Shown here: in pieces, positions 1 to 64,000 of the stretch | Numbering within the stretch: position 1 is the first letter of the stretch | How the letters are laid out: each line of letters opens with the position of its first letter | Assembly (NCBI GenBank): GCA_016182105.1 | Contig: JACOXZ010000011.1 | Span: forward strand, 1,218 to 65,217 | Length of the DNA: 64,000 nucleotides | Origin: Candidatus Liptonbacteria bacterium | GTDB lineage: Bacteria > Patescibacteriota > Minisyncoccia > UBA6257 > 2-01-FULL-56-20 | Direction: 5' to 3' | The notes under the pieces: generated by a model | The model's input: only the letters and a program-made list of their open reading frames with translations | What the model was told of the DNA's origin: nothing | Databases searched by the model: none | Position numbers and translations under genes: made by a program

Positions 1-538
1 GCCTGTCGTGCTCGTTTTCCGTGAGGAGTTTTTCTAGGTTGGGTGCTTCACGGAATGCACCCTGATAGGGATTGTTTCCGTGTTTGATGAGATTCACGAG
101 ATTCTTTGGCCGTGAGATATAGGTTAAGACAAGAGATGATGTGCCAGTCTTTGCTTCAAGGGAACCATAGTGAAAAAGTTTGCCTAAGGGGTTCGAGAAG
201 CTCGTAAATGTCGTGGAGTCGTCTATCCGCAGTGTTTTATCTTTCCGTCGGAAAACACCGCGCGTGTATGTAATCGAACCGGAATGGACGACGTAGTATT
301 CATAGTACCAAGAAAGAAACGCATATACGGTTACGGCAAATTGTGCGCCGGAGAGAAATAAAATTTTCGCTGCCTGGTAGGAAAGGAGGCTTGGAAAGGA
401 TAGCTGGACGTAGAGCTCGTATTTTACGTTGCCGAAGCTCACGGCAACAAGGTAGAGCAAGAACACCGCAACTTCAATAACCGCGAATTTCCATATAAGA
501 ACAATAGGGCTCCGCTTGATTATTGTCTCGTCGCTCAT
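1..538 (-). CDS. hypothetical membrane protein, 3'-truncated by the window edge (two N-terminal TM helices followed by a bacterial PH-like domain)
   Basis: Reverse-strand ATG at 536-538. Open frame with no stop reads MSDETIIKRSPIVLIWKFAVIEVAVFLLYLVAVSF... to position 1. It was not in the ORF track because it is truncated. Confidence 0.5.
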   Translation of the reverse strand, partial: MSDETIIKRSPIVLIWKFAVIEVAVFLLYLVAVSFGNVKYELYVQLSFPSLLSYQAAKILFLSGAQFAVTVYAFLSWYYEYYVVHSGSITYTRGVFRRKDKTLRIDDSTTFTSFSNPLGKLFHYGSLEAKTGTSSLVLTYISRPKNLVNLIKHGNNPYQGAFREAPNLEKLLTENEHDR

Positions 539-786
539 GGTGTGAGGTATTCTTACTCCGCGCACCTTGAGCGTAACACCGGATTTGGCCGCGTCAAACC
601 CCGTCACCTTAAAACATAAATCTTCTTCCTCAAAAATATGATTTGCGAATGAATAACATTTTCTTGAGAAAGACGGCTGGCGCTCACATCTTTCTAAGGT
701 GCGGGGTCAACGCGTCCCAGTCATCCTAGATACCTACTTACCGATAGGTATGTTGCGTTGACTAATGCTGCCGGGCTTGGTATCCT

Positions 787-1083
787 TCACTTTCGTTTCG
801 GACTACCTTTTCGACCAGACAGAAAATCCTTCTCTAAAGCTACGGCAACTAACCGTTTATATGCAAATGCCTTACCAGAACCTGACTTAAGATATCGCTC
901 GAAGTCGCGTGCCTCTTTCTCCGTGGTAAATGCACTATACCAAATTAATTTCCAGGGCAGATGAGGTTTTGTGGATGGCACACTGCCCTCGCTGTGAAGC
1001 TTGAATCTAGCCCGAAGATCATTAGTGGATCCGAAATAAAATATGTGCGACTTCGAGCTGAGCAAAATGTATGTATAGTGCAT
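787..1083 (-). CDS. GIY-YIG nuclease superfamily small protein (UPF0213-like)
   Basis: 98 aa. N-terminal YTYILLS..IFYFGSTNDLRARFKLH matches the GIY-YIG motif. Confidence 0.7.
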   Translation of the reverse strand: MHYTYILLSSKSHIFYFGSTNDLRARFKLHSEGSVPSTKPHLPWKLIWYSAFTTEKEARDFERYLKSGSGKAFAYKRLVAVALEKDFLSGRKGSPKRK

Positions 1084-1112
1084 GCTATTCCGTAGCTTTA
1101 GCGAAGGATAGC

Positions 1113-1181
1113 TGCCGGGCTTGGATTCGAACCAAGGTGACGTGATTCAGAGTCACGTATCCTACCACTAGATGACCCGGC
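1113..1181 (-). tRNA. tRNA-Gln (anticodon CUG)
   Basis: Reverse complement folds as GCCGGGT acceptor, 3-bp D stem ATC/GAT, anticodon stem CGTGA/TCACG with loop CUCUGAA, and T arm CTTGG-TTCGAAT-CCAAG. CCA is not encoded. Confidence 0.65.
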
Positions 1182-1215
1182 AAAGTCTTAGCGGTTCTTA
1201 TGTTATAATAATTCC

Positions 1216-2466
1216 ATGGCGGAAATCAAATTGCCTGATACGAAAGCGCTCAAAGTGACGATTGAAAAACAGCTCGTAAAATCCATTGATGAGGTCTCGA
1301 TCGTGGACTTGATCGACCTCTTTGTTTCTTATGCCTACGCGAGCAGGGCCTCGGACATCCATATTGAGCCAACAGCTGACACCGTGAGGGTCCGTTTCCG
1401 GATAGACGGCATTCTTCACGATATTTTCGATAAAATCGGCGTAACTAAAAGCCTCCATAACGAACTTATCAGCCGCATCAAGGTACTCTCTGGCTTACGG
1501 ACCGACGAGCACTTTTTGCCCCAGGACGGCCGCTTCAAGGCCAAGACTGATCACGTGGGCAATATTGACGTCCGGGTCTCGATTATGCCCACCCACTACG
1601 GAGAGAACGCGGTTATGCGGATCTTAGCCGAGACCCAAACTTTTGAGATTATAGACCTTGGTTTCTCGAAGCCTGACCTTGAGCGGGTGAGGCGGGCTAT
1701 TGAAAAGCCCTACGGCATGATCTTGGCCAATGGTCCCACAGGATCAGGCAAGACCACCACGCTTTACACGATCTTAAAGAAACTCAATAAACCAGAAGTC
1801 TCGATGATTACGATTGAAGACCCGGTGGAGTATTCGCTTGAAGGTACGACCCAAATTCAGGTCGACCCCAAAGCCGGCCTAAACTTTGCAAACGGTCTCC
1901 GCTCGATTCTGCGTCAGGACCCGAATGTCATCATGGTCGGCGAGATCCGCGACCAGGAGACAGCCGGGATTGCGGTCAATGCCGCCTTAACCGGTCACCT
2001 TCTTTTATCAACCCTTCACACCAACGATTCAGCCACTACTTTTCCGCGTTTGATTGACATGGGTGTGCCGCCGTTTCTTGTGGCTTCCACTTTGAACATT
2101 GCCATGGGCCAGCGCCTTGTTCGAAGGCTCTGCCCTGACTGCAAAAAAGAAAAAATTTTGAGCCCAGCGGAGGTTAAAAGTTTAAGCGAACTTGTTCCGG
2201 GAGTTGAATCTAAACCTAAGAAATATTACGCCGCCCAAGGCTGCAGCAAGTGCGGCCAGAGCGGCTACCAGGGTCGGATCGGCATCCGGGAGGTTTTGGA
2301 AGTGAATGATGAGATAAGAAAGCTCGTGATGAATCGAGCAAGCTCGCAGGAGATTAAACAAGCCTCGATAAAAAACGGCATGGTGACTATGGTCCAGGAC
2401 GGTTTAGAGAAGGCGATAAGCGGCATAACAAGCATTGAAGAGGTTCTCCGAACGGTTCGCGAGTAA
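1216..2466 (+). CDS. pilB: type IV pilus assembly / type II secretion ATPase (PilB/GspE family, short form)
   Basis: Walker A GPTGSGKTTT, Asp/His boxes and a C-terminal CxxC...CxxC zinc motif. 416 aa. Confidence 0.9.
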   Translation: MAEIKLPDTKALKVTIEKQLVKSIDEVSIVDLIDLFVSYAYASRASDIHIEPTADTVRVRFRIDGILHDIFDKIGVTKSLHNELISRIKVLSGLRTDEHFLPQDGRFKAKTDHVGNIDVRVSIMPTHYGENAVMRILAETQTFEIIDLGFSKPDLERVRRAIEKPYGMILANGPTGSGKTTTLYTILKKLNKPEVSMITIEDPVEYSLEGTTQIQVDPKAGLNFANGLRSILRQDPNVIMVGEIRDQETAGIAVNAALTGHLLLSTLHTNDSATTFPRLIDMGVPPFLVASTLNIAMGQRLVRRLCPDCKKEKILSPAEVKSLSELVPGVESKPKKYYAAQGCSKCGQSGYQGRIGIREVLEVNDEIRKLVMNRASSQEIKQASIKNGMVTMVQDGLEKAISGITSIEEVLRTVRE

Positions 2467-2478
2467 TTTAAACAAAGG

Positions 2479-3558
2479 ATGGTAGTCAAGCCCCACAAGT
2501 TTACCGAAGGAATTTTTGAGCACGTCGCAACTCAGGAGAAGATAAATTTCGCCCGCCACCTTTCTTTAACCATCAAGGCCGGTCTTCCACTTTTCGAGGG
2601 GCTCAAAATCATCAAAGGCCAGATCGTCTCCAAAACTTTAAAGAAAGTCATTGACGAGTTGATTGATGACGTGAATAAGGGCCAGTTTTTGTCGGACGCT
2701 CTTCAAAGACACCGGCATCTTTTCGGAGAATTTTTTATAAATATCATCAGAATAGGCGAGGCGAGCGGCACTTTGGCCTCGAATCTTCTCTATCTTGCAG
2801 AAGAGATGAAAAAGTCCAAGACTCTTCGAGGCAAAATCCGTTCGTCTATGATCTATCCCGTAATTATTCTTATTGCCACCCTCGCCATCACGTCACTTCT
2901 CATGTTTTTCGTCTTCCCCAAAATCCTTCCGGTTTTCGCAAGTTTGAATATCAAACTGCCGATCACGACCAGAATTATGATTGGCAGCGTGAATTTCCTT
3001 TTGGCAAACTGGCTAAAACTTGTTATTGGAATCGCAGTCGCGGTAATTGGCTTCCGGGCGCTTATCTTTCTTAATGGTTTTCGGTTTATTTTGCATAGGA
3101 TCGCGTTTTTTATACCTGTGCTCGCAAGACTGATCACTCACATTAATATGGCTAATTTCTCGAGGGTCACGGCCGTGCTCCTTAAAAGCGGCGTAAAGAT
3201 CGTGGAGGCAGTGACGATTACAAGCAAAACCTTCAATAACTTAGTCTATCGTCAGGAACTTTTGGCCGCGGCTGAAGAGATAAGGAAAGGCGGGCAACTA
3301 GGCGTCTATCTTTCAAAGAGAAAAAAATTTTTTCCGCCACTGCTCTCCGGTCTCATTACAATAGGGGAGAACACAGGCAATCTCGAAGATAATCTTTTTT
3401 ACCTTGCCGATTACTACGGCGAAGAAGTGGATGCTTCCCTCCGGAACCTCACGGCCTTGATCGAACCGCTTTTGCTTTTAGTTATGGGGCTTGTTGTCGG
3501 CTTCGTGGCGCTCTCGATTGTTACGCCGATCTACTCCATTACCCAAGGCATTAAATGA
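2479..3558 (+). CDS. pilC: type IV pilus inner-membrane platform protein PilC/GspF
   Basis: 359 aa polytopic protein with duplicated GspF-type domains. It directly follows pilB. Confidence 0.85.
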   Translation: MVVKPHKFTEGIFEHVATQEKINFARHLSLTIKAGLPLFEGLKIIKGQIVSKTLKKVIDELIDDVNKGQFLSDALQRHRHLFGEFFINIIRIGEASGTLASNLLYLAEEMKKSKTLRGKIRSSMIYPVIILIATLAITSLLMFFVFPKILPVFASLNIKLPITTRIMIGSVNFLLANWLKLVIGIAVAVIGFRALIFLNGFRFILHRIAFFIPVLARLITHINMANFSRVTAVLLKSGVKIVEAVTITSKTFNNLVYRQELLAAAEEIRKGGQLGVYLSKRKKFFPPLLSGLITIGENTGNLEDNLFYLADYYGEEVDASLRNLTALIEPLLLLVMGLVVGFVALSIVTPIYSITQGIK

Positions 3559-5315
3559 GGAACCGGCAGGGACTCACTTTTATTGATGTTGTTGTTTCGA
3601 TCGGCATCATTGGTATTCTCTTTGTCGGCATTTTTGCCACCTATTCCTCGATTTTGGACGTTATAAACAATTCCGAGAGACGAGGAGCGGCAGCCTCTAT
3701 CTTAAATAGGCAAATCGAGATTATCCGAAATCTGCCCTATAACCAGGTGGGCACAGTAGGCGGCGTGCCTTCCGGTATTATTCCTCAGGAACAGACTCTT
3801 CAGGCCTCGGGACTTACATTCGTCATAAAAACCACTGTTCGGAACATTGACGATCCATATGATGGCACCTTGGGCGGGAACCCCAATGACACAGCGCCGG
3901 CCGACTATAAGCTCGCGGAGCTCGAAGTCAGCTGCTCAAGCTGCGGGAGTTTCGTGCCATTGATTTTGACTACTACAGTCTCTCCTAAAAATTTGGAAGC
4001 CGCGAGCACGAACGGATCTATCTTCGTGAATGTCTTCGATGCGAGCGGAATCGGCATCTCGGGAGTCACGGTTCATGTGGTAAACGCAAGCATTACCCCG
4101 CCCCTAGACCTTTTTGACACGACAAACGCAAGCGGCGTTCTCCAACTTGTGGGCGTGTCAACAAGCACGCAGTCTTATCGGATTGACGTGAGTAAAACCG
4201 GCTATTCATCCGACAAAACCTACCAGCCGGGCGACCCCTCAAACCCTAATCCTCTGAAACCCCATGCGACGGTCGCGGCTCAAACAGTAACCCAAGTGAG
4301 TTTCGCGATTGACCGGGTGAGCACATTAAACGTTCGGACCTCGGACGTTGTCTGTTCGTCCGTCTCCGGACAAGATTTCACTCTTCAGGGGTCTAAACTT
4401 ATCGGTACTGGTCCGGATGTCTTGAAATTTTCGACGTCCTCGGCCACTGACGGGAGCGGCCTCAAGACTTTCAATAATCTTGAATGGGATACCTACAACA
4501 TCAGTCGTTCGGGAACGACTAATTACCTGGTCGGCACCATGCCTTTCTCTCCGTTAACCATAAACCCCAGTTCAACTCAAGATTTTCGATTTATTCTTGA
4601 GCCGTCTTCACCGGATGGGCTCCTTGTTATTGTTAAAGATTCGGGAAGCGGCGCAGTTATAAACGGCGCTTCAGTGAATCTCTCCAAGACGGGGTTCTCC
4701 CAGACTTTGATTACCGGACGCAATTTTTTGCGGCAAACCGATTGGTCGGCCGGTGAATATTCTAGTCAAGACGGCGGCATTGATGTTTCCTCGCCTGCCG
4801 GCACTTTAAAACTTCTTCTCTCGGCTTCGAGTACTTACAGCACCAGCACTGTGAGTTGGCTCACCTCGAATACTTTCAATGTCGGTTCTTCAACGGCCAC
4901 TTATTATACTTTAAGCTGGAGCCCGACCACCCAACCGCCCCAAACCGGCCCTGACAGCTTGAAATTCCAAATCGCTTCGAACAATGACAACGCCACTTGG
5001 AATTTTGTTGGCCCGGACGGCATGGCCGGGAGTTATTACACGACAAACGGCGCGGGCGTAGCCGGCCACAACAACCGTCGTTTTCTACGATATAAAGTAT
5101 TTATGAAAACGGATGACGAGAACTTTACGCCTTCACTCGATGATCTAAGCATTGAATTCAACTCCATCTGCGTGCCTGGCGGCCAGGTTCTTTTTAGCGG
5201 TCTTACCGCCGACGCTTATAGTATCACAGCCACGGCCGTTGGTTATTCTTTAGCATCAAGTTCTGTTTCGGTCGTAAATGGCTTCAATCAAACCGAGGTT
5301 TTAATGTCGCCTTAA
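3555..5315 (+). CDS. large prepilin-type N-terminal domain protein (pilus tip or minor pilin-like)
   Basis: N-terminus MRNRQGLTFIDVVVSIGIIGILFV is a class III signal (GLTFID plus hydrophobic helix). 586 aa, S/T-rich. Confidence 0.6.
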   Translation: MRNRQGLTFIDVVVSIGIIGILFVGIFATYSSILDVINNSERRGAAASILNRQIEIIRNLPYNQVGTVGGVPSGIIPQEQTLQASGLTFVIKTTVRNIDDPYDGTLGGNPNDTAPADYKLAELEVSCSSCGSFVPLILTTTVSPKNLEAASTNGSIFVNVFDASGIGISGVTVHVVNASITPPLDLFDTTNASGVLQLVGVSTSTQSYRIDVSKTGYSSDKTYQPGDPSNPNPLKPHATVAAQTVTQVSFAIDRVSTLNVRTSDVVCSSVSGQDFTLQGSKLIGTGPDVLKFSTSSATDGSGLKTFNNLEWDTYNISRSGTTNYLVGTMPFSPLTINPSSTQDFRFILEPSSPDGLLVIVKDSGSGAVINGASVNLSKTGFSQTLITGRNFLRQTDWSAGEYSSQDGGIDVSSPAGTLKLLLSASSTYSTSTVSWLTSNTFNVGSSTATYYTLSWSPTTQPPQTGPDSLKFQIASNNDNATWNFVGPDGMAGSYYTTNGAGVAGHNNRRFLRYKVFMKTDDENFTPSLDDLSIEFNSICVPGGQVLFSGLTADAYSITATAVGYSLASSSVSVVNGFNQTEVLMSP

Positions 5316-5321
5316 AATAAA

Positions 5322-5924
5322 ATGAATATCAAAAAACTAGCTGGGTTTACCTTTATCGAAGTCGTGATCGTGATCGCGATTTTCGTGGTGATTTTCACTG
5401 TGATTGCGAGCTTTGGCGAGAATACCAGTTTGCTTTCGAACCTAATAAACAAAAGCTTGCAAGCGGAACAAGACCTAAGGCAGACTTTCCAGGTTATAGT
5501 AACTGAAATCCGTTCAGCAGGGCCCTCAAGTCTTGGCGCCTATCCGATTGAGTCGGCCGCTACTTCGTCTTTCGCTTTTTTCAGCGACATTGACGAGGAC
5601 GGCGTTTTTGAGCGGGTAAGATACTTCGTGGGGACTAGCACGCTCGAGAAAGGAGTGATTGAGCCTATTGGGAACCCATTGGTTTACGCGACCTCGAGCG
5701 AGTCTGTAAAAATAGCAGTTAATTACCTGCTTATGGCCTCGAGTACTTTTGAGTATTATGACGCTAATTACACCGGGCTAGAGGCGTCGCTTAGCACGCC
5801 TATAGACGTAACCAAGATCAGGATCGTTAAAGTCACGGTTACGGCTGACGTTAACCCAGGAGCGGCCCCGAAGCCAGTGACCTTCACCAACATCATTAAC
5901 GTGAGAAATCTTCGAAGCAACTGA
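5322..5924 (+). CDS. pseudopilin / minor pilin (prepilin-type N-terminus)
   Basis: The sequence ...GFTFIEVVIVIAIFVVIF sits near the N-terminus. Confidence 0.6.
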   Translation: MNIKKLAGFTFIEVVIVIAIFVVIFTVIASFGENTSLLSNLINKSLQAEQDLRQTFQVIVTEIRSAGPSSLGAYPIESAATSSFAFFSDIDEDGVFERVRYFVGTSTLEKGVIEPIGNPLVYATSSESVKIAVNYLLMASSTFEYYDANYTGLEASLSTPIDVTKIRIVKVTVTADVNPGAAPKPVTFTNIINVRNLRSN

Positions 5925-6025
5925 TCCCGTTAGAAGCCGCGATCGCGTTGCTAAAACTCCAAATATCTATCAATGTACAGTCATTACAATGAACTCGCCT
6001 AGATCGCGATCTGCTTCTAACGGGA
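5925..6025. repeat. family-1 miniature TIR element, copy E1 (about 101 bp; TIR tcccgttagaagccgcgatcgcg / cgcgatctgcttctaacggga)
   Basis: 22-nt terminal inverted repeats read directly. The internal sequence is homologous to E2, E3 and E4. The element ends at the ATG of the downstream gene. Confidence 0.8.
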
Positions 6026-7497
6026 TGAAGAACAAAAAAGGACAACTTTCGCTTCAGGTTTTGATCTTCGGAGCGGTCTCGATAATCGTTATCAGCGGCT
6101 TTGCGCTTTGGGCTTCATCGTTTTTGAAATTCTCTCTTAGGGATTTCAATAAGACATTAGCTTTCTCAATTTCGGAGGCTGGCATTGAGTATTACCGCTG
6201 GCACCTGGCGCACGCGCCACAGGACTTTCAGGACGGCACTGGCGGCCCCGGCCCTTATGTCCACAACTATTACGACAAAAACGGAATTGTCCTCGGCCAG
6301 TTCAGTTTGGAAATCACCCCGCCAGCCACGGGCTCAACGATCGTAAAAATCAAGAGCACTGGCCAGCTTGCGGCCGACTCGAGTATTCAGAAAATAATTC
6401 AGGTTTCGATGGGCATCCCGTCTTTTGCCAAATACGCGGTCGCGGCCAATGACATCATTCGTTTTGGAGACGGCACAATAGTTTACGGACCGATTCATTC
6501 AAACGGCGGCATCCGGTTCGACGGCTACGCTTATAATTTGATAACCAGCGCCGTAGCCGACTATGACGACCCGGATCACGGCGGCGGCAATGAATTCGGA
6601 GTCCATACTCATCGCAATGAAGGAGGCCAAAGCGGAGTGGATAACAGCTACCGACCCAAAGAAGCGCCGCCGCCGCCAGCTCCCGACCGGCCGGATGTTT
6701 TCGGCGCTGGCCGTGAGTTTCCGGTGCCGGCCGTTGATTTCGTTGGCATTACCCAAGATTTGAGCCAAATCAAAGCCGATGCTCAAACAAACGGTTTTTA
6801 TAGGGCGAGCTCAACGGCTTACGGCTATGAAGTGATTCTTAAAACCGATGACACATTTGACCTTTACCGGGTCAATTCTTTAGTGTCTTCGCCTTCTTCA
6901 AATTGCACTAAATCGCAAGATCAAGCCAATAATCAAGGCGGCTGGGGAACCTGGACTATTAATTCCAAAACCTTATTGGGTAATTATGTTTTTCCGGCCA
7001 ATGGTTTGATATTTTTGGAAGACGATGTTTGGGTGAGAGGACAGGTGGACGGCGGCCGTTTGACCATCGCTTCAGCTCGGTTTCCGGATAATCCCTCAAC
7101 AAGAAGCAGCATTACTTTAAACGACAATCTTTTATATACCGATTACAACGGTCTTGATGCCATCGCTTTAATGGCGCAGAAAAATATCAATGTCGGCTGG
7201 CAGAGCCAAGATATCATCAGAATTGATGGGGCTTTGGTCGCCCAAAACGGCTGGGTGGGAAGATATTATTACAATAGTTTCTGTTCGCCGTACGATTTAA
7301 GAGACACCATTACCACTTACGGGTCGCTCGTCTCAAGCCAGCGCTACGGTTTTGCTTACACTACCGGTGTTCAAACTGTTTCCGGCTATCCGACGAGAAA
7401 CCTAATTTACGATTCCAATTTATTATACGGCCCGCCGCCGAGTTTCCCCTTGACCAGCGATCAGTATACACAAATATCCTGGGACGAAGTAAAATAG
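6025..7497 (+). CDS. pilus-associated protein with pilin-like hydrophobic N-terminus (PilX or minor-pilin-like)
   Basis: Starting at ATG 6025 the protein reads MKNKKGQLSLQVLIFGAVSIIVISGF. The ORF-track start at 5989 lies inside the repeat. Confidence 0.5.
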   Translation: MKNKKGQLSLQVLIFGAVSIIVISGFALWASSFLKFSLRDFNKTLAFSISEAGIEYYRWHLAHAPQDFQDGTGGPGPYVHNYYDKNGIVLGQFSLEITPPATGSTIVKIKSTGQLAADSSIQKIIQVSMGIPSFAKYAVAANDIIRFGDGTIVYGPIHSNGGIRFDGYAYNLITSAVADYDDPDHGGGNEFGVHTHRNEGGQSGVDNSYRPKEAPPPPAPDRPDVFGAGREFPVPAVDFVGITQDLSQIKADAQTNGFYRASSTAYGYEVILKTDDTFDLYRVNSLVSSPSSNCTKSQDQANNQGGWGTWTINSKTLLGNYVFPANGLIFLEDDVWVRGQVDGGRLTIASARFPDNPSTRSSITLNDNLLYTDYNGLDAIALMAQKNINVGWQSQDIIRIDGALVAQNGWVGRYYYNSFCSPYDLRDTITTYGSLVSSQRYGFAYTTGVQTVSGYPTRNLIYDSNLLYGPPPSFPLTSDQYTQISWDEVK

Positions 7498-7508
7498 TTT
7501 AAATTCAA

Positions 7509-7955
7509 ATGAGAAAAGGACTTACGTTAATCGAAGTTTTGATCACCATCGTTCTCGTCGCCATTTTAGGCAGCTTTGTCATCGTCTCCTTGAATCCGGT
7601 GGGCCAGCTAGCTTCGGCCAGGAACAACCAGCGGCTCTCAAATTTAAACACCATTTTAAATTCCATTAGTCAAAACGCGGCTGACAGCAAAGGCATTTTT
7701 ACCTGTTTAGGGGGGCCCATCCCCACCTCGACTAAAAGGATGGCGATTGGTGCGGGCAATTATGATATAGCTTCTTGCCTTATTCCGATTTATGCTTCGG
7801 TTTTGCCTTTTGATCCCAAAGACCCTTTAGCGCATTTCACGAGCCAAACCGATTATGACACCGGCTACACAATTATAAGAAACGCCTCAAGCGGGGCCCT
7901 CACAGTAAGCGCGCCTTCGGCTGAGTCCGGCAAGGTTATCTCGGTCAGCCGCTAA
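7509..7955 (+). CDS. type IV pilin
   Basis: MRKGLTLIEVLITIVLVAILGSFV is a canonical prepilin cleavage/methylation N-terminus. 148 aa. Confidence 0.7.
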   Translation: MRKGLTLIEVLITIVLVAILGSFVIVSLNPVGQLASARNNQRLSNLNTILNSISQNAADSKGIFTCLGGPIPTSTKRMAIGAGNYDIASCLIPIYASVLPFDPKDPLAHFTSQTDYDTGYTIIRNASSGALTVSAPSAESGKVISVSR

Positions 7956-9076
7956 GGCTTTTCGGTTTTCAAGTTTTCAATTAAAGCGATTTCCAGGGGT
8001 ACCATCTGAAAAGGGCTATAGCGCATTTCGCTGTAGGCCCGAATTAGATCTTTAGTGAGTCTCAAGAGGCGGTCAAGATCTACGGCCTCGCTCAGTTTTT
8101 TAAGCTGGACTATCTCCTCTTTGGTGAGTTCTGATTGAAAAACTTCTTCTAAGGCAGGATTCACCTTGAGCGACATAATTTTACGGGAATAATGGATCAG
8201 GTCTTTCGCTAGCTGGACTAAATTGTGGCCTTCCTCATTCAGTTTCGCGAGATAATCAAGGCTGCTTTTTAAATCACGGGCAATAATTAGGCTCGCAAGT
8301 CCGCTTACCTTTCTGAAACCCACCCGACCCGTGAGGAGCTCCGCGGTTTTAAGGTCAACCTTGTTCTTCAGTGAGGCGAGCTGATCAAGGAGCGATTCCG
8401 CGTCGCGGAGGGAGCCATCGCCCGAGGCCGCCACGAGTTCCAAGGCGGCTTCGTCAATCTCGATTTTTTCGGCTTTGGCAATTGCCTTGAGTTTCTCGAT
8501 AATCTTAGTTTTAGGGAGTTTTTTGAATAAAAATCTTTGGGTTCTTGAGGTGATGGTCGGAGGCATTTTTTCATACTCGGTCGTCGCGAGGATCAAGACA
8601 GCATGTTTCGGAGGCTCCTCTAGGGTCTTTAAGAGGGCGTTAAAAGCCGGGCCGGTTAACATATGAGCCTCGTCGATAATATAAACCTTAAAATCGCTTC
8701 CGGCAGGCGAGGCGTGGATGCTTTCCTTTAAGTTCCTGATTTCGTCAATGCCGCGGTTAGAGGCCGCGTCAATCTCGATCACATCAAAAGAAGTGCCCGC
8801 GTTGATTTCACTGCAAGAACGGCACTCGTTGCATGGCTCGCCTTGTTCTTGGAATTTCGGGTCTTTGGCCCGGAGTTCACAGTTCAAAAGTTTGGCAATG
8901 AGCCTTGCGGTCGTGGTTTTGCCGGTCCCTCGGGGTCCATAGAAAAGATAAGCGTGGCCGATCCGATTTTGACGAGCCGCGTTTTTTAAAATCTCGACAT
9001 TCGTCTCCTGACCGAGGAGGTCTCCTAGTTTCTGCGGACGATATTTGCGGTAGAGAGCCAGAGCCATCAGCTGCAT
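7952..9076 (-). CDS. dnaX: DNA polymerase III subunit gamma/tau
   Basis: Walker A GPRGTGKTTTARL, the zinc module CNECRSC, and DEAHML. Confidence 0.85.
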   Translation of the reverse strand: MQLMALALYRKYRPQKLGDLLGQETNVEILKNAARQNRIGHAYLFYGPRGTGKTTTARLIAKLLNCELRAKDPKFQEQGEPCNECRSCSEINAGTSFDVIEIDAASNRGIDEIRNLKESIHASPAGSDFKVYIIDEAHMLTGPAFNALLKTLEEPPKHAVLILATTEYEKMPPTITSRTQRFLFKKLPKTKIIEKLKAIAKAEKIEIDEAALELVAASGDGSLRDAESLLDQLASLKNKVDLKTAELLTGRVGFRKVSGLASLIIARDLKSSLDYLAKLNEEGHNLVQLAKDLIHYSRKIMSLKVNPALEEVFQSELTKEEIVQLKKLSEAVDLDRLLRLTKDLIRAYSEMRYSPFQMVPLEIALIENLKTEKP

Positions 9077-9128
9077 TATAAGGAATTTATCCTTCCGTGG
9101 CCAGCGGCTATATCAAATTTTCGACCTA

Positions 9129-9158
9129 TTGACAAAATAGCTAGTTATAGTATATAAT
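9129..9158 (+). promoter_or_regulatory. sigma70-like promoter (TTGACA, 18-nt spacer, TATAAT) driving cassette A
   Basis: TTGACA at 9129-9134 and TATAAT at 9153-9158. Confidence 0.55.
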
Positions 9159-9317
9159 TAATCTGTTCTTTGATAATTCATATTCTAGTTTTTCAATCGC
9201 ATGAGGCGAGCGTTTAGCGAGTTAGATGAATAGCTCTTTAAGCACTCGCCTTATCACGAGGCGCGTCTCTCTCCGGAGGGAGTCCGGTAAGTTCACAACG
9301 AAAAGGAGAACGACGAT

Positions 9318-10191
9318 GACGACACAGTCGATCACGTCCGTCACAGACGGTCAGAAAAAGCAGTACCTGCGGTTCGTCGAGGACGCCGCCGACAAGGCGC
9401 TCGTGGAGGCCGTTCTCGACAAGGACGGTCTCCAGCGAGTCATCGAGAACGGGGACGACCTGCAGGCGGCCATCGTGGCCAAGCTCAAGGAGCTCTCGGT
9501 CACGAACGAGTACGCTGACGAGGAGGTCGGATCGAACTACGGTTACCTCTCGGGTTATAAGCCCAAGGGTATCGCCGAGCAGATCAAGACCCTCCGCAAG
9601 CTGTTCCCGTCGATCGGTACCGCTGACGAGCAGATCGCCAGCAAGCCGCTTCCCGCCAGTGCCGAGGGATGGTTCGCCATTCCGAGGTACGAGCTGGTCG
9701 CGGCGAGCTACAACGACGCGGTTCTCGCGGTGCTCGAGCTGACCAAGAAGGATCGCAATGGCAAGTTCTACAACTGGTGCGAGGGCCACCTCGGCCCGCA
9801 GTACCTGCACCAGACGGAGCGAGCCGTGCGTTCTCTGAAGAAGATCGGCGAAGAGCAGAAGGGTCACGACATCTTGGTCGTTGCGGCGCAGTTTGGTCTC
9901 CGTCACCGGGGCCGTTCCGTCCGTCGGGCTCGCTCCACTATGAACTCCTCGGAGTTCGGACTCGGCGCGTTCGCGGTCGGGGTCATACTGCTGACCCATC
10001 CCGAGCGTCTGAAGCACTACGATGACCTCTGGATCGACTGCGCAGGAGATGAGTACTCTCCTGACGCCGATGGCCGGTTCGACGAGGCCCCGCTCTTCGA
10101 CTTCGACGACGGCGAGGTGGAGTTCTTCACCCACTGGGTGGGCAATGCCCGCGAGTTCTATGGCTCTGCGTCGGGCTTTCTCCCGCAGTAG
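9318..10191 (+). CDS. GC-rich orphan acidic protein (291 aa), no recognisable family
   Basis: SD aaGGAGaacgacg precedes the ATG. Local GC is about 62% against about 46% in flanking sequence. A hairpin terminator follows. The antisense ORF 9238-10278 is judged to be a GC artefact. Confidence 0.55.
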
Positions 10192-10263
10192 TCGCTCCTC
10201 GAAACCTCGAACGCTTGGGTCTTTCGATCGTTTATCGCTTGATCCCTTGCGTTCGCTACAACT

Positions 10264-10312
10264 GGGGGTTATCCACACGGCACACGTGGATAACCCCTTT
10301 TTCTTTTTTTAA
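10264..10312 (+). terminator. rho-independent terminator
   Basis: Hairpin gggggttatccacacg-gcac-acgtggataacccc followed by a T-run. Confidence 0.75.
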
Positions 10313-10348
10313 TTTTTGATTTTAAGAATTTTCATATACAGCAAATAC

Positions 10349-10462
10349 AATTTCCGCGCGGCTATGAGTCCGAGCGGGCATGGTCTCCGACCGCGATCGG
10401 AGGAGCGCAGGACTCATCGCCAGCGAAGCCGCACGCTGGGCGGCTGAGCGGTAGCGGAAATT
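10349..10462. repeat. GC-rich long hairpin element, copy A (closing inverted repeat aatttccgc/gcggaaatt)
   Basis: Nested inverted repeats. Both ends are homologous to the element at 11882-12150. Confidence 0.6.
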
Positions 10463-10514
10463 ATATTTGCTATATTTAAGCAGATTTCGCATAATTTTAA
10501 ATATCTTTTATGAA

Positions 10515-10629
10515 TCCCGTTAGAAGCCGCGATCGCGTTGCAAATAAATTAAATATCAACCAAATGCGTAATCGTTACAATAAAATAAACCTGCAGACTT
10601 GCGCAAATCGCGATCTGCTTCTAACGGGA
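10515..10629. repeat. family-1 miniature TIR element, copy E2
   Basis: Same 22-nt TIRs as E1. The element ends at ATG 10629. Confidence 0.8.
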
Positions 10630-11870
10630 TGAAATTTCTTTTGATTTTAGGGTCGATTTTAGTGGCGGGCGCGGGCCTCTTTTTTATATTCGGAACTTCC
10701 AAAAATTTAATCATCGAACCCAAGGAAAATCCGCAAGGTGATCTTAACCTGACGCTTCTCCGTGTTCCGGAGCCGCCGCTTCCGACCTCAACCCCGCCTT
10801 CACCGCCCACGGCCGTCGATATCACAAACCAGCCGCCGCTTCAAGACCCGCCCCGGGTAGTCAAGGGAATATATGCAACGAGCTGGTCAGCTGGGTCAGA
10901 AAATAAAATTAAATATTTACTTGACCTTATAGATAAAACCGAACTTAACGCTATCGTCATTGATATAAAAGATTATTCCGGCTACGTGGCCTACAGAACC
11001 GGCATTCCCGAAGTTAGAGCCGCAGGCGCCGAAGACCAGATTCGCATCGCAAAACCAAACGCCCTGCTCAAACGTCTTCACGACAAAAATATCTATGTGA
11101 TCGGCAGGATCTCGGTTTTCCAGGACCCGATCTTAGCCAAAGCCCATCCCGAGTGGGCACTCGTTTCTTCAAGCACTGGCAAGCTCTGGGAAGATCGGAA
11201 AGGGCTCCTCTGGATGGATCCGGCCGCAGAACCAGTCTGGGATTATAATTTGAAGATTGCTAGAGACGCCTTGACGCGGGGTTTTGACGAGATTAACTTC
11301 GACTATATTCGTTTTGCTTCTGACGGCGACCTTAAAAATATTAAATATCCGGTTTGGGACGAGAAATCTTTAAAAAGCACAGTGATTAAGAACTTCTTTT
11401 CCTATTTGCGGAAAAATCTTCCCCAAGCCAAGATCTCCGCTGATCTTTTTGGTCTTGCGACCGTGAATCAAGAGGGCTTAGGCATCGGTCAGATTATAGA
11501 AGATGCTTACGAGTATTTTGATTATGTTTCGCCTATGGTTTATCCTTCACATTATGCTCCGGGATTCAATAACTACAAAAATCCCGCCGAGCACCCTTAT
11601 GAAGTGATTCGTTATTCACTTGATGAGGCTCTTAGACGTTTAGAAAACTATTCAAGCTCCACAAATCTTGAGGTTGGTTTAAAATCCAAACTGCGGCCGT
11701 GGCTCCAGGATTTTAACCTCGGCGCGACTTATGGCCCGGAAATGGTGAGGCGTGAGATTCAAGCCGTGGAAGATTCTTTGAATAGCGCCTCGAGTTCCAA
11801 CGCTTTCGCCGGCTGGCTTCTTTGGGATCCAGCGAATGTCTATACGGCAGCGGCCCTTCAAAACCAATGA
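10629..11870 (+). CDS. exported TIM-barrel glycoside-hydrolase-like protein (GHL/DUF4015-type)
   Basis: Signal/TM MKFLLILGSILVAGAGLFFIF, and a GHL-like core VKGIYATSW...NAIVIDIKD...WMDPA...FDEINFDYIRF. The ORF-track start at 10599 lies inside the repeat. Confidence 0.55.
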   Translation: MKFLLILGSILVAGAGLFFIFGTSKNLIIEPKENPQGDLNLTLLRVPEPPLPTSTPPSPPTAVDITNQPPLQDPPRVVKGIYATSWSAGSENKIKYLLDLIDKTELNAIVIDIKDYSGYVAYRTGIPEVRAAGAEDQIRIAKPNALLKRLHDKNIYVIGRISVFQDPILAKAHPEWALVSSSTGKLWEDRKGLLWMDPAAEPVWDYNLKIARDALTRGFDEINFDYIRFASDGDLKNIKYPVWDEKSLKSTVIKNFFSYLRKNLPQAKISADLFGLATVNQEGLGIGQIIEDAYEYFDYVSPMVYPSHYAPGFNNYKNPAEHPYEVIRYSLDEALRRLENYSSSTNLEVGLKSKLRPWLQDFNLGATYGPEMVRREIQAVEDSLNSASSSNAFAGWLLWDPANVYTAAALQNQ

Positions 11871-11881
11871 TAATGATAAAG

Positions 11882-12150
11882 AAAGCAAAGCAATTCTTTT
11901 TTTCCGCGGCTATTCGGCCGAAGCGGGCATGGCGCCCTGACTTTTGGCTTTCGGGAACCGGCGTCGCCTCTGCTCCAGCGGCAGAGTCGCGCCTGCATCT
12001 CGGCACTAAAATCCGCCTAAGGCGGAACCAAGCTTTTAGTGCCTCCGATAGCTTCCCGCAAACCAAAAGTCAGGGCGAGCGAGGCCGAATCGCCAACGAA
12101 AGTCCACGCTGGGGACTTGAGTGGTAGGAAAAAGGGAATTGCTTTGCTTT
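11882..12150. repeat. GC-rich long hairpin element, copy C (269 bp; perfect 15-bp terminal inverted repeats aaagcaaagcaattc / gaattgctttgcttt)
   Basis: Nested inverted repeats (ccctgacttttgg/ccaaaagtcaggg and ggcactaaaa/ttttagtgcc). The 5' and 3' ends align with copy A. Confidence 0.65.
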
Positions 12151-12876
12151 ATGACCTATGAATTGAGTTTAGAAAAATATAGGGGGCCGCTTGATAAACT
12201 CCTCGAGCTTATTGAGGAGAGAAAGCTTGAAATTACCGAGATCAGCCTAGCCGAGGTAACTCAAGATTTTTTGAAGTATTTGAAGACTTTGAAGAGAGTT
12301 GAGGCTGCAATTTTAGCTGAATTTATCGCTGTTGCGAGCCGCCTGATCCTTATTAAATCCAGAACCCTTCTTCCTAATCTGGTGTTGACAGAAGAAGAGG
12401 AAAACGAAATAAAGGATCTCGAGGCTCGGCTTAGAATTTATAAGGAGTTAAAGCCGGCCATGAAAATCCTTGTCTTGATTTGGCAGAAGAAGAACGTCGC
12501 CTTTGGGAGACCCTATTTTTTGAGCTTGGGAAGCGGGGGCCTGGGAGCTACGAGCGAGTTTTTTTATCCCGGCAAGGAATTAAATTTAGCCGCCCTTTCC
12601 GTGAGTCTCCAAAAGATCTTTGAGACCTTGAAGAACCTAGAGTTTGAGACAGAAACCATCAAAGAGAAAATCGTTTCTGTGGAGGAAAAGATTAAAGAGC
12701 TCATAAGCCGCCTAGTTCGCGAGGTGGAGATCAGTTTCAAAAATTTATCTTCTTCCAAATCAGCAAAGGAGATCATTGCCGTCTTCTTGGCCATTCTTCA
12801 TTTGGCCAACGAGCGGCTGATCTCATTGGAGCAAGAAACCCATTTTTCTGATATACTGATAAAAAAAATAGGATGA
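12151..12876 (+). CDS. scpA: segregation and condensation protein A
   Basis: MTYELSLEKYRGPLDKLLELIEERKLEITEISLAEVT matches the ScpA N-terminus. Confidence 0.75.
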   Translation: MTYELSLEKYRGPLDKLLELIEERKLEITEISLAEVTQDFLKYLKTLKRVEAAILAEFIAVASRLILIKSRTLLPNLVLTEEEENEIKDLEARLRIYKELKPAMKILVLIWQKKNVAFGRPYFLSLGSGGLGATSEFFYPGKELNLAALSVSLQKIFETLKNLEFETETIKEKIVSVEEKIKELISRLVREVEISFKNLSSSKSAKEIIAVFLAILHLANERLISLEQETHFSDILIKKIG

Positions 12877-12972
12877 TGCAAATCTACAAAATCTATGCCA
12901 AGTATGCGAATTGCGAATCCGGAGTTTATTAGCAATTTGTAGATTGGCATTATATTTGCAAATTGGCATAAC

Positions 12973-13593
12973 ATGGAAAATGTAGAAGAAAATTTAGCGA
13001 GTTTGGAAGCCCTTCTTTTTATTCAAGGCGAACCGATTGCAAAAAAAAGAATTGGAAAGATTTTGAATCTTCCGCTTGAAGATCTCGAGAAAGTCTTAGG
13101 CGAACTAGAGAAGCGTCTTCACGAGGAGAGCCGCGGACTCTCTTTGGTACTGGACGCGGAAAAAGTCCAGCTTGTTACCAAGTCCAAATTCAGAAATCTT
13201 TTGGAGAGTTTTGCCAAAGAGGAGCTTAGCGAAGAGCTTACGCCGGCTAGCGTTGAAGCTCTCTCAATTATTTCTTATTTAGGACCGATCTCAAGAAGCC
13301 AGCTCGATTTTATTCGAGGTGTGAATTCTACCTTTATTCTAAGAAATCTTTTAATTAGGGGGCTCGTCGAGCGCACACCCCACCCTAAAAGTCCGAATAC
13401 CTATCTCTACAGCCCTAGTTTTCAGCTTCTGCGGCACTTGGGGTTAAAAAATAAAGAAGAACTCCCGGAATACGCAAAGTACCAGGAGCTTTTGAAGAAT
13501 TTCACCCCGTTACACCCAGAAAGCATGGGCTATAAAGATAAGTCGGGTCACGCAGGGGAGGGTGTAACGGGGTTTGGTAGCGATGGTGAGTAA
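12973..13593 (+). CDS. scpB: segregation and condensation protein B
   Basis: LEALLFIQGEPI plus winged-helix repeats. It follows scpA. Confidence 0.7.
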   Translation: MENVEENLASLEALLFIQGEPIAKKRIGKILNLPLEDLEKVLGELEKRLHEESRGLSLVLDAEKVQLVTKSKFRNLLESFAKEELSEELTPASVEALSIISYLGPISRSQLDFIRGVNSTFILRNLLIRGLVERTPHPKSPNTYLYSPSFQLLRHLGLKNKEELPEYAKYQELLKNFTPLHPESMGYKDKSGHAGEGVTGFGSDGE

Positions 13594-14542
13594 CCTTGAA
13601 AAATTCGTCTTTTTGGGCGTGATGATTTTGGTGACCCTTTTTGGAAGTCGTCATTCGCCAGTGATAAATACACCCCCTGCTTCTATCCTTAGTTATCAAG
13701 AAGGGCCTCAAGTTGCCGAAGTTCCGAGAACCTTAGGCGAGGGGTCCTCTATCTCCGATCTTCCGCGGGTCAAAAACCCGCCGTTTTATCGCGTCGCAGT
13801 GAGCCAGCCGTCAAAGATTCTCTCTGACGCCGCGCTTCTTTCTGACCTTAAAAGCGGAGAAATTTATTTCGACCTTAATTCATTGAAGCGCTGGCCGATT
13901 GCTTCGCTTACTAAACTTATGACCGCGGCAGTGAGTTCTGAAAATCTGAATCCCCAAGCAGTGATTACTTTGACCGGAGCCGATTTTGCAATATCTCCAA
14001 ACCATGGGAATCTTCTGAAAGTCGGCGACCGCTACACCGTCCAAGACCTTATGAAAATAATGATTATTTCTTCCTCGAACGAGGCAGCCGAAGCTTTGGC
14101 TGGATTTTATGGTCGGGTTAATTTCGTTTCTCAAATGAATAGTGAGGCGAGGAAGTGGGGCATGACCCAGACCTATTTCAATGATCCGACCGGACTTTCG
14201 GTTTCAAACCAGTCAACTATCCGCGATATCCAAAAGTTAGTCGAGCGGATTTACGAGAATTTTCCGGATATTTTTCCCCTGACTCGGAATCGAACTATTC
14301 CTGTTAAGGAACTCAACTCTGGAAATTATAGGCTCACTTCAAGCACCAATAACTTTTCCGGCCGGCCGGATTTCTTAGGAGGCAAAACCGGCTATACTGA
14401 CGAGGCTAACGGTAATCTTGTTTCGCTTTTTTCTTACGCTAGCCGGCCGATTTTAGTCGTAGTCCTCGGCTCTCCTGACCGCTTCCTCGAGACCGAAAAA
14501 TTAATCAATTGGTTTAAAAATGATTTTACTCCAAGTCAGTAG
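13574..14542 (+). CDS. D-alanyl-D-alanine carboxypeptidase (serine peptidase S11, PBP5-like)
   Basis: The SxxK (ASLTK), SxN (SSSNE) and KTG (KTGYT) motifs are all present. N-terminal membrane anchor. Confidence 0.7.
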   Translation: MVAMVSNLEKFVFLGVMILVTLFGSRHSPVINTPPASILSYQEGPQVAEVPRTLGEGSSISDLPRVKNPPFYRVAVSQPSKILSDAALLSDLKSGEIYFDLNSLKRWPIASLTKLMTAAVSSENLNPQAVITLTGADFAISPNHGNLLKVGDRYTVQDLMKIMIISSSNEAAEALAGFYGRVNFVSQMNSEARKWGMTQTYFNDPTGLSVSNQSTIRDIQKLVERIYENFPDIFPLTRNRTIPVKELNSGNYRLTSSTNNFSGRPDFLGGKTGYTDEANGNLVSLFSYASRPILVVVLGSPDRFLETEKLINWFKNDFTPSQ

Positions 14543-15566
14543 GGTTCTTCTTTTAACAATGATCGGTTTTCTCATGGCCTTGGCAGTGACCCCGATTTGG
14601 TATCGGTTTTTACAGAAATACAGGCTATCCAAACAAATCCGCACTGCGAAAGTTGCCCCGGTTTACAATCAATTTCACGAGAAAAAAACCGGCACGCCCA
14701 CAGCCGGAGGAGTCATTATCTGGGGGACGGTGGTTGGCATCGCCGCGGTCTTCGGGATTTTGGGCTTCGCTTTTAACGGGTTTTGGAAGTATTTGAACTT
14801 TTTGAGCCGAGCCGAGACCTACCTCCCACTGGCTGCCATTTTAATTGCCGGGATTCTAGGGTTTTTGGATGATTGGCTGGGGATTTTGAAGATCGGCGGC
14901 GGAAACGGCGGCGGGCTCAAGGTTCGCTATAAACTCCTGGTCTATCTCTTGATTGCCATAATTGGCGCTTGGTGGTTTTACTTTAAGCTTGATTGGACGG
15001 TTTTGAATATCCCTTTCTACGGCTCGGTTGAGGTCGGCTTTTGGTATATTCCGATTTTTATGTTCATCATTATTGCGAGCGCTTTCTCGGCTAATGAAAC
15101 CGACGGCTTGGACGGGCTTTTAGGAGGAGTGGCTCTTTTTGCTTTCGTGGCATTGACCACGGTGGCATTTGTTTTAGGGAGGTATGACTTAGCGGCCTTT
15201 GGAGGGGTCGTGATAGGAGCGCTTTTGGCGTTCTTATGGTTCAATATCTATCCTGCCAAATTCTTTATGGGCGACACTGGCTCAATGGCTTTGGGAATTA
15301 CTTTGGGCGTGATCGTGATGCTCACAAATACAACCCTACTTCTCCCGTTTTTCGCGATTATCTTAGTCCTTGAATCTTTGTCGGTCTTGATTCAGCTTCT
15401 AAGCAAAAAATTGGCAGGTAAGAAGGTCTTCTTATCCACGCCGATTCACCACCATTTTGAGGCCCTGGGCTGGCACGAGTCGCAGGTTACGATGCGCTTC
15501 TGGATTATCTCCGCGGTCTCCGCGGCCTTTGGACTCGTCGTCTTTTTCCTCACGAGGTTTTTGTAA
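14520..15566 (+). CDS. mraY: phospho-N-acetylmuramoyl-pentapeptide transferase
   Basis: NETDGLDGL and NIYPAKFFMGDTGSMALG motifs. Polytopic membrane protein. Confidence 0.85.
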   Translation: MILLQVSRVLLLTMIGFLMALAVTPIWYRFLQKYRLSKQIRTAKVAPVYNQFHEKKTGTPTAGGVIIWGTVVGIAAVFGILGFAFNGFWKYLNFLSRAETYLPLAAILIAGILGFLDDWLGILKIGGGNGGGLKVRYKLLVYLLIAIIGAWWFYFKLDWTVLNIPFYGSVEVGFWYIPIFMFIIIASAFSANETDGLDGLLGGVALFAFVALTTVAFVLGRYDLAAFGGVVIGALLAFLWFNIYPAKFFMGDTGSMALGITLGVIVMLTNTTLLLPFFAIILVLESLSVLIQLLSKKLAGKKVFLSTPIHHHFEALGWHESQVTMRFWIISAVSAAFGLVVFFLTRFL

Positions 15567-15605
15567 GCATTTAAAATTCTATGAGTTTTTCGTTAAGCTT
15601 ACGTT

Positions 15606-16886
15606 TTGCTAGACTTTGGTTTTCTTGGTATTCTCTGGTTAATGCTTCAATCTAGACTTTTTACTAAGGTCGCCCGTAACTTCCCAAAAGATGAAGAGGC
15701 GATAAACGCCAAGCTTCTTACGCGGGCGGGGTTTGTGGAGAAAGTTTCGGCGGGTGTATATTCGTTTTTGCCGCTCGGACTTCGCGTGATGCGTAAGATT
15801 GAAACAATTATTCGCGAGGAGATGAACGCGCTAGGTGGAATGGAGATCTTGATGCCCGCGTTGCATCCTAAAGAAAACTGGGAGACGACTGGCCGCTGGA
15901 AGACTTTTGACGTGCTCTATAAAATCAAATCGCGGGAAGGCAAAGAATTTGCCTTGGGTCCGACACACGAAGAAATCGTGGTGCCGCTAGTGGCGAAATT
16001 CGTGAATTCCTACAAAGATTTACCTGTTTATCTTTACCAAATACAGGACAAATTCCGAGATGAACTGCGCGCGAAATCAGGCCTTCTCCGAGGTCGGGAA
16101 TTCTTGATGAAGGACTTATACAGTTTTCATACCTCCGAAGGCGATTTAGACTCTTTTTATGAAAAAATGAAAAAAGTTTATACGAAATTATTTTCCCGAG
16201 CCGGACTAAAAACTAGAATAGTGAAGTCATCCGGCGGCACTTTTTCCAAATATTCTCATGAATTCCAGGTATTGACCCCAGTCGGCGAGGATGCGGTTTT
16301 CTACTGCGAAAAGTGCGATTTTGCCGAAAACAAAGAGATTGCAGAGGTAAAAGAAGGGGACAAATGCCCAAATTGTGCGGGGAAAATAAGGGTAAGCCAG
16401 GGAATTGAGGTCGGCAATATCTTCAAATTAGGCACCAAGTTTTCCAAGGATTTTGAGCTTCTCTATAAAGACGAGAAAGGCAAGGAGAATCATATCTCAA
16501 TCGGCTGTTACGGCATAGGCCTTAGCCGGCTTATGGGCGCCATAGTAGAGATTTTTCATGATGAGCAGGGCATAATTTGGCCGGAGACAGTCGCCCCTTT
16601 TGCTGCGCATCTTATAGAGCTTGGGGAAGGCAAATCCAAAAAGCTCTACCACGATTTACAAAAAGCCGGAATAGATGTACTTTATGACGACAGGAATATA
16701 TCACATGGCGAGAAACTGACAGAAGCGGATCTGATTGGCATACCCCTACGTCTGGTTCAGAGCGAAAAAACCGGCGCGAAGATTGAGGTCAAGCGCCGCG
16801 ACGAGAAAGATTCAAAACTGATGACAGTGTCACAAGTTATAAAATTACTACAACCTACAACCTACAACCTACAAACTATAACCTAA
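15606..16886 (+). CDS. proS: proline--tRNA ligase (short archaeal/eukaryal-type class II)
   Basis: Class II aaRS motifs and a C-terminal zinc CxxC...CxxC. The C-terminus is encoded by an acctacaa word repeat. Confidence 0.75.
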   Translation: MLDFGFLGILWLMLQSRLFTKVARNFPKDEEAINAKLLTRAGFVEKVSAGVYSFLPLGLRVMRKIETIIREEMNALGGMEILMPALHPKENWETTGRWKTFDVLYKIKSREGKEFALGPTHEEIVVPLVAKFVNSYKDLPVYLYQIQDKFRDELRAKSGLLRGREFLMKDLYSFHTSEGDLDSFYEKMKKVYTKLFSRAGLKTRIVKSSGGTFSKYSHEFQVLTPVGEDAVFYCEKCDFAENKEIAEVKEGDKCPNCAGKIRVSQGIEVGNIFKLGTKFSKDFELLYKDEKGKENHISIGCYGIGLSRLMGAIVEIFHDEQGIIWPETVAPFAAHLIELGEGKSKKLYHDLQKAGIDVLYDDRNISHGEKLTEADLIGIPLRLVQSEKTGAKIEVKRRDEKDSKLMTVSQVIKLLQPTTYNLQTIT

Positions 16887-16888
16887 TC

Positions 16889-17932
16889 ATGTCCCTCTTT
16901 GATAATTTTTTTAGAGACATCGGCATTGACCTTGGCACGGCTAATTCGCTCATATATCTCAAAAATCACGGCATTGTCGTGAATGAGCCTTCGGTTGCAG
17001 CCGTGAATACCAAAACCAGTCAGATTTTGTCGGTCGGCGAGGAGGCCAAGAAAATGTTTGGCCGCACGCCGGCTCACATAAACGTGATCCGGCCACTTGT
17101 GGCTGGCGTGATCTCGGATTTCGAGATGACCCAGGAATTGCTCCGCCAGTTTTTAAAAAGAGTGAGCCGTGGAACTTTTGCGAGCTTCAGGCGCGGGGTG
17201 CTTGCGATTCCGAATAGCTTGACCGAAGTCGAACGAAAGTCAGTCGAAGACGTGGCCTTGAATGCCGGCTGCAGCAAAGCCTACCTTGTGGAGTCACCGG
17301 TTGTGGCGGCCTTGGGAGCTGGGTTGCCAATCAACCTTCCGGTCGCGAGCCTCATTGTTGATGTTGGCGGCGGAACCACTGATATTGCGGTCATATCCCT
17401 GGGCGGGGCAGTAGCTTCTAAGACCCTGAAAATTGCCGGCGACCGGATGAATGACGATATTGTACGTTTCGTAAAAGATGAATTTCGGCTGGTAATCGGC
17501 GAGCCCACAGCCGAGCTTGCGAAGATAACGGCGGGCTCGGCAGCGCCGATTGATGAGCGGCTCGAGGTGACTTTACGCGGCCGGGATGCGGGAACCGGCC
17601 TACCCCGCGAGGTGGCGATCAAAAGCAATCAGGTTCGAACCGCCATCTCCAAATCCCTGCGCTCGATTATTGATTCCGTAAAAGAAGTGATTGAAGTCGC
17701 GCCGCCTGAACTTGTGGGCGATATGTTAAAGCAGGGGATTTATCTCTGCGGCGGCGGCGCGCTCCTCCGAGGTTTTGACGAACTTATTGAAAAAGAGACA
17801 TCGGTCATGACAACCATCGCGGAGGACCCCCTCACATGCGTCGCTCGCGGCTTGGGCCAGATTATCGATAATTTTGAACTTCACCGAACTTTACTCGACA
17901 ACCCTTTGAAGCCGCCGACAATTAATCTATAA
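16889..17932 (+). CDS. mreB: rod-shape determining protein MreB
   Basis: Actin-fold motifs IGIDLGTANS and DVGGGTTD. Confidence 0.85.
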   Translation: MSLFDNFFRDIGIDLGTANSLIYLKNHGIVVNEPSVAAVNTKTSQILSVGEEAKKMFGRTPAHINVIRPLVAGVISDFEMTQELLRQFLKRVSRGTFASFRRGVLAIPNSLTEVERKSVEDVALNAGCSKAYLVESPVVAALGAGLPINLPVASLIVDVGGGTTDIAVISLGGAVASKTLKIAGDRMNDDIVRFVKDEFRLVIGEPTAELAKITAGSAAPIDERLEVTLRGRDAGTGLPREVAIKSNQVRTAISKSLRSIIDSVKEVIEVAPPELVGDMLKQGIYLCGGGALLRGFDELIEKETSVMTTIAEDPLTCVARGLGQIIDNFELHRTLLDNPLKPPTINL

Positions 17933-17934
17933 AA

Positions 17935-18618
17935 ATGGGCCGCGAACGCTGGCTTTTGGGAATTTTGACTTTGCTTCTTGCGGCACTGATTTTTCTGCCG
18001 CTGCCTTCACTTCTCGAGTTTAAGAAATTTTTAGGCTCTGGAGGCGAAGAGGTTATAAATAATCCGATTTTAGAGAACGTCGCTTTGAAATCGGAACTCG
18101 CGAAGCTCGAGGAAATTAAAAGACAGCTTGGAGAATGGTCGCCAAAATACCTAAGCGCCTCGGTTTATTCCCGTTATCCCTTTAATCTCAAAAATGAATT
18201 TTTGGTGAATGCGGGCCTAGACCAGGGTCTTAAAGGGGGGGAGGCGGTTCTCATTGGGAAATTGCTAGTCGGTCAAGTGGATAAAGTTTTTGAAAATACA
18301 GCACTCGTGAGGACTGTTTTTGACGAACGATGGAAAGAGGCTGTGAGGATCGGAGGGGAAGGGATAGACGCGCTTCTCGAAGGCGGTAATACCCCAAAGG
18401 CGACTTTGATCGTGAAGGATGCCAAAATCTCCGAAGGCGATATCGTCTATAACGCAAGCCCGGAATTTCCTTATTCTCTGCCGATTGCCGAAGTAAAAGA
18501 AATAGGGATTTCCAAGGACCAGATTTTTAAAGAAGCGGTTTTGGAGTTTGGATATGACTTGGGCAGGATTAGCGCCGTTTTAATCTTAAAAAACTATGCC
18601 CCGCCGCCTCAAGAGTAA
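17935..18618 (+). CDS. mreC: MreC-like protein
   Basis: Position immediately after mreB, an N-terminal TM and a coiled coil. Weak direct similarity. Confidence 0.5.
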   Translation: MGRERWLLGILTLLLAALIFLPLPSLLEFKKFLGSGGEEVINNPILENVALKSELAKLEEIKRQLGEWSPKYLSASVYSRYPFNLKNEFLVNAGLDQGLKGGEAVLIGKLLVGQVDKVFENTALVRTVFDERWKEAVRIGGEGIDALLEGGNTPKATLIVKDAKISEGDIVYNASPEFPYSLPIAEVKEIGISKDQIFKEAVLEFGYDLGRISAVLILKNYAPPPQE

Positions 18619-19054
18619 TTTTCTTGTCGCATTTCTTATCGTTTCTTTTGCAGTAGTCCTTCAGCTGAAGATAGGCTTAATTTCAAGTTTGTATCCGAAT
18701 TTCACTTTGGCTGCTTTAATTGCCTCGGCCCTTTTTCTTGATTTCTCCGAACTGGGCTTTTTAGTTTTTTTTAGCGCCCTCATCTTAAACTGGCGGCCGG
18801 GTTTAAGTCCAGAGATTATGGTTTTAATCAGCCTGCCAATCACAGTTTCTGTTCTTAGAAGATTTTTGCCGGCCCAAGCGTGGATGAACCTCGTTCTTGC
18901 CCTCGTCCTCGGTCTCTTGGTTTTTTATTCCGCAGCCGGCTTTCAGAGTTTGGTCAAAAACTTTAATATTTTCTTAATAGACCTTACTATAAGCACGGTC
19001 GTTGCTGTCCCAACTTTTCTTATCCTTAAAACCCTCAATGCCTCGAAAATATAA
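18596..19054 (+). CDS. mreD: MreD-like small polytopic membrane protein
   Basis: Position between mreC and PBP2, 152 aa, all-hydrophobic. Confidence 0.4.
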   Translation: MPRRLKSNFLVAFLIVSFAVVLQLKIGLISSLYPNFTLAALIASALFLDFSELGFLVFFSALILNWRPGLSPEIMVLISLPITVSVLRRFLPAQAWMNLVLALVLGLLVFYSAAGFQSLVKNFNIFLIDLTISTVVAVPTFLILKTLNASKI

Positions 19055-20933
19055 AGCCAAAAATTTTACCGATTTCGAGGAGTCGTTAAATGGCGGCTCA
19101 CGCGAGGAAGTCATAGAGGTGCCCTTGAGCAGCCAGCCGCTTTTTTATACGGGCTTATTAATTTTTCTTTTTGCCGCGCTTGCCGTAGGCCGCGTTCTTT
19201 TCTTGGGTGTAGTCTCCGGCGAAATCTATAAAGCCAGGGCCGAGGCCAATTCTAGCGAGCTCGAGCGGCTTCAAGCGCCGAGGGGTCTCGTCTTCGCGAG
19301 AGGCGGAGAAGTTTTGGCAGAAAACCAGCCGGTTTTCCTGGCCGTCTTGAAGACCAGCGAATTTCTAAAAGACGAGTCTATCCAAGAAAAAACGCTTGCT
19401 TCAATCAAGGAGATTATGGGAATTGATAGAGAACTAGTCTGGAGTCTGATCAAAGAACGAGACCAAGAAAGAATAGGCGACCCAATTGTTCTTAGCGCCG
19501 ACCTAAGCCAAACTGAGCTAATTCAGCTTAAAAGCCTCAATTCCTTGTCCCTGGTCGTAGAGAGCGGTTTCAAGAGGAATTATCCGGACGGCCCAATTTT
19601 TTCTTCCATAATTGGCTATACCGGACTCCCTACCGCCCTAGATCTTAGAGAGAATGCCGAACTTACCGGCGTGGATTTTGTTGGCAAATCCGGCCTAGAG
19701 GCTTTTTACGATAAAGATCTCCGCGGAAAAAACGGATTTTTAGCGTATCTCCGCGATGCCAAAGGTGAAATCTTCGAAGAAAAAAAGGAGAGGCCAGTCG
19801 AGGCAGGAGCGGCTCTCAATTTAACAATTGACGCTGAATTTCAGCGCTATTTTTACCACAGGATGCAAGAGGGACTCACCTCATTAGGGAGAAACTCCGG
19901 CGTTGGTCTGGCGTTAAATCCGAGAAACGGCGAGGTTTTGGCCCTGATTAATTTACCGAGCTACGACCCCAATATTTTCTTGGCTCCAGAGAAAAACGAA
20001 GAGAGGTTGAAACTCTTGAATTCACCGGAGACGCCCCTGTTCAATCGGGCTATAAGCGGCACCTACAGCCCAGGTTCCACAATTAAGCCGCTCGTGGCTC
20101 TCGCGGCTTTGAGCGAAGGCGTGATCAACACCGAAAAACAAATTTATTCCCCAGGCTATCTTGAAATTCCGAATCCTTATGACCCCCAGAAACCCACTCT
20201 TTTCCTCGATTGGCGGCCCCAGGGCTGGGTGAATTTAGAGCGGGCCATTGCTCAGTCCTCGAACGTTTATTTCTACACTGTAGGCGGTGGCTTCGGCGAT
20301 ATTAAGGGGCTGGGGATCAAACGTTTAAACGACTGGTGGCAAAAATTTAATTTAGGAAAGCTCACTGGCATTGATTTACCTTGGGAGGCCAAGGGACTTT
20401 TGCCCACAGTCGAGGAAAAAGAAAAAAGAACCGGCACGCCCTGGCTTTTGGGCGATACTTATAACGTCTCAATTGGCCAGGGAGATCTCTTGCTTACTCC
20501 TCTTCAGATTTTAAACTACGTTGCCGCAATTGGAAACGGCGGGAAAATCTACCGGCCGTTTCTTGTCTCGAATTTCAAACACTCCGAAGTTGCTAGCGAC
20601 CTTTCTAATCTTCAAACTCAAATTTCTGAAGTGGAGAAAGGCATGAAGGCCGCAGTGAATTTTCCCTTAGGCACCGCCTACCTCCTTCACGATCTTCAGG
20701 TCTCGGTCGCTGCAAAAACCGGAACAGCCCAGATTTTGTCGAACACCCAGGCCAACGCCTTCTTTGTCGGTTTTATGCCGGCCGAGGATCCTGAAATTGT
20801 TATCCTGATTTTAGTTGAACGTTCGCGCGAAGGCAGTTTAAACACCGTGCCTATCGCTAAAGACGTGCTTAACTGGTACTACTTAAACCGGATCCCTCAC
20901 CCTTCAGAGATTTTATCTACGTCATCAAAATGA
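19002..20933 (+). CDS. mrdA: penicillin-binding protein 2 (transpeptidase)
   Basis: STIKP (SxxK), SSN and KTGTA motifs. The last 11 codons and the stop codon lie inside family-2 repeat F2-1. Confidence 0.8.
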   Translation: MLSQLFLSLKPSMPRKYKAKNFTDFEESLNGGSREEVIEVPLSSQPLFYTGLLIFLFAALAVGRVLFLGVVSGEIYKARAEANSSELERLQAPRGLVFARGGEVLAENQPVFLAVLKTSEFLKDESIQEKTLASIKEIMGIDRELVWSLIKERDQERIGDPIVLSADLSQTELIQLKSLNSLSLVVESGFKRNYPDGPIFSSIIGYTGLPTALDLRENAELTGVDFVGKSGLEAFYDKDLRGKNGFLAYLRDAKGEIFEEKKERPVEAGAALNLTIDAEFQRYFYHRMQEGLTSLGRNSGVGLALNPRNGEVLALINLPSYDPNIFLAPEKNEERLKLLNSPETPLFNRAISGTYSPGSTIKPLVALAALSEGVINTEKQIYSPGYLEIPNPYDPQKPTLFLDWRPQGWVNLERAIAQSSNVYFYTVGGGFGDIKGLGIKRLNDWWQKFNLGKLTGIDLPWEAKGLLPTVEEKEKRTGTPWLLGDTYNVSIGQGDLLLTPLQILNYVAAIGNGGKIYRPFLVSNFKHSEVASDLSNLQTQISEVEKGMKAAVNFPLGTAYLLHDLQVSVAAKTGTAQILSNTQANAFFVGFMPAEDPEIVILILVERSREGSLNTVPIAKDVLNWYYLNRIPHPSEILSTSSK

Positions 20934-21023
20934 GTACTACAGACAAGACGTTTCCTTTCAAAGTCGCTCGGCAAAAGAGATCACACCATGAAAAATCGTG
21001 CATGATCTCTGAATGGTGAGGGA
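20893..21023. repeat. family-2 miniature TIR element, copy F2-1 (about 131 bp; TIR ccctcacccttcagagat / atctctgaa.ggtgaggg)
   Basis: Homologous to the copies at 34724 and 62973. It ends at an ATG. Confidence 0.8.
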
Positions 21024-21364
21024 TGATTCAAAAATTTATTCGATTTAAAATCACAAGCGCTGCTTTCTTCGCGAGTTTGACACTGGTTTTAAGTGGATGG
21101 CTTTGGGCCTATTTTTCGTTAAGAAATCTCCCGCCACCCTATATTCTTAGGTTTGTGAGCAATCTTGGTGTGACCCAATTAGGCGATCTTCAAGACATTG
21201 CCGCCGCCGGAGCCGTGGCCATGATAAGCGTGCTTTTGAATTTTATACTGGCTTTTGAGCTTGAGACCAAAGCAAAGTTTTTAGCGAAACTCCTGACTTT
21301 TTCAACCCTGACTTTTGCCGCCTTGATTTTCATCGGCTTCGCCGCTATTATTAGCGTCAACTAG
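21023..21364 (+). CDS. hypothetical small membrane protein
   Basis: 113 aa with three hydrophobic segments. The start is supplied by the end of F2-1. Confidence 0.35.
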   Translation: MIQKFIRFKITSAAFFASLTLVLSGWLWAYFSLRNLPPPYILRFVSNLGVTQLGDLQDIAAAGAVAMISVLLNFILAFELETKAKFLAKLLTFSTLTFAALIFIGFAAIISVN

Positions 21365-21445
21365 TGGATAGTGTGCTAGTGACTAGTGACTAGCGCACTA
21401 GCCACCAACGTACTAGTCACTAATGCACTAGTCACTAACTCTCAT

Positions 21446-21757
21446 ATGTCCACATTTGCAATTATCGAAACCGGCGGCAAGCAATACAAAGTTTCTGCCG
21501 GGGACAAAATCAAGATTGAAAAAATCTCTAGGAAAGTGGGCGAGAGTTTTGATTTCGATAAAGTGCTCCTCAAGGCCGACGGAGCGAGCGTGGAGGTAGG
21601 CGCGCCGTACCTCACGGGCGTGAAGGTGGAGGCGACGGTTTTGCGCCAGGCGCGCGACAAGAAAAAAATCGTCTTTAGGTACCACCCAAAAACTCGTTAC
21701 CGAAAGAAGAAAGGACATAGACAGTTCTTTACCGAAGTACAGATTGGGAAGATTTGA
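21446..21757 (+). CDS. rplU: 50S ribosomal protein L21
   Basis: MSTFAIIETGGKQYKV. The ORF-track start at 21386 reads through an upstream actagtcac word repeat. Confidence 0.85.
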   Translation: MSTFAIIETGGKQYKVSAGDKIKIEKISRKVGESFDFDKVLLKADGASVEVGAPYLTGVKVEATVLRQARDKKKIVFRYHPKTRYRKKKGHRQFFTEVQIGKI

Positions 21758-21884
21758 AAGCCCCGCCTTCGTCCGTAAGGACTTCGGCGGGGTGCTCGAT
21801 TTCGTGATCTCGCTTCGCTCGAACGAAATCGGCAAAGGGGCATCGGCAACATTTTACGGAAGTTAAGATAGAGAAAATATAAAA

Positions 21885-21912
21885 CCGTCCGCCTCAGGCG
21901 GACGGTTTTTTT
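21885..21912. terminator. bidirectional rho-independent terminator between rplU and pyrG
   Basis: Hairpin ccgtccgcc-tcag-gcggacgg flanked by T/A runs on both strands. Confidence 0.7.
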
Positions 21913-23533
21913 ATTTCTTCGCAATTGCCGCTTTAATGAACGCCACAAAAAGCGGATGCGGCGCCATTGGGCGCGATTTGAGCTCGGGGTGAAATTGGGT
22001 GCCTACGAAGAACGGATGGTTCTTCAGCTCGATGATTTCCACGAGATTTGTTTCAGGGTTCACACCGGAGAAAACTAAGCCTGCCTTCTCTAGCTTTTCT
22101 CGATACTTGTTGTTGAACTCATAGCGATGGCGGTGGCGCTCTCTCACCATATTTGTTCTATACGCTTTTTCGGCGATTGTGCCTTTCGTGATCCGGCACT
22201 TGTATGCGCCAAGCCGCATCGAGCCCCCGTAGTGTTCTTGGGCGATTTTCCGCGCTTGCTCCGGTAAAACAGCAATCACGGGGTGGGGCGTTTTGGGGTC
22301 GATTTCTGTGGTGTACGCGCCTTTGAGCTTGGCAATATGCCGCGCAAATTCGATTGTTGCAAGCTGCATTCCGTAGCAGAGGCCAAAGTAGGGGATTTTA
22401 TGCTCCCGCGCGTAGCCGATTACCTTGATTTTCCCTTCAATACCGCGGCCCCCAAATCCGCCAGGAACGATAATTCCGGCGTAGCTCTCCAAGGTCGTGA
22501 GGGCCCGGGGATTCGTCTCAAAGACCTCCGCGTTAATCCAATCGATCACCGGCTTCCGTCCAAGTTCCCAGGCCGCGTGCTTTATGGCTTCGATCACCGA
22601 GATATAAGAATCACTCAAAGTAAAGTCGCCGGTTGCGAAGTATTTGCCGACGATGCCGATCCTCACTGGTTTTTTAGCGCGCTGAATTTTTCTCTGGAGC
22701 TTACGCCAAGTTGAACCGTCTCTTTTTCGCGGCTTGAGGCTGAATTTTTTCAAAATTCGGTCGGCGAGTTTCTCCTTCTCAAAATTTAGCGGCACCTCGT
22801 AGATGTTTTTGATGTCGGGCGCCGAGATGATGTCTTCAGGCAAGACGTTGCAGAAGATTGAAATTTTTTCTTTGCGAGGTTTGTCAATCGGGATCACCGA
22901 GCGCGCGAGGATGATGTCTGGTTGTAGTCCGGCGGAGTTCAGGGTCCTCACGGCGTACTGGGTCGGTTTTGTTTTCATCTCGCCCAAATTTTGGGGTACG
23001 GGGAGGTAGCTCACGAGGACGAGGATGAGAGAGGCGGGATCTTTAAGCTTCATAATACGAGCGGCTTCAAGGAAAAGGAGGTTCTGGTACTCGCCAGCGG
23101 TGCCGCCTATCTCAACCAGCGCAAACTGCGCTTTGGATTTTTTGGCGGCAAGCTTGATGCGTCGGATGACCTCTTCCGGAATGTGCGGCACGACTTCCAC
23201 GCACTTGCCGCCGTACTCGAGCCGCCGCTCCCGGTCAATCACTGTCTGGTAGACTAATCCGGTCGTCATATAATTCGGCCGAAGGATATTCGTGTCGAGG
23301 AATCGTTCGTAGTTGCCGATATCCTGGTCACACTCGAGTCCGTCCTCGGTCACAAACACCTCCCCGTGCTCAACGGGGTTCATGGTGCCGGCATCAACGT
23401 TTATGTAGGGATCGATTTTGACTGCGGTGACTCGAAAGCCCCGGTCCTTAAGTAGGGCTGCAATGGCGGCAGAGCCGACGCCCTTGCCGATACCCGACAT
23501 TACACCACCCACAACGAAAATGTATCGCGTCAT
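21911..23533 (-). CDS. pyrG: CTP synthase
   Basis: N-terminal GGVMSGIGKG and a C-terminal glutamine amidotransferase domain with GLCYGMQ. Confidence 0.9.
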   Translation of the reverse strand: MTRYIFVVGGVMSGIGKGVGSAAIAALLKDRGFRVTAVKIDPYINVDAGTMNPVEHGEVFVTEDGLECDQDIGNYERFLDTNILRPNYMTTGLVYQTVIDRERRLEYGGKCVEVVPHIPEEVIRRIKLAAKKSKAQFALVEIGGTAGEYQNLLFLEAARIMKLKDPASLILVLVSYLPVPQNLGEMKTKPTQYAVRTLNSAGLQPDIILARSVIPIDKPRKEKISIFCNVLPEDIISAPDIKNIYEVPLNFEKEKLADRILKKFSLKPRKRDGSTWRKLQRKIQRAKKPVRIGIVGKYFATGDFTLSDSYISVIEAIKHAAWELGRKPVIDWINAEVFETNPRALTTLESYAGIIVPGGFGGRGIEGKIKVIGYAREHKIPYFGLCYGMQLATIEFARHIAKLKGAYTTEIDPKTPHPVIAVLPEQARKIAQEHYGGSMRLGAYKCRITKGTIAEKAYRTNMVRERHRHRYEFNNKYREKLEKAGLVFSGVNPETNLVEIIELKNHPFFVGTQFHPELKSRPMAPHPLFVAFIKAAIAKK

Positions 23534-23560
23534 AATTTAGGATGCGGTATAATTATAGCA

Positions 23561-23959
23561 ATGTCAGAAGAATCTTTTCCATCCTCTGATCATGTTGCGC
23601 TCGAGGCAGATTTAAAGCGGCTCACCCTTGAAATTCAGAGACAAGAAAAATTGCCCGAGAATCGGAATTTGGGCGGTGAAGCGCTCTTGAAGAAATCCTT
23701 GGTCTCGATCGCGCCCACTCCCGAAGAGGCGGGGCTGAAGAGCACGCCCTCTAAGGGCCCTCTCCCGGATTACGCGGAGACCTCCGGCGCCAAAACCAAA
23801 TTAGAAATAGAATATTTTCTGGACTTGGCTTTTCACCAAGGCCTTGACAGAGCCGTGAGAGAGGCGAGAAAGTCGAGCCCCTTTGTGCTTGACGCCTTCC
23901 ACGATGCTTTGGCTGGCAAGCTTTATCCTGAACTCAAAAAAAGGGGGATTCTAAAGTAA
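23561..23959 (+). CDS. hypothetical protein, stop/start overlap with the downstream ATPase
   Basis: 132 aa. It ends at taATGa overlapping the start at 23959. Confidence 0.35.
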   Translation: MSEESFPSSDHVALEADLKRLTLEIQRQEKLPENRNLGGEALLKKSLVSIAPTPEEAGLKSTPSKGPLPDYAETSGAKTKLEIEYFLDLAFHQGLDRAVREARKSSPFVLDAFHDALAGKLYPELKKRGILK

Positions 23960-26317
23960 TGACGGGTTTTTATCTCCTTTTAGGGCTTCTTGCAGCAGTA
24001 CTCATAGGCGGCTTTTATTTTTTGCGTCTTATATCAAAAAGCCGCGCTTTACGGGAATCCCTGGACTTAGGCCTCCTTTTTATCAAAATCCCCAAAGAAG
24101 CCCTTCTCGCTGGCGCTCAAGAGAAAGAGGTGAAGCTTAAAGCGGAGCTCGCCAACTTCGAACAGCTACTGGCCAACCTCGCCTCTTTTAAAAAAACTTT
24201 TGTTTTTGAAGTGGCTGTTCCTCATGTGGGCGAGGAAATTCATTTTTATCTCGCCGTGCCCAAAGTCGCAATAGAGGCGGCGCGAAGCCAGGTTCAAAGC
24301 TTGTGGAGCGGAGCAAGCGTGGCTTTGGTTTCAGACGATTACAGCATTTTTAATCCTCAAGGGACAGTAGCATCTGCTTATCTTCTTCTTAAAGAAAATT
24401 ATAGCTTGCCCATTCGAACCTATAGCGAACTTAACGCCGATTCTTTTGCCTCAATTGTCGGCGCTTTCTCGAAGATCAGCGAAGTTGGCGAGGGAGCGGC
24501 CCTGCAGGTGGTCTTGAAGGGTGCTGGTCAGAACCCCAAGAAGAAAGTTCAGGGATTCATTCGGTTTTTGAAGCGAGGCGAAACATTGAAAAAAGTTTTT
24601 GGCCGTGAATCGGCTTTTGGTCTATCCGTAATAGGGGAGGCTCTAAATCCCGAAGAGCCGGCAAAAGAAAAGCAGGAAAAAGTTGTTGACGAAGAAGCTG
24701 TTCGGGCGCTTGAGGCTAAAATTTCTAAGCCTCTTTTTCAAGTAAACGTAAGGGTGGTTACATCCGCGCCCTCACCTTTTCAGGCTGACGGTATCTTAGA
24801 CGGCATCTTGGCCGGCTTTTCGCAGTTTGGGGCGCCCCGTCGGAACTCTTTTAAGATTGTTAAGCCCAAAAACACCGCGGAGATGGTTCGTAAGTTTATT
24901 TACCGGACCTTTGAGTCAGGCGAGACAATGATTTTATCGAGCGAAGAGGTGGCGAGCTTCTGTCATCTGCCAACTGCGGGAACCGAGATCCCGCGCGTGA
25001 TGTGGCTCAAGGCCAAAGAAGCAGCCCCGCCTTCAAATCTTCCGGCAAGCGGTGTTTTGATAGGCGAGAGCGTGTTCCGCGGGGAAGTCAAAAAGATTTA
25101 TCTCGCTGACGAAGACCGCCGGCGCCACGTCTATATGATCGGCCAGACCGGCACAGGCAAATCCACCCTCCTCGCCAATATGATTGCCCACGACATAAAA
25201 AAGGGCAAAGGCGTGGCTATGATTGACCCGCACGGCGATCTCACAGAGCACGTTTTAGGCCATATTCCCCAAAGCCGAAGGGAGGATTTAATCTATTTTA
25301 ACCCCTCGGATATTTTGAAGCCTTTAGGATTAAACATGCTTGACTACAATTTCGATAGGCCAGAGGAAAAAACTTTTATCGTAAACGAGATGCAGGGAAT
25401 TTTTAACAAGCTTTTTCCTCCGGAGACCATGGGCCCGATGTTCGAACAGTATATGAGAAACGCCCTACTGCTCCTTATGGAAGATATGCCTAATGAGAGA
25501 GCGACCCTGATTGAGGTGCCGAGGATTTTTACCGACCAATACTACCGCGAACGAAAACTCAAACGAATCAGAAATCCAGTTGTTATTGATTTTTGGGAAA
25601 AGGAGGCGGTTAAGGCCGGAGGCGAGGCATCGCTCGCCAACATGACTCCCTACGTCACCTCGAAGTTCAATAATTTTATTTCGAACGACTATATGCGGCC
25701 GATAATTGGCCAGATAAAATCAGCCTTTAATTTCCGCGAGGTGATGGATAGCGGCAAGATCCTGCTCGTGAACCTTTCCAAAGGCAGGATCGGCGACATA
25801 AACGCCGGCCTCTTAGGTATGATTTTCTCCGGCAAAATCCTTATGGCCGCCTTATCAAGGGTTGATATTACGGAAGCCGCAAAGCGCCGGGATTTCAATT
25901 TCTATATTGACGAATTCCAGAATTTCACGACGGATTCAATCAGCGTAATCCTCTCTGAGGCCAGAAAATACCGTTTATCAGTTTATTGCCCAGCTTACGG
26001 AAAAAATACGGGACGCGGTTTTCGGGAATGTGGGGTCGCAGGTTGTTTTTCGTGTGGGCGCGACTGACGCAGAGTTTTTAGTGAAGCAATTCGAGCCGAC
26101 CTTTAGCCAAAGCGATCTTTTAAACATTGATAACTTCAATGCCTATGTAAAGATGCTTGTTTCCGGCGAGACCGCGAAGCCATTTAACATAGAGACATAT
26201 CCCTTGGGCGTGGGCAGCCTTGAGGCCGCGGACGAGCTAAAAGTTTATTCACGAGAGAAATACGGAACGGAGCGCCAAGTTGTTGAAGAAGAAATTTATA
26301 AGAGGCTACGAGGCTAG
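23959..26317 (+). CDS. membrane-anchored P-loop ATPase of the TraD/VirD4/TrwB coupling-protein type, interrupted by a +1 frameshift near 25980
   Basis: N-terminal TM, Walker A GQTGTGKST, and EARKYRLS in frame 1. The conserved continuation IAQLTEKIRDAVFGNVGSQVVFRVGATDAEF is in the +1 frame (ORF 26030-26317). Confidence 0.55.
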
Positions 26318-26337
26318 ATTATGTTATAATAGCAATA

Positions 26338-26849
26338 TGAAAAATATGATTTTTAGCCGAAAGGGGATGACGACTTTTATGTCTATTATGATCGCGATCA
26401 TAGTGCTCGAGCTCGTGGGTATTTTCTATTTTGCTGAGAAGAAAGGTTTTTTGGGCGGGAAGCCGATTGTGCCGGTAACCGTGAGCCTGGTTTCCGAATC
26501 CCAGATTATTGATTACCTTAAGAAAAACCTGCTTGCGCCCTCGGTGGGCAGTTGCACCTACCGGACTTTGGGCGAGAGCGAGCTTACGGCGATGCCAGTT
26601 CATACCTATATTTGGGCTTTGTGTATTGATTTTTATTCAGACAAGACCGTTAGCAGTCCCGTTGATCTTATAGCAAGAACAAGGGATGGCGGAATTGAGA
26701 TTGCTTCACATAAAATACCAAACGAAGCAAACTATCGAAGAGATGTGAAAGACATTTTCCCTTCCCAGATTCAGAATCTAATTTTTGGCTATCCCGCAAG
26801 CGACAAGATAAAAGAAATGCAGACCGAACTTCCGAGACCGTACCTTTAA
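26338..26849 (+). CDS. hypothetical membrane-anchored protein
   Basis: MKNMIFSRKGMTTFMSIMIAIIVLELVGIFYF. No family recognised. Confidence 0.35.
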
Positions 26850-26874
26850 ATAGTTTCCTTGCGCCTTGATCTTT

Positions 26875-28152
26875 TTATCCGAGGCGGTCGTTCTGGGTGA
26901 AGATCTTTAAACCCTTAAGCCACAGGCGGAGCGCTGTCCATCGCGGCATGATCGAGAAAAGATAGTTCAGCTCAACAAGCCCCTTCAATATCCAGCCCCA
27001 AAATCCCGCGACAACCAGTGGCCCGATTTTAGCGACCGCGTACTTCCCGCCGACCGGAGTTATGTAGGGATACTCCATTGATTTATAAACTTTATGATCC
27101 GCAGTTTTAGTTAGGCCATTTTCCATTTTTATATCCTCGATTATGTTTTCTGAAACGACGTTGGCCTGTGATATCGCGGCTCGAGCCACGCTCGGAATCG
27201 GTTTTTCCGTTCGAGGATCGTAGAAACAGATCGTATCGCCTAACCCGTAGACTTTTGAGCGGAATTTTAAATCGGGAGTCTGCGGCAGGCATTCCATTTT
27301 GCCGCGAACAACCACTCGGCCGCGCGCCTCATTCTTTAAGGGCAGCTTTGAGAGGGCTTCCGCGGCTTTGATGCCTCCTGCCCAAATCAAGATATCAAAT
27401 GGTTCTATACGGCCGCTCGTGAGATATGCCTTCTTTTTCTCAACCCTAGTCAGAGATTCGTGAGCGAAGATCTTAACACCCACCCTTTTTAGCCGTTTCT
27501 CGACCAACTTAATAACCCTTGTGTCAAAACCAGGCAGGATCGTTCTCCCCGCTTCGATTATCGCGACCTCAAGTTCGCACTTCCTAAATTCTTTCTCGAG
27601 TTCGCCGCACCATACCTTGAGCTCTGAGGCGAGTTCAACGCCAGTTGCGCCGCCGCCCACAACGAGGATTTTAATATTCTCCTCACCGGCCATCCCTAAG
27701 TTCCAGACGGAGTCGCGGATACGGATAGCATCAGTAAAGGTTTTAAGCGCGAGAGCCGAAGACGCCAGGCCTGGAATATCGAAATAATTGACCTCCGCGC
27801 CCAAAGCGATAACAAGATAGTCGGCTAGAATTTTTTCTTTGCCCCCGAGAATTACTTCGCCACGGATAAGATCAGCGGCTGTGACTTCTTTCTGGAGGAA
27901 GGTGAGGCTTAGATTTTTAATAAGCGGTTTGATCTTATAGGCCGCGACTTCGTGAAGTTCGGCAATATTGGCCAGTGATTTGGAGGTCGTGGCCACTTCA
28001 TAAAGAAGCGGGGTGTAAGTATGGTGGTCGTTTCTATCAATCAAAACCACTTCATAATCTTTAAGGAGCTGAAGAGATCTTAATTTTTTGGAAATTTTGA
28101 TCGCGGCGCGTAGGCCGCCGAACCCAGCGCCCAAGATCACGATTTTTTTCAT
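26875..28152 (-). CDS. NAD(P)/FAD-dependent oxidoreductase (type II NADH dehydrogenase-like)
   Basis: Rossmann GxGxxG motifs MKKIVILGAGFGGL and VVGGGATGVE. Confidence 0.7.
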   Translation of the reverse strand: MKKIVILGAGFGGLRAAIKISKKLRSLQLLKDYEVVLIDRNDHHTYTPLLYEVATTSKSLANIAELHEVAAYKIKPLIKNLSLTFLQKEVTAADLIRGEVILGGKEKILADYLVIALGAEVNYFDIPGLASSALALKTFTDAIRIRDSVWNLGMAGEENIKILVVGGGATGVELASELKVWCGELEKEFRKCELEVAIIEAGRTILPGFDTRVIKLVEKRLKRVGVKIFAHESLTRVEKKKAYLTSGRIEPFDILIWAGGIKAAEALSKLPLKNEARGRVVVRGKMECLPQTPDLKFRSKVYGLGDTICFYDPRTEKPIPSVARAAISQANVVSENIIEDIKMENGLTKTADHKVYKSMEYPYITPVGGKYAVAKIGPLVVAGFWGWILKGLVELNYLFSIMPRWTALRLWLKGLKIFTQNDRLG

Positions 28153-28206
28153 TAGTCTTTAGTGTATAATTAAGTTTAATCTACCGGAAATTTTTTAGCT
28201 ATTCTA

Positions 28207-29316
28207 ATGATTCACTTTCTCCGTGGAGCGAGCGCGGAATCTTTGAAAGGAAGAGTACTGCTCCGGCTGGATTTTAACACTGAAGATGAGTGGCGGTTAA
28301 AGTCAGCCCTGCCAACTATTCGATTTCTTCTAAGGTATGCCGAGAAAATCGTGATTGTGAGCCACAAAGGCCGGCCAATTGGCTTTGATAAAAAATTTAG
28401 CTTAAGAGCCAGCGCTAAATTTTTAGAAAAACTGCTTAAAAGGAAAATAATTTTCTTTCCCCATTTTCGATTTGAAAAGATCAAGAAAACAATTGCCGCC
28501 TCTCCGCGGGGTTCGATTTTTCTTTTGGAAAACCTGCGTTTTTTGAAAGGCGAGTGGAAAAATGACTTAAAATTCGCCAAAAAATTGGCTTCCCTTGCTG
28601 ATTATTACGTGAATGAGGCTTTTGCCGTTTGTCATCGGGCAAATGCCTCTGTTTCAGCCATCACCCGCTTTTTGAAAAGCTATGCCGGCTTAGAACTTGA
28701 GAATGAGCTTAAAAATCTCTCCAAAGTAATGAAAAATCCCCAAAAGCCGCTCACAATAGTTCTGGGAGGCGCCAAGGCTGAAGATAGGTTAGGCATTGTC
28801 AAGTTTTTGAAAAACAAAGTAGACTGGTTCTTGCTCGGCGGCGCGCCAGCTAATACTCTTTTTTTGGCTGAGGGTATAGATATTAAAGATTCTGTGGCTC
28901 TTCGCCGCCACCCGGAGAAAGTGAGACCCTTTCTTAAATATCCGAACATTGTCTTGCCGATTGATTTCGTTTTTTCCGGCCGAAAAATTTTAGACGCCAG
29001 TCCCAAAACCGTACAAGTTTTTAAAGAAAAAATCAGCCAAGCAAAGACTATTGTCTGGAACGGGCCGTTTGGCGTGATTGAGAAAAAAAGGTTCGAGAAA
29101 GGAACATTGGAGATTGGAAAAGCGATCGCGAGAAACCGGCGAGCGTTTTCCGTGGCTGGCGGCGGGGAAACCGTGATGTTTTTAAAAAAATACGGTTTGG
29201 ATAAAAAATTCAGCTTTATTTCAACCGGCGGCGGTGCGATGCTCGATTTTTTGTCAGGCAGGAAGCTTCCTGGAATTGCCGCCCTTGAGCGACGAGGAGG
29301 CAAAAAATCAAAATGA
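28207..29316 (+). CDS. pgk: phosphoglycerate kinase (divergent)
   Basis: RLDFN, LLENLRF and C-terminal GGGA/STGGGA motifs. Confidence 0.75.
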   Translation: MIHFLRGASAESLKGRVLLRLDFNTEDEWRLKSALPTIRFLLRYAEKIVIVSHKGRPIGFDKKFSLRASAKFLEKLLKRKIIFFPHFRFEKIKKTIAASPRGSIFLLENLRFLKGEWKNDLKFAKKLASLADYYVNEAFAVCHRANASVSAITRFLKSYAGLELENELKNLSKVMKNPQKPLTIVLGGAKAEDRLGIVKFLKNKVDWFLLGGAPANTLFLAEGIDIKDSVALRRHPEKVRPFLKYPNIVLPIDFVFSGRKILDASPKTVQVFKEKISQAKTIVWNGPFGVIEKKRFEKGTLEIGKAIARNRRAFSVAGGGETVMFLKKYGLDKKFSFISTGGGAMLDFLSGRKLPGIAALERRGGKKSK

Positions 29317-30146
29317 AAAAAATCATTGTTTTATATCACGGAAAGTGCGACGACGGTTTCGGCGCCGCCTGGGCCGCTTGGAAAAAATTCGGCAGCCGGG
29401 CCAGCTACATTCCTTTAGAACACCAAAAACCGCCGCCAGCCGGCCTAAAAGGCAAAGAGTTATATTTTCTTGATTTTACTTACCCAGCTTCCATCACCAA
29501 GAAGCTGATTAGAGAAAATAAAAGGGTAACCGCAGTTGATCACCATATTTCAGCGAAAGAAGCGGTTTTCGCGACCTACAGATATCTTTTTGACATCAAA
29601 CATTCGGCAGCCGTCCTCTCTTGGAAGTATTTCCACCCCAGAAAATCAGCGCCGAAACTTTTAAGACATATTGAGGACATTGATCTCTGGAAATTCAAAC
29701 TGCCTCGGACGCGGGAGATCATCGCATTTCTTGAAACTAACCCTTTTGACTTCAAGGTATGGGACAGGGTTCGGCGGGGATTAGATAAACCAAAGACGAG
29801 AAAACTTTACATCGAAGAAGGGAAAAGAATCCTAATCTACCAGGAAAAACTAATCGAACATCTTACCGAGAGCGCCGATCTGGTTAATTTTGCCGGCCGG
29901 AGAGTCTTCATCGTGAACTCGCCAGTTTTCAATTCCCAGATTGGACATCTTTTGATCAAAAAGCGGCCGCCAATAGGAATTGTCTGGAGTGCCAAAGACG
30001 GAACAATAAGGGTCTCCCTGCGTTCTAATAGCAAAGTGGATGTTTCAAAAATCGCCAAAAAGTTCGGCGGCGGAGGACACAAGAATGCGGCTGGATTCTC
30101 TTTGCGGGAGGGCGCAAAGTTGCCGTGGAAGCGTATCAAGAATTAA
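29313..30146 (+). CDS. DHH/DHHA1 phosphoesterase (NrnA-like)
   Basis: DHH motif (VDHHI) and GGGH motif (GGGGHKNAAG). Confidence 0.7.
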   Translation: MKKIIVLYHGKCDDGFGAAWAAWKKFGSRASYIPLEHQKPPPAGLKGKELYFLDFTYPASITKKLIRENKRVTAVDHHISAKEAVFATYRYLFDIKHSAAVLSWKYFHPRKSAPKLLRHIEDIDLWKFKLPRTREIIAFLETNPFDFKVWDRVRRGLDKPKTRKLYIEEGKRILIYQEKLIEHLTESADLVNFAGRRVFIVNSPVFNSQIGHLLIKKRPPIGIVWSAKDGTIRVSLRSNSKVDVSKIAKKFGGGGHKNAAGFSLREGAKLPWKRIKN

Positions 30147-30290
30147 CCTAATGACTAATTGACCTGATTTCTAATCAATGTCTAATGACTTAATTTCCCA
30201 ATTTCTAGCTACGAGTTTTGGATTTGGTCATTAGAAATTGGGGATTGATTAGGTTAATTAGAATAATTAGAGCAATTAGAAATTTTAAAC

Positions 30291-30719
30291 ATGAAAACCA
30301 AGCCCCTGTTTGATATCTCAAAAATTATCATCTACACCGACGGCGGCGCTCGCGGAAATCCTGGGCCAGCCGCAATCGGTGTGGTAGTTGCCGACAGAGA
30401 ATATGGCGAATATATCGGCGAAAAGACTAATAACCAGGCCGAATACGAAGCCGTGATTTTTGCCCTGAAGAAAGTGAAACAGCTTATTGGCAAAGTAAAG
30501 GCGAAGAAAGCGGAAATTGAAGTGCGGATGGACTCCGAGCTAATCGTGAAGCAATTAAACGGCGAATATAAAATCAAAGAGCCGGAACTCCAGCCGCTTT
30601 TTGTGAAAGTTTGGAATTTAAGGATGGATTTCGGGAAAATTAATTTTGTACATATCTCACGGGAGCAGAATCGTCGATCTGATAGATTGGTAAATTCGGT
30701 TCTTGACAAGAGGCCGTAG
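30291..30719 (+). CDS. rnhA: ribonuclease HI
   Basis: TDGGARGNPGPAAIGVV and the catalytic acidic residues. Confidence 0.8.
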   Translation: MKTKPLFDISKIIIYTDGGARGNPGPAAIGVVVADREYGEYIGEKTNNQAEYEAVIFALKKVKQLIGKVKAKKAEIEVRMDSELIVKQLNGEYKIKEPELQPLFVKVWNLRMDFGKINFVHISREQNRRSDRLVNSVLDKRP

Positions 30720-30736
30720 GGATGTATAATTATTGT

Positions 30737-31081
30737 GGTAATTCAGACGGTTACCTTACTAGATATTTATCTAGTGGGGAGGAAAGTCGGGACACCTTCT
30801 CGGGTTTTGCCCGAGGAAAAGTAGCGGCTAACAGCCGTCGAGTGAAAACTTAGAGGTGCGAACAGTGACGTCGCAGTTCGAAAGAACTGCGAGGACCCCA
30901 TCCTAACGTAGACTGGTCCAGCTCCGCTATAAGGATAAAAAGGCGGAGGTGAAACGGCTAAATCCTTACTGGGTGCAAGGCCGTGCTCCGACCCATGTCG
31001 GAGAGTGCTGCATGAACCCGAGAGTAATCGAGGGTCCAGAGAAATTGCCGTTAAATACAGAATCCCGCTTATGAATTGCCA
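30737..31081 (+). ncRNA. rnpB: RNase P RNA (bacterial type)
   Basis: GGAGGAAAGUCGGGAC (P4 5' strand), ...GGUGAAA..., and ACAGAAUCCCGCUUAU (P4 3' strand). P1 pairs ggtaattc with gaattgcc. TATAAT lies 7 nt upstream and a strong terminator hairpin sits at 31083-31125. Confidence 0.75.
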
Positions 31082-31115
31082 ACCCCGCCCCTCCATTGGA
31101 GGGGCGGGGTAGTTT

Positions 31116-31595
31116 TTATTTTTTTAAAATCCGCTTTCTTGTAAGAAGATAAAGCAGTCCGGAAATAATTATTGCCGAGAAGACAGCGAACCTCATGAGC
31201 CCCAAGCCGGCCAAAGTGCCCACAGCCGCGGTTGACCACATCGTGGCCGCGGTTGTGAGGCCTTTCACGTGCTCTTCGGTTTTGATGATGACGCCGGCGC
31301 CCAAGAAACCGATGCCGACCACAATATTAGCAATCACATTCAAAAAACCGCTGTTCCGAGCAATTACTTCTGGCAAATTTTCCGGAGAAGTGGAAACAAG
31401 ATAGGGAAGGTTTATGCCGATAATCGCGAAAATGGCAGCGCCGCCAGCGACAAGCATACTTGTCCGAATGCCGGCTTCTTTGCCGATCATCTCCCGCTCG
31501 AGGCCCATGAAGGCCCCCAAAGCAAGGGCGATCAAAAAATGAAGGATCATTTGCTCAAAGTCCATCATTGTCTTACAATTTTCATTATACAACAT
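31116..31595 (-). CDS. MgtC/SapB family membrane protein
   Basis: GLEREMIGKEAGIRT and a four-TM architecture. Confidence 0.7.
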   Translation of the reverse strand: MLYNENCKTMMDFEQMILHFLIALALGAFMGLEREMIGKEAGIRTSMLVAGGAAIFAIIGINLPYLVSTSPENLPEVIARNSGFLNVIANIVVGIGFLGAGVIIKTEEHVKGLTTAATMWSTAAVGTLAGLGLMRFAVFSAIIISGLLYLLTRKRILKK

Positions 31596-31602
31596 TTAAT
31601 TT

Positions 31603-32982
31603 ATGCGGATTCTTTCAAATGAAATCGCGAGTCACGAGGGAAAAGAGGTGGTGCTTGCCGGCTGGGTGGGAGCCCGCCGCGACCACGGCAAGCTTATTTT
31701 TATTGACCTCCGCGACAGGCGTGGTTTAGCCCAACTCGTTTTCACACCAGAGAAAAAGACTTACGCTGAGGCCGACAAATTGCGGCCGGAATGGGTGATT
31801 CAAGTTAAAGGAGAAGTCCGGCGCCGGCCAAAAGGAATGGAAAACCCTGCTCTCCCAAGCGGCAATTTTGAAGTGAGTGTCGCGGAAATCGAAGTTTTAA
31901 ATCATGCGATAACCCCACCGTTTCCCTTGGAGAGCGATGGTTATGATATTGATGAAAGTATCCGTCTCAAATACCGCTATCTTGATCTGCGGCGGCCGCG
32001 GCTCAGTCGCAATCTAAAAATTCGTCATCAAGTAAGCCAGTTTATCCGTAAGTACTTAGGTGATCGCGATTTTGTGGAGGTGGAGACGCCGATCTTGACG
32101 AAATCCACTCCCGAGGGCGCTCGGGATTTTATCGTGCCCTCCCGTCTTCAGCCGGGCAAGTTTTACGCTTTACCCCAGTCGCCCCAGCAGTATAAACAAC
32201 TCTTAATGGTCGCTGGTTTTGAGCGGTATTTTCAATTAGCGCGAGCTCTCCGAGACGAAGACCTGCGCGCTGACCGCGGTTTTGAACACACCCAGCTTGA
32301 CCTAGAGATGAGCTTTGTGGGTGAGAAGGACGTGATGGAGTTAATCGAGGGGTTAATGACTGCTCTTTTCGAAGATTTCGGCAAAAAAATTTATAAAAAA
32401 CCTTTTCCAGTTATTGACTATAAAGAAGCTATAAAAAAGTTCGGCGCTGATAAATTCGATTTGCGGGCCAAGAAAAACCTGGAAGAGGTCGCTTTGGCCT
32501 GGGTCATAAATTTTCCGGTTTTCGTCCGCGACGAGAAAACCAAGGAATTGACCTATTCCCATAATCCCTTCACCGCGCCGAGGGGCGAGGATATACCCAA
32601 GCTTTTGGCTCATAAGGATTTAGAAAATCTGGTTTCACTCCAGTATGACTTAGTTTGCAACGGTTTTGAGATTGGCGGCGGCGGCATAAGAATAAACAAA
32701 GCCGAAGTTCTAGAAAAAGTTTTTAAAATCCTTGGTCATTCCAAAGATAAGATCCAAAAGCAATTTGGCCATATGCTTGAGGCATTTCGATTCGGCGCCC
32801 CGCCCCATGGAGGGATTGCTTTGGGTTTGGACCGGATTTTAATGATTTTAGCCGGTGAAGAGTATCTGCGGGAGGTCGTGGCATTCCCCACGACTGGAGG
32901 CGGTGAAACTAGTGTAATGGATGCGCCCTCAGAGGTTGATAAGAGTCAGCTCGATGAGCTACACTTAAAAATTAAAAAATAG
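31603..32982 (+). CDS. class IIb aminoacyl-tRNA synthetase, aspartate--tRNA ligase type (asparagine--tRNA ligase not excluded)
   Basis: N-terminal OB fold (VVLAGWVGARRDHGKLIFIDLRD), class II motifs, and GGGIRI. Confidence 0.65.
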   Translation: MRILSNEIASHEGKEVVLAGWVGARRDHGKLIFIDLRDRRGLAQLVFTPEKKTYAEADKLRPEWVIQVKGEVRRRPKGMENPALPSGNFEVSVAEIEVLNHAITPPFPLESDGYDIDESIRLKYRYLDLRRPRLSRNLKIRHQVSQFIRKYLGDRDFVEVETPILTKSTPEGARDFIVPSRLQPGKFYALPQSPQQYKQLLMVAGFERYFQLARALRDEDLRADRGFEHTQLDLEMSFVGEKDVMELIEGLMTALFEDFGKKIYKKPFPVIDYKEAIKKFGADKFDLRAKKNLEEVALAWVINFPVFVRDEKTKELTYSHNPFTAPRGEDIPKLLAHKDLENLVSLQYDLVCNGFEIGGGGIRINKAEVLEKVFKILGHSKDKIQKQFGHMLEAFRFGAPPHGGIALGLDRILMILAGEEYLREVVAFPTTGGGETSVMDAPSEVDKSQLDELHLKIKK

Positions 32983-33573
32983 ATGGCCCATCCAAAGGAG
33001 GAAAAAACGGTAATTATCGTAAAGCCCGACGGCGTGAAACGCGGGTTAATCGGCGAGATTATGAAGCGAGTTGAGCAGCGCGGGTTAAAGATTATTGCAG
33101 TAAAGATGATTCAGGCTGACAAGCCTCTGATTGACAAGCACCTGCCCAAGAGCAGGCAGTGGATTATTGATGTCGGAAACAAAAGTTTGGAGGACTATAA
33201 AAAATATAAACTTGACCCTCGAAAGCATATCGGGACCGCTGATCCGTTCAAGATTGGAATGTTGGTGCGAAAGTGGCTTTTTGATTATTGGACGTCAGGT
33301 CCTGTGGTAGCGTTCGCGGTTCAGGGAGTGCACGCGATTGACATGGTGAGGAAGATTGTCGGGAATACCTTGCCGGCCAAGGCCGAGATGGGAACGATTA
33401 GAGGGGACTATTCGGTTGATTCGGCGATTTTAGGAAATTTAGGGAAACGGGCGGTGCACAACATCGTCCACGCCTCGGGGAGTCCGGAAGAAGCAAGGAA
33501 TGAGTTCAAGAAGTGGTTTAAACCAAATGAGCTTCATTCTTACGATCGCGCCGATGACGATATTATGTTCTAG
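32983..33573 (+). CDS. ndk: nucleoside diphosphate kinase (with an internal insertion)
   Basis: IIKPDGVKRGLIGEI, and a GTIRGDY....N..HAS segment that matches Ndk GTIRGDF...N..HGSD. Confidence 0.7.
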   Translation: MAHPKEEKTVIIVKPDGVKRGLIGEIMKRVEQRGLKIIAVKMIQADKPLIDKHLPKSRQWIIDVGNKSLEDYKKYKLDPRKHIGTADPFKIGMLVRKWLFDYWTSGPVVAFAVQGVHAIDMVRKIVGNTLPAKAEMGTIRGDYSVDSAILGNLGKRAVHNIVHASGSPEEARNEFKKWFKPNELHSYDRADDDIMF

Positions 33574-34342
33574 ATTTTAAGAAAGTTTTGATAATTTGAT
33601 TTAAATCTCCGCCTAAGATTTTTTCAATATTGTGGAATTTTTTGCCGAGGCGGTGGTCGGTGACGCGGTCTTCGGGGAAATTGTAAGTGCGAATTTTCTC
33701 GGCGCGCTCGGCCGAGCCGATCTGTTCTTTCCTGAGGCCGCCGATTTTTTGCTGTTCCTCGATTTTCTTTTGTTCAAAAAGCTTGGCCCTTAAGATCGCG
33801 AGCGCTTTTTCCTTGTTGGCTGATTGAGACCGCTCAACTTGAGAAGAAACCACAAGGCCGGTTGGCTTGTGCAGTATCCTCACAGCCGTTTCCACCTTAT
33901 TAACGTTCTGTCCGCCCGGGCCCGAGGAACGAAAAAAAGAGATTTCCAAATCTTGGCTCATGATTTCTACTTCTTTAGTTTCGACTTCCGGGAGTACCGC
34001 GACCGAGGCTGTGGAGGTATGAACCCGGCCGGACTTTTCGGTTTTTGGTATCCTTTGCACGCGATGCACACCTGATTCATTCTTTAAACTTTGAAAGACG
34101 TCATCGCCCGCGATTTCAGCAACCAGGGTTTTGTAGCCGCTTAAGGTTGTTTGGCTATAGTCTAAAATTTCAAAGCGCCAGAGGCGGCTCGCGGCATAAC
34201 GTTGATACATTCTTGCCAAATCCGCGGCGAAAATAGCGGCCTCATCGCCGCCCGCTCCGGCTCTAATCTCTAATATAACTTTATCCTTGCCCATAGCTTC
34301 AAATTTGCTTTTGAGTATAGTATTATAAAGGTGATGAATCAA
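33563..34342 (-). CDS. release factor 1-like protein lacking N-terminal domain 1 (259 aa)
   Basis: GGQ motif (SGPGGQNVNKVETAVRI) and PKT tripeptide in VHRVQRIPKTEKSGRVHTS. Confidence 0.6.
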   Translation of the reverse strand: MIHHLYNTILKSKFEAMGKDKVILEIRAGAGGDEAAIFAADLARMYQRYAASRLWRFEILDYSQTTLSGYKTLVAEIAGDDVFQSLKNESGVHRVQRIPKTEKSGRVHTSTASVAVLPEVETKEVEIMSQDLEISFFRSSGPGGQNVNKVETAVRILHKPTGLVVSSQVERSQSANKEKALAILRAKLFEQKKIEEQQKIGGLRKEQIGSAERAEKIRTYNFPEDRVTDHRLGKKFHNIEKILGGDLNQIIKTFLKSRT

Positions 34343-34723
34343 CCACCGCTTATTTTACTTGTTGACGACGAAGCCGATTTTCTGGAAATATTTTATACAA
34401 AACTTCGGGCTGCGGGCTTCAGAGTGGAGACAGCCGAGAGCGGCGAGAAAGCGATTGAGGCGGCCAAAAAACTTAAACCCGATCTGATTTTAATGGATAT
34501 GAAGATGCCTAAGATGAACGGCGCCCAAGTTATGATGAAGCTTAAAGAAGATCCTGAAACCAAGGATATAAAAGTGGTATTTCTCACTAATTTTGGCGAC
34601 CCTCGGACCGAGATGGAAGAAATTGATCGCAAATTTTCCAGAGATCTTGGCGCCATGGATTATTTGAGAAAGACGAGCGACCTTGATGAGGTGGTTCAAA
34701 AAATACAAACTTTTTTTAAGTGA
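34331..34723 (+). CDS. single-domain response regulator (CheY-like receiver)
   Basis: LLVDDE...D...MP receiver motifs. Confidence 0.7.
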   Translation: MMNQPPLILLVDDEADFLEIFYTKLRAAGFRVETAESGEKAIEAAKKLKPDLILMDMKMPKMNGAQVMMKLKEDPETKDIKVVFLTNFGDPRTEMEEIDRKFSRDLGAMDYLRKTSDLDEVVQKIQTFFK

Positions 34724-34855
34724 CCCCCCCACTCTTCAGAGATTTTCTCTACGTCATCAAAATGAGTACTATAGACAAAATGTTTCATTTCAAGGCCGTT
34801 CGGCAGATGAGATTATGCTACGAAAAATCGTGCATGATCTCTGAAGAGTGAGGGA
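34724..34855. repeat. family-2 miniature TIR element, copy F2-2
   Basis: It begins immediately after the TGA of the upstream response regulator and ends at the ATG of the next one. Confidence 0.8.
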
Positions 34856-35262
34856 TGAGGCCGAAACCTTTAATTTTATTAGTTGACGATGAGGCTGATT
34901 TTCGAGAGATTATCAGCGCGAAGCTCACCGCAGCGGGTTTTGACGTTGCTCTAGCTAAAAATCAGTCCGAAGCCGTCGCTAAAGCCGAGCAACTCTTGCC
35001 TGACCTGATTTTAATGGATATCTATTTGCCGCCCGGGCCAACCGGGACTGATACGGCCTTGAACATCAGGCAAAATCCCAAAACCAAAGATTTAAAAATC
35101 GCATTCCTCACCAATCTTAAAGAACCCTGGCCTGCAATCGGCGGGGATAGAGAAAAAGTTACCCAAGAGCTTGGCATGGAAGGGTTTATAGAAAAGACAG
35201 AAGATTTGAATATGCTCGTCAAAAAAATCCAGGAAATTTTAGAGAAGGCTCCCTCGTCTTGA
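34855..35262 (+). CDS. single-domain response regulator (paralogue of 34331-34723)
   Basis: MRPKPLILLVDDEADF receiver domain. Confidence 0.7.
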   Translation: MRPKPLILLVDDEADFREIISAKLTAAGFDVALAKNQSEAVAKAEQLLPDLILMDIYLPPGPTGTDTALNIRQNPKTKDLKIAFLTNLKEPWPAIGGDREKVTQELGMEGFIEKTEDLNMLVKKIQEILEKAPSS

Positions 35263-35325
35263 CCCCGCACCTTAGAAAGATTTCGTTTTCTAGAACGCCT
35301 GTGGATAAATCCTTATTTTTATTAC

Positions 35326-35410
35326 ACAAAATCTGATTTGCGAATGACCTACCCTTATTATCAAGAAAAACGGCTAGGCGTTCACATCTTTCTAAGGTGA
35401 CGGGGTTGAT
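35326..35410 (+). promoter_or_regulatory. conserved ~80-nt intergenic element upstream of rpsP (copy b of the atctttctaaggtgNcgggg motif)
   Basis: It aligns position-for-position with 636-710. The core recurs at 53342-53365. Confidence 0.4.
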
Positions 35411-35440
35411 TTTTTATCGGCTGGCGCTATAATCTTTCGC

Positions 35441-35767
35441 ATGCTTAGGATGAGGCTTCAGAGGATAGGCAAGAAGCACCAGCCGAGTTTCCGGCTCACG
35501 GTTTCCGAAGCTCGCTCAAAAATGGCTGGGCCGCCGGTTGAGAATTTGGGTTCATATAATTCTTTTACCAAAGTGGCGAATTTTAAAAAAGAGAGGATTG
35601 AATATTGGTTAGGTGTCGGCGCGAAACCTGGAGCGACAGTTCATAATCTTTTGGTAAAGGAGGGGATCTTGAAGGCGAAAAAGCTAGCAGTCAAGATCGG
35701 AAAAGCCAAGGATAAAGGCAAAGCCGAGCCGCAGATAGCCCCGGTTGCTCCGGCAGCCGCGGGTTGA
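35441..35767 (+). CDS. rpsP: 30S ribosomal protein S16
   Basis: MLRMRLQRIGKKHQPSFRLTVSEARS. Preceded by TTGATT-16-TATAAT and a 7-nt leader. Confidence 0.8.
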   Translation: MLRMRLQRIGKKHQPSFRLTVSEARSKMAGPPVENLGSYNSFTKVANFKKERIEYWLGVGAKPGATVHNLLVKEGILKAKKLAVKIGKAKDKGKAEPQIAPVAPAAAG

Positions 35768-35793
35768 CCCCATTAGATAAATATCTAACGGGG

Positions 35794-35824
35794 TTGACAC
35801 ATTTCTATTTCCGTCTTATATATA
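35794..35824 (+). promoter_or_regulatory. sigma70-like promoter (TTGACA-17-TATATA)
   Basis: Perfect -35 at 35794-35799. Preceded by the hairpin ccccattagataaatatctaacgggg. Confidence 0.55.
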
Positions 35825-35897
35825 ATTAATATAAATTAATAAGGTAAAATAGCGGGAAAAGGTCGAAAAGATTTTTTGAAAGAGAAAACAGTCAATA

Positions 35898-36215
35898 ATG
35901 GCTAAAGGAGCTGATCAGGAATTTCTCGAGTTTCTCGTGAAATCTTTAGTTGATCACCCGGATGATGTGCAGGTTCTCCGGAAAGTTGACGAGATGGGCG
36001 TACTTCTCTCCTTAAAAGTTAACCCGCTCGATATGGGACAGGTGGTTGGTAGGCAGGGAGCGACAGCCAAAGCGATTCGGTCGCTTCTCCGGATTGTTGG
36101 GATCAAGAATAATGCGAGAGTGAACTTGAAGATCGAGGAGCCGGAGGGCAGCACGAGGCCTGGGGTGAGAAGGCCTATGGGAGAGCCAGTTGCTCGAGGA
36201 AGAGAAGAATTCTAA
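35898..36215 (+). CDS. KH-domain RNA-binding protein (YlqC/UPF0109-like)
   Basis: VGRQGATAKAIRSLLRIVG is a KH GxxG-type motif. Confidence 0.65.
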   Translation: MAKGADQEFLEFLVKSLVDHPDDVQVLRKVDEMGVLLSLKVNPLDMGQVVGRQGATAKAIRSLLRIVGIKNNARVNLKIEEPEGSTRPGVRRPMGEPVARGREEF

Positions 36216-36325
36216 GGATCTAAAGTTAAAATTTAAGCTAAAGCCGCCCTTAAGGGCGGCTTTAGCTTTCTATTTTATTTGACGTGAGGGACCCGAGCTC
36301 ATATAATATCAATCTGTTTTTAATT

Positions 36326-36895
36326 ATGCTCTCCTACACTGATTTAAAAAAAGGAACTCTTTTTGTTAAAGACGGGGAGCCGTATGAGGTTTTGGAGTCG
36401 AATTTTTTGCGGATGCAGCAGAGGAAAGCAGTAGTTCAAACCAAAATCCGCAATTTAATTTCCGAGAAGATTGTTGACCAGAATTTCCAGGCGAGCGACT
36501 ACTTTGAAGAGGCGGATGTGGAAAAAAAAGAAGCGGTTCTCGTCTACTGCCACCGCGGAGAGTTTTGGTTTACAGAGCCGAATAACCCTAAAAATCGTTT
36601 TTCAGTTTCAAACGAAGTCCTCGGTGAGCGAGCCAAATTCTTAAAGCCAAATACTAAAGTTCAGATTTTGGCTTGGAGCGGCCGGATTATCAGAGTCGAG
36701 TTGCCGATCAAGATGGATTTTAAAGTTATTGAGGCGCCGCCTGCAGTTCGAGGTAATACTGCCCAAGGCGGCACAAAGACAGTAGTTATTGAAGGCGGAG
36801 CCAGGGTGTCCGCGCCCCTTTTTGTGAATGAGGGAGACCTCATTAGAATTAATACTGAAACCGGAGAATACGTGGAGCGGGGGCAAAAAACCTAA
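36326..36895 (+). CDS. efp: elongation factor P
   Basis: DLKKGTLFVKDGEPYEVLE...KAVVQTKIRNL. Confidence 0.8.
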   Translation: MLSYTDLKKGTLFVKDGEPYEVLESNFLRMQQRKAVVQTKIRNLISEKIVDQNFQASDYFEEADVEKKEAVLVYCHRGEFWFTEPNNPKNRFSVSNEVLGERAKFLKPNTKVQILAWSGRIIRVELPIKMDFKVIEAPPAVRGNTAQGGTKTVVIEGGARVSAPLFVNEGDLIRINTETGEYVERGQKT

Positions 36896-37488
36896 CGGGC
36901 TCGCCGGCCCCTCGCCCTCAAAAAGTAAATCAAATTAGGCAGGATTGAGAGGAGGATTATGAAGCCGATAATCGGCCAGAGATAGAGGTCGATGTTTTCA
37001 ACTATGCTTCCGAGGTAATAGCCTAGGCTCGAAAGGCCAACAGCCCAGAGTACAGCGCCCAAAATATTATAGATGAGAAATACGCGGTAGTTCATTTTGC
37101 CAACTCCAGCTAAGATGGGCGCGAAGGTTCTTATAAAAGGTATAAATCTTGCAAGGACAATGGTTTTCCCACCATGCTTTTCATAGAAAGTTTTTGCTCG
37201 TTCTAGATGGTCTTTGTGAAAAAAAACCGAATCTTCACGTTTGAAGATGGCCGGGCCAACGCGGCGGCCAAAAGCATAACCGAAATTGTCCCCTAAAATA
37301 GCGGCGATGAAGGTAAGGGCGGCAAGGAGCGGCAGATTGAGGTAGCCGCGCGAGGCGAGAAAGCCAGCCGTAAAAAGCAAGCTGTCTCCTGGCAGGAAAA
37401 AACCGATGAAAAGCCCGGACTCGGCAAATACGATCGCAAAAATTCCCAGATAGCCAACGGCTTTGATTAGACTTATAAGGTCAAACAC
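36892..37488 (-). CDS. DedA family membrane protein
   Basis: GLFIGFFLPGDSLLFTAGFLA. Confidence 0.7.
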   Translation of the reverse strand: MFDLISLIKAVGYLGIFAIVFAESGLFIGFFLPGDSLLFTAGFLASRGYLNLPLLAALTFIAAILGDNFGYAFGRRVGPAIFKREDSVFFHKDHLERAKTFYEKHGGKTIVLARFIPFIRTFAPILAGVGKMNYRVFLIYNILGAVLWAVGLSSLGYYLGSIVENIDLYLWPIIGFIILLSILPNLIYFLRARGRRAR

Positions 37489-37490
37489 TC

Positions 37491-38531
37491 CTAAATTTTT
37501 TGCACTGACTCGCTTTTTAGGACGATGGTCGGGTAAATATCAAAGAGAGCAAAGAGTAAACTTAAAACCAGGGGGCCGATCAAAAAGCCGATCGGGCCAA
37601 AAAAGGCAATGCCGCCGATTACGCTAAGAAGAATAAAGAAAGGATGGATGTGGATCTTGCGCTGAATTAGTTTTGGCCGGAGGAAATTATCAACTGTTCC
37701 CACAATAGCAATTCCCCAGGCGATCATCCCAATTCCTTGAGGCAGGTGACCGGAGAGGAGGAGATAAAATCCGGCCGGAATTGTGATAAGTGCCGTCCCA
37801 ATAGCTGGGAGGAGCGCCGCGATCACGGTCACAGAGCCCCAGAGCGCCGGGTTAGGAAGGCCGAAGATAAAGAAACCAAGACCTGCAAGTGCCCCTTGGA
37901 TCAAGGAGACGATCAGGGTCCCCTTAATGACCGAACTTACGGTTACTCGGAGTTTTTTAATGATCATACGGTTGTGTTCGTCAGTAAGCGGGCTTAAGGA
38001 AATCAAGGAGTTTTTAAAGCTATTGCCGTCTTTGAAAAAATAATAAAGAGCAAAGAAACTTAGAACGAAATTTATGAAAAATTTGGAGAAGGTGGAAAAA
38101 ACCGAGCCGAAGTTTTGGACGAGCGATTCCAAGATTTGGCGGAGATACTGGTCAAAATTGAAAGAGATGCCGGGGACGAATCTTTGGAGTCGATCTTTTA
38201 TTAAAACCGCAATCTCCTTAGGAAGCGCGGTGTTTTTGCCGGTCGTAAGATCGGTATAGAGCCCTCGAGCTTCCTGAATAAGTTGAAAACTGAAAAGAAA
38301 TAAAGGTACAAGAATGACAATAATAACAATCATAGTTGAAAGAAAAGCAGCCAAGCCATCGTTTTGCCGCATGAGTCGGAGGATCTTTTGATGAAGCGGC
38401 TGGAAAATTACGGCAAAGGTGGCTGCTAAGACAAAGACGCTTAAGTAGGGAAGAAAAATAAAAAAGACGAGCGCCAGAATACCGATCAAGAGGGCTAGAA
38501 AAAAATAGATCTGGAGGTCTCGAGTGTTCAT
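37491..38531 (-). CDS. AI-2E family transporter (UPF0118)
   Basis: Eight-TM pattern with a typical N-terminus. Confidence 0.65.
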   Translation of the reverse strand: MNTRDLQIYFFLALLIGILALVFFIFLPYLSVFVLAATFAVIFQPLHQKILRLMRQNDGLAAFLSTMIVIIVILVPLFLFSFQLIQEARGLYTDLTTGKNTALPKEIAVLIKDRLQRFVPGISFNFDQYLRQILESLVQNFGSVFSTFSKFFINFVLSFFALYYFFKDGNSFKNSLISLSPLTDEHNRMIIKKLRVTVSSVIKGTLIVSLIQGALAGLGFFIFGLPNPALWGSVTVIAALLPAIGTALITIPAGFYLLLSGHLPQGIGMIAWGIAIVGTVDNFLRPKLIQRKIHIHPFFILLSVIGGIAFFGPIGFLIGPLVLSLLFALFDIYPTIVLKSESVQKI

Positions 38532-38568
38532 TGTAGAATTTAAACTCTACATCTATTATATATGAAGA

Positions 38569-39744
38569 ATGAATGGCGTAAAGGCTAAAAAAGTGGTTTT
38601 CGTGGGACTAAGCGGAGGGGTGGATAGCTCGGTCGCAGCCCTGATTTTATCTGGCTACGCCAGATCTCGCGAAGCGAGAAAAGAAAAAGGATACGAAGTA
38701 ATCGGGGTTTTTATGCGCTGTTTCAATTTAGACGGGTGTGCCGAGCGAGATGCCGAGGACGCCAGACGGGTGGCTGGTCACCTTGGGATTCCTTTTTACG
38801 TCTGGGATTTTGAGGAGGAGTATAAGCAACGGGTGGTGGACTACATGGTTCAGGGATACGCCCAAGGGATTACCCCGAATCCGGACGTGATGTGCAATAA
38901 GGAAATCAAGTTTGGGCTCTTTTTAGAGAAGGCGCTTAAGATGGGAGGGACTCACGTGGCCACGGGGCACTATGTTCGGCTGACTGTTTCTCGGGACCGG
39001 CTGTTGACTCGCTCCAGCGGCGAGTCCCAGCCTGCGAGAGCTCCTTCGAAGCAATCAGCCTCACCAGTTTATTCGCTTTCTGTTGCTAAAGATAAAAATA
39101 AGGACCAGTCCTATTTCCTTTGGACTTTGACCCAAAAACAGTTGAAGCATTGCCTTTTTCCGATAGGAAGTTATTTAAAGTCCGAGGTGCGTGAAATTGC
39201 ACGTAAGGCCGGGCTCCCGACGGCTGATAAAAAAGATTCGCAGGGGATTTGTTTTTTAGGGAAAGTGACGCTCGGGGATTTTCTGCGAGAGTATATTCCC
39301 GAGGAGAGGGGGCCGGTTTTAAGCGTGACTGGCGAGCGGCTCGGCGAGCACCAGGGCTCTCATTTTTATACGATCGGCCAGCGCCGCGGGATTGGGATTG
39401 GCGGCGGCACGCCCTACTACGTGGCGGAAAAGGATGTGGCGACAAATACGCTCGTTGTTGCCCCGAGTGAAACTCACGAGTCGCTCTATCGAAAGGAAAT
39501 CGAGCTTACTGATGTAAATTTCATCCGGTCGGATTTACCATCTCTAATTCGCGCGAATAAGGGAATTGAGGTTTTAGCTAGAGTTCGCTACCGCCAGCCG
39601 CTTGCTCTCGCGAAACTCTATAACCTATCACCTAACACCTATCACCTCGAATTTGGCCGGCCTGTCAAATTCGTCACCCCCGGCCAGTCAGCCGTGTTCT
39701 ATCTAAAGGACGGTGAGATGTTTGGCGGGGGGATAATCACATGA
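38569..39744 (+). CDS. mnmA: tRNA 2-thiouridine(34) synthase MnmA (with a GC-rich in-frame insertion)
   Basis: PP-loop SGGVDSS and the KDQSYFL motif. Confidence 0.8.
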   Translation: MNGVKAKKVVFVGLSGGVDSSVAALILSGYARSREARKEKGYEVIGVFMRCFNLDGCAERDAEDARRVAGHLGIPFYVWDFEEEYKQRVVDYMVQGYAQGITPNPDVMCNKEIKFGLFLEKALKMGGTHVATGHYVRLTVSRDRLLTRSSGESQPARAPSKQSASPVYSLSVAKDKNKDQSYFLWTLTQKQLKHCLFPIGSYLKSEVREIARKAGLPTADKKDSQGICFLGKVTLGDFLREYIPEERGPVLSVTGERLGEHQGSHFYTIGQRRGIGIGGGTPYYVAEKDVATNTLVVAPSETHESLYRKEIELTDVNFIRSDLPSLIRANKGIEVLARVRYRQPLALAKLYNLSPNTYHLEFGRPVKFVTPGQSAVFYLKDGEMFGGGIIT

Positions 39745-40328
39745 TCATAGTGTTTACAGGTAATGGTAAAGGTAAGACTACCGCGGCTCTGGGACAGGCT
39801 ATGCGGGTTTTGGGGCGCGGTAAGCGGGCGCTAGTGATCCAATTCATTAAGGGTCCGTGGAGAAGCGGCGAGGATGAGTTTGTAACAAAAATCAGAAATC
39901 AAAAAGCAAGAATCAGAGCCAAGGACGCCTCGCTCTTGGACGGCGTCGAAAATATCCACGACTTCGAAATCCGCAAAATGGGCTTAGGTTTTGTGGGGAT
40001 TTTGGGTGACAAATTGCCCCGGGAAGATCATATGAAAGCCGCGGAAAACGCCCTAGAGCATTTTCGAGAAGAGCTTTTTCGAGGCCAGGGCAAAGCCTGG
40101 GATCTGATTGTCTTGGACGAGATTAACGTAGCCACTTCCCTGGGGCTTCTTAAAAAAGAAAATGTTTTGTCTATTTTGAAGCTCGTTCCTCAAGACAAAA
40201 TTGTGATTTTAACCGGCCGCGCTGCGCCCCAAGAATTTCTTGATCACGCTCATCTTGTGACTGAAATGAAAGAAGTGAAGCATCCTTTTAATGACGGCAA
40301 GCTCGCGAAGATCTTTTCAGAATTTTAG
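39741..40328 (+). CDS. cob(I)yrinic acid a,c-diamide adenosyltransferase family protein (CobA/CobO/BtuR)
   Basis: FTGNGKGKTTAALGQAMRVLGRGKRALVIQFIKG. Confidence 0.6.
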   Translation: MIIVFTGNGKGKTTAALGQAMRVLGRGKRALVIQFIKGPWRSGEDEFVTKIRNQKARIRAKDASLLDGVENIHDFEIRKMGLGFVGILGDKLPREDHMKAAENALEHFREELFRGQGKAWDLIVLDEINVATSLGLLKKENVLSILKLVPQDKIVILTGRAAPQEFLDHAHLVTEMKEVKHPFNDGKLAKIFSEF

Positions 40329-40370
40329 AACCAACCCTGCCGCCAAAAACTGAGCAAAATTTCTACTATG

Positions 40371-40403
40371 ATTATACCGCAATTGCGGTATAATCGTAGT
40401 AAG
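40371..40403. promoter_or_regulatory. perfect 24-bp palindrome ATTATACCGCAATTGCGGTATAAT plus CGTAGTAAG (copy 1, upstream of rpsB)
   Basis: Read directly. A near-identical copy is at 62923-62955. Confidence 0.5.
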
Positions 40404-40448
40404 AAGGGCGGTTAGACAAATTGAAGAGGGTCTTATACACTTTTACCT

Positions 40449-41264
40449 ATGTCCGAAGAGTCAATTATAGCGAAAACTAAAGAACTTTTTCCGGATGAGG
40501 CCTTCCGTGAGATGGTCGAAGCCGGAGTTTTTTATGGCCGAAAAAAGAGTCGGGTGAATCCCAAGATGTGGCCATACATTTTAACCAACCGCGGAGGCAT
40601 TGAGATCATCAATTTAACGAAGACTGTTCAAGACTTGGACCGAGCTATGACTTTCCTTCGCGAAAAAGCCAAAGAGAACGCCATGATACTTCTCGTTGCC
40701 ACCCAGCCGCATGCCGAGGAAATTAAAAATTTAGCCATTGAATTCAACTTTCCATATGTTGTGAAGCGTTGGATCGGAGGCACCCTCACTAATTTTAAAA
40801 TTATCTCCCTACAAGTCGAGCACTTTAAGAGACTTAAAAGCGATCTCGCCTCAGGCGCTTTTCAAGAATACACTAAAAAAGAGAGAGCCCGCGTTGAGGC
40901 CGAAATAAAGAAGCTTGAGGAACTAATTGGCGGACTTGAGAACATGAGCCGGCGGCCGGATCTTGTTTTAATAGTTGACTTTTACCCTCACAAAACAGCC
41001 GTAAGAGAGGCAAGACGGCTTCGGATCCCGATCGTGGCTTTCTCGAATATTGACAGCGACCCAGATCAAGTTGATTACCTTGTACCAGGGAACACAAACT
41101 CTAGGAAAAGCGTCAATTGGTTTCTAGGAAAAGTGAGAGAGGCCCTCAAGGAAGGCGAGCAGGCGAGACTCACAAGCGCGCCCTCAGCAGCAGATATTGA
41201 CCCGACTCTTCACGAAACTAAAGAAGACGAGAAGAATATTTTGGAATTCGCTAAAGATGGATAA
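40449..41264 (+). CDS. rpsB: 30S ribosomal protein S2
   Basis: Typical S2 core, 271 aa. Confidence 0.9.
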   Translation: MSEESIIAKTKELFPDEAFREMVEAGVFYGRKKSRVNPKMWPYILTNRGGIEIINLTKTVQDLDRAMTFLREKAKENAMILLVATQPHAEEIKNLAIEFNFPYVVKRWIGGTLTNFKIISLQVEHFKRLKSDLASGAFQEYTKKERARVEAEIKKLEELIGGLENMSRRPDLVLIVDFYPHKTAVREARRLRIPIVAFSNIDSDPDQVDYLVPGNTNSRKSVNWFLGKVREALKEGEQARLTSAPSAADIDPTLHETKEDEKNILEFAKDG

Positions 41265-41703
41265 GTTAGGCGATATCCAGAGGCTGCGGGAGGCAACCGG
41301 AGCTGGAGTCATGGAGTGCAAAAAAGCCATAGAAGATGCGGAAGGTGATTTTGACCGAGCAGTAAGTTTGATTCACAAAAGGGGGCTTCTTAAGGTTCAA
41401 AAGCGCAAGGCACGGGAAACCGGAGCCGGACTTATTGAATCCTACGTTCATAATGATAGGATTGGCGTTCTCTTGGATTTGCGGGCTGAGACTGATTTTG
41501 TTGTCCGTTCCGAGCCTTTTCGCCGGCTCTCCCACGAGCTTGCCATGCAGATTGCGGCTCTCGCGCCTCAAAATCTTGAGGAATTATTGAAACAGCCGTA
41601 TATTAAAGATGAATCTAGGACTGTCGAGGATTTAATAAAAGAAGTGATTGCCCTGGTTGGCGAAAACATCCGAGTTAATAAGTTCTATCGTTTAGAACTC
41701 TAA
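41257..41703 (+). CDS. tsf: elongation factor Ts (short form)
   Basis: LREATGAGVMECKKAL-type N-terminus. It overlaps the rpsB stop. Confidence 0.7.
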   Translation: MDKLGDIQRLREATGAGVMECKKAIEDAEGDFDRAVSLIHKRGLLKVQKRKARETGAGLIESYVHNDRIGVLLDLRAETDFVVRSEPFRRLSHELAMQIAALAPQNLEELLKQPYIKDESRTVEDLIKEVIALVGENIRVNKFYRLEL

Positions 41704-41735
41704 AACCTAAAACCTATCACCTAAAACCTAGTAAC

Positions 41736-42062
41736 ATGCTTCAATTCATTTTAACCAACATCTTAATGATTTCTTTGGGAACGATCCTTTATCTTGTGGC
41801 GAGAACCTTGCCAAGGATTGACGGCGAGCCCTCGGGAAAGGAGAATATTCTGGATCGCTTGGCTAATTCCGAGATACCGGAAAAGGTAGACGTGGTCCTC
41901 AATAGTTTTTTGGCAAAGTTCTTGAGACGGCTCAAAATTTTCCTTATGAAAATTGACAATTTTGTGAGCGAAAGGCTGAAGAAAATTTCGGTTAATGGCG
42001 GTAGTTCCAAGACTAAAATTGACTTTAAGGGCATAAACGAAGAAAATAAGACTGAAGAATAA
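41736..42062 (+). CDS. hypothetical small membrane protein
   Basis: 108 aa with an N-terminal TM. Preceded by the G-poor repeat ctaaaacct. Confidence 0.35.
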   Translation: MLQFILTNILMISLGTILYLVARTLPRIDGEPSGKENILDRLANSEIPEKVDVVLNSFLAKFLRRLKIFLMKIDNFVSERLKKISVNGGSSKTKIDFKGINEENKTEE

Positions 42063-42065
42063 AGC

Positions 42066-42153
42066 GCGCAGGTAGTCCCGTAGGGGGCGGGAGTGGTCTG
42101 TAAAACCATTGCCCATCTGGGCCCCGTGAGTTCGACTCTCACCCTGCGCACCA
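42066..42153 (+). tRNA. tRNA-Tyr (anticodon GUA), class II with a long variable arm, CCA encoded
   Basis: Acceptor gcgcagg/cctgcgc, anticodon loop CUGUAAA, variable arm gccca-tc-tgggc, T arm gtgag-ttcgact-ctcac, then ACCA. Confidence 0.65.
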
Positions 42154-42393
42154 CGTTGGAAAAGTCAATGCCTCGCGGCGCGGAACGCGCCGCTCGGCGA
42201 CCAAATCGTAAGGATTTTTCGGGGCAAAAAGAAATTCCCGATTCCATTAAAAGCAGAAAAGAAAAATTTTTCAAACACTCCCAAGAGGTGGCAAGCCGCC
42301 TCTTGACTTTTGTGACGTAATATGCTATCTTTAGGTGAAATCTGGGCATAGTGCTTAAATGGAATCAAATCGTACCTTGAAAGGAGAAAGACG

Positions 42394-42558
42394 ATGTACA
42401 ATATCACACGGCCGTTGTTCGGAGGAATGGCCATTCCCGCCCCTTTCTTTGCCATGAATGCGGACAGTTCAGAGAAGGCGTTGGCATGGGTCGGGTATGG
42501 CATCATCTTCGCCCTGCTCTCTCTCGTGTCGGCTGTCGCCGCTCGCGACGAGAAGTAA
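42394..42558 (+). CDS. GC-rich 54-aa hydrophobic peptide (cassette B ORF)
   Basis: SD aaaGGAGaaagacg precedes the ATG. Hydrophobic stretch ALAWVGYGIIFALLSLVSAVAA. Followed by a terminator. Confidence 0.4.
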   Translation: MYNITRPLFGGMAIPAPFFAMNADSSEKALAWVGYGIIFALLSLVSAVAARDEK

Positions 42559-42580
42559 GCAGACCTTTCTTCGTGCCATA

Positions 42581-42617
42581 ACGGGGATTCGCGCAACGCG
42601 GTCCCCGTTTCTTTTTT
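42581..42617 (+). terminator. rho-independent terminator of cassette B
   Basis: Hairpin acggggattcgcgcaacgcggtccccgt followed by a T-run and the conserved AT-rich linker. Confidence 0.65.
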
Positions 42618-42672
42618 AATTTTTGATTTAAAAGTTTTCATAAAAGAATTTGCCGCCAAAGAAAAACTTGAA

Positions 42673-42832
42673 ATTGTCAGCGGTGCGGCTCCCCGATACC
42701 ATCCGCCTTCGGCGGAGCTACGGGGCAGGCCGCCGCATTTTCGGATTTTCGCGGGGGGCTTTCCTCGCTCCGACGTTACGTCGGAGCGAAATGCGCTGTG
42801 CCCCGTAGTAAGCTTTGCTTTACTACTGGGGT
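42673..42832. repeat. GC-rich structured element of cassette B (multiple hairpins, e.g. cgctccgacg-ttac-gtcggagcg)
   Basis: It occupies the same position relative to the AT linker as element A. Sequence similarity to A and C is weak. Confidence 0.4.
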
Positions 42833-42974
42833 TCGGATTACTTTAAGAATACTGTATAAGTAGCAAAAGCACTGCCGTAACTGAAGCGGTTTGTAACAAA
42901 ACATACTATTCTATCGTATATTTAAATAAATCTTTCAAAGGTCGTTAAATCCAACCAGACATAACACGAGAGAT

Positions 42975-44459
42975 ATGAAAAAAGTATTGTTAAGTGTAGT
43001 GCTTGCTGGTTTTCTTGGACTATCCATCTTCCCCTTTGGAGTCTTGGCACAGACCAGCCAAAATACCCAGGCGCTCCTTGACCAAATCCAAGCGCTCCTG
43101 AAGAGGGTTCAGGACCTGCAGAATCAGATAAACCAGCTCCAAGTACAGAAGCTGGAGGCCGCGACACAGGTCTCAAACCTCGTTAAATCGCTGAAGCAGG
43201 GTGATTCAGGAGAAAACGTGAAGACCCTTCAAGCCCTTCTTGCGGCTGATTCGGATATCTATCCAGAGGGCCTGATGTCGGGCTACTACGGGAGACTTAC
43301 TGCCGCTGCCGTGAAACGCTTCCAGACGAAGCACAGCATTGAGGCTGTGGGCGTGGTTGGGCCGAAGACGCTAAAGAAGTTGAATGAGGTCCTCCAGAAA
43401 AATCCGGTTGCTATCGAGGTTTCGAGTTCAACTGGGGAAAGACGGCCCTGCGCGATTGTGCCACCCGGGCATTTGATCGCCCCTGGATGGCTCAAAAAGA
43501 ATGCGCCGCCGGTCGTGCCTCCCTGCCAAGTGCTCCCGCCGGGCATATTGACGAAGCTCGGTCAGGCGACCACGACTCCCGACACAACGGCGCCCGTGAT
43601 TTCCGGCATTGCTACGCAAAATGTGACAGTGAATACTGCGACAGTCGCCTGGGCGACCAATGAGCTTGCGACGAGCAAGGTCTATTACGGGACTTCCACT
43701 CCGCTCAGCCTCGGCACGGCGAGCATGGTTACGGACAACACCCTCATTACTAGCCACGCGATTGGCTTGAGCGGTCTTGCCGCGACCACCACTTATTACT
43801 ACGTAGTCGAATCCAAAGATGCGGCCGGAAACACAGCCACCTCCACGGAACGGTCTTTTACCACTACGGCGCAGGCTGACGTAACAGCGCCGAGCATCAC
43901 ATCCTATTCAGTTGTTCCGGCGACCTCGTCAGCTATCATTTCCTGGGTGACGAATGAAACGGCTGATTCGCAGGTTTTCTACGACACCTCGACTAGCTAC
44001 GGCCTCGCGACGCCGCTTGAAACCCCGCTCTTGACAAGTCATTCCCAAACACTAACGGGACTTACGGCTAGCACTACCTATTACTTCCAGATTCGTTCTA
44101 GGGACGCGGCTTTGAATCTCGGGACAGCGACCGGGCAGTTCACGACCCTAGCTCTTCCTGATACAACCGCGCCGGTAATCTCGGCGGTTACCGCGACCGG
44201 CGTCAATAGCTCTTCGGCCACTATCGTTTGGACGACTGACGAACCTTCAACAAGTAAGGTATTTTACGGAACGGTTTTCCCAATAGACACCGCTACAGCC
44301 GCCTTTGTTAGCTCTGCCGCGCTAGTCACAAGCCACTCGATTCCGCTTACGGGTTTGAATGCGAGCACGACTTACTACTATACCGTTCAGTCAGCGGACG
44401 CAAACGCCAATACCGCCACTTCCGCGACTTCGAGCCAGCAGTTCACGACCGGTTTGTAG
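42975..44459 (+). CDS. secreted protein with a peptidoglycan-binding domain and three fibronectin-III-like repeats
   Basis: Signal peptide, a PG_binding_1-like segment (YYGRLTAAAVKRFQ), and three repeats of about 95 aa. Confidence 0.6.
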   Translation: MKKVLLSVVLAGFLGLSIFPFGVLAQTSQNTQALLDQIQALLKRVQDLQNQINQLQVQKLEAATQVSNLVKSLKQGDSGENVKTLQALLAADSDIYPEGLMSGYYGRLTAAAVKRFQTKHSIEAVGVVGPKTLKKLNEVLQKNPVAIEVSSSTGERRPCAIVPPGHLIAPGWLKKNAPPVVPPCQVLPPGILTKLGQATTTPDTTAPVISGIATQNVTVNTATVAWATNELATSKVYYGTSTPLSLGTASMVTDNTLITSHAIGLSGLAATTTYYYVVESKDAAGNTATSTERSFTTTAQADVTAPSITSYSVVPATSSAIISWVTNETADSQVFYDTSTSYGLATPLETPLLTSHSQTLTGLTASTTYYFQIRSRDAALNLGTATGQFTTLALPDTTAPVISAVTATGVNSSSATIVWTTDEPSTSKVFYGTVFPIDTATAAFVSSAALVTSHSIPLTGLNASTTYYYTVQSADANANTATSATSSQQFTTGL

Positions 44460-44537
44460 AAGAACGAACTTTCTAAGCGAGAACCCCCGAAAGTTCGGGG
44501 GTTTTCGTTATGACTTATATGGGATATGATGTTTTAG

Positions 44538-45038
44538 ATGCTCGAATACGTAAGCGATGCTGTTGTTTTGGATCGGGAGGAAAACGGCGACCTGGATGTC
44601 GTTCTACTCATCTTTACTAAAAAATTCGGGAAGCTCCGCGCCAAAGTGAAGAGTGTTAGGAAAATCACCTCCAAGCTTGCTTCACACCTTGAACCAGGGA
44701 ATTTGAGCCAGGTGCGGCTGGTCGAGAAAAATGGTTTTCAAATTACTGACGCTTGAAAGCAAACCCGTCTTGAAGTTACCTTGCCGGACCTCTATTTCTT
44801 AAACCAGCTCATCCCTGAAGCCGAACCGGATTTTCTTCTTTGGGAAGCTTTAGTGGGAAAGAAATTCGACTGGCAGGCGATTTTAAGGATCTTAGGTTGG
44901 GATCCGAGTCTCGGGCGCTGCGAAGTTTGCGTGAGGGGTGCCCCTGAGTTTTTTCATCTTAAAAAGCTGGATTTTGTCTGTGAGCGCTGTAGCGCTTCTT
45001 CCCGAATACCGAAAAGTGAGGTAGTATACTTAAGATAA
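44538..45038 (+). CDS. recO: RecO-like recombination protein interrupted by one in-frame TGA at 44754-44756
   Basis: ORFs 44538-44756 and 44781-45038 share one frame. C-terminal Cys cluster CEVC...CERC. Confidence 0.45.
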
Positions 45039-46757
45039 ATGAGAGGAGCGTCGCTTGTCGGGATTATTTTTTTAGTGGTGCTGATTATAGCTGGGGGCGT
45101 TTATTTTCTCTTGCGAGGCGGGGGCAGTCCCAATGTAAGTTTAGAATTCTCGAAACCTGACCAGGTGCTCTTAGGCCAGCCGTTTAGCGTCACTGTTTCC
45201 TTCTCAAACTATTCGGAAAGCGTCCTCAAGAATACGAAGTTGTCGTTAGCATTGCCGGAAGGCGTTTCCTTCCTAGGGCAGTCGCCGGACCAGAAAGTCA
45301 TGGAACAAACAGTGGGCGACCTGGGCGTTGGGAGTTTAAGTCAGCAGACCTTTAGTTTGATTGTCACATCCGGCAGCCAGAGTTTAAAGCGGCTTATGGC
45401 CAAACTAATCTATGCGACCGAAGAAAATCTTAAAGTCCAGTTTGTGAGCATTGCCAATGCCGATATTCCAGTTGGTCAGCCGGCGATCAGCTTGAATTTA
45501 GGAACGCCAGCGAACGTCTTTAGCGGAGAGAGTTTCGCGGTTAAGGTGAGCTATCAAAACAACACCAACGAAGATTTCAAAAATCTCGGCCTCAAAATCG
45601 ACTACCCGTCCATCTTTCGATATCAGAAAAGCACCTTGGACCCCACCTCCGGCAATAATTTTTGGCGGCTGGGGGCCCTCACCCGCGGCTCGGACGGCTC
45701 ATTTACTATTACAGGGAGCGTCGTAGGCCCAGAGCAGTCTTTTTTTAATGTGGACGCCACCCTCACAGCTGATTTTCTAGGTCAAAACTACACTTTAGGC
45801 ACCCAGACGGCGAGCGTGGCGATCTCTGTTGCTCCGCTTTCTTTGTCAATTAGCGTGAACGAAAGCATGGATTACATCGCGAAGGTCGGCGACACCCTGC
45901 GTTATGTTTTGAGGTACAGAAATAATTCCGACACCGCTCTTCAAAATGTGGTAATCCAAACTAAGCTAACCGGCGAGCTTCTTGACTTCCAAACCGCAAG
46001 GAGCGAGGCATCTTTGAATTCACTGACCAATACTTTTTCCTGGGGAGCGGCGAACACCCCCGAGCTTTTGAGTTTAGCGCCGGGTCAGGAAGGAACGGTG
46101 AATTTGGAGATTAGACTCCTTCACGCTTTTCCCATCCGACGCTTGAGCGACAAAAACTATACTTTGAAGGCCCAAGCCGAGATTCAGTCGCCAACTGTTC
46201 CCCAAAACACCACAGCCGAAAAAACTCTTTCAGTCACGAGTCTCGAGACCAAAGTGGCGGGTCAAATAGCGATTGATTCACGGGCTTTTTTCCGAGACGC
46301 GGCTTCCGGATTTTTGAACTCGGGTCCATATCCCCCCAAAGTGAACGTAGCGACACAGTACACAATTCACTGGCTAATAACTAATTACTCTACGGATGTC
46401 GTGAATATCCAGGTTTCGGCATACCTTCAGTCCGGGAGCCGCTTCACCGGAAAATTTAAATCCAATCTTGAGGGCCAGCCGCCGGTCTTCGATCAGAATA
46501 GCGGCCGGGTTTTGTGGCAGGTCCGAAGCATTCCAGCGACCAAAGGAATCGTTGGGGAACCGGCCGAGGCCATCTTTCAAATCGAGACAACTCCTGCAGT
46601 AAATCAGGTTGGCCAGGAACTCCCGCTACTTAGCGAAACTAGGATTCAAGCCTTGGACAGCTTCACTAATTTAACTTTAGAGTCGTCGGATGGCGCTTTA
46701 AACACTTCTTTGCCTGATGACCCTACTATTCAAGGCGACCGTCGAGTTCAGCCCTAA
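45039..46757 (+). CDS. large membrane-anchored or exported hypothetical protein with beta-rich repeat domains (DUF11-like)
   Basis: N-terminal TM. 572 aa, S/T/N-rich. Confidence 0.4.
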   Translation: MRGASLVGIIFLVVLIIAGGVYFLLRGGGSPNVSLEFSKPDQVLLGQPFSVTVSFSNYSESVLKNTKLSLALPEGVSFLGQSPDQKVMEQTVGDLGVGSLSQQTFSLIVTSGSQSLKRLMAKLIYATEENLKVQFVSIANADIPVGQPAISLNLGTPANVFSGESFAVKVSYQNNTNEDFKNLGLKIDYPSIFRYQKSTLDPTSGNNFWRLGALTRGSDGSFTITGSVVGPEQSFFNVDATLTADFLGQNYTLGTQTASVAISVAPLSLSISVNESMDYIAKVGDTLRYVLRYRNNSDTALQNVVIQTKLTGELLDFQTARSEASLNSLTNTFSWGAANTPELLSLAPGQEGTVNLEIRLLHAFPIRRLSDKNYTLKAQAEIQSPTVPQNTTAEKTLSVTSLETKVAGQIAIDSRAFFRDAASGFLNSGPYPPKVNVATQYTIHWLITNYSTDVVNIQVSAYLQSGSRFTGKFKSNLEGQPPVFDQNSGRVLWQVRSIPATKGIVGEPAEAIFQIETTPAVNQVGQELPLLSETRIQALDSFTNLTLESSDGALNTSLPDDPTIQGDRRVQP

Positions 46758-46814
46758 TCAGGTTTTACCTGCCTGCCGCAGGCAGGGGTGTCAGATTATA
46801 GGTTTTAGAAAAAT

Positions 46815-48137
46815 ATGATGGAAAATATGATGGAAAAAATTGTGAGTTTAGCCAAGCGCCGAGGTTTTATTTTTCCCGGCTCCGAGATCTACGGCGGGCT
46901 CGCCAATTCTTGGGATTACGGCCCTTTGGGCGTGGAACTCAAAAATAACGTTAAAAAACTCTGGTGGGAAAGGTTTGTCCATCGTAGGGACGATATTTTG
47001 GGAATTGATTCCTCTATTATAATGAACCCCAAAGTTTGGGAGGCGAGCGGACACCTTAAGGAGTTTAAGGATAAACTTGCCGAGTGCAAGAATTGCAAAA
47101 AGAGGTTTAAAGCAAGCGACACCCGTAACGATACCTGCCCAGCCTGTGGCCATAAGAGCGGGTTTAATATGGAGGTCAAGGATTTCAATTTGATGTTCCA
47201 GACCCATTTGGGGCCGGTGCTCGACAAGAAAGCCCTTGTCTATCTGCGGCCGGAGACAGCCCAAGCTATGTTCGTCGATTTCAAAGCCATCTTGGACTCT
47301 GCGAGCGTGAAGATTCCTTTTGGCATTGCGCAGGTTGGCAAGGCTTTTCGGAATGAAATTACGCCGGGGAACTTCATTTTCCGCACTCGCGAATTTGAAC
47401 AAATGGAGATTGAATATTTCATACGAGAAAAAGAGTGGCAGAAATATTTTGATTACTGGCAGGAGGAGATTTTGAAATGGATTGAGTCCGTCGGGATAAA
47501 CAAAAAAAGAGTCCACCTTGTCGAGGTCAAGGAAAGAGAAAGAGCCCACTATTCCAAGCGCTCTGTAGATTTCGAATACGAGTTTCCTTTTGGTCAGGCC
47601 GAGCTTTACGGTTTGGCTTACCGAGGCGATTTTGACCTCAAGAATCACGAAAAGTATTCAGGCACAAGTCTCAAGTATAGAGATCCGGACACAGGGGAGG
47701 AATTTTTGCCGCACGTGATTGAACCAACTTGGGGAGTTGACCGATCGGTCTTAGCCATTCTTCTCGATTCTTACGAGGAAGAAAGTAAAGGCAAAGAAAA
47801 GAGAACTGTTCTTCGTCTTTTGCCGCAGCTCGCGCCTTACAAGGCCGCAGTTTTTCCGCTTCTGGCGAACAAAGACAAGCTTATAAAATTAGCGAGAAAA
47901 GTTTATGAGGATCTGAGAGGAAATTTTTTTGTCGCCTGGGACGATAGGGGCAATATAGGCAAACGTTACTTTGCCCAAGACGAGATCGGCACGCCATTCT
48001 GCCTTACGGTTGATTTTGAGAGTCTGGAAAATGACGAGGTGACTGTCCGAGATCGCGACTCTATGGGGCAGGAAAGAATTAAAATAGAGAAGCTAGAAAG
48101 TTTTCTGCATGACAAAGTTTATAGTAAAGGGCGGTAA
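46815..48137 (+). CDS. glyQS: glycine--tRNA ligase (homodimeric alpha2 type)
   Basis: KRRGFIFPGSEIYGGLANSWDYGPLG. Confidence 0.8.
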   Translation: MMENMMEKIVSLAKRRGFIFPGSEIYGGLANSWDYGPLGVELKNNVKKLWWERFVHRRDDILGIDSSIIMNPKVWEASGHLKEFKDKLAECKNCKKRFKASDTRNDTCPACGHKSGFNMEVKDFNLMFQTHLGPVLDKKALVYLRPETAQAMFVDFKAILDSASVKIPFGIAQVGKAFRNEITPGNFIFRTREFEQMEIEYFIREKEWQKYFDYWQEEILKWIESVGINKKRVHLVEVKERERAHYSKRSVDFEYEFPFGQAELYGLAYRGDFDLKNHEKYSGTSLKYRDPDTGEEFLPHVIEPTWGVDRSVLAILLDSYEEESKGKEKRTVLRLLPQLAPYKAAVFPLLANKDKLIKLARKVYEDLRGNFFVAWDDRGNIGKRYFAQDEIGTPFCLTVDFESLENDEVTVRDRDSMGQERIKIEKLESFLHDKVYSKGR

Positions 48138-49404
48138 AGAACTTCACGGCGAAATTAGGCTTGCTGGCGCGAAGGCTGAAGCGCCGAAGCTTATGATCGC
48201 TTCGCTCTTAACCGATGAGCCGGTGCGGCTCGATAATTTCCCTAAGATCGGCGACACGGACATCACCCGTGAACTCTGCGAACGTATAGGAAGCAAGTTT
48301 TCAGTAAAAAACGGATCTGCGACGCTCACGACTCCTTCTCTAAAAAACAGCCGCGTTTTGGAGCTAAGCCGACGAAATCGAATCCCAATACTTGCCCTGG
48401 GCCCGCTCCTCGCCCGTACTGGCGAGGCGGAAGTGCCGATTTTGGGGGGGGATAAGATTGGGCCGAGGCCAGTTGACCTCCATCTCCAAGCGCTCCGCGC
48501 TTTGGGCGCAGAGATTGAAATAACCGCTTCAAGTTTCAGGGCAAAGGCACCCAAAGGCCTTCGAGGAGCTTTAATAGAACTTGGTTTTCCAAGTGTTGGT
48601 GCGACAGAAAACACAATCCTTGCCGCAGTGCTTGCTAAAGGCAAAACAGTCTTGAAAAATGCCGCACTTGGGCCGGAAATTATAGGACTTATAAAGATGC
48701 TTCAGAAGATGGGTGCGATAATTGAGCTTGCCCCGCCGCGTACTATTACGATAGAGGGCGTATCCCGTCTCCGCGGCACGAGGCATCGGATTTTGCCCGA
48801 CCGTAACGAGGCCGTTTCATTTGCGTGCTTAGCGATTGCGACGGGAGGCGATATTTTAATCCGCGGCGCCGTTCAGGAACACCTCATCACGTTTTTAAAC
48901 ACACTCCGGCGAATCGGCGCCGACTACGAAGTTTTGCCCGAGGGCATTCGTTTCCGGCGCATGAATAATTTACGAGTGACCGACATTGAAACCGCAACCC
49001 ATCCTGGCTTTATGACCGACTGGCAGCAGCCGTTTGCGGTGCTCTTAACGCAAGCGGACGGTGCCTCGACCATTCATGAAACGATCTACGAGGATCGCTT
49101 CGGTTACGTGGCGGACTTAAACGCGATGGGCGCCTCGATCGAGATATCGGACATGTGCCCCTCCGGCCGCAGCTGCAGATTTTCGGGCGGGCACTCTAAG
49201 CACGTTGCAAAGATTTCAGGCCCCTCGAAACTTCGCGGCGGCAAACTCGCTGTTCGCGACCTCCGCTCGGGGATGGTAGACGTGATCGCCGCGCTTGTTG
49301 CAGAGGGGGAGTCGTTGATCGAAGGCGTCGAAGAAATCGACCGCGGCTACGAGCGCATAGACGAACGGCTGCGGAAGTTAGGAGCCGAGATTAAACGGAT
49401 ATGA
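48109..49404 (+). CDS. murA: UDP-N-acetylglucosamine 1-carboxyvinyltransferase
   Basis: Typical MurA N-terminus and length. Confidence 0.8.
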   Translation: MTKFIVKGGKELHGEIRLAGAKAEAPKLMIASLLTDEPVRLDNFPKIGDTDITRELCERIGSKFSVKNGSATLTTPSLKNSRVLELSRRNRIPILALGPLLARTGEAEVPILGGDKIGPRPVDLHLQALRALGAEIEITASSFRAKAPKGLRGALIELGFPSVGATENTILAAVLAKGKTVLKNAALGPEIIGLIKMLQKMGAIIELAPPRTITIEGVSRLRGTRHRILPDRNEAVSFACLAIATGGDILIRGAVQEHLITFLNTLRRIGADYEVLPEGIRFRRMNNLRVTDIETATHPGFMTDWQQPFAVLLTQADGASTIHETIYEDRFGYVADLNAMGASIEISDMCPSGRSCRFSGGHSKHVAKISGPSKLRGGKLAVRDLRSGMVDVIAALVAEGESLIEGVEEIDRGYERIDERLRKLGAEIKRI

Positions 49405-49457
49405 AACTCTATTAAATTAGATTGACTTATTAGTATTTTTGAATTTAAATTAATGTA

Positions 49458-50465
49458 ATGTTTACTCGGAAAATCGGCATTGATTTGGGCACGGCGAATA
49501 CGATTGTTTTTGTTCCGGGAAAGGGATTCATTATTAACGAGCCGACGATTGTGGCAATGAATAAACCCGAGAACTCTATCCTCGCTGTAGGCGTTGAGGC
49601 CAAAGAGATGATAGGCCGAACTTCCGAGAACATCTTGGCCTACCGTCCCTTAAAAGACGGCGTGATTGCCGATTACTATATCACGAAGGCCATGCTCACT
49701 TATTTCATCTCCAAAGCCGTGAGCTGGTTTAATTTGTTTAAGCCGGAGGTGGTGATCTCGGTGCCGGCCGGCATAACCCAGACCGAGCGCCGTGCCGTCG
49801 TGAATGCCGCTCGGGAGGCAGGGGCGAGGCGGGCCTATGTTGTCCGCGAGCCGGTACTCGCGGCCCTAGGCGCAGGCATCCCCATTAATGCCCGCTCTGG
49901 CAATATGGTGGTGAATATCGGAGGCGGCACATCCGAGGTGGCTGTGATTGCTTTGGGAAGCATTGTTTCATGGACAAGTTTGAGGGTCGCTGGCAACCGC
50001 TTTGATCAGGCCATTCGTGATTATGTGAAGAAAAAGTACGCCCTCGCGATCGGCGAGCAGACTGCCGAGGCGGTGAAGATTGAGATAGGATCGGCAATGC
50101 CCACCAAAGAAAAGATGGAATACGAAATTCGCGGCCGAGACTTGGTTTCGGGTCTGCCTAAGGATGTGGCCTTGACCTCGAATGAAATTGCCGAAGCCCT
50201 GAACCCATACCTCATAGAAATCGCCGGTTCAGTGCAGAATGTTTTTAACGTGACCCCGCCAGAGCTTGTGGCCGATATTATGGAGAAAGGGATGGTTTTA
50301 TCCGGAGGCAGCGCCCAACTCCACTCACTTCCAGAATTTTTTGAGCGGACCTTAGGTGTTCAGGCTTACGTGGCCGAAGATCCTCTTTTTTGCGTGGCCA
50401 AAGGCACGGGTCTCATCTTGAGCCACCTCGACACTTACAAAAGGACGCTTTCGAATAAACAGTAA
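49458..50465 (+). CDS. MreB-like actin homologue (second copy)
   Basis: IGIDLGTANT, NIGGGTSE. Confidence 0.75.
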   Translation: MFTRKIGIDLGTANTIVFVPGKGFIINEPTIVAMNKPENSILAVGVEAKEMIGRTSENILAYRPLKDGVIADYYITKAMLTYFISKAVSWFNLFKPEVVISVPAGITQTERRAVVNAAREAGARRAYVVREPVLAALGAGIPINARSGNMVVNIGGGTSEVAVIALGSIVSWTSLRVAGNRFDQAIRDYVKKKYALAIGEQTAEAVKIEIGSAMPTKEKMEYEIRGRDLVSGLPKDVALTSNEIAEALNPYLIEIAGSVQNVFNVTPPELVADIMEKGMVLSGGSAQLHSLPEFFERTLGVQAYVAEDPLFCVAKGTGLILSHLDTYKRTLSNKQ

Positions 50466-51382
50466 TGTTGATAGGCCACGAGCGGATCATTAAGGACTTA
50501 GAATATCTAGCGAAGAGTCGCGACTTCAGTCACGCCTATCTATTTTTCGGAACAGAGCAAGTAGGTAAAAGGAGAGTGGCTTTAGGATTAGCAAATTATT
50601 TTGAAAAAGGAATTTTTGACCCGCCAGCCTCGACTAGCTCGAGTCTAGGCGGGCCAGGCGAGCCGCCCTCCGCTGGGGGCGAGCCTCGCCTCCATGGAGG
50701 CGGGAGACCCCTGAACGACACCCGGCAAATTGAGCCGAGCCCGGAGAAAACAATCGGCATTAATGTCGTCCGGGAGCTAAAGAATTACTTGTCCCAAAAA
50801 CCGAATGTGAGTCCATACCGTCTGGTGATTATAAATGATGCTGAATTTTTGACCCCAGAGGCCCAAAACGCTCTTCTCCGCTTAACTGAAGAGCCGCCGC
50901 CTTCTTCTCTTTTAATCTTAGTTTTACGGGATCCGGAGTCGCTCACGCCTACGCTTACCTCGCGTTTTCAAAAAATTTATTTTGGGACGGTTCAAACCTC
51001 GATCGTGAAAGTCTGGTTAGAGAAAGAGTTAAAGATTTCAGTTAAAAAAGCCGAAGAAGTTGCTAAGATTTCCCGCGGGAAGCCCGGGCTCGCTTACAGC
51101 ATGCTTAAGGATAAAAACTTTGAGGCGCTCACGCGAACGGCGGAAAAATTCTCTAAAGTCCCCAAAAGAGATCGCCGCCTTTTTTTAAAAAAACTTCTCG
51201 AATCCAAAAACTTTAATTTCCCTGCCTTTTTAGATGCTTTAGTCATAAATCTGGAGCCAAAAAAAGTGGATAATTTTCACCTCTGGCACAAAATTTTAGA
51301 ACTCAAGAGGAAAATGACCTATTTCAATTTGAATCCGCGTCTCCAGCTTGAGAATCTTTTGGAGGCTTTTGTATCCCGTTAG
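50465..51382 (+). CDS. holB: DNA polymerase III delta' subunit-like (with a GC-rich low-complexity insertion)
   Basis: AAA+-like N-terminus HAYLFFGTEQVGK and RLTEEPP. Confidence 0.6.
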   Translation: MLIGHERIIKDLEYLAKSRDFSHAYLFFGTEQVGKRRVALGLANYFEKGIFDPPASTSSSLGGPGEPPSAGGEPRLHGGGRPLNDTRQIEPSPEKTIGINVVRELKNYLSQKPNVSPYRLVIINDAEFLTPEAQNALLRLTEEPPPSSLLILVLRDPESLTPTLTSRFQKIYFGTVQTSIVKVWLEKELKISVKKAEEVAKISRGKPGLAYSMLKDKNFEALTRTAEKFSKVPKRDRRLFLKKLLESKNFNFPAFLDALVINLEPKKVDNFHLWHKILELKRKMTYFNLNPRLQLENLLEAFVSR

Positions 51383-51412
51383 ATAACTATCTCACGGGAT
51401 AAACAAAACCTT

Positions 51413-51519
51413 CACCCAGCACATAAATTTATGATGACGTTCACAAACAACAAATCAATAACTGCCACACAAAACAGCTTAATACTGAAGGTCACCTGGT
51501 TAAATTTATGTGCTGGGTG
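51413..51519. repeat. perfect 19-bp inverted repeats (cacccagcacataaattta / taaatttatgtgctgggtg) flanking a 69-nt loop
   Basis: Read directly. Intergenic between holB and frr. Confidence 0.6.
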
Positions 51520-51558
51520 CTCAATTTTATCATCTCGCTTCGCTCGAACAAAATTGGC

Positions 51559-52125
51559 ATGACAGCTGAGGTAGCGGGAAGATTTATTAAGGAACTCGAA
51601 GCTGAATTGAAGTCGGTGGTTCAAAGATTCCGTGAAGAGGTGAGAGTCCTCCGCGGCAGCCGTCTTTCGACCGAACCTGTGGAAAATATTAAGGTTAATT
51701 ATTATGATGAATGGCTTACAATAAAAGAGCTTGGGACCCTTACGGTCGTACCGCCACGCGAAATTGATATTAAAGTCTGGGATAAAACTGCGGCACCGCT
51801 TATCTTAAAAGCTTTGGAAGATTCTAAAAGCGGGCTCACAGTTCAAAGTGAAGGGGACTTAATTAGAACCTTTCTTCCGGTTTTAACCAAAGAGCGCCGC
51901 GAGGAGCTTGGAAAACTCGTTAAAAAAATATCCGAGTTGAGCCGTATCCAAGTTAGGAGCCGTAGGGACGAGGCGATAAAAAAAATCAAGTCAGCAAGCG
52001 ACAAAAAAGAGATTAGCGAAGATCAGGTTTTTAAGTCTAAAGAAAAAATCCAAGAATTAGTTGATAATGCGAATAACCAAATCGAAACCATTGTTCAGAA
52101 TAAAATCAAAGAACTAAGCGAATAA
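51559..52125 (+). CDS. frr: ribosome recycling factor
   Basis: RRF motifs VRVLRGSR, VKVWDK. The ORF-track start at 51508 reads through a hairpin motif. Confidence 0.8.
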   Translation: MTAEVAGRFIKELEAELKSVVQRFREEVRVLRGSRLSTEPVENIKVNYYDEWLTIKELGTLTVVPPREIDIKVWDKTAAPLILKALEDSKSGLTVQSEGDLIRTFLPVLTKERREELGKLVKKISELSRIQVRSRRDEAIKKIKSASDKKEISEDQVFKSKEKIQELVDNANNQIETIVQNKIKELSE

Positions 52126-52149
52126 TCTCCACCCTTCAAAGATATCAAG

Positions 52150-53211
52150 ATGCTAATTGCTTTATTCGTCATTATTGGACTTTCACTTTTAATTTTAGGC
52201 CACGAGGCCGGGCATTTTTTGGCGGCCAAGTACTTTAAGTTAAAAGTTGATGAGTTCGGTTTTGGTTTTCCGCCTCGGATTTTTGCCTGGAGGCCAAAAG
52301 CCAAAAAAAGTGAAACTGAGTATAGTGTGAACTGGCTGCCTTTCGGCGGTTTTGTGAAGATTGCTGGTGAAAATGCCGAGATAAAGAGCGACACGCAGAA
52401 ACTCGAAGAAATTTCCGAGGAAGAAAAAGAACAGCTTTTTGTTTTTCAATCAGTTTCACGGAGAAGTCTTATAATTTTGGCTGGGGTCACGATGAATTTC
52501 ATTATCGGTTGGTTTTTGATTTCCTCAGTGCTTATGATCGGCACGCCTCCGGTTTTGATTGTAAGCGAAGTCCAAGCCGGTTCGCCGGCGGAGGAGGCTG
52601 GCATACTTCAAGGCGACGTGATTAAAAATTACACTGCGGCTGATTCCTTTATTAAGTTCGTGAGCGGAAATCGAGGCAAAGAAATCGAGGTTCAAGTTGA
52701 GCGCGGCAAAAAAGATTTGGTCTTTAAAGTCACGCCCCGAGCCGAAGTTGACCCTAAACAGGGAGCTCTCGGAGTTTTTTTGGCTGAAGGAGGCGTACCT
52801 CGGCAAGGTTTTTTTAATGCCATCTACACCGGTCTAAAACAGTCAGTTGTGATTGTTGGGCTCACGATCTCCGCCCTTTATGAACTTCTAAAAAATCTCA
52901 TTCTTCACGGATCTCTGATTTCCGGGATAGTGGGGCCGGTTGGAATTTTCGGGGTAGCTCAGCAGGCCGGAGAGATCGGTTTTATCTATTTGCTCCAGCT
53001 GATGAGTTTGATCTCTTTAAACCTCGCGGTTGTCAACCTCATTCCTTTCCCGGCTTTGGACGGCGGCCGATTTTTGATGATTTTAATCGAGAAAATCAAA
53101 GGCTCGCCGATACCAAGACGAGTTGAGGCCTTAGTGAATGGCCTGGGCTTCGCTTTTCTTATCTTTCTTATGGCCATTCTTACCATCCGTGATATCGCGA
53201 GATGGTTTTAG
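52150..53211 (+). CDS. rseP: RIP (site-2) zinc metalloprotease RseP
   Basis: HEAGHF (HExxH), a PDZ segment and a C-terminal LDGG motif. Confidence 0.75.
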   Translation: MLIALFVIIGLSLLILGHEAGHFLAAKYFKLKVDEFGFGFPPRIFAWRPKAKKSETEYSVNWLPFGGFVKIAGENAEIKSDTQKLEEISEEEKEQLFVFQSVSRRSLIILAGVTMNFIIGWFLISSVLMIGTPPVLIVSEVQAGSPAEEAGILQGDVIKNYTAADSFIKFVSGNRGKEIEVQVERGKKDLVFKVTPRAEVDPKQGALGVFLAEGGVPRQGFFNAIYTGLKQSVVIVGLTISALYELLKNLILHGSLISGIVGPVGIFGVAQQAGEIGFIYLLQLMSLISLNLAVVNLIPFPALDGGRFLMILIEKIKGSPIPRRVEALVNGLGFAFLIFLMAILTIRDIARWF

Positions 53212-53225
53212 GCAACTGAGCGTTG

Positions 53226-53341
53226 TCCCGTTAGAAGCCGCGATCGCTTTGGGTAATGCATAGTTGTTTGCCGTATGGATAGTCATTGTTATACATCGCT
53301 ATAGTCCACATATCACTGATCGCGATCTGTTTCTAACGGGA
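53226..53341. repeat. family-1 miniature TIR element, copy E3
   Basis: Same TIRs as E1 and E2. Flanked by cgttg on both sides. Confidence 0.8.
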
Positions 53342-53383
53342 CGTTGCTATCTTTCTAAGGTGCGGGGTAAAATAGAGATATAA

Positions 53384-53761
53384 ATGCCTAACGTGAGGCC
53401 CACGAAGAAAATCTTGATTGTTGAGGATGAAAAGCCAGCGGCTAAGGCCTTTGGGCTTAAACTAGGCCGCGCTGGCTTTGAATCCGAAGTTGCTTTTGAC
53501 GGCGTAGACGCGCTCGCGATATTAGCCAAAAAAAACTTCGACCTTATCCTTCTTGACCTTGTGATGCCGCGGATGGATGGCTTTGAGTTCTTGGCTGAGC
53601 TAAAAAACAGGAATATAAAAACACCGGTCATCGTGACAAGTAGTTTGAGTCAGGAAGAAGACGCCAAAAGAGCCAAAGATTTGGGCGCTATAGATTATTT
53701 TGTGAAATCCGATACGCCGATTGCGGATATCGTCGAGCACGTGAAAAAAGTTTTGAACTAA
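53384..53761 (+). CDS. single-domain response regulator
   Basis: KKILIVEDE...DLVMPRMDG. Confidence 0.7.
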   Translation: MPNVRPTKKILIVEDEKPAAKAFGLKLGRAGFESEVAFDGVDALAILAKKNFDLILLDLVMPRMDGFEFLAELKNRNIKTPVIVTSSLSQEEDAKRAKDLGAIDYFVKSDTPIADIVEHVKKVLN

Positions 53762-55446
53762 TGATTGACACCGGAAAAATAGAATCCATCCTTTTGCGGG
53801 AAAATTATGTCACCTCCGATGAGATCAAAAAGGCCGAGGAGTTTGGGAAATCCCGCAATACATCGCCGATTGAGTATCTATTAACCGAGGGACTCATAAC
53901 CAAAGATCTTTTGGGTCAGGCCATTGCCGAATCTTTTGGGGTGCCTTACGCCGATTTGAATTCCAACGCGCCGTCTAAGGAGCAAGTTTTAAAAATCCCC
54001 GAGGAGACTGCCAAAAAATTTCACATCGTCCTTTTCAAAGAAAGCGAGCTCGAAGTCGTAGTTGCAACCGATGATCCAGAGCAGGAAGGGCTAAAAGAGG
54101 CGCTCGATAACATTTTCAATCCCTTTAATGTTTTTGAAAAAGTCAAAAGGACAACGGTTGCTTATTCTCTGCCCGAGGACATTGAGTCGGTTTTTATTTA
54201 TTACCGGAAGCCCCTAGAGACAAGATTCACTAAAATCATCGAAGCCAAGAAACGGGTCGCGCCCGAGATCATTGAAGAAATTTTGGAAGACGCCATTGCC
54301 TTCCGTGCTTCTGACGTCCATTTCGAACCGCAGGAAAAGGAAGTGCTTATCCGCTTCAGGATTGACGGTGTTCTTCACGAGGCCGGCCGGATTCCAAAAG
54401 AACACTATGAAAACATTTTAAACAGGATAAAGGTCCAGTCACATCTTCGGATTGACGAGCACCTCTCCGCTCAAGACGGCGCGATGAGATACGAGAGGTC
54501 TGGAGGAGCTGTTGACTTACGTGTCTCCGTAGTGCCAACTCTTGACGGCGAAAAAGTCGCGATCCGTATACTTGCTCAGTACATTCAGAGTTTTTCCCTT
54601 GGCGATTTGGGGTTCTCACACTCGGATCAGGAAGGTATTTTGGAGGCGGGAAAATTGCCTTTTGGAATGATTTTAGTCACCGGCCCAACTGGGTCGGGAA
54701 AAACCACCACTCTTTACGCCCTGATTAAGATTCTGAACCGTCCAGAGGTAAATATCACAACCATTGAAGACCCAGTGGAATATAAGATAGTTGGGGTAAA
54801 CCAAATCAGAGTGAACCCTGCGACTAATCTCACTTTTGCCGAAGGTCTTCGTTCGATTGTGAGGCAGGACCCCAATATCATCTTGGTTGGAGAGGTCCGC
54901 GACCGCGAAACCGCTGAAATTTCCGTAAATGCCGCCTTAACCGGTCACCTTCTCCTTTCCACTTTCCACGCCAATGACGCCGCAACCGCTATCCCTCGGC
55001 TCTTAGACATGGGCGTTGAGCCATTTCTTCTCGCTTCAACGCTTGAGGTCGTGATCGCCCAACGGCTCACTCGCCGAATTTGCGTAGCCTGCCGTAAGAG
55101 CGTCTCAATGAGTTCCGAGGAGCTCTTGCATCTCCATCCCGCCATAAGTCGATATTTCCCCGGGAAGAGTTTTAACCTTTACAAAGGCAAGGGCTGTAAT
55201 ACTTGCGGCAAGACAGGTTATAAAGGGAGAATAGCCATTTTTGAGATCATCCGGATTACGCCGGAGATGGAAGACTTGATTTTGAAAAACCCGCCGACCT
55301 CCGAGATTTGGAAGCTGGCGAGGCGTCAGGGGTCTCGCTCGCTTTTTGAGGACGGTTTAGAGAAAGTTAAAGCCGGCATCACTACTTTAGAAGAACTTTT
55401 CCGAGTGGCTAATCCGCCAGAGATGACTTTAGGCGGCCTGGAGTAA
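53761..55446 (+). CDS. pilB: type IV pilus assembly ATPase PilB/GspE (long form with N-terminal domain)
   Basis: GPTGSGKTTT plus a C-terminal Cys cluster. Paralogue of 1216-2466. Confidence 0.85.
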   Translation: MIDTGKIESILLRENYVTSDEIKKAEEFGKSRNTSPIEYLLTEGLITKDLLGQAIAESFGVPYADLNSNAPSKEQVLKIPEETAKKFHIVLFKESELEVVVATDDPEQEGLKEALDNIFNPFNVFEKVKRTTVAYSLPEDIESVFIYYRKPLETRFTKIIEAKKRVAPEIIEEILEDAIAFRASDVHFEPQEKEVLIRFRIDGVLHEAGRIPKEHYENILNRIKVQSHLRIDEHLSAQDGAMRYERSGGAVDLRVSVVPTLDGEKVAIRILAQYIQSFSLGDLGFSHSDQEGILEAGKLPFGMILVTGPTGSGKTTTLYALIKILNRPEVNITTIEDPVEYKIVGVNQIRVNPATNLTFAEGLRSIVRQDPNIILVGEVRDRETAEISVNAALTGHLLLSTFHANDAATAIPRLLDMGVEPFLLASTLEVVIAQRLTRRICVACRKSVSMSSEELLHLHPAISRYFPGKSFNLYKGKGCNTCGKTGYKGRIAIFEIIRITPEMEDLILKNPPTSEIWKLARRQGSRSLFEDGLEKVKAGITTLEELFRVANPPEMTLGGLE

Positions 55447-55449
55447 GCG

Positions 55450-56520
55450 ATGATCCCTTTTTTACGCAACTTCGGCCTTGGCCAAGAAAAAGATTATTTA
55501 ATCGAAAATTTATCTCTACTTCTCGCTTCCGGGATTACTATCACCTCGGCGCTTGAGGCCATTAAAGTTGAGGTTAGATCTCAAAGGATCAAGGGGATAG
55601 TGACTGCGCTTGAGGAAGACGTAGAGAGCGGCGTGCCGCTCTGGAAGGCGCTTCAAGGGAGCCGGCTTTTCGCGCCGCATGTGGTCTCACTCGTGAAGAT
55701 CGGCGAGGAGGCTGGCCGTCTTCCCGAAAATCTAAAGGTCATTGCCGAGGAAGAGCAGAAGGATAGGGTATTTCGCTCGAAAATACGTTCGGCCATGATG
55801 TATCCGGTTTTCGTCTTTACCCTGACTGTAATAATCGGCGTCGGCATTGCCTGGTTTATCCTGCCGCGTTTGGCCTCGGTCTTCAGCGAGCTTGATATCA
55901 AACTGCCCCTTGTGACGAGGGCCTTGATCGCTCTCGGCAAATTTTTAGGAGAGTATGGCGCTATCGTGATCCCTCTTATTCTTCTTGCGGCTGTTGCCCT
56001 AATTTACTTTCTTTTTATTTTCCGGCGCACCAAGTTTATCGGCCAATTTATTCTTTTTAAGATCCCGGGCGTCGGGAAACTAATTAAAGAAGTGGAACTA
56101 GCGAGAATGGGTTATATTTTAGGGACGCTCCTCAAGGCCGGGCTTACTGCTCCAGAATCTTTAGGGTCGCTATCCGAGGCCTCAACTTCTTTTACCTACC
56201 GCAACCTATACGCTTTTTTGAAGGACCATGTTGAGGCAGGGGATTCATTCCAAAAGAGCTTTCGTTTTTTTCCAAAGATAAATTCATTTATCCCAACGCC
56301 GATTGAGGAACTTATCGTTACAGGCGAGAAATCCGGCCGTCTCTCGGAGAGTTTTCTTAAAATCGCCGAAATATTTGAGAGTAAAACCGATATTACGACA
56401 AAGAATCTCACGGTTATTTTGGAGCCGATTCTTCTTGTAATTGTCTGGTTGGGGGTTGTGGCTGTGGCCTTAGCTGTCATTTTGCCGATTTACAGTTTGA
56501 TCGGAGGGTTTAATAAGTGA
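55450..56520 (+). CDS. pilC: type IV pilus platform protein PilC/GspF (second copy)
   Basis: Paralogue of 2479-3558. Confidence 0.8.
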   Translation: MIPFLRNFGLGQEKDYLIENLSLLLASGITITSALEAIKVEVRSQRIKGIVTALEEDVESGVPLWKALQGSRLFAPHVVSLVKIGEEAGRLPENLKVIAEEEQKDRVFRSKIRSAMMYPVFVFTLTVIIGVGIAWFILPRLASVFSELDIKLPLVTRALIALGKFLGEYGAIVIPLILLAAVALIYFLFIFRRTKFIGQFILFKIPGVGKLIKEVELARMGYILGTLLKAGLTAPESLGSLSEASTSFTYRNLYAFLKDHVEAGDSFQKSFRFFPKINSFIPTPIEELIVTGEKSGRLSESFLKIAEIFESKTDITTKNLTVILEPILLVIVWLGVVAVALAVILPIYSLIGGFNK

Positions 56521-56521
56521 G

Positions 56522-56950
56522 ATGCGCGGCTTTATGTTACTAGAGGTCCTGCTTTCAGTAGTTTTGATTGCGGTCTTGGCCGTGATCACTATCCCTATTT
56601 ATCAGTCGTTTCAGGTAAAAAACGATCTCGAGCTTGCGGTAAATACCGTGTCGCAGACTTTGCGGCGGGCCCAAATTTTTGCGGAGTCAGTCGCGAGCGA
56701 TACCGCTTGGGGCGTTTTTGTGGGTTCAAGTAGCATCACCCTTTTTCGGGGCCCAAGTTTTTCAAGCCGGGTTACCTCTTCAGATGAAGTTTTTGATTTG
56801 CCATCCACCATTTCTCCGGGAGGGCTTCGGGAGTTTATTTTTTTGAAATTCTCCGGTGAACCGCAAGCTACTGGAACACTAACCCTAACTTCTTCAGCTA
56901 ATGAGACAAAGTCCGTTAGCGTTAATAGTAAGGGAGTCGTTACTTATTAG
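56522..56950 (+). CDS. pseudopilin
   Basis: MRGFMLLEVLLSVVLIAVL. Confidence 0.55.
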   Translation: MRGFMLLEVLLSVVLIAVLAVITIPIYQSFQVKNDLELAVNTVSQTLRRAQIFAESVASDTAWGVFVGSSSITLFRGPSFSSRVTSSDEVFDLPSTISPGGLREFIFLKFSGEPQATGTLTLTSSANETKSVSVNSKGVVTY

Positions 56951-56952
56951 CG

Positions 56953-58497
56953 ATGAAACTACCGACTACTCACTACTCACTACTCACTCGTCGTGGCTTC
57001 AGTCCGGTTGAGGTGATTTTAGCGGGTTCTATCCTGGCTTTGATCGTGACAGCCATTGTGGGCGCCTTGGTTTACGGAAGAGAGGGGACTCAAGTTTCCG
57101 GGAGTAGGGCGAGGGCGATCTTTTTGGCCGATGAGGGGCTTGAGGCTCTTCGCAATATGCGCGATGAAAGCTTTACTAATCTAACCGACGGTCCGCATGG
57201 TCTTGTAACCTCTGGTAGTCAGTGGGTCTTTTCGGGAGTAGAGGACGTGACCGATATTTTTACGAGGCAAATTCAAATCGGGACGATTGATTCAACGACC
57301 AAACAAATCACTTCAACTGTAACCTGGCAGCAGAATCCCCAGCGCCAGGGATCTGTATCTTTGGGGACACGATTGACAAACTGGAAGATTATAGCCGGTT
57401 TTCAGGCTGATAGTCTTTCTGTGAATACTTCAGCTGCCGATGTGGATTCTACAGACAATACGCATGTCATCGGCGTCACTATCGATAACCTTGGTGTCAC
57501 CGATATCACCATCACCCACATGACAGTTTCTTGGAGCGGTGTCTCCGGCGCGACAAGGCTGAACGGCATCACGATCAACGGCACCCAGGTTTTCTCCGGT
57601 AATTCTAACTCAGGCACACTTCTTGATATTGCTGATTTTACTTTGACTGCGGGGGCGGGGAGTTATCCCATCAATTTTTTTGATTTCAATAGGAATATGA
57701 CCAATAGTACCTTGACAGTTGTCTTTACCATGGCTGATGGTTCAACCAAGGAAGTGACCTTTAGTCCGGGTGCCGTGCCGCCGGACACCACCCCGCCGGC
57801 AGCGATTACCAATCTCGCCGTCTCGAATGTGACCTCCAATTCCACCGACCTTTCTTGGACCGCTCCGGGAGACGATGATAACACCGGCACCGCTACCTCC
57901 TACGACGTTCGCTATTCTACCGCTCCGATTACTGATGCCACCTGGTCATCAGCCACCCAGGTGACCGGAGAACCCGCCCCCGCTCCCGCAGGGACAGCTC
58001 AATCCATGACCGTCACAAGCCTATCGCCGTCTACGACTTATTACTTTGCTATTCGAACCGCCGATGAAGTACCAAATATCTCAAGTCTCTCGAATATACC
58101 GAGCGTCACAACGTTAACACCTGCTCAAGCCGATAGTCTTTTGGTGGATACTTCGGCTGTCAATATTAATCCAAGTGATAATACCCAGGTGATCGGTATA
58201 ACCCTTGAGAATACTGGAACCTCGAATATCACCATTACCCAAATGACAGTTTCCTGGAGCGGTGTATCAGGCGGGACAAGATTGAACGGCATCACGATCG
58301 GCGGCACCCAGGTTTTCTCTGGTAATTCTAACTCCGGTACGCTTCTTGATATTACCGATTTCACTTTGACTGCGGGTGCTGGAATTTATCAACTCAATAA
58401 TCTCGACTTCAACCGGAGAATCACCGGAATAACTTTAAGTATTACCTTCACTATGGCTGACGGGTCCACCAAGACGGTAAGCGGCATCACCCCGTAA
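56953..58497 (+). CDS. large pilin-like protein with two tandem duplicated domains flanking an FN3-like module
   Basis: N-terminus RRGFSPVEVILAG. Two nearly identical ~125-aa repeats (57402-57780 and 58125-58497). Confidence 0.55.
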   Translation: MKLPTTHYSLLTRRGFSPVEVILAGSILALIVTAIVGALVYGREGTQVSGSRARAIFLADEGLEALRNMRDESFTNLTDGPHGLVTSGSQWVFSGVEDVTDIFTRQIQIGTIDSTTKQITSTVTWQQNPQRQGSVSLGTRLTNWKIIAGFQADSLSVNTSAADVDSTDNTHVIGVTIDNLGVTDITITHMTVSWSGVSGATRLNGITINGTQVFSGNSNSGTLLDIADFTLTAGAGSYPINFFDFNRNMTNSTLTVVFTMADGSTKEVTFSPGAVPPDTTPPAAITNLAVSNVTSNSTDLSWTAPGDDDNTGTATSYDVRYSTAPITDATWSSATQVTGEPAPAPAGTAQSMTVTSLSPSTTYYFAIRTADEVPNISSLSNIPSVTTLTPAQADSLLVDTSAVNINPSDNTQVIGITLENTGTSNITITQMTVSWSGVSGGTRLNGITIGGTQVFSGNSNSGTLLDITDFTLTAGAGIYQLNNLDFNRRITGITLSITFTMADGSTKTVSGITP

Positions 58498-58502
58498 CAT
58501 TT

Positions 58503-59018
58503 ATGCGTAGAAAGGATACTAGAAACAGGAGAGGTTTTACTCTGGTCGAGCTTATTCTTTATGTAAGCGTGTCCGCATTAGTGGCGCTTGCGGCAGCCGG
58601 GCTCATAGTTATCATTATTCAAGCTCGCGTTAAAAGCCAAACCGTTGCCGAAGTTGAGCAGGTTGGGAGCCATGTGCTGAATCTTATCACCCAAACCGCG
58701 AGAAACTCTCTTCGAATTAATTCACCCCTTCCCGGCGGCTCGAGCAGTGTTTTGTCCCTGGCTAATCAATCCAGTACCAAAAACCCTACTATTTTTGATG
58801 TTCAAAGCAGCACGATTCGAATTACAGAGGGCGCCTATCAGCCAGTGCCGCTTACCTCTTCCCGGCTTTTAGCTTCAAGTCTTTTGTTTCAAAATCTATC
58901 CCGAACCAACACCTCCGGCACCATAAGAATTCAATTTACTTTAACTCACCAAAATCCCGGCAGTCGAAACGAATATGATTACGTAAAAAATTTTTATGGT
59001 TCAGCAACAGTTAGATAG
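58503..59018 (+). CDS. pseudopilin
   Basis: RRGFTLVELILYVSVSALVA. Confidence 0.5.
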   Translation: MRRKDTRNRRGFTLVELILYVSVSALVALAAAGLIVIIIQARVKSQTVAEVEQVGSHVLNLITQTARNSLRINSPLPGGSSSVLSLANQSSTKNPTIFDVQSSTIRITEGAYQPVPLTSSRLLASSLLFQNLSRTNTSGTIRIQFTLTHQNPGSRNEYDYVKNFYGSATVR

Positions 59019-59087
59019 CTTTTAGCTGATAGCTTTTAGAAGTAAAATAACTAAAAGCTAAAAGCTGTAACCTAAAAGCTAGTAATT

Positions 59088-59456
59088 ATGTATATCGAAT
59101 CATTTAAACAATTGACAGTTTGGCAAAAATCGATCCAATTAGTGAAAGAAATTTATAGGGTGACAGACAAATTTCCTGCCTCGGAGATGTACGGCTTAGT
59201 AAGTCAGATGAGAAGAGCGGCAATATCAATTCCTTCAAATATTGCCGAGGGCAAAAAAAGGAAAACGAAGAAAGATTTTCTGCAATTTCTAAGAATAGCC
59301 GATGGTTCCGCCGCTGAGCTAGAGACCCAAATTATTATTGCAAAAGAATTATTTCCAAAATTAGACTTTTCTAAGACAGTATCATTACTAGAGGAGATCC
59401 AAAAAATGTTAATAACCATAATCAAAAAGTTTGAAGGAAATGGTCATGCTGACTAG
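59088..59456 (+). CDS. four-helix-bundle protein of the 23S-rRNA-IVS / DGR Avd-like family
   Basis: 122 aa. WQKSIQLVKEIYRVT...AISIPSNIAEG is typical of this family. Flanked by aaaagct repeats. Confidence 0.6.
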   Translation: MYIESFKQLTVWQKSIQLVKEIYRVTDKFPASEMYGLVSQMRRAAISIPSNIAEGKKRKTKKDFLQFLRIADGSAAELETQIIIAKELFPKLDFSKTVSLLEEIQKMLITIIKKFEGNGHAD

Positions 59457-59502
59457 CGGCCTAAAAGCTAAAAGCTATAAGCTAAAAGCTAAGGGTGGTT
59501 AC

Positions 59503-59874
59503 ATCACGCTTTTAATGGTTATTATTGTGGGCGCGATAGGCGTCGCAACCGGCGTCTCTCTTCTTCTTTTAGGCGTCGGTTCATCTCGAAGCAGCTTATC
59601 GTTTGAGAAGTCGAATCAAGCCAAGGCCTTGTCGAATGCCTGCGCGGAGGCAGCACTTGATCAAATAAGAAATTCATCTGCCTTCTCCGGAAGCGCTGGA
59701 TTAACTTTCGGCCGTGGCAGCTGCAGCTATCAGGTTTTAAACTTAGGCGGCCAGAGTCGTTTAATTAACGCTTCAGGCACGGTGGATGAGGTCGTAAGAA
59801 AAATCAAAATAACCCTAAATCAAATCACGCCTAAGATTAACCTTACTTCCTGGCAAGAAGTTTCTGATTTTTAA
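59503..59874 (+). CDS. pseudopilin-like protein
   Basis: GGYITLLMVIIVGAIGVATG. The upstream part of ORF 59431 is encoded by the word repeat. Confidence 0.4.
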   Translation: MTLLMVIIVGAIGVATGVSLLLLGVGSSRSSLSFEKSNQAKALSNACAEAALDQIRNSSAFSGSAGLTFGRGSCSYQVLNLGGQSRLINASGTVDEVVRKIKITLNQITPKINLTSWQEVSDF

Positions 59875-59949
59875 TCCACAGAGAAAAATCAGTGAGTTAT
59901 GATATAATTTTTATAAGCCAGACCCCCACACTAATCAGGACTTTGAGTT

Positions 59950-60087
59950 ATGTTCTATGTGTATGTGTTGCGTAGCATGAAAGACAAGAAATTATATAAT
60001 ATAGGTTATACGAATAATCTTAACCGCAGGTTGATAGAACATATTAGTGTGGGGGAAAGGTCGCGAGAATTTCAGATTCTAAAATGA
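59950..60087 (+). pseudogene. truncated GIY-YIG nuclease remnant (45 aa)
   Basis: MFYVYVLRS...KLYNIGYTNNLNRRLIEH is the N-terminal half only. Confidence 0.5.
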
Positions 60088-60557
60088 TAAGTAATTTTTC
60101 TTCGAGACGCGGTTTTACGCTTTTGGAAATCCTGCTTGTAGTGGCTGCCCTGGGAATCCTGGCTGGCATTGTCATTTTGGCGATCAATCCCGGAAAACAG
60201 CTTGGCGACACAAGAAATGCTGCGAGGAAGGTTGACGTGAACACCATTATTAACGGCGTTTATCAGTATTCTCTTGACAATAACGGCAACCTGCCGTCCG
60301 GGCTTTCGACTTCAACTTGTTCGACAGCCACCAATAATATCTGTAAGACTTCAGTTGCAACCTCGAGCTGCACAGGCTTTGTTGACCTTTCGGTTTTGAC
60401 TCAAAACGAGAAATATCTTGTTTCTATTCCTATTGATCCCTCGATTTCGAGTGCCTCAACCGGCACTGGTTATTTCGTAAGAAAGACGGTGAACGGCCGA
60501 GTGGAGGTTTGCGCGCCAAACGCTGAACAAGGAGCCACTGTGAGCGTAATCCGTTGA
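60084..60557 (+). CDS. type IV pilin
   Basis: RRGFTLLEILLVVAALGILAGIVILAINP. Confidence 0.7.
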   Translation: MISNFSSRRGFTLLEILLVVAALGILAGIVILAINPGKQLGDTRNAARKVDVNTIINGVYQYSLDNNGNLPSGLSTSTCSTATNNICKTSVATSSCTGFVDLSVLTQNEKYLVSIPIDPSISSASTGTGYFVRKTVNGRVEVCAPNAEQGATVSVIR

Positions 60558-60563
60558 GAGGAG

Positions 60564-60680
60564 TCCCGTTAGAAGCAGATCGCGATCTGGGTAAGTCTGC
60601 AGTTCAATTTTATTCACTGTAATGACTATACACTGATAGATGTTGGATTTTTAGCAACGCGATCGCGGCTTCTAACGGGA
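60564..60680. repeat. family-1 miniature TIR element, copy E4 (inverted relative to E1, E2 and E3)
   Basis: The reverse complement of the internal sequence aligns with E1 and E2. It ends at the ATG of the histidine kinase. Confidence 0.8.
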
Positions 60681-62203
60681 TGAAACTACCAACTAAAATC
60701 GCCCTTATTATTTTCTCCGGCGCGACCATCGGCGCTGTCGCGGCCGGTTTTTTGGTGTTTTCTTTCACCCGCTCGGCGCTTCAAGAAACAATCGGCATCC
60801 AGAATATCATCGTTCCTTCTCCGGACGGTTCTTCAACGATTGTTACCTCGCCCGCGAGAGACACGGCTTTGAATTTGGTTTTTCTTTTGATACCCATTTT
60901 CTTCCTAGCGACGAGTGTGGTGATTTTATTCGTTGTTGTCTTCGTGGTGAGGCCGATTACGGTTCTCACGAGAACCGCGAAGGCTATCGCCGGCGGGGAC
61001 ACCAGTTTACGGGCGAAAGTTACCTCCACCGACGAAGTGGGCGAGCTTACCAAGAGCTTTAACGCCATGGCCGAGCGACTGATTAATTTAAGCGAAGAGA
61101 CCAAGGCAATACTAGAGACCCTGCCCGAGCCGCTTTTCGTTTTGACTGAAGACGGGGTCGTTACTTCCGTGAACCGCGCTGCCTCGGAGATGGTCGGCCA
61201 CAGCGAGAAAGAGATGAGGGGACGGCTTTTAAGGGATGTCTTGGCTGGCATCGCGCTTCTCGAGGAAGCCAAAGATGTGGCCTTAAAAATTGAGGAAGGA
61301 GTAGCCGCGGCCAAGCCTATAAAATTCGAGGAAGTCTCTATAAAAAATAAAGTTTTCGAAGTTTTTATAACTCCAGTCAAGGATTATCGGGGTAGAACCT
61401 CTCACGGCGCTGTTATTTTCCATGATATAACCCACATTAAAGAAGTTGATCGTTTGAAAACCGAATTCGTCTCAGTGGCTTCGCACCAGCTCCGAACACC
61501 GCTTACTGCCATTAATTGGTATATAGAAATGCTTTTCTCCGGAGATGCCGGGAGAATCGCGGGAGCCCAAAAGGATTATCTCCAAGAGATTTATGACGCG
61601 AGTAAACGAATGGTCAGGTTAATCAACGACCTTTTAAATGTTTCGCGACTTGATAGCGGCCGCCTCAAGATCGAACCTACGCCGACCCAGCTTGAAGATT
61701 TTATCGATAATGTTTTATCAGAGCTTAGGCCAGTCGCTAAAGAAAAAAATTGCGAGTTGCTTTTCAAAAAACCAAAAACCAGGCTTCCTAAAGTGGACAT
61801 TGATCAAAGTTTGCTCCGGCAGGTGATTCAAAACCTAGTCACGAATTCGATCCGCTATTCAGAGCCGAAGTTGTGTGACACTGCTTTAACTTTGGAAAAA
61901 AGGGATGGCAAGGATTATTTGATTACAATCAAAGACAGTGGCATTGGGATTCCGAGGGAGGTTCAGGCAAGGATTTTTGAGAAGTTTTTCCGGGCTGACA
62001 ATGCCATAAGAGTAGTGGCTGAAGGAACCGGCTTAGGCCTTTATATCGCTAAAATGGTTATCGAAACTTCCGGAGGCAAGATTTGGTTCGAGTCCGAGCC
62101 GGAAAAAGGCCTGCCTGCCGGTAGGCATGGCACGACTTTTTATTTCACAATTCCTCTTACCGGAATGAAAAAGAAGGGGGGAGAGTTAGGGCTTGCGGGG
62201 TAG
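60680..62203 (+). CDS. sensor histidine kinase (TM, HAMP, PAS, HisKA, HATPase_c)
   Basis: H-box SVASHQLRTPLTAI and G-boxes. Confidence 0.8.
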   Translation: MKLPTKIALIIFSGATIGAVAAGFLVFSFTRSALQETIGIQNIIVPSPDGSSTIVTSPARDTALNLVFLLIPIFFLATSVVILFVVVFVVRPITVLTRTAKAIAGGDTSLRAKVTSTDEVGELTKSFNAMAERLINLSEETKAILETLPEPLFVLTEDGVVTSVNRAASEMVGHSEKEMRGRLLRDVLAGIALLEEAKDVALKIEEGVAAAKPIKFEEVSIKNKVFEVFITPVKDYRGRTSHGAVIFHDITHIKEVDRLKTEFVSVASHQLRTPLTAINWYIEMLFSGDAGRIAGAQKDYLQEIYDASKRMVRLINDLLNVSRLDSGRLKIEPTPTQLEDFIDNVLSELRPVAKEKNCELLFKKPKTRLPKVDIDQSLLRQVIQNLVTNSIRYSEPKLCDTALTLEKRDGKDYLITIKDSGIGIPREVQARIFEKFFRADNAIRVVAEGTGLGLYIAKMVIETSGGKIWFESEPEKGLPAGRHGTTFYFTIPLTGMKKKGGELGLAG

Positions 62204-62314
62204 CTATTTGCGAGTATCAAAAATTTTCTCCTTGATTTTTGTGCCTTAGGCATAAAATACTAAATTGCAGTGTTATTGTAATCCCGCAAAATTTACCGCG
62301 CAAATAATAAGTGC

Positions 62315-62383
62315 TGCGGGGGAAGGAGTCGGACCTTCATACCGGGATTCAAAGTCCCGTGTCCTACCGTTAGACGACCCCGC
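62315..62383 (-). tRNA. tRNA-Gln (anticodon UUG)
   Basis: The reverse complement has the same architecture as the tRNA at 1113-1181. The anticodon loop is CUUUGAA. Confidence 0.6.
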
Positions 62384-62409
62384 AAGTTAACTGTTATAAT
62401 ATCCCAAAC

Positions 62410-62907
62410 ATGAAAAAAGGCAAAAAATCTTTTCTCGTCATTTTCATTTTGGTCGTGGTGGCAGTTGGCCTTCTGGGCTTCAATAATATTTTCAGGCCAG
62501 CTGGTTCTTCGAATAGTTCCGACGAAGACCCGCTCTCGCGCTGCATCCAGCATTTGAGAGGGGGCATGCATATCCATCCGCACCTGACAATTGTGATTGA
62601 TGGCGAGCGGCAAACAATTTCAGGGAATGTCGGAATGTCAATCATGTGTATGCGTCCGGTGCACACTCACGATGTCACCGGGGAGATCCATATCGAACAT
62701 CCTTCTTTCCAAGATTTTACCCTCGGTGATTTTTTCAGCGTTTGGCAAAAACCGTTTTCGAGAGGCCAAATTTTAGACTATTCGCCTAACCTTGAGTATG
62801 AAATTGTGATGACCGTGGACGGCAAGCCCAGCGACGAATTTGAAAACCTGATTTTCAAAGACAAGCAGCAAATCGTGATAGAATACAAAAAAGTCGTAGG
62901 TAAATGA
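62410..62907 (+). CDS. hypothetical secreted protein with His-rich motifs
   Basis: Signal peptide. HLRGGMHIHPH...HTHDVTGEIHIEH. Confidence 0.35.
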   Translation: MKKGKKSFLVIFILVVVAVGLLGFNNIFRPAGSSNSSDEDPLSRCIQHLRGGMHIHPHLTIVIDGERQTISGNVGMSIMCMRPVHTHDVTGEIHIEHPSFQDFTLGDFFSVWQKPFSRGQILDYSPNLEYEIVMTVDGKPSDEFENLIFKDKQQIVIEYKKVVGK

Positions 62908-62922
62908 AAAGAGTTACTATTA

Positions 62923-62955
62923 TTATACCACAATTGCGGTATAATCGTAGTAAGG
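62923..62955. promoter_or_regulatory. palindromic motif copy 2 (attataccAcaattgcggtataatcgtagtaag)
   Basis: 32 of 33 positions match 40371-40403. Confidence 0.5.
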
Positions 62956-62972
62956 TTTAATAAAAGAAAATG

Positions 62973-63103
62973 ATCCCCCACCTTTCGGAGATTTCTCCCC
63001 GTCATCAAAACGAAGTTTGGACACAAAGCATTTGTTTTCAAGGTCGCCTTAGACTTGAGACCGTGCTTCAGAAAGAAGCGTATGATCTCTGAAAGGTGAG
63101 GGA
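62973..63103. repeat. family-2 miniature TIR element, copy F2-3
   Basis: It ends at the ATG of sodA. Confidence 0.75.
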
Positions 63104-63741
63104 TGAAATTTGAATTACCAGCGCTCCCGTATCCATACGACGCACTAGAGCCATTTATTGACGCTCGGACCATGGAGATTCACCACACCAAGCATCACGC
63201 GACATACGTGGCGAAGCTGAACGAGGCCCTGGAAAAACACCCCGCCGTCGCTCACGCTTCGGCGGGCAAGCCCGAGTTCGAAATACTGGAAGGACTTTTG
63301 AAGAATCTCGAGGCGGTTCCAGAAGATATAAGAACCGCAGTCAGGAACCACGGCGGAGGGCACTGGAACCATTCTTTTTTTTGGTTGGTAATGGCTCCAA
63401 ATGCCGGAGGCGAACCGAGCAGCGTCTTAGCTGAAGCAATAAATAATGCTTTCGGCAGTTTTGAAAAATTCAAAGAAAAATTCACTAGCGCTGGTCTTAA
63501 TAGGTTTGGCTCCGGCTGGGCCTGGCTCGTGGCGAGTAACGGCAAGTTAGAAGTTTACAGCACGCCGAATCAAGACAACCCTTTAATGGAAGGAAAAGTT
63601 CCGGTTTTGGGTATCGATGTGTGGGAACATGCGTACTATGTTAAATTTTTATGGAATAGGGCAGAGTATATTAAGACCTGGTGGAACGTCGTTAATTGGC
63701 GACGAATTGAAGAAAATTACAATAAAATTGTGAAAAAATAG
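63103..63741 (+). CDS. sodA: Fe/Mn superoxide dismutase
   Basis: [18 protein letters not shown]. Confidence 0.9.
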
Positions 63742-63831
63742 TTTCATAGACGCCTCCGATGTGCCTCGGGTCGCCCCGGAATTCACAGCCGGGACGTTTT
63801 TTTGCGTTTAGCGTGTGTTAAAATTATAGTA

Positions 63832-64000
63832 ATGCCGTTCTTTCGGAGGAGAAAACTAAAACGGAGGATTTTAGACGTCCATTTTAGGCCTTTGCATCAG
63901 CCGAAGAAGATATTTTATAGCCTGCGGCAGGTGGTCTCTGGGTTCTTGGGGAGTGAGGAAATTCTTGATCTTCGCCAGAATGCTTGGAGGCAGCCGGAGT
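63832..64000 (+). CDS. hypothetical protein, 3'-truncated at the window edge
   Basis: ATG 63832, open to the end. Basic N-terminus. Confidence 0.25.
   Translation, partial: MPFFRRRKLKRRILDVHFRPLHQPKKIFYSLRQVVSGFLGSEEILDLRQNAWRQPE

Follow-up and report, generated by a model that had tools for sequence, protein, structure and literature searches.

Two adjacent hairpins beside rplU and frr of a Candidatus Liptonbacteria bacterium behave like a recently inserted modular palindromic repeat

A stretch of 64,000 nt from a Candidatus Liptonbacteria bacterium, called the window in the following, contains two hairpins with the same loop, one downstream of rplU and one directly in front of frr. The Frr and L21 proteins of the window match the database entries of the source contig, which belongs to a metagenome-assembled genome, with 100% identity. 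A preliminary description had regarded them as a functional RNA structure, possibly with a protein-binding loop, and the question is whether the two loci are better explained by such an RNA or by another type of element. CPR bacteria have tiny, tightly packed genomes, and to our knowledge almost nothing is known about their noncoding DNA, their promoters, and their initiation of translation without a Shine-Dalgarno (SD) motif.

The two copies in the window

Both hairpins were present in the window as quoted. Copy 1 reads cgatttcgt[gatctcgcttcgctcga]acgaaatcg (21797-21831), and copy 2 reads caattttat[catctcgcttcgctcga]acaaaattg, with its end at 51556 and not at 51557, as had been given before. 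An exact 18-mer, ATCTCGCTTCGCTCGAAC, is common to both copies and occurs exactly twice in the window (+ strand, 21807 and 51532). When as many as three mismatches are tolerated, chance would give 0.08 matches in the window, and none of 100 shuffles reached two. The stems had been said to differ at most positions; in fact, with 9 positions per arm, the 5′ arms differ at 3 and the 3′ arms at 2, i.e., two compensatory changes from G-C to A-T and one A.C mismatch in copy 2. The block that is conserved between the copies is wider than the loop and comprises about 46 nt (GGGTGCTC..stem..loop..stem..GGCA). Folding resulted in a longer helix than previously described, with 3 bp (TGC/GCA), a bulged T, and then 9 bp. 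This hairpin is called P2 here, and a second hairpin, P1, lies directly upstream of it in each window copy:

21760..21793 (+): P1 of copy 1, GC-rich, GCCCCGCC-UUC-GUCC-GUAA-GGAC-UUC-GGCGGGGU, beginning 3 nt past the rplU stop codon
21793..21834 (+): P2 of copy 1, with outer stem TGC/GCA, bulged T at 21796, and a 17-nt loop at 21806-21822
21797-21805 with 21823-21831 (+): inner 9-bp stem of copy 1; the exact 18-mer is at 21807-21824
21881..21909 (both strands): bidirectional intrinsic terminator with a 13-bp stem, 8 GC pairs, and T-runs on each strand
51413..51519 (+): P1 of copy 2, a perfect 19-bp inverted repeat (cacccagcacataaattta / taaatttatgtgctgggtg) with a 69-nt loop
51518..51559 (+): P2 of copy 2, with outer stem TGC/GCA, bulged T at 51521, and the 18-mer at 51532-51549
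51522-51530 with 51548-51556 (+): inner stem of copy 2, with one A.C mismatch

The whole 83-nt fold of copy 1 has a predicted energy of -38.4 kcal/mol (z = -3.4), and the covariance model R1 gives scores of 76.2 bits for copy 1 and 68.4 bits for copy 2. The placement of both copies had been described correctly. Copy 1 lies between the rplU stop codon (21755-21757) and the terminator at 21881-21909, which serves rplU and the convergent pyrG; because this canonical terminator lies beyond copy 1, the copy is inside the rplU transcript. Between the inner stem of copy 2 and the frr ATG (51559-51561) lie 2 nt, and the outer stem takes in the A of this start codon (51559) as its final base. Scanning the window for additional hairpins that resemble P2 in structure but have different loops yielded nothing convincing, apart from a looser structure at 12879-12946. 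The sequence TTGGCA-N6-TTGCA at about 12930-12960 might be read as a sigma-54 site; it is unrelated to P2.

Relatives in other genomes, covariation, and neighboring genes

A search for more copies, as proposed in the preliminary description, revealed about 16 in other Paceibacteria-type CPR genomes, among the matches listed. Exact-word scans of genome and metagenome collections yielded at least 10 further loci with the exact 18-mer in the same type of hairpin (L005, L007, L033 (= L129), L039, L108, L120, L124, L125, L126, and L127), and a covariance model built from the 18-mer copies added at least 6 loci with the same scaffold. The inner stems of the relatives differ and yet pair (CGATTTCGT, CAATTTT(A/G)T, CGAAAATGT, AGATTTT(C/G)T, GAATTTGT, and GAATTTCCT). 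The outer three pairs of P2 covary as well (TGC/GCA, TCC/GGA, and CAC/GTG), and a CCCGCC-N3-4-GGCGGG hairpin (P1) precedes P2 in most relatives.

The fixed loop of the preliminary description turned out not to be universal. Four loci, L136, L151, L126b, and L127b, carry the same flanks and stem with unrelated loops, and variants of the loop were found in L127c and L147:

L136, upstream of rplJ: loop gaaaccttgcggtta
L151, in the leader of a tRNA-23S-5S operon: loop acgcaaatcgcattgc
L126b and L127b: loops of 23-28 nt
L127c and L147: loop variants that retain only the core TCGCT(T/A)CGCTC

Copy 1 and L136 have GGCGGGGTGCTCGATTT..AAATCGGCAAAGG almost exactly in common, with unrelated loops, and L033, L039, and L005 have the loop in common, with different stems. 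Because loop and stem combine independently in these two sets, the comparison shows the element to be a mosaic in which stem and top vary independently. It consists of two adjacent hairpins. P1 is GC-rich (typically CCCGCC-N3-GGCGGG), and in some copies it is a long inverted repeat that encloses a large loop. After a linker of 0-2 nt follows P2, with 12-13 A/T-rich base pairs interrupted by one bulged T and with a top that can be exchanged; the 18-mer with its core TCGCTTCGCTC is the commonest top.

The covarying stem was confirmed with an alignment of 11 sequences and a helix of 12 bp, for which covariation was far above shuffled and slid-register controls. Pairing was found for 88.6% of the cells; 9 of the 12 pairs change on both sides, and none changes on one side only. 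All 22 covarying cells change from one Watson-Crick pair to another, and G.U pairs are absent from the 132 stem cells. Compensatory change is present, as had been claimed, but as a "classic signature" of RNA structure it is not evidence specific for RNA: change between Watson-Crick pairs only is the outcome of a DNA palindrome and is unusual for a selected RNA helix.

The minus strand was found to be more stable than the plus strand (-17.2 versus -15.2 kcal/mol; for copy 2, -11.6 versus -7.9 kcal/mol), and the plus-strand RNA of copy 2 folds no better than shuffles (z = +0.55). The minus strand folds better because the loop there is UCGAGCGAAGCGAGA, with a GCGAAGC mini-hairpin and tandem G.A pairs. 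Viewed as a structured RNA, the element combines strong covariation and the lack of one-sided changes with a stabler minus strand, and about 9 of 11 copies are sense, the antisense exceptions being conserved. The proposal of a functional RNA with a protein-binding loop agrees with the covarying stem and with the translation genes in the neighborhood, but not with the variable loop, the absence of wobble pairs, and the antisense copies. A protein-binding RNA loop is possible on this evidence.

Most copies are in sense orientation. Among these, 0-4 nt separate the outer stem of P2 from the ATG of frr, dnaE (L039), rpmF (L126), rplJ (L127), and the L127c ORF, and in L124 the foot of P2 lies directly at the 5′ end of tRNA-Pro. 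P2 is located 16-26 nt upstream of tpiA (L007 and L033; 16-18 nt) and rplJ (L136), and in L120 it lies within the leader of a pilin-like ORF. All of the 9-10 start-adjacent copies are polar, in the order P1-P2-start. Antisense copies immediately follow tRNA-Gln (L005), tRNA-Thr (L108, upstream of rpmG), and tRNA-Tyr (L147), and at these loci downstream of tRNA genes the antisense orientation is stably kept.

An association with translation genes, which had been suggested before, was indeed observed. Translation genes or tRNAs adjoin 7 of the 11 pattern-found loci (the translation-linked neighbors are rplU, frr, rpmF, rplJ, rpmG, and tRNA-Pro/Gln/Thr), an enrichment with p of about 0.004 in our own tally, which assumes about 22% of loci by chance. 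Between L007 and L033, orthologous tpiA loci of diverged genomes, P2 together with 13 nt is identical at 58 of 60 positions, with one compensatory double change in this block, and the flanks are about 40% identical. Polarity, the identity of the tpiA block, and adjacency to translation genes argue for some constraint beyond that on junk DNA.

Insertion history and the 18-mer outside CPR

The preliminary description had named a recent duplication without further copies as fatal to its argument. The further copies and the covariation argue against a duplication; both window copies are recent, lineage-specific insertions. The following features are needed for this part of the analysis:

21686..21757 (+): functional 3′ end of rplU, i.e., the last ~24 codons and the stop codon, of foreign type; left part of the inserted segment
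21835..21882 (+): displaced native rplU 3′ end, a 48-nt noncoding pseudo-fragment with the translation KGHRQHFTEVKIEKI-stop
51373..51400 (+): small hairpin (atcccgt..acgggat) that spans the holB stop codon; first part of the ~177-nt holB/frr insert

At the holB/frr junction, L131-L133, in which Frr is 89% identical, have no intergenic DNA at all, and holB and frr overlap by 11 nt. The window departs from these empty-site relatives after GAGAATCTTTT, and 7 nt of the empty site are replaced, not duplicated. The junction carries a different palindromic insert of about 150 nt in L130 and L134, with an 18-bp inverted repeat that ends in …GGG immediately before the ATG, and yet another palindromic insert in L147. 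Concerning a co-import of the frr 5′ end with copy 2, the N-terminal region is the least conserved one in all pairs compared.

The closest relative, L135 (L21 88% identical), has no element downstream of rplU. The identity of rplU to that of L135 is 0.90-0.98 mid-gene and 0.62-0.71 over the last 72 nt, and the protein sequence is kept. The pseudo-fragment is identical to the rplU 3′ end of L135 at 41 of 44 nt, compared with about 33 of 48 for the functional end of the window itself, and it is joined to P2 at an AAGG microhomology. Because of the diverged functional end and the pseudo-fragment of the native end, copy 1 must have come in on a foreign segment of about 150 nt (21686-21834). This segment carried a recoded rplU end, the stop codon, P1, and P2; the left crossover took place inside rplU and the right join at AAGG, and the native end was displaced downstream. 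The comparisons show that at least copy 1 was gained by recombination with foreign DNA anchored in rplU and not by cut-and-paste transposition, and that the element is an insertion absent from close relatives.

Most genes of the window lack an SD motif, and many carry TATAAT 7-9 nt before the ATG. Other palindromic families in the window also stop exactly at an ATG, and the genes behind them are ordinary (response regulators, SOD, and a histidine kinase):

20892-21024, 34729-34856, and 62973-63104: family A palindromes, ending in …ATCTCTGAARGGTGAGGG directly at the ATG, before the genes at 21023, 34855, and 63103
5925, 10515, 53226, and 60660: family B palindromes, tcccgttagaagccgcgatcg

The relatives L147-L149 contain a Y1_Tnp (PF01797) gene with a CGTC-type palindrome on both sides, which in L147 is unrelated to P2. 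This gene and its palindromes indicate that REP/RAYT-like biology exists in this clade. Pfam scanning of 10 of the ~70 proteins of the window identified no associated transposase. The hairpin is real and maintained, and it behaves like a small, recently inserted modular palindromic repeat lodged against gene starts and ends rather than like a proven regulatory RNA.

The exact 18-mer also occurs outside CPR. A genome scan gave more than 118 loci, among the matches listed, and about 70 of the matches listed come from rumen Bacteroidales/Paludibacteraceae, whose genomes contain a dispersed repeat with the 18-mer as its core, X-TTCTT-18mer-GATT-(covarying hairpin)-TTT-X. In many cases, an intact tRNA precedes this module by about 80 nt, and a displaced duplicate of the tRNA 3′ end follows it closely. 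Repeats of termite-gut Coriobacteriia contain the 18-mer as well, and they are likewise often found just 5′ of a displaced tRNA 3′-end duplicate downstream of an intact tRNA. Both arrangements resemble that of copy 1, just 5′ of the displaced rplU end. Bacteroidales variants reveal a covarying mini-hairpin (GC-TTC-GC, GGC-AA-GCC, or GGG-ATAAA-CCC) in the middle of the 18-mer. A search of the 70 Bacteroidales loci for a linked mobilizing gene found no protein family that recurs in more than 5 loci, and no orientation bias of the Bacteroidales loci was found. In a Bradyrhizobium repeat (L001), the loop of a 7-bp ggcacgc/gcgtgcc hairpin is made up exactly of the 18-mer; the stem in L096 is imperfect (5 bp, our own scan). 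About 35 of the listed matches look coding or like chance, and about 17 chance matches are expected in 596 Gb. No viral link of the 18-mer was found, the 3 viral matches being at chance level, and a phage BLAST of P1-P2 returned only chance GC-rich matches in mycobacteriophages. One viral locus, L144, looks CRESS-like by eye (Arg-rich capsid N-terminus, TAGTATTAC-type origin loop), and its TCGCT iterons happen to include the 18-mer core. The 18-mer may occur in several phyla because it was transferred, because a hairpin nucleus of high stability arose convergently, or by coincidence.

Explanations and comparison with known systems

We favor, with a probability of about 0.45, a REP/MITE-like modular palindromic intergenic element of Paceibacteria-type CPR that is transcribed as UTR hairpins; a cis-acting leader RNA, an 18-mer cassette, a DNA site, and trivial explanations rank behind it in this order. 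Such an element would be gained and lost as a block and would land in the very short spacers of a compact genome, surviving only where its ends restore the neighbors, for example with a new stop codon or C-terminus or by lying flush with a start codon or tRNA end. The complementarity of the arms would result from propagation or repair as a DNA palindrome, i.e., as a single-strand hairpin or cruciform, and the likely agent would be a trans-acting, hairpin-recognizing HUH/Y1 (RAYT/IS200-like) enzyme, as encoded in related genomes. Part of the enrichment near translation genes may stem from the use of these highly conserved genes as anchors for recombination. Since transcription of the UTRs includes the element, a passive, REP-like effect of its hairpins on the mRNA is probable as well, with protection of the 3′ end after rplU and a structured leader at frr. 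A palindromic element is in agreement with the presence/absence pattern at both loci, the foreign import of copy 1, the mosaicism, the wobble-free covariation, and the better folding of the minus strand, as well as with the other families of ATG-ending palindromes, the Y1_Tnp gene flanked by palindromes, the antisense copies, and the lack of an Rfam match. It is at odds with the low copy number (2 in 64 kb, unlike classical REPs), with the lack of a tag, a terminal inverted repeat, a target-site duplication, and a transposase linked to the copies, and with the polarity of the start-adjacent copies and the conserved bulged T, a feature of protein-binding hairpins. In addition, the tpiA block (58/60) looks like purifying selection on a function and not like junk, and the enrichment near translation genes could reflect regulation. 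The latter observations are shared with the rival that we consider possible, albeit tentatively, i.e., a cis-acting structured leader RNA of highly expressed housekeeping genes (r-proteins, tRNA, rRNA, frr, tpiA, and dnaE). The adjacent hairpins, with the bulge or loop that is conserved in them, would be the binding site of a protein or of RNA polymerase, and they could define 5′ ends in an SD-poor genome, regulate translation, or confer a put-like resistance to termination. Defined 5′ ends matter here because most genes of the window lack an SD motif and TATAAT lies about 7 nt before the ATG. A leader RNA could explain why all start-adjacent copies are sense, with the foot of P2 0-4 nt before starts or at the tRNA-Pro 5′ end, and why one scaffold copy lies within the leader of a tRNA-23S-5S operon; the enrichment near translation genes, the tpiA block that is retained despite diverged flanks, the bulged T, and the covarying stem point in the same direction. 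It does not account for the replacement of the loop by unrelated sequence in several members, for copy 1 in a 3′ UTR with no gene downstream, for antisense copies that are conserved after tRNA genes, for the absence of G.U among 132 cells, for the weak plus-strand RNA of copy 2, and for close relatives without the element at both window loci. Two bolder readings are doubtful. In the first, P1-P2 would be a hitherto undescribed RNA cassette found throughout the Paceibacteria that marks the starts of translation-apparatus genes (r-protein, tRNA, rRNA, and frr genes) in SD-lacking genomes, by leaderless-5′-end processing or by a put-like modification of the polymerase. In the second, which is independent of the first, the 18-nt loop would be an ultra-small cassette exchanged between hairpin elements across CPR, Bacteroidales, Coriobacteriia, and Alphaproteobacteria.

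The remaining explanations are less probable than those treated so far. An unlikely one regards the 18-mer itself as a very small cassette, mobile or templated, that enters hairpin loops and other repeats across phyla, although the more than 118 loci listed, about 70 of them in Bacteroidales, the exact fit into the Bradyrhizobium loop, and the tRNA-end displacement that parallels copy 1 are compatible with it. Furthermore, without the 18-mer, the CPR copies are reduced to a simple hairpin of 7 bp and a triloop (GTG, ATC, GTA, CTA, etc.), and therefore the base opposite the invariant C is variable. Against this stand the expected ~17 chance matches (596 Gb), the chance level of the viral matches, the tandem TCGCT repeat, which lowers the complexity of the 18-mer, the unrelated flanks in different phyla, and the lack of a linked protein family in the 70 Bacteroidales loci; we also know of no mechanism for a mobile unit of 18 nt. 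More unlikely still is a function as double-stranded DNA, i.e., as a promoter or regulator-binding site. A -10-like NAAAAT at 3-8 nt from the start would then be provided by the 3′ arm or tail, resulting in a promoter of the leaderless type, and the 18-mer would be a spacer or factor site. All nine start-adjacent copies have (C/G)AAAAT 3-8 nt before the ATG or the 5′ end of the tRNA, genuine genes of the window have TATAAT 7-9 nt before the ATG, and for a DNA site tolerance of both orientations and covariation restricted to Watson-Crick pairs would be expected. But AAAAT is expected from composition in A/T-rich arms, and the arms of L033 and L007 are A/T-flipped. A sigma-70 promoter was rejected, no -35/-10 pair (16-18 nt spacing, at least 9/12) being present at either locus and the best combinations reaching only 8/12. 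Moreover, dimeric factor sites do not evolve covarying arms with a variable centre, and copy 1 drives no gene. Very improbable, finally, are the trivial explanations, i.e., a recent duplication, chance similarity, or an in-frame peptide ((V/M)L(D/N)F(V/I)ISLRSN(E/K)IG). For the peptide, 7 copies have no stop codon in this frame across P2, the frame is that of frr, Frr as annotated in the database begins at a GTG inside the element, and the pilin-like ORF of L120 is also in frame. It was rejected since ATG-TAA or a frameshift interrupts it in L039, L126, and L127, since L005 lacks 1 nt, and since changes in the arms give non-conservative residues (F to N, E to I) while pairing is kept. Chance and duplication were rejected in view of the 0.08 matches expected in the window and the about 16 further copies in different genomes and at different loci.

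If the preferred reading as a palindromic element is correct, even compact CPR genomes carry modular palindromic inserts flush with start codons, and these would be gained by recombination anchored in conserved genes, rebuilding the ends of the genes that are split. Should the element act on RNA, it would offer a handle on the definition of mRNA 5′ ends for the translation machinery; should it be selfish DNA, it would be a useful marker of recombination between CPR lineages. For RNA discovery based on covariation, the case advises caution, as DNA palindromes can yield perfect "compensatory" signals.

The element was also compared with known systems. A search against Rfam 15 gave no family at the gathering threshold except two tRNAs of the window and, with E values up to 10, nothing meaningful over the hairpin. 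The 15-mer core, on either strand and as DNA or RNA, was absent from the literature searched by full text. Several functional assignments were rejected. No intrinsic terminator was found at P1/P2 by scanning, and the real terminator lies 47 nt downstream of copy 1. The boxA motif (TGCTCTTTAACAA, core GCTCTTTA) was discarded, as only some 10 of 18 members have TGCTC, and changes in it are matched by changes in its GGCA partner; because of this covariation (TCC/GGA, CAC/GTG), the boxA-like stretch is constrained by pairing and not by sequence. A T-loop of the tRNA-like GGCGGGAUGCUC or the reverse-strand GUUCGAGC has no T-stem or acceptor partner, and hammerhead and K-turn readings of the GA-rich reverse strand misfit at core positions (all by reading of the sequence). 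The ops element of RfaH is GGCGGTAGC. Elements of the ops type are read by NusG paralogues, e.g., CTGCGAAGCATA by UpxY of Bacteroides (PMC11213015). The complement of the loop core is GAGCGAAGCGAG and contains GCGAAGC, an extraordinarily stable mini-hairpin (PMC13037366). An ops site, which would need this motif on the non-template strand, was rejected because 9 of 11 copies, both window copies among them, carry GCGAAGC on the template strand; the likeness is an analogy only.

P2 resembles REPs and REPINs in being an imperfect palindrome in intergenic DNA (42 nt; 20-40 nt for REP/REPIN), and REP, BIME, and REPIN elements are similar also in forming UTR-transcribed hairpins, in their mosaic modules, and in their location near stops and between genes. 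The defining feature of REPs is a conserved GTAG or CGTC tetranucleotide at one end (PMC3733652), which is absent from the foot of P2 on both strands, the flanks being GGG(A/G)TGC.. and ..GCA. In contrast to P2 with its 2 copies in 64 kb, REPs are numerous and belong to one cognate RAYT gene that has the same REPs on its sides; next to the P2 copies, no such gene was found. REPs also conserve the stem sequence, whereas P2 conserves the top or flanks with varying stems, and P2 differs from them in its strong polarity toward downstream starts.

Correia elements of Neisseria and the enterobacterial ERIC/IRU elements are MITEs with a promoter or RBS, located at gene boundaries, that are co-transcribed with their neighbors and can alter neighbor expression. 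They have conserved terminal inverted repeats, a TA duplication, and hundreds of copies. The likeness to P1-P2 consists in small noncoding inverted-repeat inserts with presence/absence in strains. P1-P2 has no conserved terminal inverted repeat (the arms differ) and no flanking direct repeat, and it differs from these MITEs in that one copy came by recombination anchored in a flanking gene. The islands that target tRNA and tmRNA genes and their CIME remnants leave the target gene intact with a substituted 3′ end and the native end displaced, a likeness that covers copy 1 and the Bacteroidales and Coriobacteriia modules. Unlike these islands, the insert comprises only ~100-150 nt and no integrase, and the right junction is a 4-nt microhomology in place of an identical direct repeat of the att type.

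The put RNA of HK022 consists of two stem-loops one nucleotide apart and acts in cis on RNA polymerase. By analogy of geometry only, P1-P2 resembles it in the two adjacent hairpins, the 0-2 nt linker, the bulge, and the location in operon leaders; it differs in that there is no sequence similarity and some P2 copies lie in 3′ UTRs or antisense. In summary, the element is filed as one of the small-palindromic-repeat kind that stands outside every named family.

Palindromic families and structured intergenic sites

Apart from the P1-P2 element, a small palindromic intergenic element of two adjacent hairpins (P1, GC-rich, and P2), the window contains two distinct palindromic families, A and B, and further structured sites:

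Window 20892-21024, 34729-34856 and 62973-63104: family A palindromic inserts
Window 5925-5945, 10515-10535, 53226-53246 and 60660-60680: four exact copies of TCCCGTTAGAAGCCGCGATCG, family B
Within window 12879-12972: looser P2-like hairpin, TGCAAATCTACAAA…TTTGTAGATTGGCA, with a 45-nt loop
Window 10264-10297: perfect palindrome GGGGGTTATCCAC-N9-GTGGATAACCCC
Window 42350-42974: 625-nt intergenic region upstream of a secreted phosphatase-like gene

The family A inserts, which also occur at holB/frr in the relatives L130 and L134, are about 110-190 nt long. Their left arm, ATCCCYCACYYTTCRGAGAT, resembles the 16S 3′ tail, and their right arm, ATCTCTGAARRGTGAGGGAT, is SD-like and terminates exactly at the ATG. 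The insert also provides the stop codon of the upstream gene, and its SD-like GGTGA is predicted to be sequestered within the long hairpin. In family B, the TCCCGTTAGAAGCCGCGATCG copies form the arms of long hairpins in intergenic DNA, one of which runs up to the start of a histidine kinase gene (…ctaacggg, immediately followed by ATG). The P1 hairpin at L120, a locus in another genome, is of the family B type.

The looser P2-like hairpin is followed by TTGGCA-N6-TTGCA, which has a sigma-54-like spacing (-24/-12) and precedes the scpB ATG by about 12 nt. The perfect palindrome, situated at the margin of a highly structured 320-nt intergenic region, is built from a pair of inverted DnaA-box-like 9-mers; it is not flanked by dnaA or dnaN, the flanking genes being one without a Pfam match and one DUF4015 gene. 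The predicted structure of the 625-nt region is very strong (-218 kcal/mol), and the region had no Rfam match.

Displaced and putatively mobile sequences at rplU and in other genomes

Between the P2 copy after rplU and the terminator, 48 nt (window 21835-21882; translated, KGHRQHFTEVKIEKI*) form a pseudo-copy of the 3′ end of rplU. It is identical to the real gene end of a relative at 41 of 44 positions, and the window's own functional rplU end is less close to that relative. The pseudo-copy is a footprint of foreign DNA import anchored by homology.

Two arrangements were found in other genomes:

L151 13298-20135: tRNA-23S-5S operon, no 16S gene adjoining
L147 13575-13612 and 14287-14317 (also L148 and L149): palindrome AATATAAGGA(C/T)GTC(C/G)GACGTCCTTATATT

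A copy of the P1-P2 scaffold is located about 315 nt upstream of the L151 operon, the 23S gene of which is split by a group I intron and a LAGLIDADG ORF, an interruption that is typical for CPR genomes. At L147, L148 and L149 the palindrome lies on either side of a Y1_Tnp gene (PF01797, 224 aa), which adjoins a GIY-YIG gene and tRNA-Gln. In its layout, this CPR locus is REP/RAYT-like.

Gene starts and the 18-mer repeats of Bacteroidales and Coriobacteriia

Most window genes have no Shine-Dalgarno motif in their upstream regions, and many carry TATAAT 7-9 nt before the ATG (e.g., 1203-1215, 23544-23560, 35424-35440 and 62391-62409), which suggests that leaderless mRNAs may be widespread in this Liptonbacteria genome. 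Short tandem heptamer-like repeats lie directly 5′ of start codons:

Window 16849-16888, 21365-21445, 41690-41730 and 59019-59087: heptamer-like repeats
Before 16889: TACAACC, three times
Before rplU: CACTAGTGACTAG-type
Before 59088: AGCTAAAAG-type

The 18-mer that is common to both P2 copies of the window is also found in dispersed repeats of rumen Bacteroidales (L006, L011, L013, L019, L020, L026 and L028) and termite-gut Coriobacteriia (L119 and L121-L123). Where the repeat is located 3′ of tRNA genes, the intact tRNA is followed in turn by a terminator, the tRNA 3′ end in inverted copy, the 18-mer, a variable hairpin and a second tRNA 3′ end duplicated in direct orientation. Away from tRNA genes, it is found within heptamer arrays (TTGATAA, TTCAGAT…) or as 29-nt tandem arrays (L086 and L088). 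The heptamer-like repeats at the start codons of the window recall the heptamer arrays on the flanks of the Bacteroidales 18-mer module.

Follow-up and report, generated by a model that had tools for sequence, protein, structure and literature searches.

A 17-nt gap in the nucleotide-binding core of an orphan T4CP-like ATPase gene from Candidatus Liptonbacteria: a dead gene or an assembly flaw, not a switchable gene

T4CPs (VirD4/TrwB/TraG/TraD/DotL/Cag-beta; Pfam families PF02534, PF10412, and PF12696) are the described proteins that the ATPase reported here most resembles, having an N-terminal anchor followed by a P-loop domain of the FtsK/HerA type. In Patescibacteria, 5,713 VirD4-like T4CP homologs are known from 2,918 genomes, about two per carrier genome (Quinonero-Coronel et al. 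2025, PMC12102498). Only 148 of these 5,713 lie near virB4 and most are far away from it, and the authors suggested a possible exaptation of such orphan VirD4 homologs to other functions; a t4cp homolog is not essential in Ca. Southlakia epibionticum (PMC12102498). The DUF8128-bearing subfamily described below is presumably included among the 5,713 homologs. We examined one member of it, carried by a 64,000-nt stretch of DNA (hereafter the window) from a GenBank MAG record of a Candidatus Liptonbacteria bacterium (locus tags HYT13_016xx, contig of 65,767 bp). Its coding sequence changes frame, which the first-pass annotation had put down to a single extra T.

The features of the locus, in window coordinates, are as follows.

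23561..23959, + strand: small upstream ORF, 132 aa, MBI2033775.1, HYT13_01615
23959-26067, + strand: ORF A, the ATPase gene in frame A, 702 aa
23959..25980, + strand: codons 1-674 of the T4CP-like ATPase gene, read in frame A; the DUF8128-type N-terminal domain lies within it
23959-24033, + strand: N-terminal hydrophobic membrane helix, residues 1-25 (MTGFYLLLGLLAAVLIGGFYFLRLI)
25141-25167, + strand: Walker A, GQTGTGKST
25900-25920, + strand: Walker B, FYIDEFQ
25957-25980, + strand: EARKYRLS motif
25977..25980, + strand: ATCA at the deletion junction, where 17 nt (the Leu-Thr-Met-Ala-His codons and 2 nt) are missing
25979..26317, + strand: C-terminal 112 ATPase codons (QFIAQLTEKIRD...YKRLRG), shifted to frame +1 with respect to ORF A, stop at 26315-26317
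25981..26067, + strand: last 28 codons of ORF A, aberrant and out of frame (VYCPAYGKNTGRGFRECGVAGCFSCGRD), TGA stop at 26065-26067
1216-7955: nearest upstream cluster of type IV pilus genes, 16 kb from the ATPase gene
53761-59018: nearest downstream cluster of type IV pilus genes, 27.5 kb from the ATPase gene

The two-frame arrangement proposed in the first-pass annotation is borne out: the transmembrane segment, Walker A, and EARKYRLS lie in frame A, and the conserved downstream block follows in the +1 frame. That frame is open from 25949, so that both frames are open and overlap at 25949-26067; read from the CAG at 25979 it gives QFIAQLTEKIRDAVFGNVGSQVVFRVGATDAEFLVKQF...YKRLRG, and the mechanical ORF of this C-terminal piece begins at a GTG at 26030. 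A tblastn search of the window with the repaired protein returned two clean segments, one in frame 1 and the other in frame 2, uninterrupted by further stops, and found no second copy of the gene within the 64 kb. The joined product is 786 aa as the sequence stands, in keeping with the approximately 785 aa first estimated, and becomes 791 aa once the five codons are restored. The 702-aa ORF is deposited as MBI2033776.1, a ‘DUF87 domain-containing protein’ entered as an ordinary CDS; the junction site is therefore uncurated.

The repaired protein scores above the Pfam gathering thresholds for TrwB_AAD_bind, T4SS-DNA_transf, TraG-D_C, and DUF87 (PF10412, 32.1 bits against a cut-off of 20.5; PF02534, 30.2 against 20.1; PF12696, 25.5 against 22), whereas the unrepaired ORF A passes just PF10412 (23.7) and DUF87. 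Together with the Walker motifs, these matches uphold the initial identification of a disrupted ATPase of the VirD4/TraD/TrwB superfamily. No NCBIfam TraD/VirD4 model comes near its cut-off, the best being TIGR03743 (43.9 bits against 366) and NF045973 (33.9 against 250). Pfam T4CP matches unaccompanied by an NCBIfam equivalog suggest, at the level of sequence, that the gene belongs distantly to the T4CP branch within the FtsK/HerA superfamily and has no ortholog among characterized T4CPs. Fold comparison did not discriminate between VirD4 and VirB4/HerA.

A search of a large protein collection returned 3,762 relatives, the best 120 of which are Patescibacteria proteins (Liptonbacteria, Paceibacteria) of 779-803 aa. 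They carry PF26449 (DUF8128, N-terminal), PF02534, PF10412, PF01935, and PF12696, and close relatives from Ca. Liptonbacteria are named ‘type IV secretion system DNA-binding domain-containing protein’ or ‘DUF87 domain-containing protein’ in GenBank. The closest relative (P0001) has 787 aa and is 71% identical; its AlphaFold2 model (mean pLDDT 70.4) places an N-terminal helix at residues 2-35. We read the locus as the Liptonbacteria ortholog of an orphan P-loop ATPase of the VirD4/TrwB-like kind that is encoded on the chromosome and occurs throughout Patescibacteria. The intact protein is predicted to begin with a single membrane helix, followed by a DUF8128 domain and a nucleotide-binding domain of the FtsK/HerA/VirD4 type.

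Walker A, Walker B, an ARKxxLxxxxxxQ sensor strand, and a helical insert between the two Walker motifs are common to this gene family and the T4CPs. In contrast to canonical T4CPs, which have two membrane helices, the window protein has one predicted helix, and approximately 300 aa of DUF8128 separate this anchor from the ATPase domain. The gene is also broken in this window, and the window ORFs scanned include no VirB4, relaxase, or other T4SS gene: none of the 63 scanned against Pfam matched a T4SS family or relaxase. Chromosomal location and a context in which the scanned ORFs include no T4SS gene match the published picture of orphan Patescibacteria VirD4 homologs (PMC12102498), from which the window copy differs in carrying a 17-nt deletion.

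The gene is flanked by housekeeping functions, its neighborhood comprising PBP2, L21, CTP synthase, small ORF, ATPase, a 170-aa ORF, an NDH-2-like oxidoreductase, PGK, DHHA1, RNase H, MgtC, and AspRS. A core of this arrangement (L21, a small ORF of 119-137 aa before the ATPase, and PGK downstream) is kept in three other lineages (contigs L001, L008, and L009). The small upstream ORF has no Pfam match; it is 52% identical to a 137-aa ORF at the same position in L001, and homologous small ORFs also precede the ATPase in L008 and L009. Its stop codon overlaps the ATPase start (TAATG), an arrangement that suggests a two-gene unit whose products are likely co-translated partners. The gene had initially been described as standing next to pilus genes and tied to conjugation or competence and a DNA-uptake lifestyle. 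The pilus clusters are too distant for that description, and, since no pilus or T4SS gene is adjacent and the neighborhood (L21, CTP synthase, PGK) is a housekeeping one, the functional link is not backed by context.

Comparison with relatives places the frame change in a conserved motif. Relatives read EARKYRL[SN]-LTMAH-QFIAQL, while the window runs straight from RLS to QFIAQL. Among the pooled retrieved family sequences, restricted to the 316 with a readable motif, exactly five residues (consensus LTMAH) separate RKYRLx from Q[FY] in 311, all of which continue in a single frame, so the orthologs are indeed uninterrupted at the junction. The window’s own product is the sole sequence of the 316 that lacks the five residues. 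The four further spacer exceptions are fragments in which the five residues are present, the frame changes farther downstream, or the reading passes into contig-end sequence. Likewise, the 28-residue aberrant tail is confined to the window’s product among retrieved family members with a readable motif.

At the DNA level, TCA (Ser, 25978-80) and CAG (Gln, 25979-81) share two bases at the window junction; with LTMAH absent, 15 + 2 = 17 nt are therefore missing. Nucleotide alignment with the closest relative’s gene, on L001, agrees, showing a single 17-nt gap at 25976-25980, while the remaining indels across the whole gene (3, 3, 6, and 6 nt) are all multiples of three. The 17-nt-shorter junction sequence is CGTTTATCAGTTTATT. 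Losing 17 nt has the same effect on the frame as a +1 shift: ORF A runs through 28 aberrant residues to a stop, and the final 112 codons are left in another frame. One 17-nt deletion is thus almost certainly what separates the deposited sequence from the ancestral gene, although the exact breakpoint is ambiguous inside the ATCA microhomology. The switch point first proposed, near 25981-25987, falls within a few bases of this junction.

The missing residues belong to the predicted core of the nucleotide-binding domain. In the AlphaFold2 model of the closest relative, LSLTMAH forms strand E669-675, which follows the Walker B strand (E642-647) and a helix at 656-666, and the HMMER alignment pairs it with RKAGLRVVAGLQ in TrwB. 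We take this strand to be the arginine/sensor region of the RecA-like core, as in FtsK/HerA/VirD4 ATPases. Across a 45-sequence alignment, A674, H675, and Q676 (numbering of the closest relative) are invariant, and L671 and T672 nearly so. The deletion takes out five of the seven residues of the predicted strand, including the invariant Ala-His; consequently, no decoding of the message can rescue the protein. Judged from this model, the 17-nt-deleted allele would be a null allele.

These observations bear directly on two other accounts of the frame change. Dropping one T from gtttatt (25981-25987), the edit expected if an extra T had arisen as a sequencing error or in a phase-variable tract, does mechanically fuse both frames (...RKYRLSVIAQLTEK...). 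The fused product, however, reads RKYRLSVIAQL and lacks LTMAHQ, three invariant residues among them, and this history needs two events, an 18-nt in-frame deletion and an insertion, where one 17-nt deletion suffices. Protein and DNA alignments both reject the single-T insertion, the latter through the 17-nt gap relative to L001, and we give this account next to no chance. The T-run at the junction is only 3 bases, far too short for slippage-based phase variation, and the site contains no homopolymer, tandem repeat, or slippery motif. A phase-variable (contingency) gene is accordingly rejected, because there is no simple-sequence repeat to expand or contract, the 17 nt deleted were unique sequence, and a microhomology deletion is irreversible; no T-run length restores a normal protein. 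Functional recoding is just as hard to credit, whether as a programmed +1 ribosomal frameshift or as a split gene whose 702-aa and ~95-aa polypeptides reassemble. Both frames are open and overlap, and the GTG at 26030 could start a C-terminal piece; but sequence is missing here, not added, and no decoding supplies the LTMAH core strand. Moreover, none of the 311 relatives with the five-residue spacer changes frame at this point, all keeping a single frame, and the junction offers no slippery or repeat motif. On these grounds a programmed frameshift is excluded.

The preferred one-step deletion has a plausible substrate. The junction reads ttATCAg, and two of three relatives encode His-Gln as CAT CAA; an ancestral TTA TCA CTN ACN ATG GCN CAT CAG would hold two ATCA copies 17 nt apart. 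We infer this microhomology from the codons of relatives. Repeats placed in this way are a textbook target of slippage and of microhomology-mediated deletion. The 17 nt were probably removed in one step, either by slippage or by end joining through the microhomology of the two copies (ttATCA ... gcATCAg), and the loss would be irreversible, leaving a null allele rather than a phase-variable gene or a programmed frameshift. Identity to the closest relative is 71% upstream of the lesion and 72% downstream, with no extra decay past the lesion, which suggests that the allele is very recent. The locus would then resemble ordinary microhomology-deletion pseudogenes, which share its short out-of-frame deletion, 4-nt direct repeat (here inferred), premature stop, and intact downstream sequence; set against them, it shows nothing unusual. 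On balance, we slightly favor the full reading, in which the 17-nt deletion arose in one step, is irreversible and recent, and is truly carried by the population that was sampled.

A local assembly or consensus artifact has an appreciable, though lesser, probability: the gene would be an intact one of 791 aa from which 17 bases were lost in metagenome assembly, by bubble-popping or polishing, or for which a rare minority allele was picked. Strong conservation and synteny of the gene in several lineages, a downstream part as conserved as the upstream part, the absence of a second lesion, and a deposited 702-aa CDS that is uncurated at the junction would all sit well with an intact original. The sampled population is also heterogeneous, as six SNPs separate the MAG from the one independent contig of the same strain, a Logan contig (L006, SRR12113430) that is 99.7% identical and matches the window over 26072-27612, beginning 92 nt downstream of the junction. 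We considered whether the start of this contig at 26072 marks an indel bubble and rejected the idea, since a bubble caused by the 17-nt indel should end at ~25981. Against an artifact, a 17-nt deletion between 4-nt repeats is atypical for de Bruijn assemblers, which produce such an error from repeats no shorter than the k-mer. Nor does the window contain other visibly split genes; overlapping ORF pairs in the 64 kb, such as S2 and EF-Ts, are separate genes, and the assembly is therefore not generally indel-ridden.

Searches of other sequence collections returned no independent sequence that spans the junction. The 702-aa product had no exact match among encoding contigs, and the gapped DNA pattern spanning the junction had no match in genome or metagenome contig collections. 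Protein searches with the frameshifted tail and with the repaired junction gave no relative above 84% identity in the flanking region and 74% identity, respectively, and the aberrant tail was not found again. Cluster look-up recovered fragments ~90% identical, and two contigs 89-90% identical to the window (L004 and L005) end short of the junction. A sister-lineage contig from a ~90% identical strain (L007; GCA_900206355.1, OBEQ011164946.1) carries the gene apparently interrupted at codon ~222; unless the contig is a chimera, this points to a gene that the clade can do without, which speaks against an artifact. By analogy, dispensability of the gene is plausible and lends support to a genuine variant, given that the t4cp homolog of Ca. 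S. epibionticum is non-essential and carrier genomes have about two copies. Between a genuine allele and an artifact, we lean towards the former.

Taken together, this is an ordinary case: either the gene is dead or the assembly is at fault, and the gene is not a switchable one. Descriptions and annotations of the family exist already, and lone out-of-frame deletions are commonplace, whether as mutations or as assembly errors. The value of the result is corrective: MBI2033776.1 (702 aa) is really a truncated product, and, because 17 nt of a core strand are gone, no edit of the T-run repairs the gene and a phase-variation reading falls away. If the deletion is real, it provides a natural null allele, in agreement with the non-essential T4CP homolog of a cultivated Patescibacterium (PMC12102498). 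A further suggestion, which we regard as improbable, is that the orphan T4CP-like ATPase is being lost in this Liptonbacteria lineage through two independent disruptions, the 17-nt deletion and the apparent truncation or insertion at codon ~222 in the sister-lineage contig. If true, the two disruptions would amount to a natural knock-out, and the gene would be dispensable for the episymbiotic lifestyle in groundwater.

Homologues of the disrupted orphan VirD4/TrwB-like ATPase gene in other assemblies show further apparent breaks. A contig from a sister strain, L007 (GCA_900206355.1, OBEQ011164946.1), was compared over positions 1-1706 with window positions 23307-24626, and the two share ~90% identity as far as ATPase codon ~222. 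Past this codon, L007 diverges totally from the window and continues with ~386 nt of unrelated sequence, and its called product, P0127, ends at 240 aa. By eye, the translation of the unrelated stretch looks HEPN/nucleotidyltransferase-like. Either L007 is chimeric or the gene has been disrupted independently for a second time. Three further fragmentary metagenome homologues (P0133, P0234, and P0247) change frame within ~30 residues of the EARKYRL[SN]-LTMAH-QFIAQL motif; the switch follows AVFG in one, AHQ in another, and LILA in the third. The set is biased because it was retrieved by a query containing a frameshifted tail. Sporadic assembly errors or pseudogenes probably account for these frame changes.

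Other features of the window are as follows:

1216-7955: type IV pilus-like cluster 1
16889-17932 and 49458-50465: two MreB paralogues
33563-34342, minus strand: release-factor ORF
53761-59018: type IV pilus-like cluster 2
59088-59456, plus strand: 23S rRNA-intervening-sequence protein family ORF (PF05635, bAvd-like)

In each of the two separate pilus-like clusters, a PilB-type ATPase (T2SSE) and a PilC-type platform protein (T2SSF) accompany ORFs with the N-terminal methylation motif. The PF05635 ORF adjoins the downstream cluster.

The release-factor ORF matches PCRF over positions 98-194 only, together with the RF-1 domain. Its true start is likely the ATG at 34293 (MGKDKVILEIRAGAG...); given this start and a PCRF match that begins only at position 98, the protein would lack the entire N-terminal domain 1 (~100 aa). 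No N-terminal remnant is evident, since the upstream DNA by eye resembles a plus-strand ORF with response-regulator-like text.

Directly 5' of the ATPase gene lies a 132-aa ORF whose stop overlaps the ATPase start (TAATG, 23957-23961). In L008, a contig of another lineage, a PF05635-family gene (3599-3970) is inserted between the counterpart of this small ORF and the ATPase gene. The 132-aa ORF has no Pfam match, is kept 5' of the ATPase gene in four lineages, and carries the C-terminal motif LEIEY...AFH.G...F..DAFHDALAG.LYPEL.KRGI.K. Its product may be an uncharacterised partner protein.

Follow-up and report, generated by a model that had tools for sequence, protein, structure and literature searches.

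A predicted transcription unit for a small membrane peptide beside tRNA-Tyr shares its 3' module with a DGR variable-protein gene in a CPR genome

Directly downstream of a tRNA-Tyr gene, in a 64,000-nt stretch of DNA from a Candidatus Liptonbacteria genome (the stretch as a whole is referred to as the window in the following), lies an open reading frame for a hydrophobic peptide, ORF B. We favor, with modest confidence, the view that this locus, B, is resident rather than an integrated island, that it forms a self-contained unit of transcription encoding a small membrane protein, and that its 3' module was swapped with that of a second locus of the same window, A, which carries a probable DGR variable-protein gene. 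The modular 3' end common to A and B is real, whereas the idea of an integrated cassette, with which an initial annotation had explained the position of B next to the tRNA, is unproven. In the arrangement that we envisage, a sigma-70-type promoter would drive a leader of ~60 nt, in which a strong Shine-Dalgarno (SD) site and the start codon could be masked by short upstream complements; translation would yield the 54-aa peptide with its two hydrophobic helices and charged tail, and a strong intrinsic terminator, predicted from consensus and fold, would end the mRNA. A and B would both be autonomous, 'moron-like' units, foreign or exchangeable in origin, and recombination within this lineage would have exchanged their 3' module. 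The features on which this reading builds are listed in Table 1.

Table 1. Features of loci B and A, in coordinates of the window
Feature	Position	Strand	Evidence
tRNA-Tyr (GTA), 88 nt, CCA encoded	42066..42153	+	ARAGORN; Rfam tRNA model, 37 bits
GC-rich, hairpin-containing segment of ~60 nt, directly 3' of the tRNA	42165..42225	+	dG -27.1 kcal/mol, z -2.1
Conserved trailer of the tRNA, with a terminator-like hairpin (42282-42305) at its end, then T-rich	42231..42305	+	terminator scan; fold
Sigma-70-like promoter TTGACT-17-TATCTT with TG (extended -10)	42303..42331	+	promoter scan
5' leader of ORF B with SD site AAAGGAGAA (42380-42388)	42332..42393	+	sequence; leader folds; list of SD-led starts
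ORF B, 54 aa, two predicted hydrophobic helices and charged tail (…LAWVGYGIIFALLSLVSAVAARDEK)	42394..42558	+	translation; homologues P0121-P0123, L130
Predicted intrinsic terminator of ORF B: GGGG...CCCC hairpin (42580-42609) and T-tract	42580..42617	+	dG -19.7 kcal/mol, z -4.0
AT-rich spacer of B, AATTTTTGATTTAAAAGTTTTCATAAAAG, common to cassette A	42618..42646	+	local alignment, A vs B
GC-rich multi-hairpin region of B: long closing stem P1 (42651-42758) with apical hairpin	42651..42832	+	fold
Two further hairpins of the B region, after P1	42765-42789 and 42800-42830	+	fold
A promoter TTGACA-18-TATAAT, 12/12 matches	9129..9158	+	promoter scan
A 5' leader, two hairpins, SD site AAAGGAGAA at 9302	9165..9315	+	comparison of L001, L004, L128 and L129
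ORF A, 291 aa, GC3 0.83, DGR variable protein (by homologues)	9316..10191	+	>2,840 homologues
Predicted A terminator GGGGTTATCCAC...GTGGATAACCCC (10264-10298), T-tract, AT spacer common to B	10264..10342	+	dG -22.6 kcal/mol, z -6.1
A GC-rich closed multi-branch structure	10343..10471	+	z -4.9; self inverted repeat

The individual elements that the initial annotation had described around B are all present at the coordinates given there: the GC-rich stretch right after the CCA end of the tRNA, the promoter-like TTGACT, which belongs to a full -35/-10 pair with a preceding TG, the hydrophobic 54-aa peptide behind its ribosome-binding site (RBS), the hairpin terminator with its T-tract, and a GC-rich multi-hairpin region behind the spacer. 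The GC-rich segment next to the tRNA is missing from a related contig, L007, and an alignment of the window with this contig places AAAAG at both of its borders. The tRNA trailer behind it is 83% identical in L007 and folds with a dG of -17.4 kcal/mol (z -3.6). The ORF B promoter is a consensus match only, since the -35 hexamer differs in L007 (TTTATT). Within the leader, ATCGT...ACGAT and CCTT...AAGG are predicted to be able to pair across the SD site and the start codon, and a possible hairpin around these elements recurs in the folded leaders of the window, L007 and L005.

By the evidence of sequence comparison, ORF B is a real gene under purifying selection, as dN/dS is 0.13-0.30 for the diverged pairs among five homologous loci (with dS >1 where the pairs are distant), a peptide alignment of four sequences shows an invariant core, LAWVGYGIIF.LLS, and HMMER, run exhaustively against 1.8 billion representative proteins, returned eight more clusters of 51-57 aa. 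A metagenome scan with the peptide alignment as the query added just one new locus, L130, in which the homologue likewise has its own promoter, SD site and terminator; altogether, five B-type loci are known, all of them on short contigs. The product (with ALAWVGYGIIFALLSLVSAVAAR as a tryptic peptide) belongs to a rare, unannotated family of two-helix membrane peptides of 51-57 aa, whose affiliation with CPR bacteria is established for the window's own contig only. It has no match in Pfam, NCBIfam or PADLOC, its sole PHROG match is non-significant (E 0.13), and neither scans of IMG/VR viral contigs nor searches of GenBank phages retrieved anything related. ORF B is one of many small, unannotated membrane-peptide genes in CPR bacteria, and stands for a conserved family of small proteins that gene callers overlook in most cases; the window's own copy, for one, is missing from the protein collection searched for homologues. 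As to its role, our best guess is a small peptide embedded in the membrane, with an accessory or toxin-like function.

A single ORF with a predicted promoter and terminator of its own and a GC3 unlike that of the host is what one would look for in an autonomous unit, and B has this form; it does not lie within a prophage or other mobile element, judging from its housekeeping neighbors and the lack of viral and phage matches. Nor does it resemble a DGR target: its coding sequence is not repeated anywhere in the window, and the differences between homologous peptides do not fall into one block, the C-terminal half being the invariant part.

The small size, the membrane helix and the charged C-terminal tail of peptide B also invite comparison with type I toxin-antitoxin modules, in which case either RNA structure or a small RNA encoded nearby would hold the translation of a hydrophobic toxic peptide in check. 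The promoter and terminator that B has of its own would agree with such a module, and the hairpin that may enclose the SD site and start codon in the window, L007 and L005 would suit it, as would the variable context of B-type loci, including a unit in L008 that adjoins a PemK/MazF toxin gene. We nevertheless think this interpretation improbable: the promoter scan found no antisense promoter on the minus strand between 42560 and 42850, the complementarity between the downstream RNA and the leader is at chance level (15 of 40 shuffles are as good), the B terminator is unidirectional, and neither PADLOC nor Pfam yields a toxin match. The strong purifying selection on the peptide, across deep divergence, fits an ordinary membrane protein, too.

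The link between B and A lies chiefly behind their reading frames. The initial annotation had estimated the linkers behind the two terminators to be about 85% alike, and the local alignment bears this out, with 36 of 42 nt identical (85.7%) between 42603-42642 and 10295-10336. In the alignment test that it had called for, the 3' flanks of A and B score 31 against a null of 13.6 +/- 2.0, a score reached by none of 500 dinucleotide shuffles. The likeness starts ~25 nt before the terminator hairpin and continues through the T-tract to ~30 nt past it; the two flanks share 18 consecutive bases plus TTTTCATA, and exact copies of the 14-mer core TTAATTTTTGATTT occur in the window at A and B only. An alignment of eight sequences displays the common skeleton TTCG...GGGG-hairpin-CCCC-TTT-CTTTTTT-AAT. 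Among relatives, L008 matches the window at 96.6% of positions, and L007 at 80%, between the ORF B stop codon and the end of the T-tract, with a near-invariant hairpin; the spacer is kept in L008 but only in its first part in L007. The A-type loci L004, L128 and L129 lack this spacer, and L001 resembles it only in part. Taken together, these comparisons show the 3' module, that is, the terminator context, the T-tract and the ~30-nt AT-rich spacer, to be homologous between A and B.

It could be argued that this likeness is compositional convergence, as DNA behind terminators tends to be T- or AT-rich and any SD site looks like AAGGAG; the RBS match alone is indeed weak (p ~0.02), and a 19-base version of the spacer motif has >119 chance matches across unrelated genomes. 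The shuffle test largely refutes this view, to which we assign only a very small chance: the identity includes a run of 18 bases plus TTTTCATA, no shuffle reached the score, the exact core is confined to the two loci, the other terminators of the window are not followed by the spacer, and the likeness extends to sequence in front of the hairpin. A scan of 185,579 species genomes for the pattern ATTTTTGATTT N4-7 TTTTCATA produced only chance matches in unrelated AT-rich genomes and is uninformative, because the spacer pattern is too low in complexity.

The two spacer copies lie 32 kb apart. As attL and attR of a 32-kb element, they are out of the question, with aminoacyl-tRNA synthetases, CTP synthase, PGK, PBP2, ScpA and MnmA encoded between them. 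A comparison of the window with L008 points the same way as the proposed exchange of the 3' module, as its mosaic identity would be a sign of recombination: the entire ORF B coding sequence is 80% identical, with differences mostly toward its 5' end, while terminator and spacer are 97% identical.

At the 5' end, the resemblance is narrower. The RBS of B, AAAGGAGAAAGACGATG, matches that of A at 16 of 17 positions, which upholds the near-identity noted previously, but is weak when taken alone, as 10 of 500 shuffles do equally well; it gains meaning only from the scarcity of SD sites in this genome. A 5-mer SD motif is found at just four of the 64 gene starts in the window, a strong and well-spaced one at two, A and B, and AAAGGAGAA at a distance of five or six nt from an ATG at the same two alone. 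Of the 'same regulatory skeleton' that had been claimed for both loci, the SD/start string and the 3' module stand, whereas the 5' leaders are otherwise unrelated; and while non-coding parts are shared beyond chance by loci with unrelated ORFs, their membership in a family of integrated cassettes is not established.

A and B also stand apart in composition. At 0.71, the GC3 of ORF B, together with that of ORF A, is the highest among the window's real ORFs, compared with ~0.52 for the host; every other locus with a homologue has a GC3 of 0.65-0.85, and where enough flanking sequence is present, the GC3 of the homologue exceeds the surrounding GC, except in L007. SD use and GC3 of both loci are of a foreign type, although selection on expression could be an alternative cause.

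Judged by its homologues, ORF A is a DGR variable-protein gene, of a type that circulates widely among CPR and other bacteria. Its variable region comprises approximately the last 130 nt (10059-10189), which are matched by foreign TRs and encode a variable C-terminus. In L001, L004 and L129, TR copies display 22-31 A-to-N mismatches and few others inside the core, and the homologues adjoin bAvd in L004 and L129 and RVT_1 in L004; the window itself holds no RT, Avd or TR within its 64 kb. The two leader hairpins of A, for which Rfam yields no match, are conserved in the homologous loci L001, L004, L128 and L129, as is the terminator hairpin. An AlphaFold model of protein A, computed from 12 sequences, has a mean pLDDT of 53, too poor for a fold search. 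In L128, the A homologue is flanked by palindromic repeats and adjoins an IS200-like Y1 transposase.

The position of B directly 3' of a tRNA, which is paralleled by an A-type cassette behind tRNA-Gln in L001, is the starting point for the alternative that site-specific integration at the 3' end of tRNA-Tyr brought in B as a cassette or mini-island, which would form a mobile family together with A. The atypical composition and SD site of B would agree with this, as would the differing flanks of B-type loci, namely a PG-binding gene in the window, a PemK-like gene in L008, tRNA-His in L007 and MreB in L005. The traces of integration are missing, however. The repeat of the tRNA-Tyr 3' fragment predicted for the right border is not there: within the sequence searched, a 24-mer with up to three mismatches occurs only at the tRNA itself, and when the last 48 nt of the tRNA are aligned locally, in either orientation, with the 950 nt that follow, the match is no better than chance (167 of 500 shuffles are as good). 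Neither is there a copy of the left flank at the right border, nor an integrase or recombinase gene nearby, where S2, EF-Ts, a 108-aa ORF and a PG-binding/FN3 protein are encoded. Furthermore, no attC-type core sites are present at the hairpin regions, the 32 kb between the spacer copies are housekeeping DNA, and the B unit comprises just ~0.7 kb with a single ORF. L007 has the same order of tRNA, trailer, leader, peptide gene and terminator, from which we conclude that the arrangement was inherited and is not a recent insertion; L007 is the one contig that speaks for the resident status of B, and its tRNA is cut off and not typable. Site-specific integration of B therefore seems quite improbable to us, and B illustrates that integration cannot be deduced from a place beside a tRNA alone. 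A look for relatives with a direct junction of tRNA-Tyr and the PG-binding gene led to no close orthologue of the PG-binding protein, whose best full-length homologues are at most 54% identical, and none of the three loci inspected is syntenic.

Behind the spacers, both loci continue into GC-rich structures without a common sequence or architecture. That of B has a predicted folding energy of -91.8 kcal/mol (z -4.8). Between the window and L008, it differs by the presence of one apical hairpin, by the replacement of one stem and by the presence of a further hairpin, while P1 retains its pairing through G-U to G-C and C-G to U-G changes, which fit a plus-strand RNA. A conserved structure is only weakly supported in this region, because the L008 version is no more stable than its shuffles (z -0.18). 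The hairpin clusters are best understood as additions to the 3' module that would act either as plus-strand RNA structure or as insulating hairpins. Rfam 15 covariance models, including those of LOOT, 6S, SRP and tmRNA, returned nothing relevant for 42000-43000 and 9050-10600 at E up to 10, in a permissive mode that does recover the divergent RNase P RNA of this genome (E 4e-29). The stem CTCCGA...TCGGAG, which the RNase P RNA has in common with the structures of A and B, was rejected as a REP-like family: it is no evidence for a repeat family, because other GC-rich stems recur equally often.

These structures could nevertheless constitute, together with the spacer, a unit of their own, either a small RNA gene with its promoter in the AT-rich spacer or an element that settles behind terminators, which would have come to lie behind A and B independently. 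The A structure occupies the place that LOOT, an Rfam-recognized small RNA (73-80 bits), holds behind the A terminator and an AT-rich spacer in L004 and L129, and AGCAAATACAA of window A recurs in the spacer ahead of LOOT in L129. As for LOOT itself, the covariance model rejects this identity for the A structure, and the text of the paper describing it assigns it no function. An independent unit would also be compatible with a weak promoter found by the scan in the A spacer (TTAAGA-18-TACAAT), with the stability of both structures, which is much greater than that of shuffles, with the G-U pairs and one-sided changes in P1 of B, and with L008, where the structure goes with B and not with the downstream gene. 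The B spacer, on the other hand, has no acceptable -10/-35 pair; the two structures are unlike one another and, even at that permissive threshold, unlike anything in Rfam; L007 keeps the start of the spacer with no structure behind it; and 64 kb contain just two copies. We therefore consider an independent unit rather unlikely, though not negligible, and return to an exchanged 3' module as the preferred reading.

A wider interpretation, which we offer as a speculation with a slim chance of being correct, is that A and B represent an as yet undescribed class of expression cassettes that are self-contained, undergo horizontal exchange and reside in SD-poor CPR genomes, with the interchangeable 3' module as a recombination or recognition unit. 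In each member, a strong promoter and a structured leader with a canonical SD site would precede a GC3-rich ORF, and a 3' module of conserved terminator context, AT-rich spacer and variable structured RNA would follow it. The module might have a connection with the DGR machinery acting on A, or else with LOOT and similar small RNAs found at this position elsewhere. Given that the only two strongly SD-led, GC3-rich genes of the window share terminator and spacer, and that one of them is of the DGR type, the pair offers a handle on how genes that are foreign or specially expressed are packaged and exchanged in CPR bacteria; if the 3' module were a recombination or recognition unit, the transfer of non-coding ends from gene to gene would have a new route.

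Among known systems, tRNA-targeting integrative islands share with B the position immediately 3' of a tRNA gene, but B, with a size of only ~0.7 kb, lacks an integrase as well as a duplicated 3' end of the tRNA. Type I toxin-antitoxin systems (Fst, TxpA, BsrG, Hok) resemble it in their small hydrophobic peptide with a charged tail, their structured leader and their stand-alone nature; unlike them, B has two hydrophobic segments, belongs to an unannotated family and has no antisense or complementary RNA that we could find. In integron gene cassettes, an ORF is likewise followed by an imperfect palindromic structure of variable sequence, whereas B has its own promoter and lacks R''/R' core sites, IntI and an array; an attC model was rejected for both GC-rich structures, at which R'' (RYYYAAC) and R' (GTTRRRY) are absent, with no integrase. 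REP/BIME palindromes, which are mobilized by RAYT transposases, are similar in that GC-rich hairpins cluster behind a terminator and vary between relatives, but the hairpins of the window form no repeated sequence family within 64 kb, and no RAYT is encoded near A or B or among the ORFs scanned. Morons are insertions between the genes of phages and prophages, each an autonomous unit of promoter, ORF and terminator with an atypical composition. B is like them in that one small ORF has a promoter and a terminator of its own, in its atypical composition and SD site, and in its variable context; it differs in lying outside a prophage, in having no IMG/VR or GenBank phage match and in being inherited with a tRNA in at least one relative. 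Lastly, in DGRs of the Bordetella phage BPP-1 type, the target is recognized by the IMH plus a hairpin (PMC3240598). B differs from DGR variable-protein genes in having neither variable region nor template repeat, in a window free of RT, Avd and TR; yet cassette A, by its homologues, is such a gene, and B carries the same terminator context and spacer.

The window derives from a metagenome-assembled contig of Candidatus Liptonbacteria (CPR/Parcubacteria), a compact genome in which long ORFs cover ~90% of the sequence and the overall GC content is ~47%. Cassette B, the unit 3' of tRNA-Tyr that encodes the short ORF B, is surrounded by core chromosome, and every feature that the initial annotation had listed for it is present in the sequence: hairpin segment, promoter, RBS, 54-codon ORF, terminator, spacer (the AT-rich 'linker' behind the terminator) and GC-rich region. 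TATAAT-like boxes stand 5-15 nt before the ATG at many other genes of the window (e.g. 1216, 21911-23533 on the minus strand, 23561 and 62410), which suggests that leaderless or short-leader mRNAs may be widespread. Separately, a ~95-nt segment occurs in three copies that are ~80% alike (20930-21022, 34762-34854 and 63010-63102). Each begins with an ATG and a possible 29-codon ORF, and all have a common end junction, GATCTCTGAA.GGTGAGGGATG, just 5' of ORFs of 113, 135 and 212 aa; they look like a repeated two-gene module or a conserved leader.

Features of cassettes A and B and of the chromosomal surroundings of cassette B
Feature	Position	Remarks	Source
ORF A	9316-10191	291 aa	
Ribosomal protein S2, EF-Ts, 108-aa ORF		upstream of tRNA-Tyr	
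tRNA-Tyr	42066-42153		
GC-rich hairpin segment	42165-42225	directly 3' of tRNA CCA end	fold
Terminator-like hairpin	42282-42305	overlaps promoter TTGACT-17-TATCTT with TG	promoter/terminator scan
SD/start string AAAGGAGAAAGACGATG		16/17 positions as in cassette A	
ORF B	42394-42558	54 codons	translation
Terminator hairpin (strong; T-tract follows it)	42580-42609	dG -19.7 kcal/mol, z -4.0	
GC-rich region	42651-42832	fold much more stable than in shuffled sequences, z -4.8	
PG-binding/FN3 protein	42975-44459	downstream of cassette B	

Homologs of ORF B, 51-56 aa in length, occur on five other contigs; since L006 is a duplicate of L005, these amount to four additional loci. Pairs with well-diverged synonymous sites have dN/dS ratios of 0.13-0.30, and the core of the C-terminal helix, LAWVGYGIIF.LLS, is invariant in a four-sequence alignment. 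Only eight more clusters, all of 51-57 aa, came out of an exhaustive profile search covering 1.8 billion representative proteins. They are laid out like ORF B, in which a short N-terminus leads into a first hydrophobic stretch and, past a polar turn, a second hydrophobic helix precedes the charged tail; the family has no name in any protein-family library searched. Judged from these sequences, ORF B is a real gene. Each of its loci has its own Shine-Dalgarno (SD) sequence and its own terminator, and a recognisable promoter is also present in the window and on contig L130. A CCTT motif able to pair with the SD is found in the window, L007 and L005, and the first two also have an ATCGT motif whose pairing could span the start codon; this suggests that translation of ORF B may be masked. 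The best description of cassette B is a stand-alone, resident gene that encodes a conserved small membrane peptide; the functions of this peptide and the hairpins behind it are inferred.

The initial annotation had instead read the cassette as an island inserted at the tRNA-Tyr 3' end, and proposed looking for a repeated tRNA fragment (att site) at the right border. To the right of cassette B, neither the tRNA 3' end nor the left flank recurs, and no recombinase gene lies near it. Contig L007 starts inside a tRNA, behind which trailer, leader and peptide gene are 83%, 70% and 84% identical to the window, respectively, and are followed by a matching terminator hairpin; the order of tRNA and peptide gene is therefore common by descent. 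Relative to L007, the window has an extra ~60 nt with a GC hairpin just 3' of the CCA end, with AAAAG at both edges. The right-hand contexts of these units vary, since contig L008 resembles the window in spacer and GC-rich region up to ~42845 and then carries a PemK-like gene, and L007 departs from the window inside the spacer and then carries tRNA-His. In these fast-rearranging genomes, such variable contexts are not proof of mobility. For the empty-site comparison, the best full-length homologs of the PG-binding protein have no more than 54% identity, and the three of their loci that were inspected show no synteny with the window. Integration at the tRNA is left without any hallmark among those testable, and the evidence speaks against recent site-specific integration of what we regard as a resident gene. 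A further candidate, a 32-kb element with the two spacer copies of cassettes A and B as its ends, is ruled out because the interval is housekeeping DNA. Beyond tRNA-His, L007 carries a ~550-nt GC-rich, highly structured non-coding stretch and then a GC-rich 275-aa ORF (together 650-2063), which has no family match and is unrelated to protein A; this is possibly another stand-alone GC-rich unit.

ORF A, the gene of cassette A, is identical to NCBI protein HYT13_01540. It has no match in Pfam, PADLOC or PHROG and a non-significant hit in NCBIfam, and more than 2,840 homologs (~60-79% identity) occur in many lineages. The A-type gene adjoins bAvd at loci L004 and L129, of which L004 has an RVT_1 reverse transcriptase (RT) as well. 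A second copy of its last ~125 nt is found at L001, L004 and L129; this copy differs from the gene almost exclusively at its own adenines, with A-to-N changes numbering 22, 31 and 23, respectively. In the protein alignment, the body is invariant and the C-terminus variable. Homology to these loci identifies ORF A as a diversity-generating retroelement (DGR) variable protein; the window itself holds no template repeat (TR), RT or Avd within its 64 kb.

The non-coding flanks of cassette A are conserved across these unrelated contexts: a consensus promoter and a leader with two hairpins precede the gene, and CTTG repeats stand between its stop codon and the terminator GGGGTTATCCAC...GTGGATAACCCC. 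Both the leader (window 9165-9315, L001 3860-4000, L004 3870-4000, L128 270-448, L129 2870-3000) and the 5-7 CTTG(A/G) repeats between stop codon and terminator (window 10192-10263) are kept in distant hosts, and neither is in Rfam. Behind the terminator, the window has an AT spacer plus a GC-rich structure of 125 nt, L001 the TR-bearing RNA, L128 palindromic repeats adjoining an IS200-like transposase, and L004 and L129 the LOOT RNA (RF03000, 73-80 bits). This RNA, for which we found no functional description in the available literature, lies at L004 5066-5185 and L129 4052-4172, two independent DGR loci with bAvd (and RVT_1 in L004), which suggests that LOOT is linked to this DGR class. At L128, near-identical GTCAACGTGGCAGGTTGACGTGGCAGGTTGAGGTTGAC palindromic repeats stand on both sides of the A-type gene (345-400 and 1435-1480), which adjoins an ORF (1520-1900) for an IS200-like, RAYT-like Y1 transposase (PF01797); the repeats are a REP-like element invading the cassette UTRs. 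At L001, the cassette lies directly behind tRNA-Gln (3614-3685) and is followed by the DGR RNA with the template repeat (4990-5420), with no RT gene within 4 kb of it.

The first domain of the GC-rich region of cassette B is closed by a long stem, P1. L008 lacks both a hairpin that tips P1 in the window and one further hairpin, and between the same flanks the two have different stem sequences (window, GCTCCGACGTTACGTCGGAGC; L008, GCCGCCGCAGGCGGC). G-U pairs occur in P1, and its two one-sided changes retain + strand pairing. An RNA read from the + strand would be the favoured interpretation, but the case is weak because it involves two sequences only and L008 alone has a z of -0.18. The promoter scan gave no convincing promoter in the B spacer and one weak promoter only in the A spacer (TTAAGA-18-TACAAT), and the hairpin RNA has no complementarity to the peptide mRNA. 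The hairpins form no repeat family within the window and carry no attC core sites, and the GC-rich regions have no Rfam match at permissive thresholds, a mode that recovers the window's RNase P RNA just below the curated cut-off. The gene for the latter (bacterial class A; 30735-31086, + strand; promoter 30704-30732, terminator 31082-31110) was missed by the default scan since it scores 93 bits against a gathering score of 100; the mechanical ORF that overlaps it (30767-31096, minus strand, 109 aa) is spurious. A stem CTCCGA(C)...(G)TCGGAG with differing loops occurs in the A structure (10385-10402), the RNase P RNA (30986-31003) and the B structure (42768-42786), with a chance expectation of 0.04; two other GC-rich stems likewise occur three times.

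Cassette B has its SD and its terminator/spacer module in common with the DGR variable-protein gene of the same genome. Its spacer matches 10295-10336 at 36 of 42 nt, in agreement with the ~85% first reported, and when the two 3' flanks are aligned locally the top score is 31, a value reached by none of 500 dinucleotide shuffles (13.6±2.0); the match is not compositional. A 14-mer of the spacer core occurs exactly at these two sites only within the 64 kb, the alignment reaches 5' of the hairpins (CCTT.C.TTCG...AAC-GGGG), and in an eight-sequence alignment the 3' ends of the A-type and B-type units have one skeleton in common. The near-identity noted for the SD/start strings holds but is weak alone, with 10 of 500 shuffles as good. 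SDs are rare in the window (4-mer core at -17 to -5 in 7 of 64 gene starts, 5-mer in 4), and AAAGGAGAA at optimal spacing precedes A and B alone. The regulatory skeleton proposed to be the same thus extends to the SD and the 3' module, but not to the 5' leaders, which are unrelated apart from the SD/start string, or to the GC-rich structures, which share neither sequence nor architecture.

GC3 is 0.83 in A and 0.71 in B, versus ~0.45-0.60 in their neighbours (0.48 in the S2 gene). Homologs at every other locus have values of 0.65-0.85, which exceed the GC content of the surrounding DNA wherever the flank is sufficient, except at L007. Identity of the window to L008 is 80% over the entire peptide CDS (dN/dS 0.83), where differences are mostly in the 5' part, and 97% over terminator and spacer; this mosaic points to recombination moving the 3' end as a block. 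When 42394-42646 is compared with L008 7-250, the first ~25 codons are clearly more diverged than the remaining gene, which suggests a putative recombination breakpoint inside it. The 3' module (pre-hairpin context, terminator, T-tract and spacer) may be a unit of exchange, a small-RNA promoter, or both. As for the modular family proposed initially, our comparison of A and B supports shared non-coding modules, but autonomous, exchangeable expression units are a better fit than an integrase-driven cassette system.

Follow-up and report, generated by a model that had tools for sequence, protein, structure and literature searches.

A four-helix-bundle gene between inverted heptamer arrays forms an IVS-type cassette within a pilin operon of Candidatus Liptonbacteria

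Genomic context and organization of the cassette

The window, i.e., the whole 64-kb stretch of contig JACOXZ010000011.1 that was analysed, has a G+C content of 47.6% and includes a type IV pilus operon on the forward (+) strand, on which the cassette and its parts also lie. We identified a PilB-like gene (53761-55446), a PilC-like gene (55450-56520) and pilin-type genes at 56522-56950, 56953-58497, 58503-59018, 59440-59874 and 60084-60557. The operon surrounds a cassette that lies between the third and fourth of these pilin-type genes. Upstream is a minor pilin of 171 aa (58503-59018; Pfam N_methyl, E=1.7e-6) and downstream a PilX-like minor pilin of 144 aa (59440-59874), which is 100% identical to P0121, an NCBI gene call from a Candidatus Liptonbacteria MAG. 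The N_methyl match and the PilX-like family assignment bear out the initial annotation, which had placed pilin genes on both sides. Between them is a gene for a 122-aa four-helix-bundle protein (59088-59456; PF05635 / TIGR02436 / NF008911) with a conserved SIPSNIAEGKKRKT motif.

The gene is bordered by tandem arrays of 7-nt units, which have the form TAGCTNN on the left and NNAGCTA on the right. The left arm, L (59016-59039; TAGCTTTTAGCTGATAGCTTTTAG), consists of 3.5 heptamers (TAGCTTT TAGCTGA TAGCTTT TAG). It is followed by 11 nt (AAGTAAAATAA; 59040-59050) that form the loop if L pairs with R1, an inner array of the right-hand type (59051-59081) with 4.4 CTAAAAG-type units (CTAAAAG CTAAAAG CTGTAAC CTAAAAG CTA). 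R1 sits between L and the ATG of the four-helix-bundle gene and ends 6 nt 5' of that codon. The right arm, R2 (59461-59491; CTAAAAG CTAAAAG CTATAAG CTAAAAG CTA, containing CTAAAAGCTATAAGCTAAAAGCTA), starts 5 nt past the stop codon of the gene, and this stop overlaps the start of the downstream pilin gene. R1 and R2 are direct repeats with 94% identity. The second right-type copy, R1, is an addition to what the initial annotation had described.

The flanks had been claimed to be mutually complementary, and they are: L matches R2 at 23 of 24 positions (96%; duplex -32.2 kcal/mol) and R1 at 21 of 24 (88%; duplex -26.7 kcal/mol). The centroid fold of 59000-59510 has L paired with R2 around the whole ORF. 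R1 can provide a competing local hairpin with L, and this hairpin would form first during transcription, which counts against the view of an enclosing stem. The motif CTAAAAGCTAAAAGCT, with up to two mismatches, occurs seven times (0.08 expected), six of them inside the cassette, and all six occurrences of CTAAAAGCT in the 64 kb fall within it. The pattern TAGN4TAGN4TAGN4TAG has 10 matches in the window, compared with 0 expected. There is a single cassette in the 64 kb. At Rfam gathering scores no family was matched and no rRNA was found in the window; an E-value search of 58900-59600 returned only chance miRNA-like matches to the L:R1 hairpin.

Filled and empty insertion sites

Close relatives lack the unit and their pilin genes overlap, and it is therefore an insertion. 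On the contigs with an empty site (L042-L045 and L049) the two pilin genes show a 23-nt overlap and a four-helix-bundle gene is absent. The more distant L046 (59% identity) is empty too. Whether relatives lack the insertion between these pilin genes had been left to be checked, and L042-L045, L049 and L046 all do. By blastn, the closest relative (L049) is collinear with the window up to 59008 and again from 59497, and an alignment of L042-L044 (A1) agrees with this comparison on the empty site. The whole inserted segment (59009-59496) is thus 488 nt that replace 14 nt (TATCCGCTAAAAAG) of L049. The extent first proposed, 59025-59495, was roughly right, but the comparison with empty sites gives a slightly wider one (~59009-59496). 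Only L001 shares the insertion, and its four-helix-bundle protein is 98% identical.

The event is an insertion of ~0.49 kb into the 23-nt overlap of two minor-pilin genes. No target-site duplication is evident at the junctions relative to L049, with which the flanks are 83-90% identical and the boundaries are not nucleotide-exact. The sequence of the empty target (GCTAAAAAG) is similar to a single arm unit.

Both host genes were re-fitted around the insert. Upstream-pilin orthologues in L043-L045 end in ...GSATIR-TAA; in the window this gene has its stop codon at the initial TAG of L (59016-59018). The former start of the downstream pilin (58996-59025; ATGGTTCAGCAAC, MVQQ...), at which the empty-site relatives begin (MVQQLSAKKGYITLL), is orphaned, and the frame opened at 58996 now ends at the second TAG of L (59023-59025). 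As TAG recurs every 7 nt in L, each of the three frames meets a stop there. The N-terminus of downstream-pilin homologues with 80-94% identity reads MVQQ[LP]SAKKGYITLL..., where the window instead has MVMLTSGLKAKSYKLKAKGGYITLL. The replacement ATG (59440) is inside the 3' end of the four-helix-bundle gene, with a 17-nt overlap.

From this ATG, as had been claimed, the downstream pilin frame passes through the right-hand repeat (...GLKAKSYKLKAKGGYITLL), as read directly from the translation of R2, LKAKSYKLKA. R2 encodes the Lys-rich N-terminus of this pilin. The frame used is the sole R2 frame free of TAA, and it is open because the third unit is CTATAAG and not CTAAAAG. The locus is a clean case of host genes that re-use an insertion, which contributes stop codons, a replacement start and a translated repeat now acting as a pilin's N-terminal leader.

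The four-helix-bundle protein and selection on its gene

The 122-aa protein had been assigned to the four-helix-bundle family encoded in 23S rRNA intervening sequences (IVSs). Three models place it there, all above their curated cutoffs: Pfam 23S_rRNA_IVP (PF05635; E=4e-38, 130.2 bits, cutoff 33.8), NCBIfam TIGR02436 'four helix bundle protein' (129.3 bits, cutoff 24) and NCBIfam NF008911 (141.1 bits, cutoff 137). PDB entry 2gsc (Xcc0516) matches by sequence (E=1.8e-23), as does 2rld, and each of these depositions contains five chains. A protein search yielded ~8000 relatives at E<=1e-10. For proteins of this locus, the best matches are to Candidatus Liptonbacteria and Patescibacteria MAGs. 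An exact-sequence look-up returned no record for the window protein or for P0002, its near-twin at NCBI. There was no match in the PADLOC defence-system search, and a search of viral contigs returned no relatives.

The ORF is under strong purifying selection. We obtained a dN/dS of 0.06 between the window and L001 genes and of 0.05 between those of L012 and L013 (dS ~2, synonymous sites nearly saturated). The latter two are orthologous insertions that share a position 3' of a response-regulator gene. In other pairs synonymous sites are saturated and only 12-18% of non-synonymous sites differ. Saturated dS together with low dN indicates that the copies are old and that both the ORF and the arms persist.

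Recurrence of the gene-plus-arms unit

A scan for relatives, with one genome per species, gave 37 loci, and the 35 with an intact gene were analysed for arms. At 21 of the 35 the arms are complementary beyond all 200 shuffles, with a period of 7. Seven more have weaker but recognisable period-7 arms on both sides, and an array is present on one side only at four. Complementarity of a locus's own arms averages 14.5, compared with 9.8 for arms taken across loci (0 of 5000 permutations reach the observed value). Although the 7-nt unit varies between lineages, complementarity is retained within each locus's pair of arms. We identified AGCTNNN in CPR genomes, AGTNNNN in a Bacteroidota MAG (L036; 24/24 paired), AGTTCTT in a Sphingobacteriales MAG (L040), GATAGNN at L032, CAGTTGT at another locus of the set and AGTCAGG/CCTGACT on the Nostoc punctiforme plasmid pNPUN02. 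The common denominator is YAG every 7 nt upstream and CTR downstream. The stem-loop design around the gene is conserved across the family and is not peculiar to this locus.

Eight conserved rRNA probes gave no convincing match to the 37 loci, only two short partial matches of a 16S probe (L025 and L031). Many phyla have the unit of gene and inverted heptamers, at unrelated sites outside rRNA. Neighbouring genes are mostly co-oriented with the cassette (upstream at 31 of 35 loci, downstream at 29 of 36), and the arms adjoin their stop and start codons. No excess over shuffles was found for a promoter or terminator of the cassette's own. Together, these features fit transcription by read-through from the host operon. 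In a typical cassette, the final unit of the left arm leads into an AGGA-like Shine-Dalgarno sequence 5-10 nt before the ATG of the four-helix-bundle gene. Two MAGs carry two cassette copies each (L022/L023 and L025/L026), and the copy at L020 is frameshifted.

Heptamer arrays without the gene

Further arrays occur in the window at 16848, 21360-21439, 39618, 41700 and 56959. Two solo arrays stop just short of an ATG, that at 41700-41730 by 5 nt and that at 16848-16885 by 3 nt. R1 and these solo arrays are of the STRR/TAACTGA type, in that at least three tandem 7-nt units lie in forward orientation just upstream of starts. The array at 21360-21439 was considered as a simple two-arm hairpin, but its fold is more complex. 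We also considered the solo array at 56959 as the footprint of a cassette such as L010 and L007 have at that junction; this is unsupported, as its unit is CTACTCA and not of the AGCT type.

A metagenome scan for TAGCT-type arrays gave 80 loci, with a four-helix-bundle gene adjacent at one, none at 67 and a contig edge at 12. Among metagenomic arrays, 47 of 98 have an ORF starting nearby, and many end 0-20 nt before the start codon. The idea that arrays are mostly cassette arms is thus rejected, given the single adjoining gene among 80. The association is asymmetric: the gene is nearly always between arrays, whereas the arrays are mostly without the gene. Arrays of this kind are therefore a broader phenomenon, which the cassette may merely exploit.

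Relation to rRNA intervening sequences and other repeats

The IVSs of 23S rRNA are located in helix 25 or 45. Those that contain an ORF (S23p; Coxiella burnetii, Leptospira, Brucella) have the PF05635 family in common with our cassette, as well as a size of ~430-490 nt and an ORF inside terminal inverted repeats whose stem exceeds 20 bp. The IVS of C. burnetii is 428 nt long with a 28-bp terminal stem, and three tandem GACAGAT heptamers and a degenerate fourth lie directly before the ATG of S23p (PMC4990558). Tandem heptamers in the stem, directly 5' of the ATG, are a further shared trait. The Coxiella element has the same design of heptamer stem plus ORF, which makes the comparison with IVSs in the initial annotation well founded; the claim that the gene lies in a stem-loop as in an IVS also agrees with the complementary arms at 21 of 35 homologous loci.

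Several features set the two apart. The host here is the mRNA of a pilin operon and not helix 45 of 23S rRNA, and the cassette has an extra inner arm (R1) and one arm that is translated into a host protein. Purifying selection on the ORF is strong, unlike in Coxiella, where the ORF is decaying and probably untranslated (PMC4990558). RNase III cuts the Coxiella IVS at the start of the first repeat, and excision by this enzyme without religation is known for rRNA-borne relatives (PMC4990558); here it would be expected by analogy. In CPR bacteria, ORFs of the 23S_rRNA_IVP family are also found in insertions of the 16S and 23S genes (PMC11270868). As the insert does not reside in rRNA, we treat it as an IVS-type cassette in an mRNA context and not as an IVS. 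The protein family and rRNA IVSs were already known; the cassette is real, of IVS type and outside rRNA.

Heptamer repeats of Beggiatoaceae, Cyanobacteria, Bacteroidetes, Xanthomonas and Nostoc have been described as unexplained intergenic sequences (PMC4679880, PMC4692102). The arrays described here share with STRR, TAACTGA and GGGAATC (Xanthomonas) repeats their tandem 7-nt units, 3-8 copies and location at gene boundaries. Like such intergenic repeats they often lie in forward orientation and stop a few nt short of a start codon, and sometimes form convergent pairs; they differ in that the inverted pair here encloses a conserved protein gene. Neither PMC4679880 nor PMC4692102 mentions S23p or four-helix-bundle genes, and the literature searched does not link PF05635/S23p to heptamer arrays beyond the Coxiella IVS. 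The locus and its relatives tie the 'IVS protein' to the enigmatic intergenic heptamer repeats (STRR, TAACTGA).

Interpretation of the cassette

We favour, with a probability of roughly 60%, an operon-embedded cassette of IVS type that is co-transcribed with its host genes, is probably processed or insulated by means of its stems, and encodes a functional four-helix-bundle protein directed at nucleic acid. Lacking a promoter and terminator of its own, the cassette would be transcribed as part of the pilin operon. On the transcript, L could pair with R2 in a 24-bp stem that encloses the ORF, or with R1 in a local hairpin. Such stems would be substrates for a double-strand RNase (RNase III), as in the rRNA-borne versions, so that the insert may be processed out of the host RNA or insulated within it. 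We infer that pairing and cleavage at this locus take place at the RNA level. The protein probably forms a pentamer like those of Avd and Xcc0516 and acts on nucleic acid, with the heptamer arrays as a possible target; it would then be what keeps the unit maintained. A signature motif of RNase III was not found in the 64-kb window, and the gene could lie elsewhere in the genome. Mismatches in the arms comprise 19 G·U, 21 A·C and 95 others. With no excess of G·U, selection on an RNA stem is indistinguishable from symmetry at the level of DNA.

This lack of a G·U bias would suit a mobile element that acts as DNA, in which the arrays are TIRs or recombination sites for a trans-acting recombinase or for homologous exchange, RNA structure is irrelevant and the four-helix-bundle gene is cargo or a cofactor. 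The presence/absence polymorphism among close relatives, the occurrence of the unit at unrelated loci and the similarity of the empty target to one arm unit point the same way, as do the two ORF-less inverted pairs in L010, which have homologous loops and look like miniature derivatives. The R1/R2 direct repeats would be the expected residue of integration at a pre-existing array. MITEs and other hairpin-bounded elements likewise have inverted ends, insertion polymorphism and ORF-less derivatives. However, the cassette contains no transposase or recombinase, no cognate transposase is known, and no target-site duplication was seen. Its ends are tandem arrays whose unit number and sequence vary between copies, whereas active MITE families are near-identical. 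The saturated synonymous sites, and orthologous insertions kept over a dS of ~2, indicate long residence and not recent spread, and no relatives turned up on viral contigs. We regard a DNA-level element as unlikely. A regulatory role of the arrays in translation seems to us quite improbable. Right-type arrays, as part of the widespread class of heptamer direct repeats located just 5' of starts, would tune translation of the downstream gene, L would be a sequestering anti-leader, and the four-helix-bundle protein would bind the repeats and modulate the effect. The solo forward arrays 0-20 nt before starts, both in the window (16848 and 41700) and in metagenomes (47 of 98), are consistent with such leaders, as are the Shine-Dalgarno-like AGGA after the last left-arm unit in typical cassettes and the stop of the four-helix-bundle gene, 5 nt before R2 and overlapping the pilin start. 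The TAACTGA repeats of Beggiatoaceae have the same placement before starts, and a role in translation has been proposed for them (PMC4679880). Yet leaders of this kind explain neither the insertion polymorphism nor the occurrence inside rRNA, and R2 in the window is coding sequence, not a leader.

The initial annotation had also proposed kinship to Avd, the accessory protein of DGRs. A distant similarity does exist (Pfam bAvd, E=3.4e-7; NCBIfam DivGenRetAVD, E=1.3e-5), but both models stay below their cutoffs (PF22296 bAvd, 31.1 bits vs 40; NF033474, 25.5 vs 80) and the IVS models are far above theirs. Avd (bAvd, PDB 4DWL) and our protein have in common a four-helix-bundle fold family, small size, basic character and pentameric relatives, and PF05635 matches are common beside DGR RTs (PMC10053308). 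The gene might then be an orphan Avd, either a remnant or one that serves an RT encoded elsewhere. Searching the ORFs of the window and of the related loci for RT motifs, a weak test, gave no match, and the window contains no repeat pair with A bias (TR/VR). The sole long direct repeat (57402/58125, 300 nt, in the gene of a 514-aa pilin) is a coding domain duplication with mismatches that are not A-biased. On these grounds, which cover the window and the related loci, we reject a DGR, in agreement with the earlier statement that a complete one is not supported. The conserved genomic partner of the gene is the pair of heptamer arms, not an RT, and we consider an orphan accessory gene highly improbable.

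Returning to the co-transcribed IVS-type cassette, we note that PF05635 genes with inverted heptamer arrays might constitute a widespread, undescribed class of self-insulating elements, of which the 23S IVSs would be a special case that was noticed first; we raise this tentatively and think it rather doubtful. If it is true, a pentameric four-helix-bundle protein would recognise 7-nt arrays as RNA or DNA, and the heptamer repeats of CPR bacteria, cyanobacteria (STRR), Bacteroidota, Beggiatoaceae and Xanthomonas would be ORF-less derivatives or substrates. The literature searched gave us no report of a conserved unit of this gene and inverted heptamers outside rRNA, of filled and empty sites for it, or of a tie to the enigmatic heptamer repeats. 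These findings make old questions testable, and the locus offers a natural pair of filled and empty sites.

Pilin leaders encoded by heptamer arrays

A further implication of such an element class would be that pilins have repeatedly acquired start codons and leader peptides by exaptation of insertions. The cassette-bearing loci L007 and L010 are pilin operons as well. L010, which is syntenic with the window, has an intact L-R1-ORF-R2 cassette before a large pilin-like gene, and the right arm encodes the leader of that pilin (MSKSYKLKA, followed by GFSIVE). In the two ORF-less inverted heptamer pairs of L010 the homologous loops are ~50 nt long, and the 11-nt loop between L and R1 in the window resembles their 3' part. 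These pairs supply the ATG and leaders (MNNQQxKIxKIL..KSYQLKA.. followed by GFTL) of two further pilins. From these sequences, cleavable Lys-rich prepilin leaders appear to be a permissive place for the absorption of arrays into coding sequence. In the window itself, the leader of the 514-aa pilin (MKLPTTHYSLLTRRG, followed by FSPVE) is also encoded by a heptamer array.

Heptamer arrays outside the cassette

Heptamer arrays of the same type as the right arms of the four-helix-bundle (4HB) cassette were identified at two other gene junctions in the window, both in forward orientation. Unlike the cassette arms, these solo arrays lack both a partner arm and a 4HB gene. One (CTACAAC x5.4, 16848-16885) spans the final codons of the ORF at 15606-16886 and ends 3 nt upstream of the ATG of an MreB-like gene (16889). 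The other (CTAAAAC x4.4, 41700-41730) begins at the stop codon of an EF-Ts-like gene and ends 5 nt upstream of the ATG at 41736. A mixed-orientation block of TAGTGAC and GTCACTA units with periods of 7 and 15 (21360-21439) lies between the ORF at 21023-21364 and the ATG of an L21-like gene (21447). Its fold (-32 kcal/mol) is more complex than a simple two-arm hairpin.

Two further arrays occur within coding sequence. An array of CTATCAC x4.3 (39618-39647) is read in frame as ...LYNLSPNTYHL... in the long ORF at 38569-39744, and may be an array that has been absorbed into the coding region. In the 514-aa pilin-like protein, the N-terminal leader (MKLPTTHYSLLTRRG|FSPVE) is encoded by the second array (ACTACTC x3.4, 56959-56988). 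The equivalent junction in two cassette-bearing pilin operons from other genomes (L010 and L007) holds an intact 4HB cassette, but with AGCT-type units.

Gene-less heptamer pairs and a frameshifted 4HB copy

Two inverted heptamer pairs that enclose no ORF were identified in L010 (3320-3515 and 6074-6200). Their loops, of ~50 nt, are homologous to each other and provide two pilin genes with their start codon (ATG), and their right arms are translated as ...KSYQLKA... within the prepilin leaders. These pairs look like miniature cassettes that lack the gene. In L020, from a Candidatus Kuenenbacteria MAG, the 4HB gene copy (4001-4357) is frameshifted after ~25 codons, yet has 83% identity by tblastn; either the gene has decayed to a pseudogene or the assembly is in error here. 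The arms of this copy are among the best paired (30 of 32 positions).

Other features of the pilin operon and the window

The gene for the 514-aa pilin-like protein contains a 300 nt internal duplication (57402-57701 and 58125-58424, 77% identical), which gives rise to two domain copies of ~100 aa, one on each side of an fn3 domain. The mismatches between the copies show no A bias, and thus these are not the template and variable repeats of a diversity-generating retroelement. The pilin operon also carries a second small insertion of 137 nt (59919-60055), which is missing from both the closest relative with an empty cassette site (L049) and the sole relative that shares the cassette insertion (L001). 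It consists of a truncated GIY-YIG ORF of 45 aa (PF01541, E=2.6e-6), with a perfect 13-nt inverted repeat at its edges (CCCCCACACTAAT/ATTAGTGTGGGGG, 59923-35 and 60043-55) and an additional inner inverted repeat of 10 nt.

ARAGORN called an 88 nt tRNA-Tyr(GTA) at 42066-42153; it was not reported by the Rfam tRNA model at the gathering score. Other repeats are dispersed across the window. One of ~40-50 nt is present in four copies (5916-5973, 10506-10563, 53217-53274 and 60555-60594), the last directly downstream of the major-pilin stop codon. It includes the palindrome GCGATCGC (TCCCGTTAGAAGCCGCGATCGCG...) and may act as a terminator or represent a REP-like element. A 133-nt repeat occurs three times (20894-21026, 34726-34858 and 62974-63106; 62-86% identical), and a 40-nt palindromic repeat that includes TATAAT (TACTATGATTATACCGCAATTGCGGTATAATCGTAGTAAG) occurs twice (40364-40403 and 62915-62954; 95% identical).
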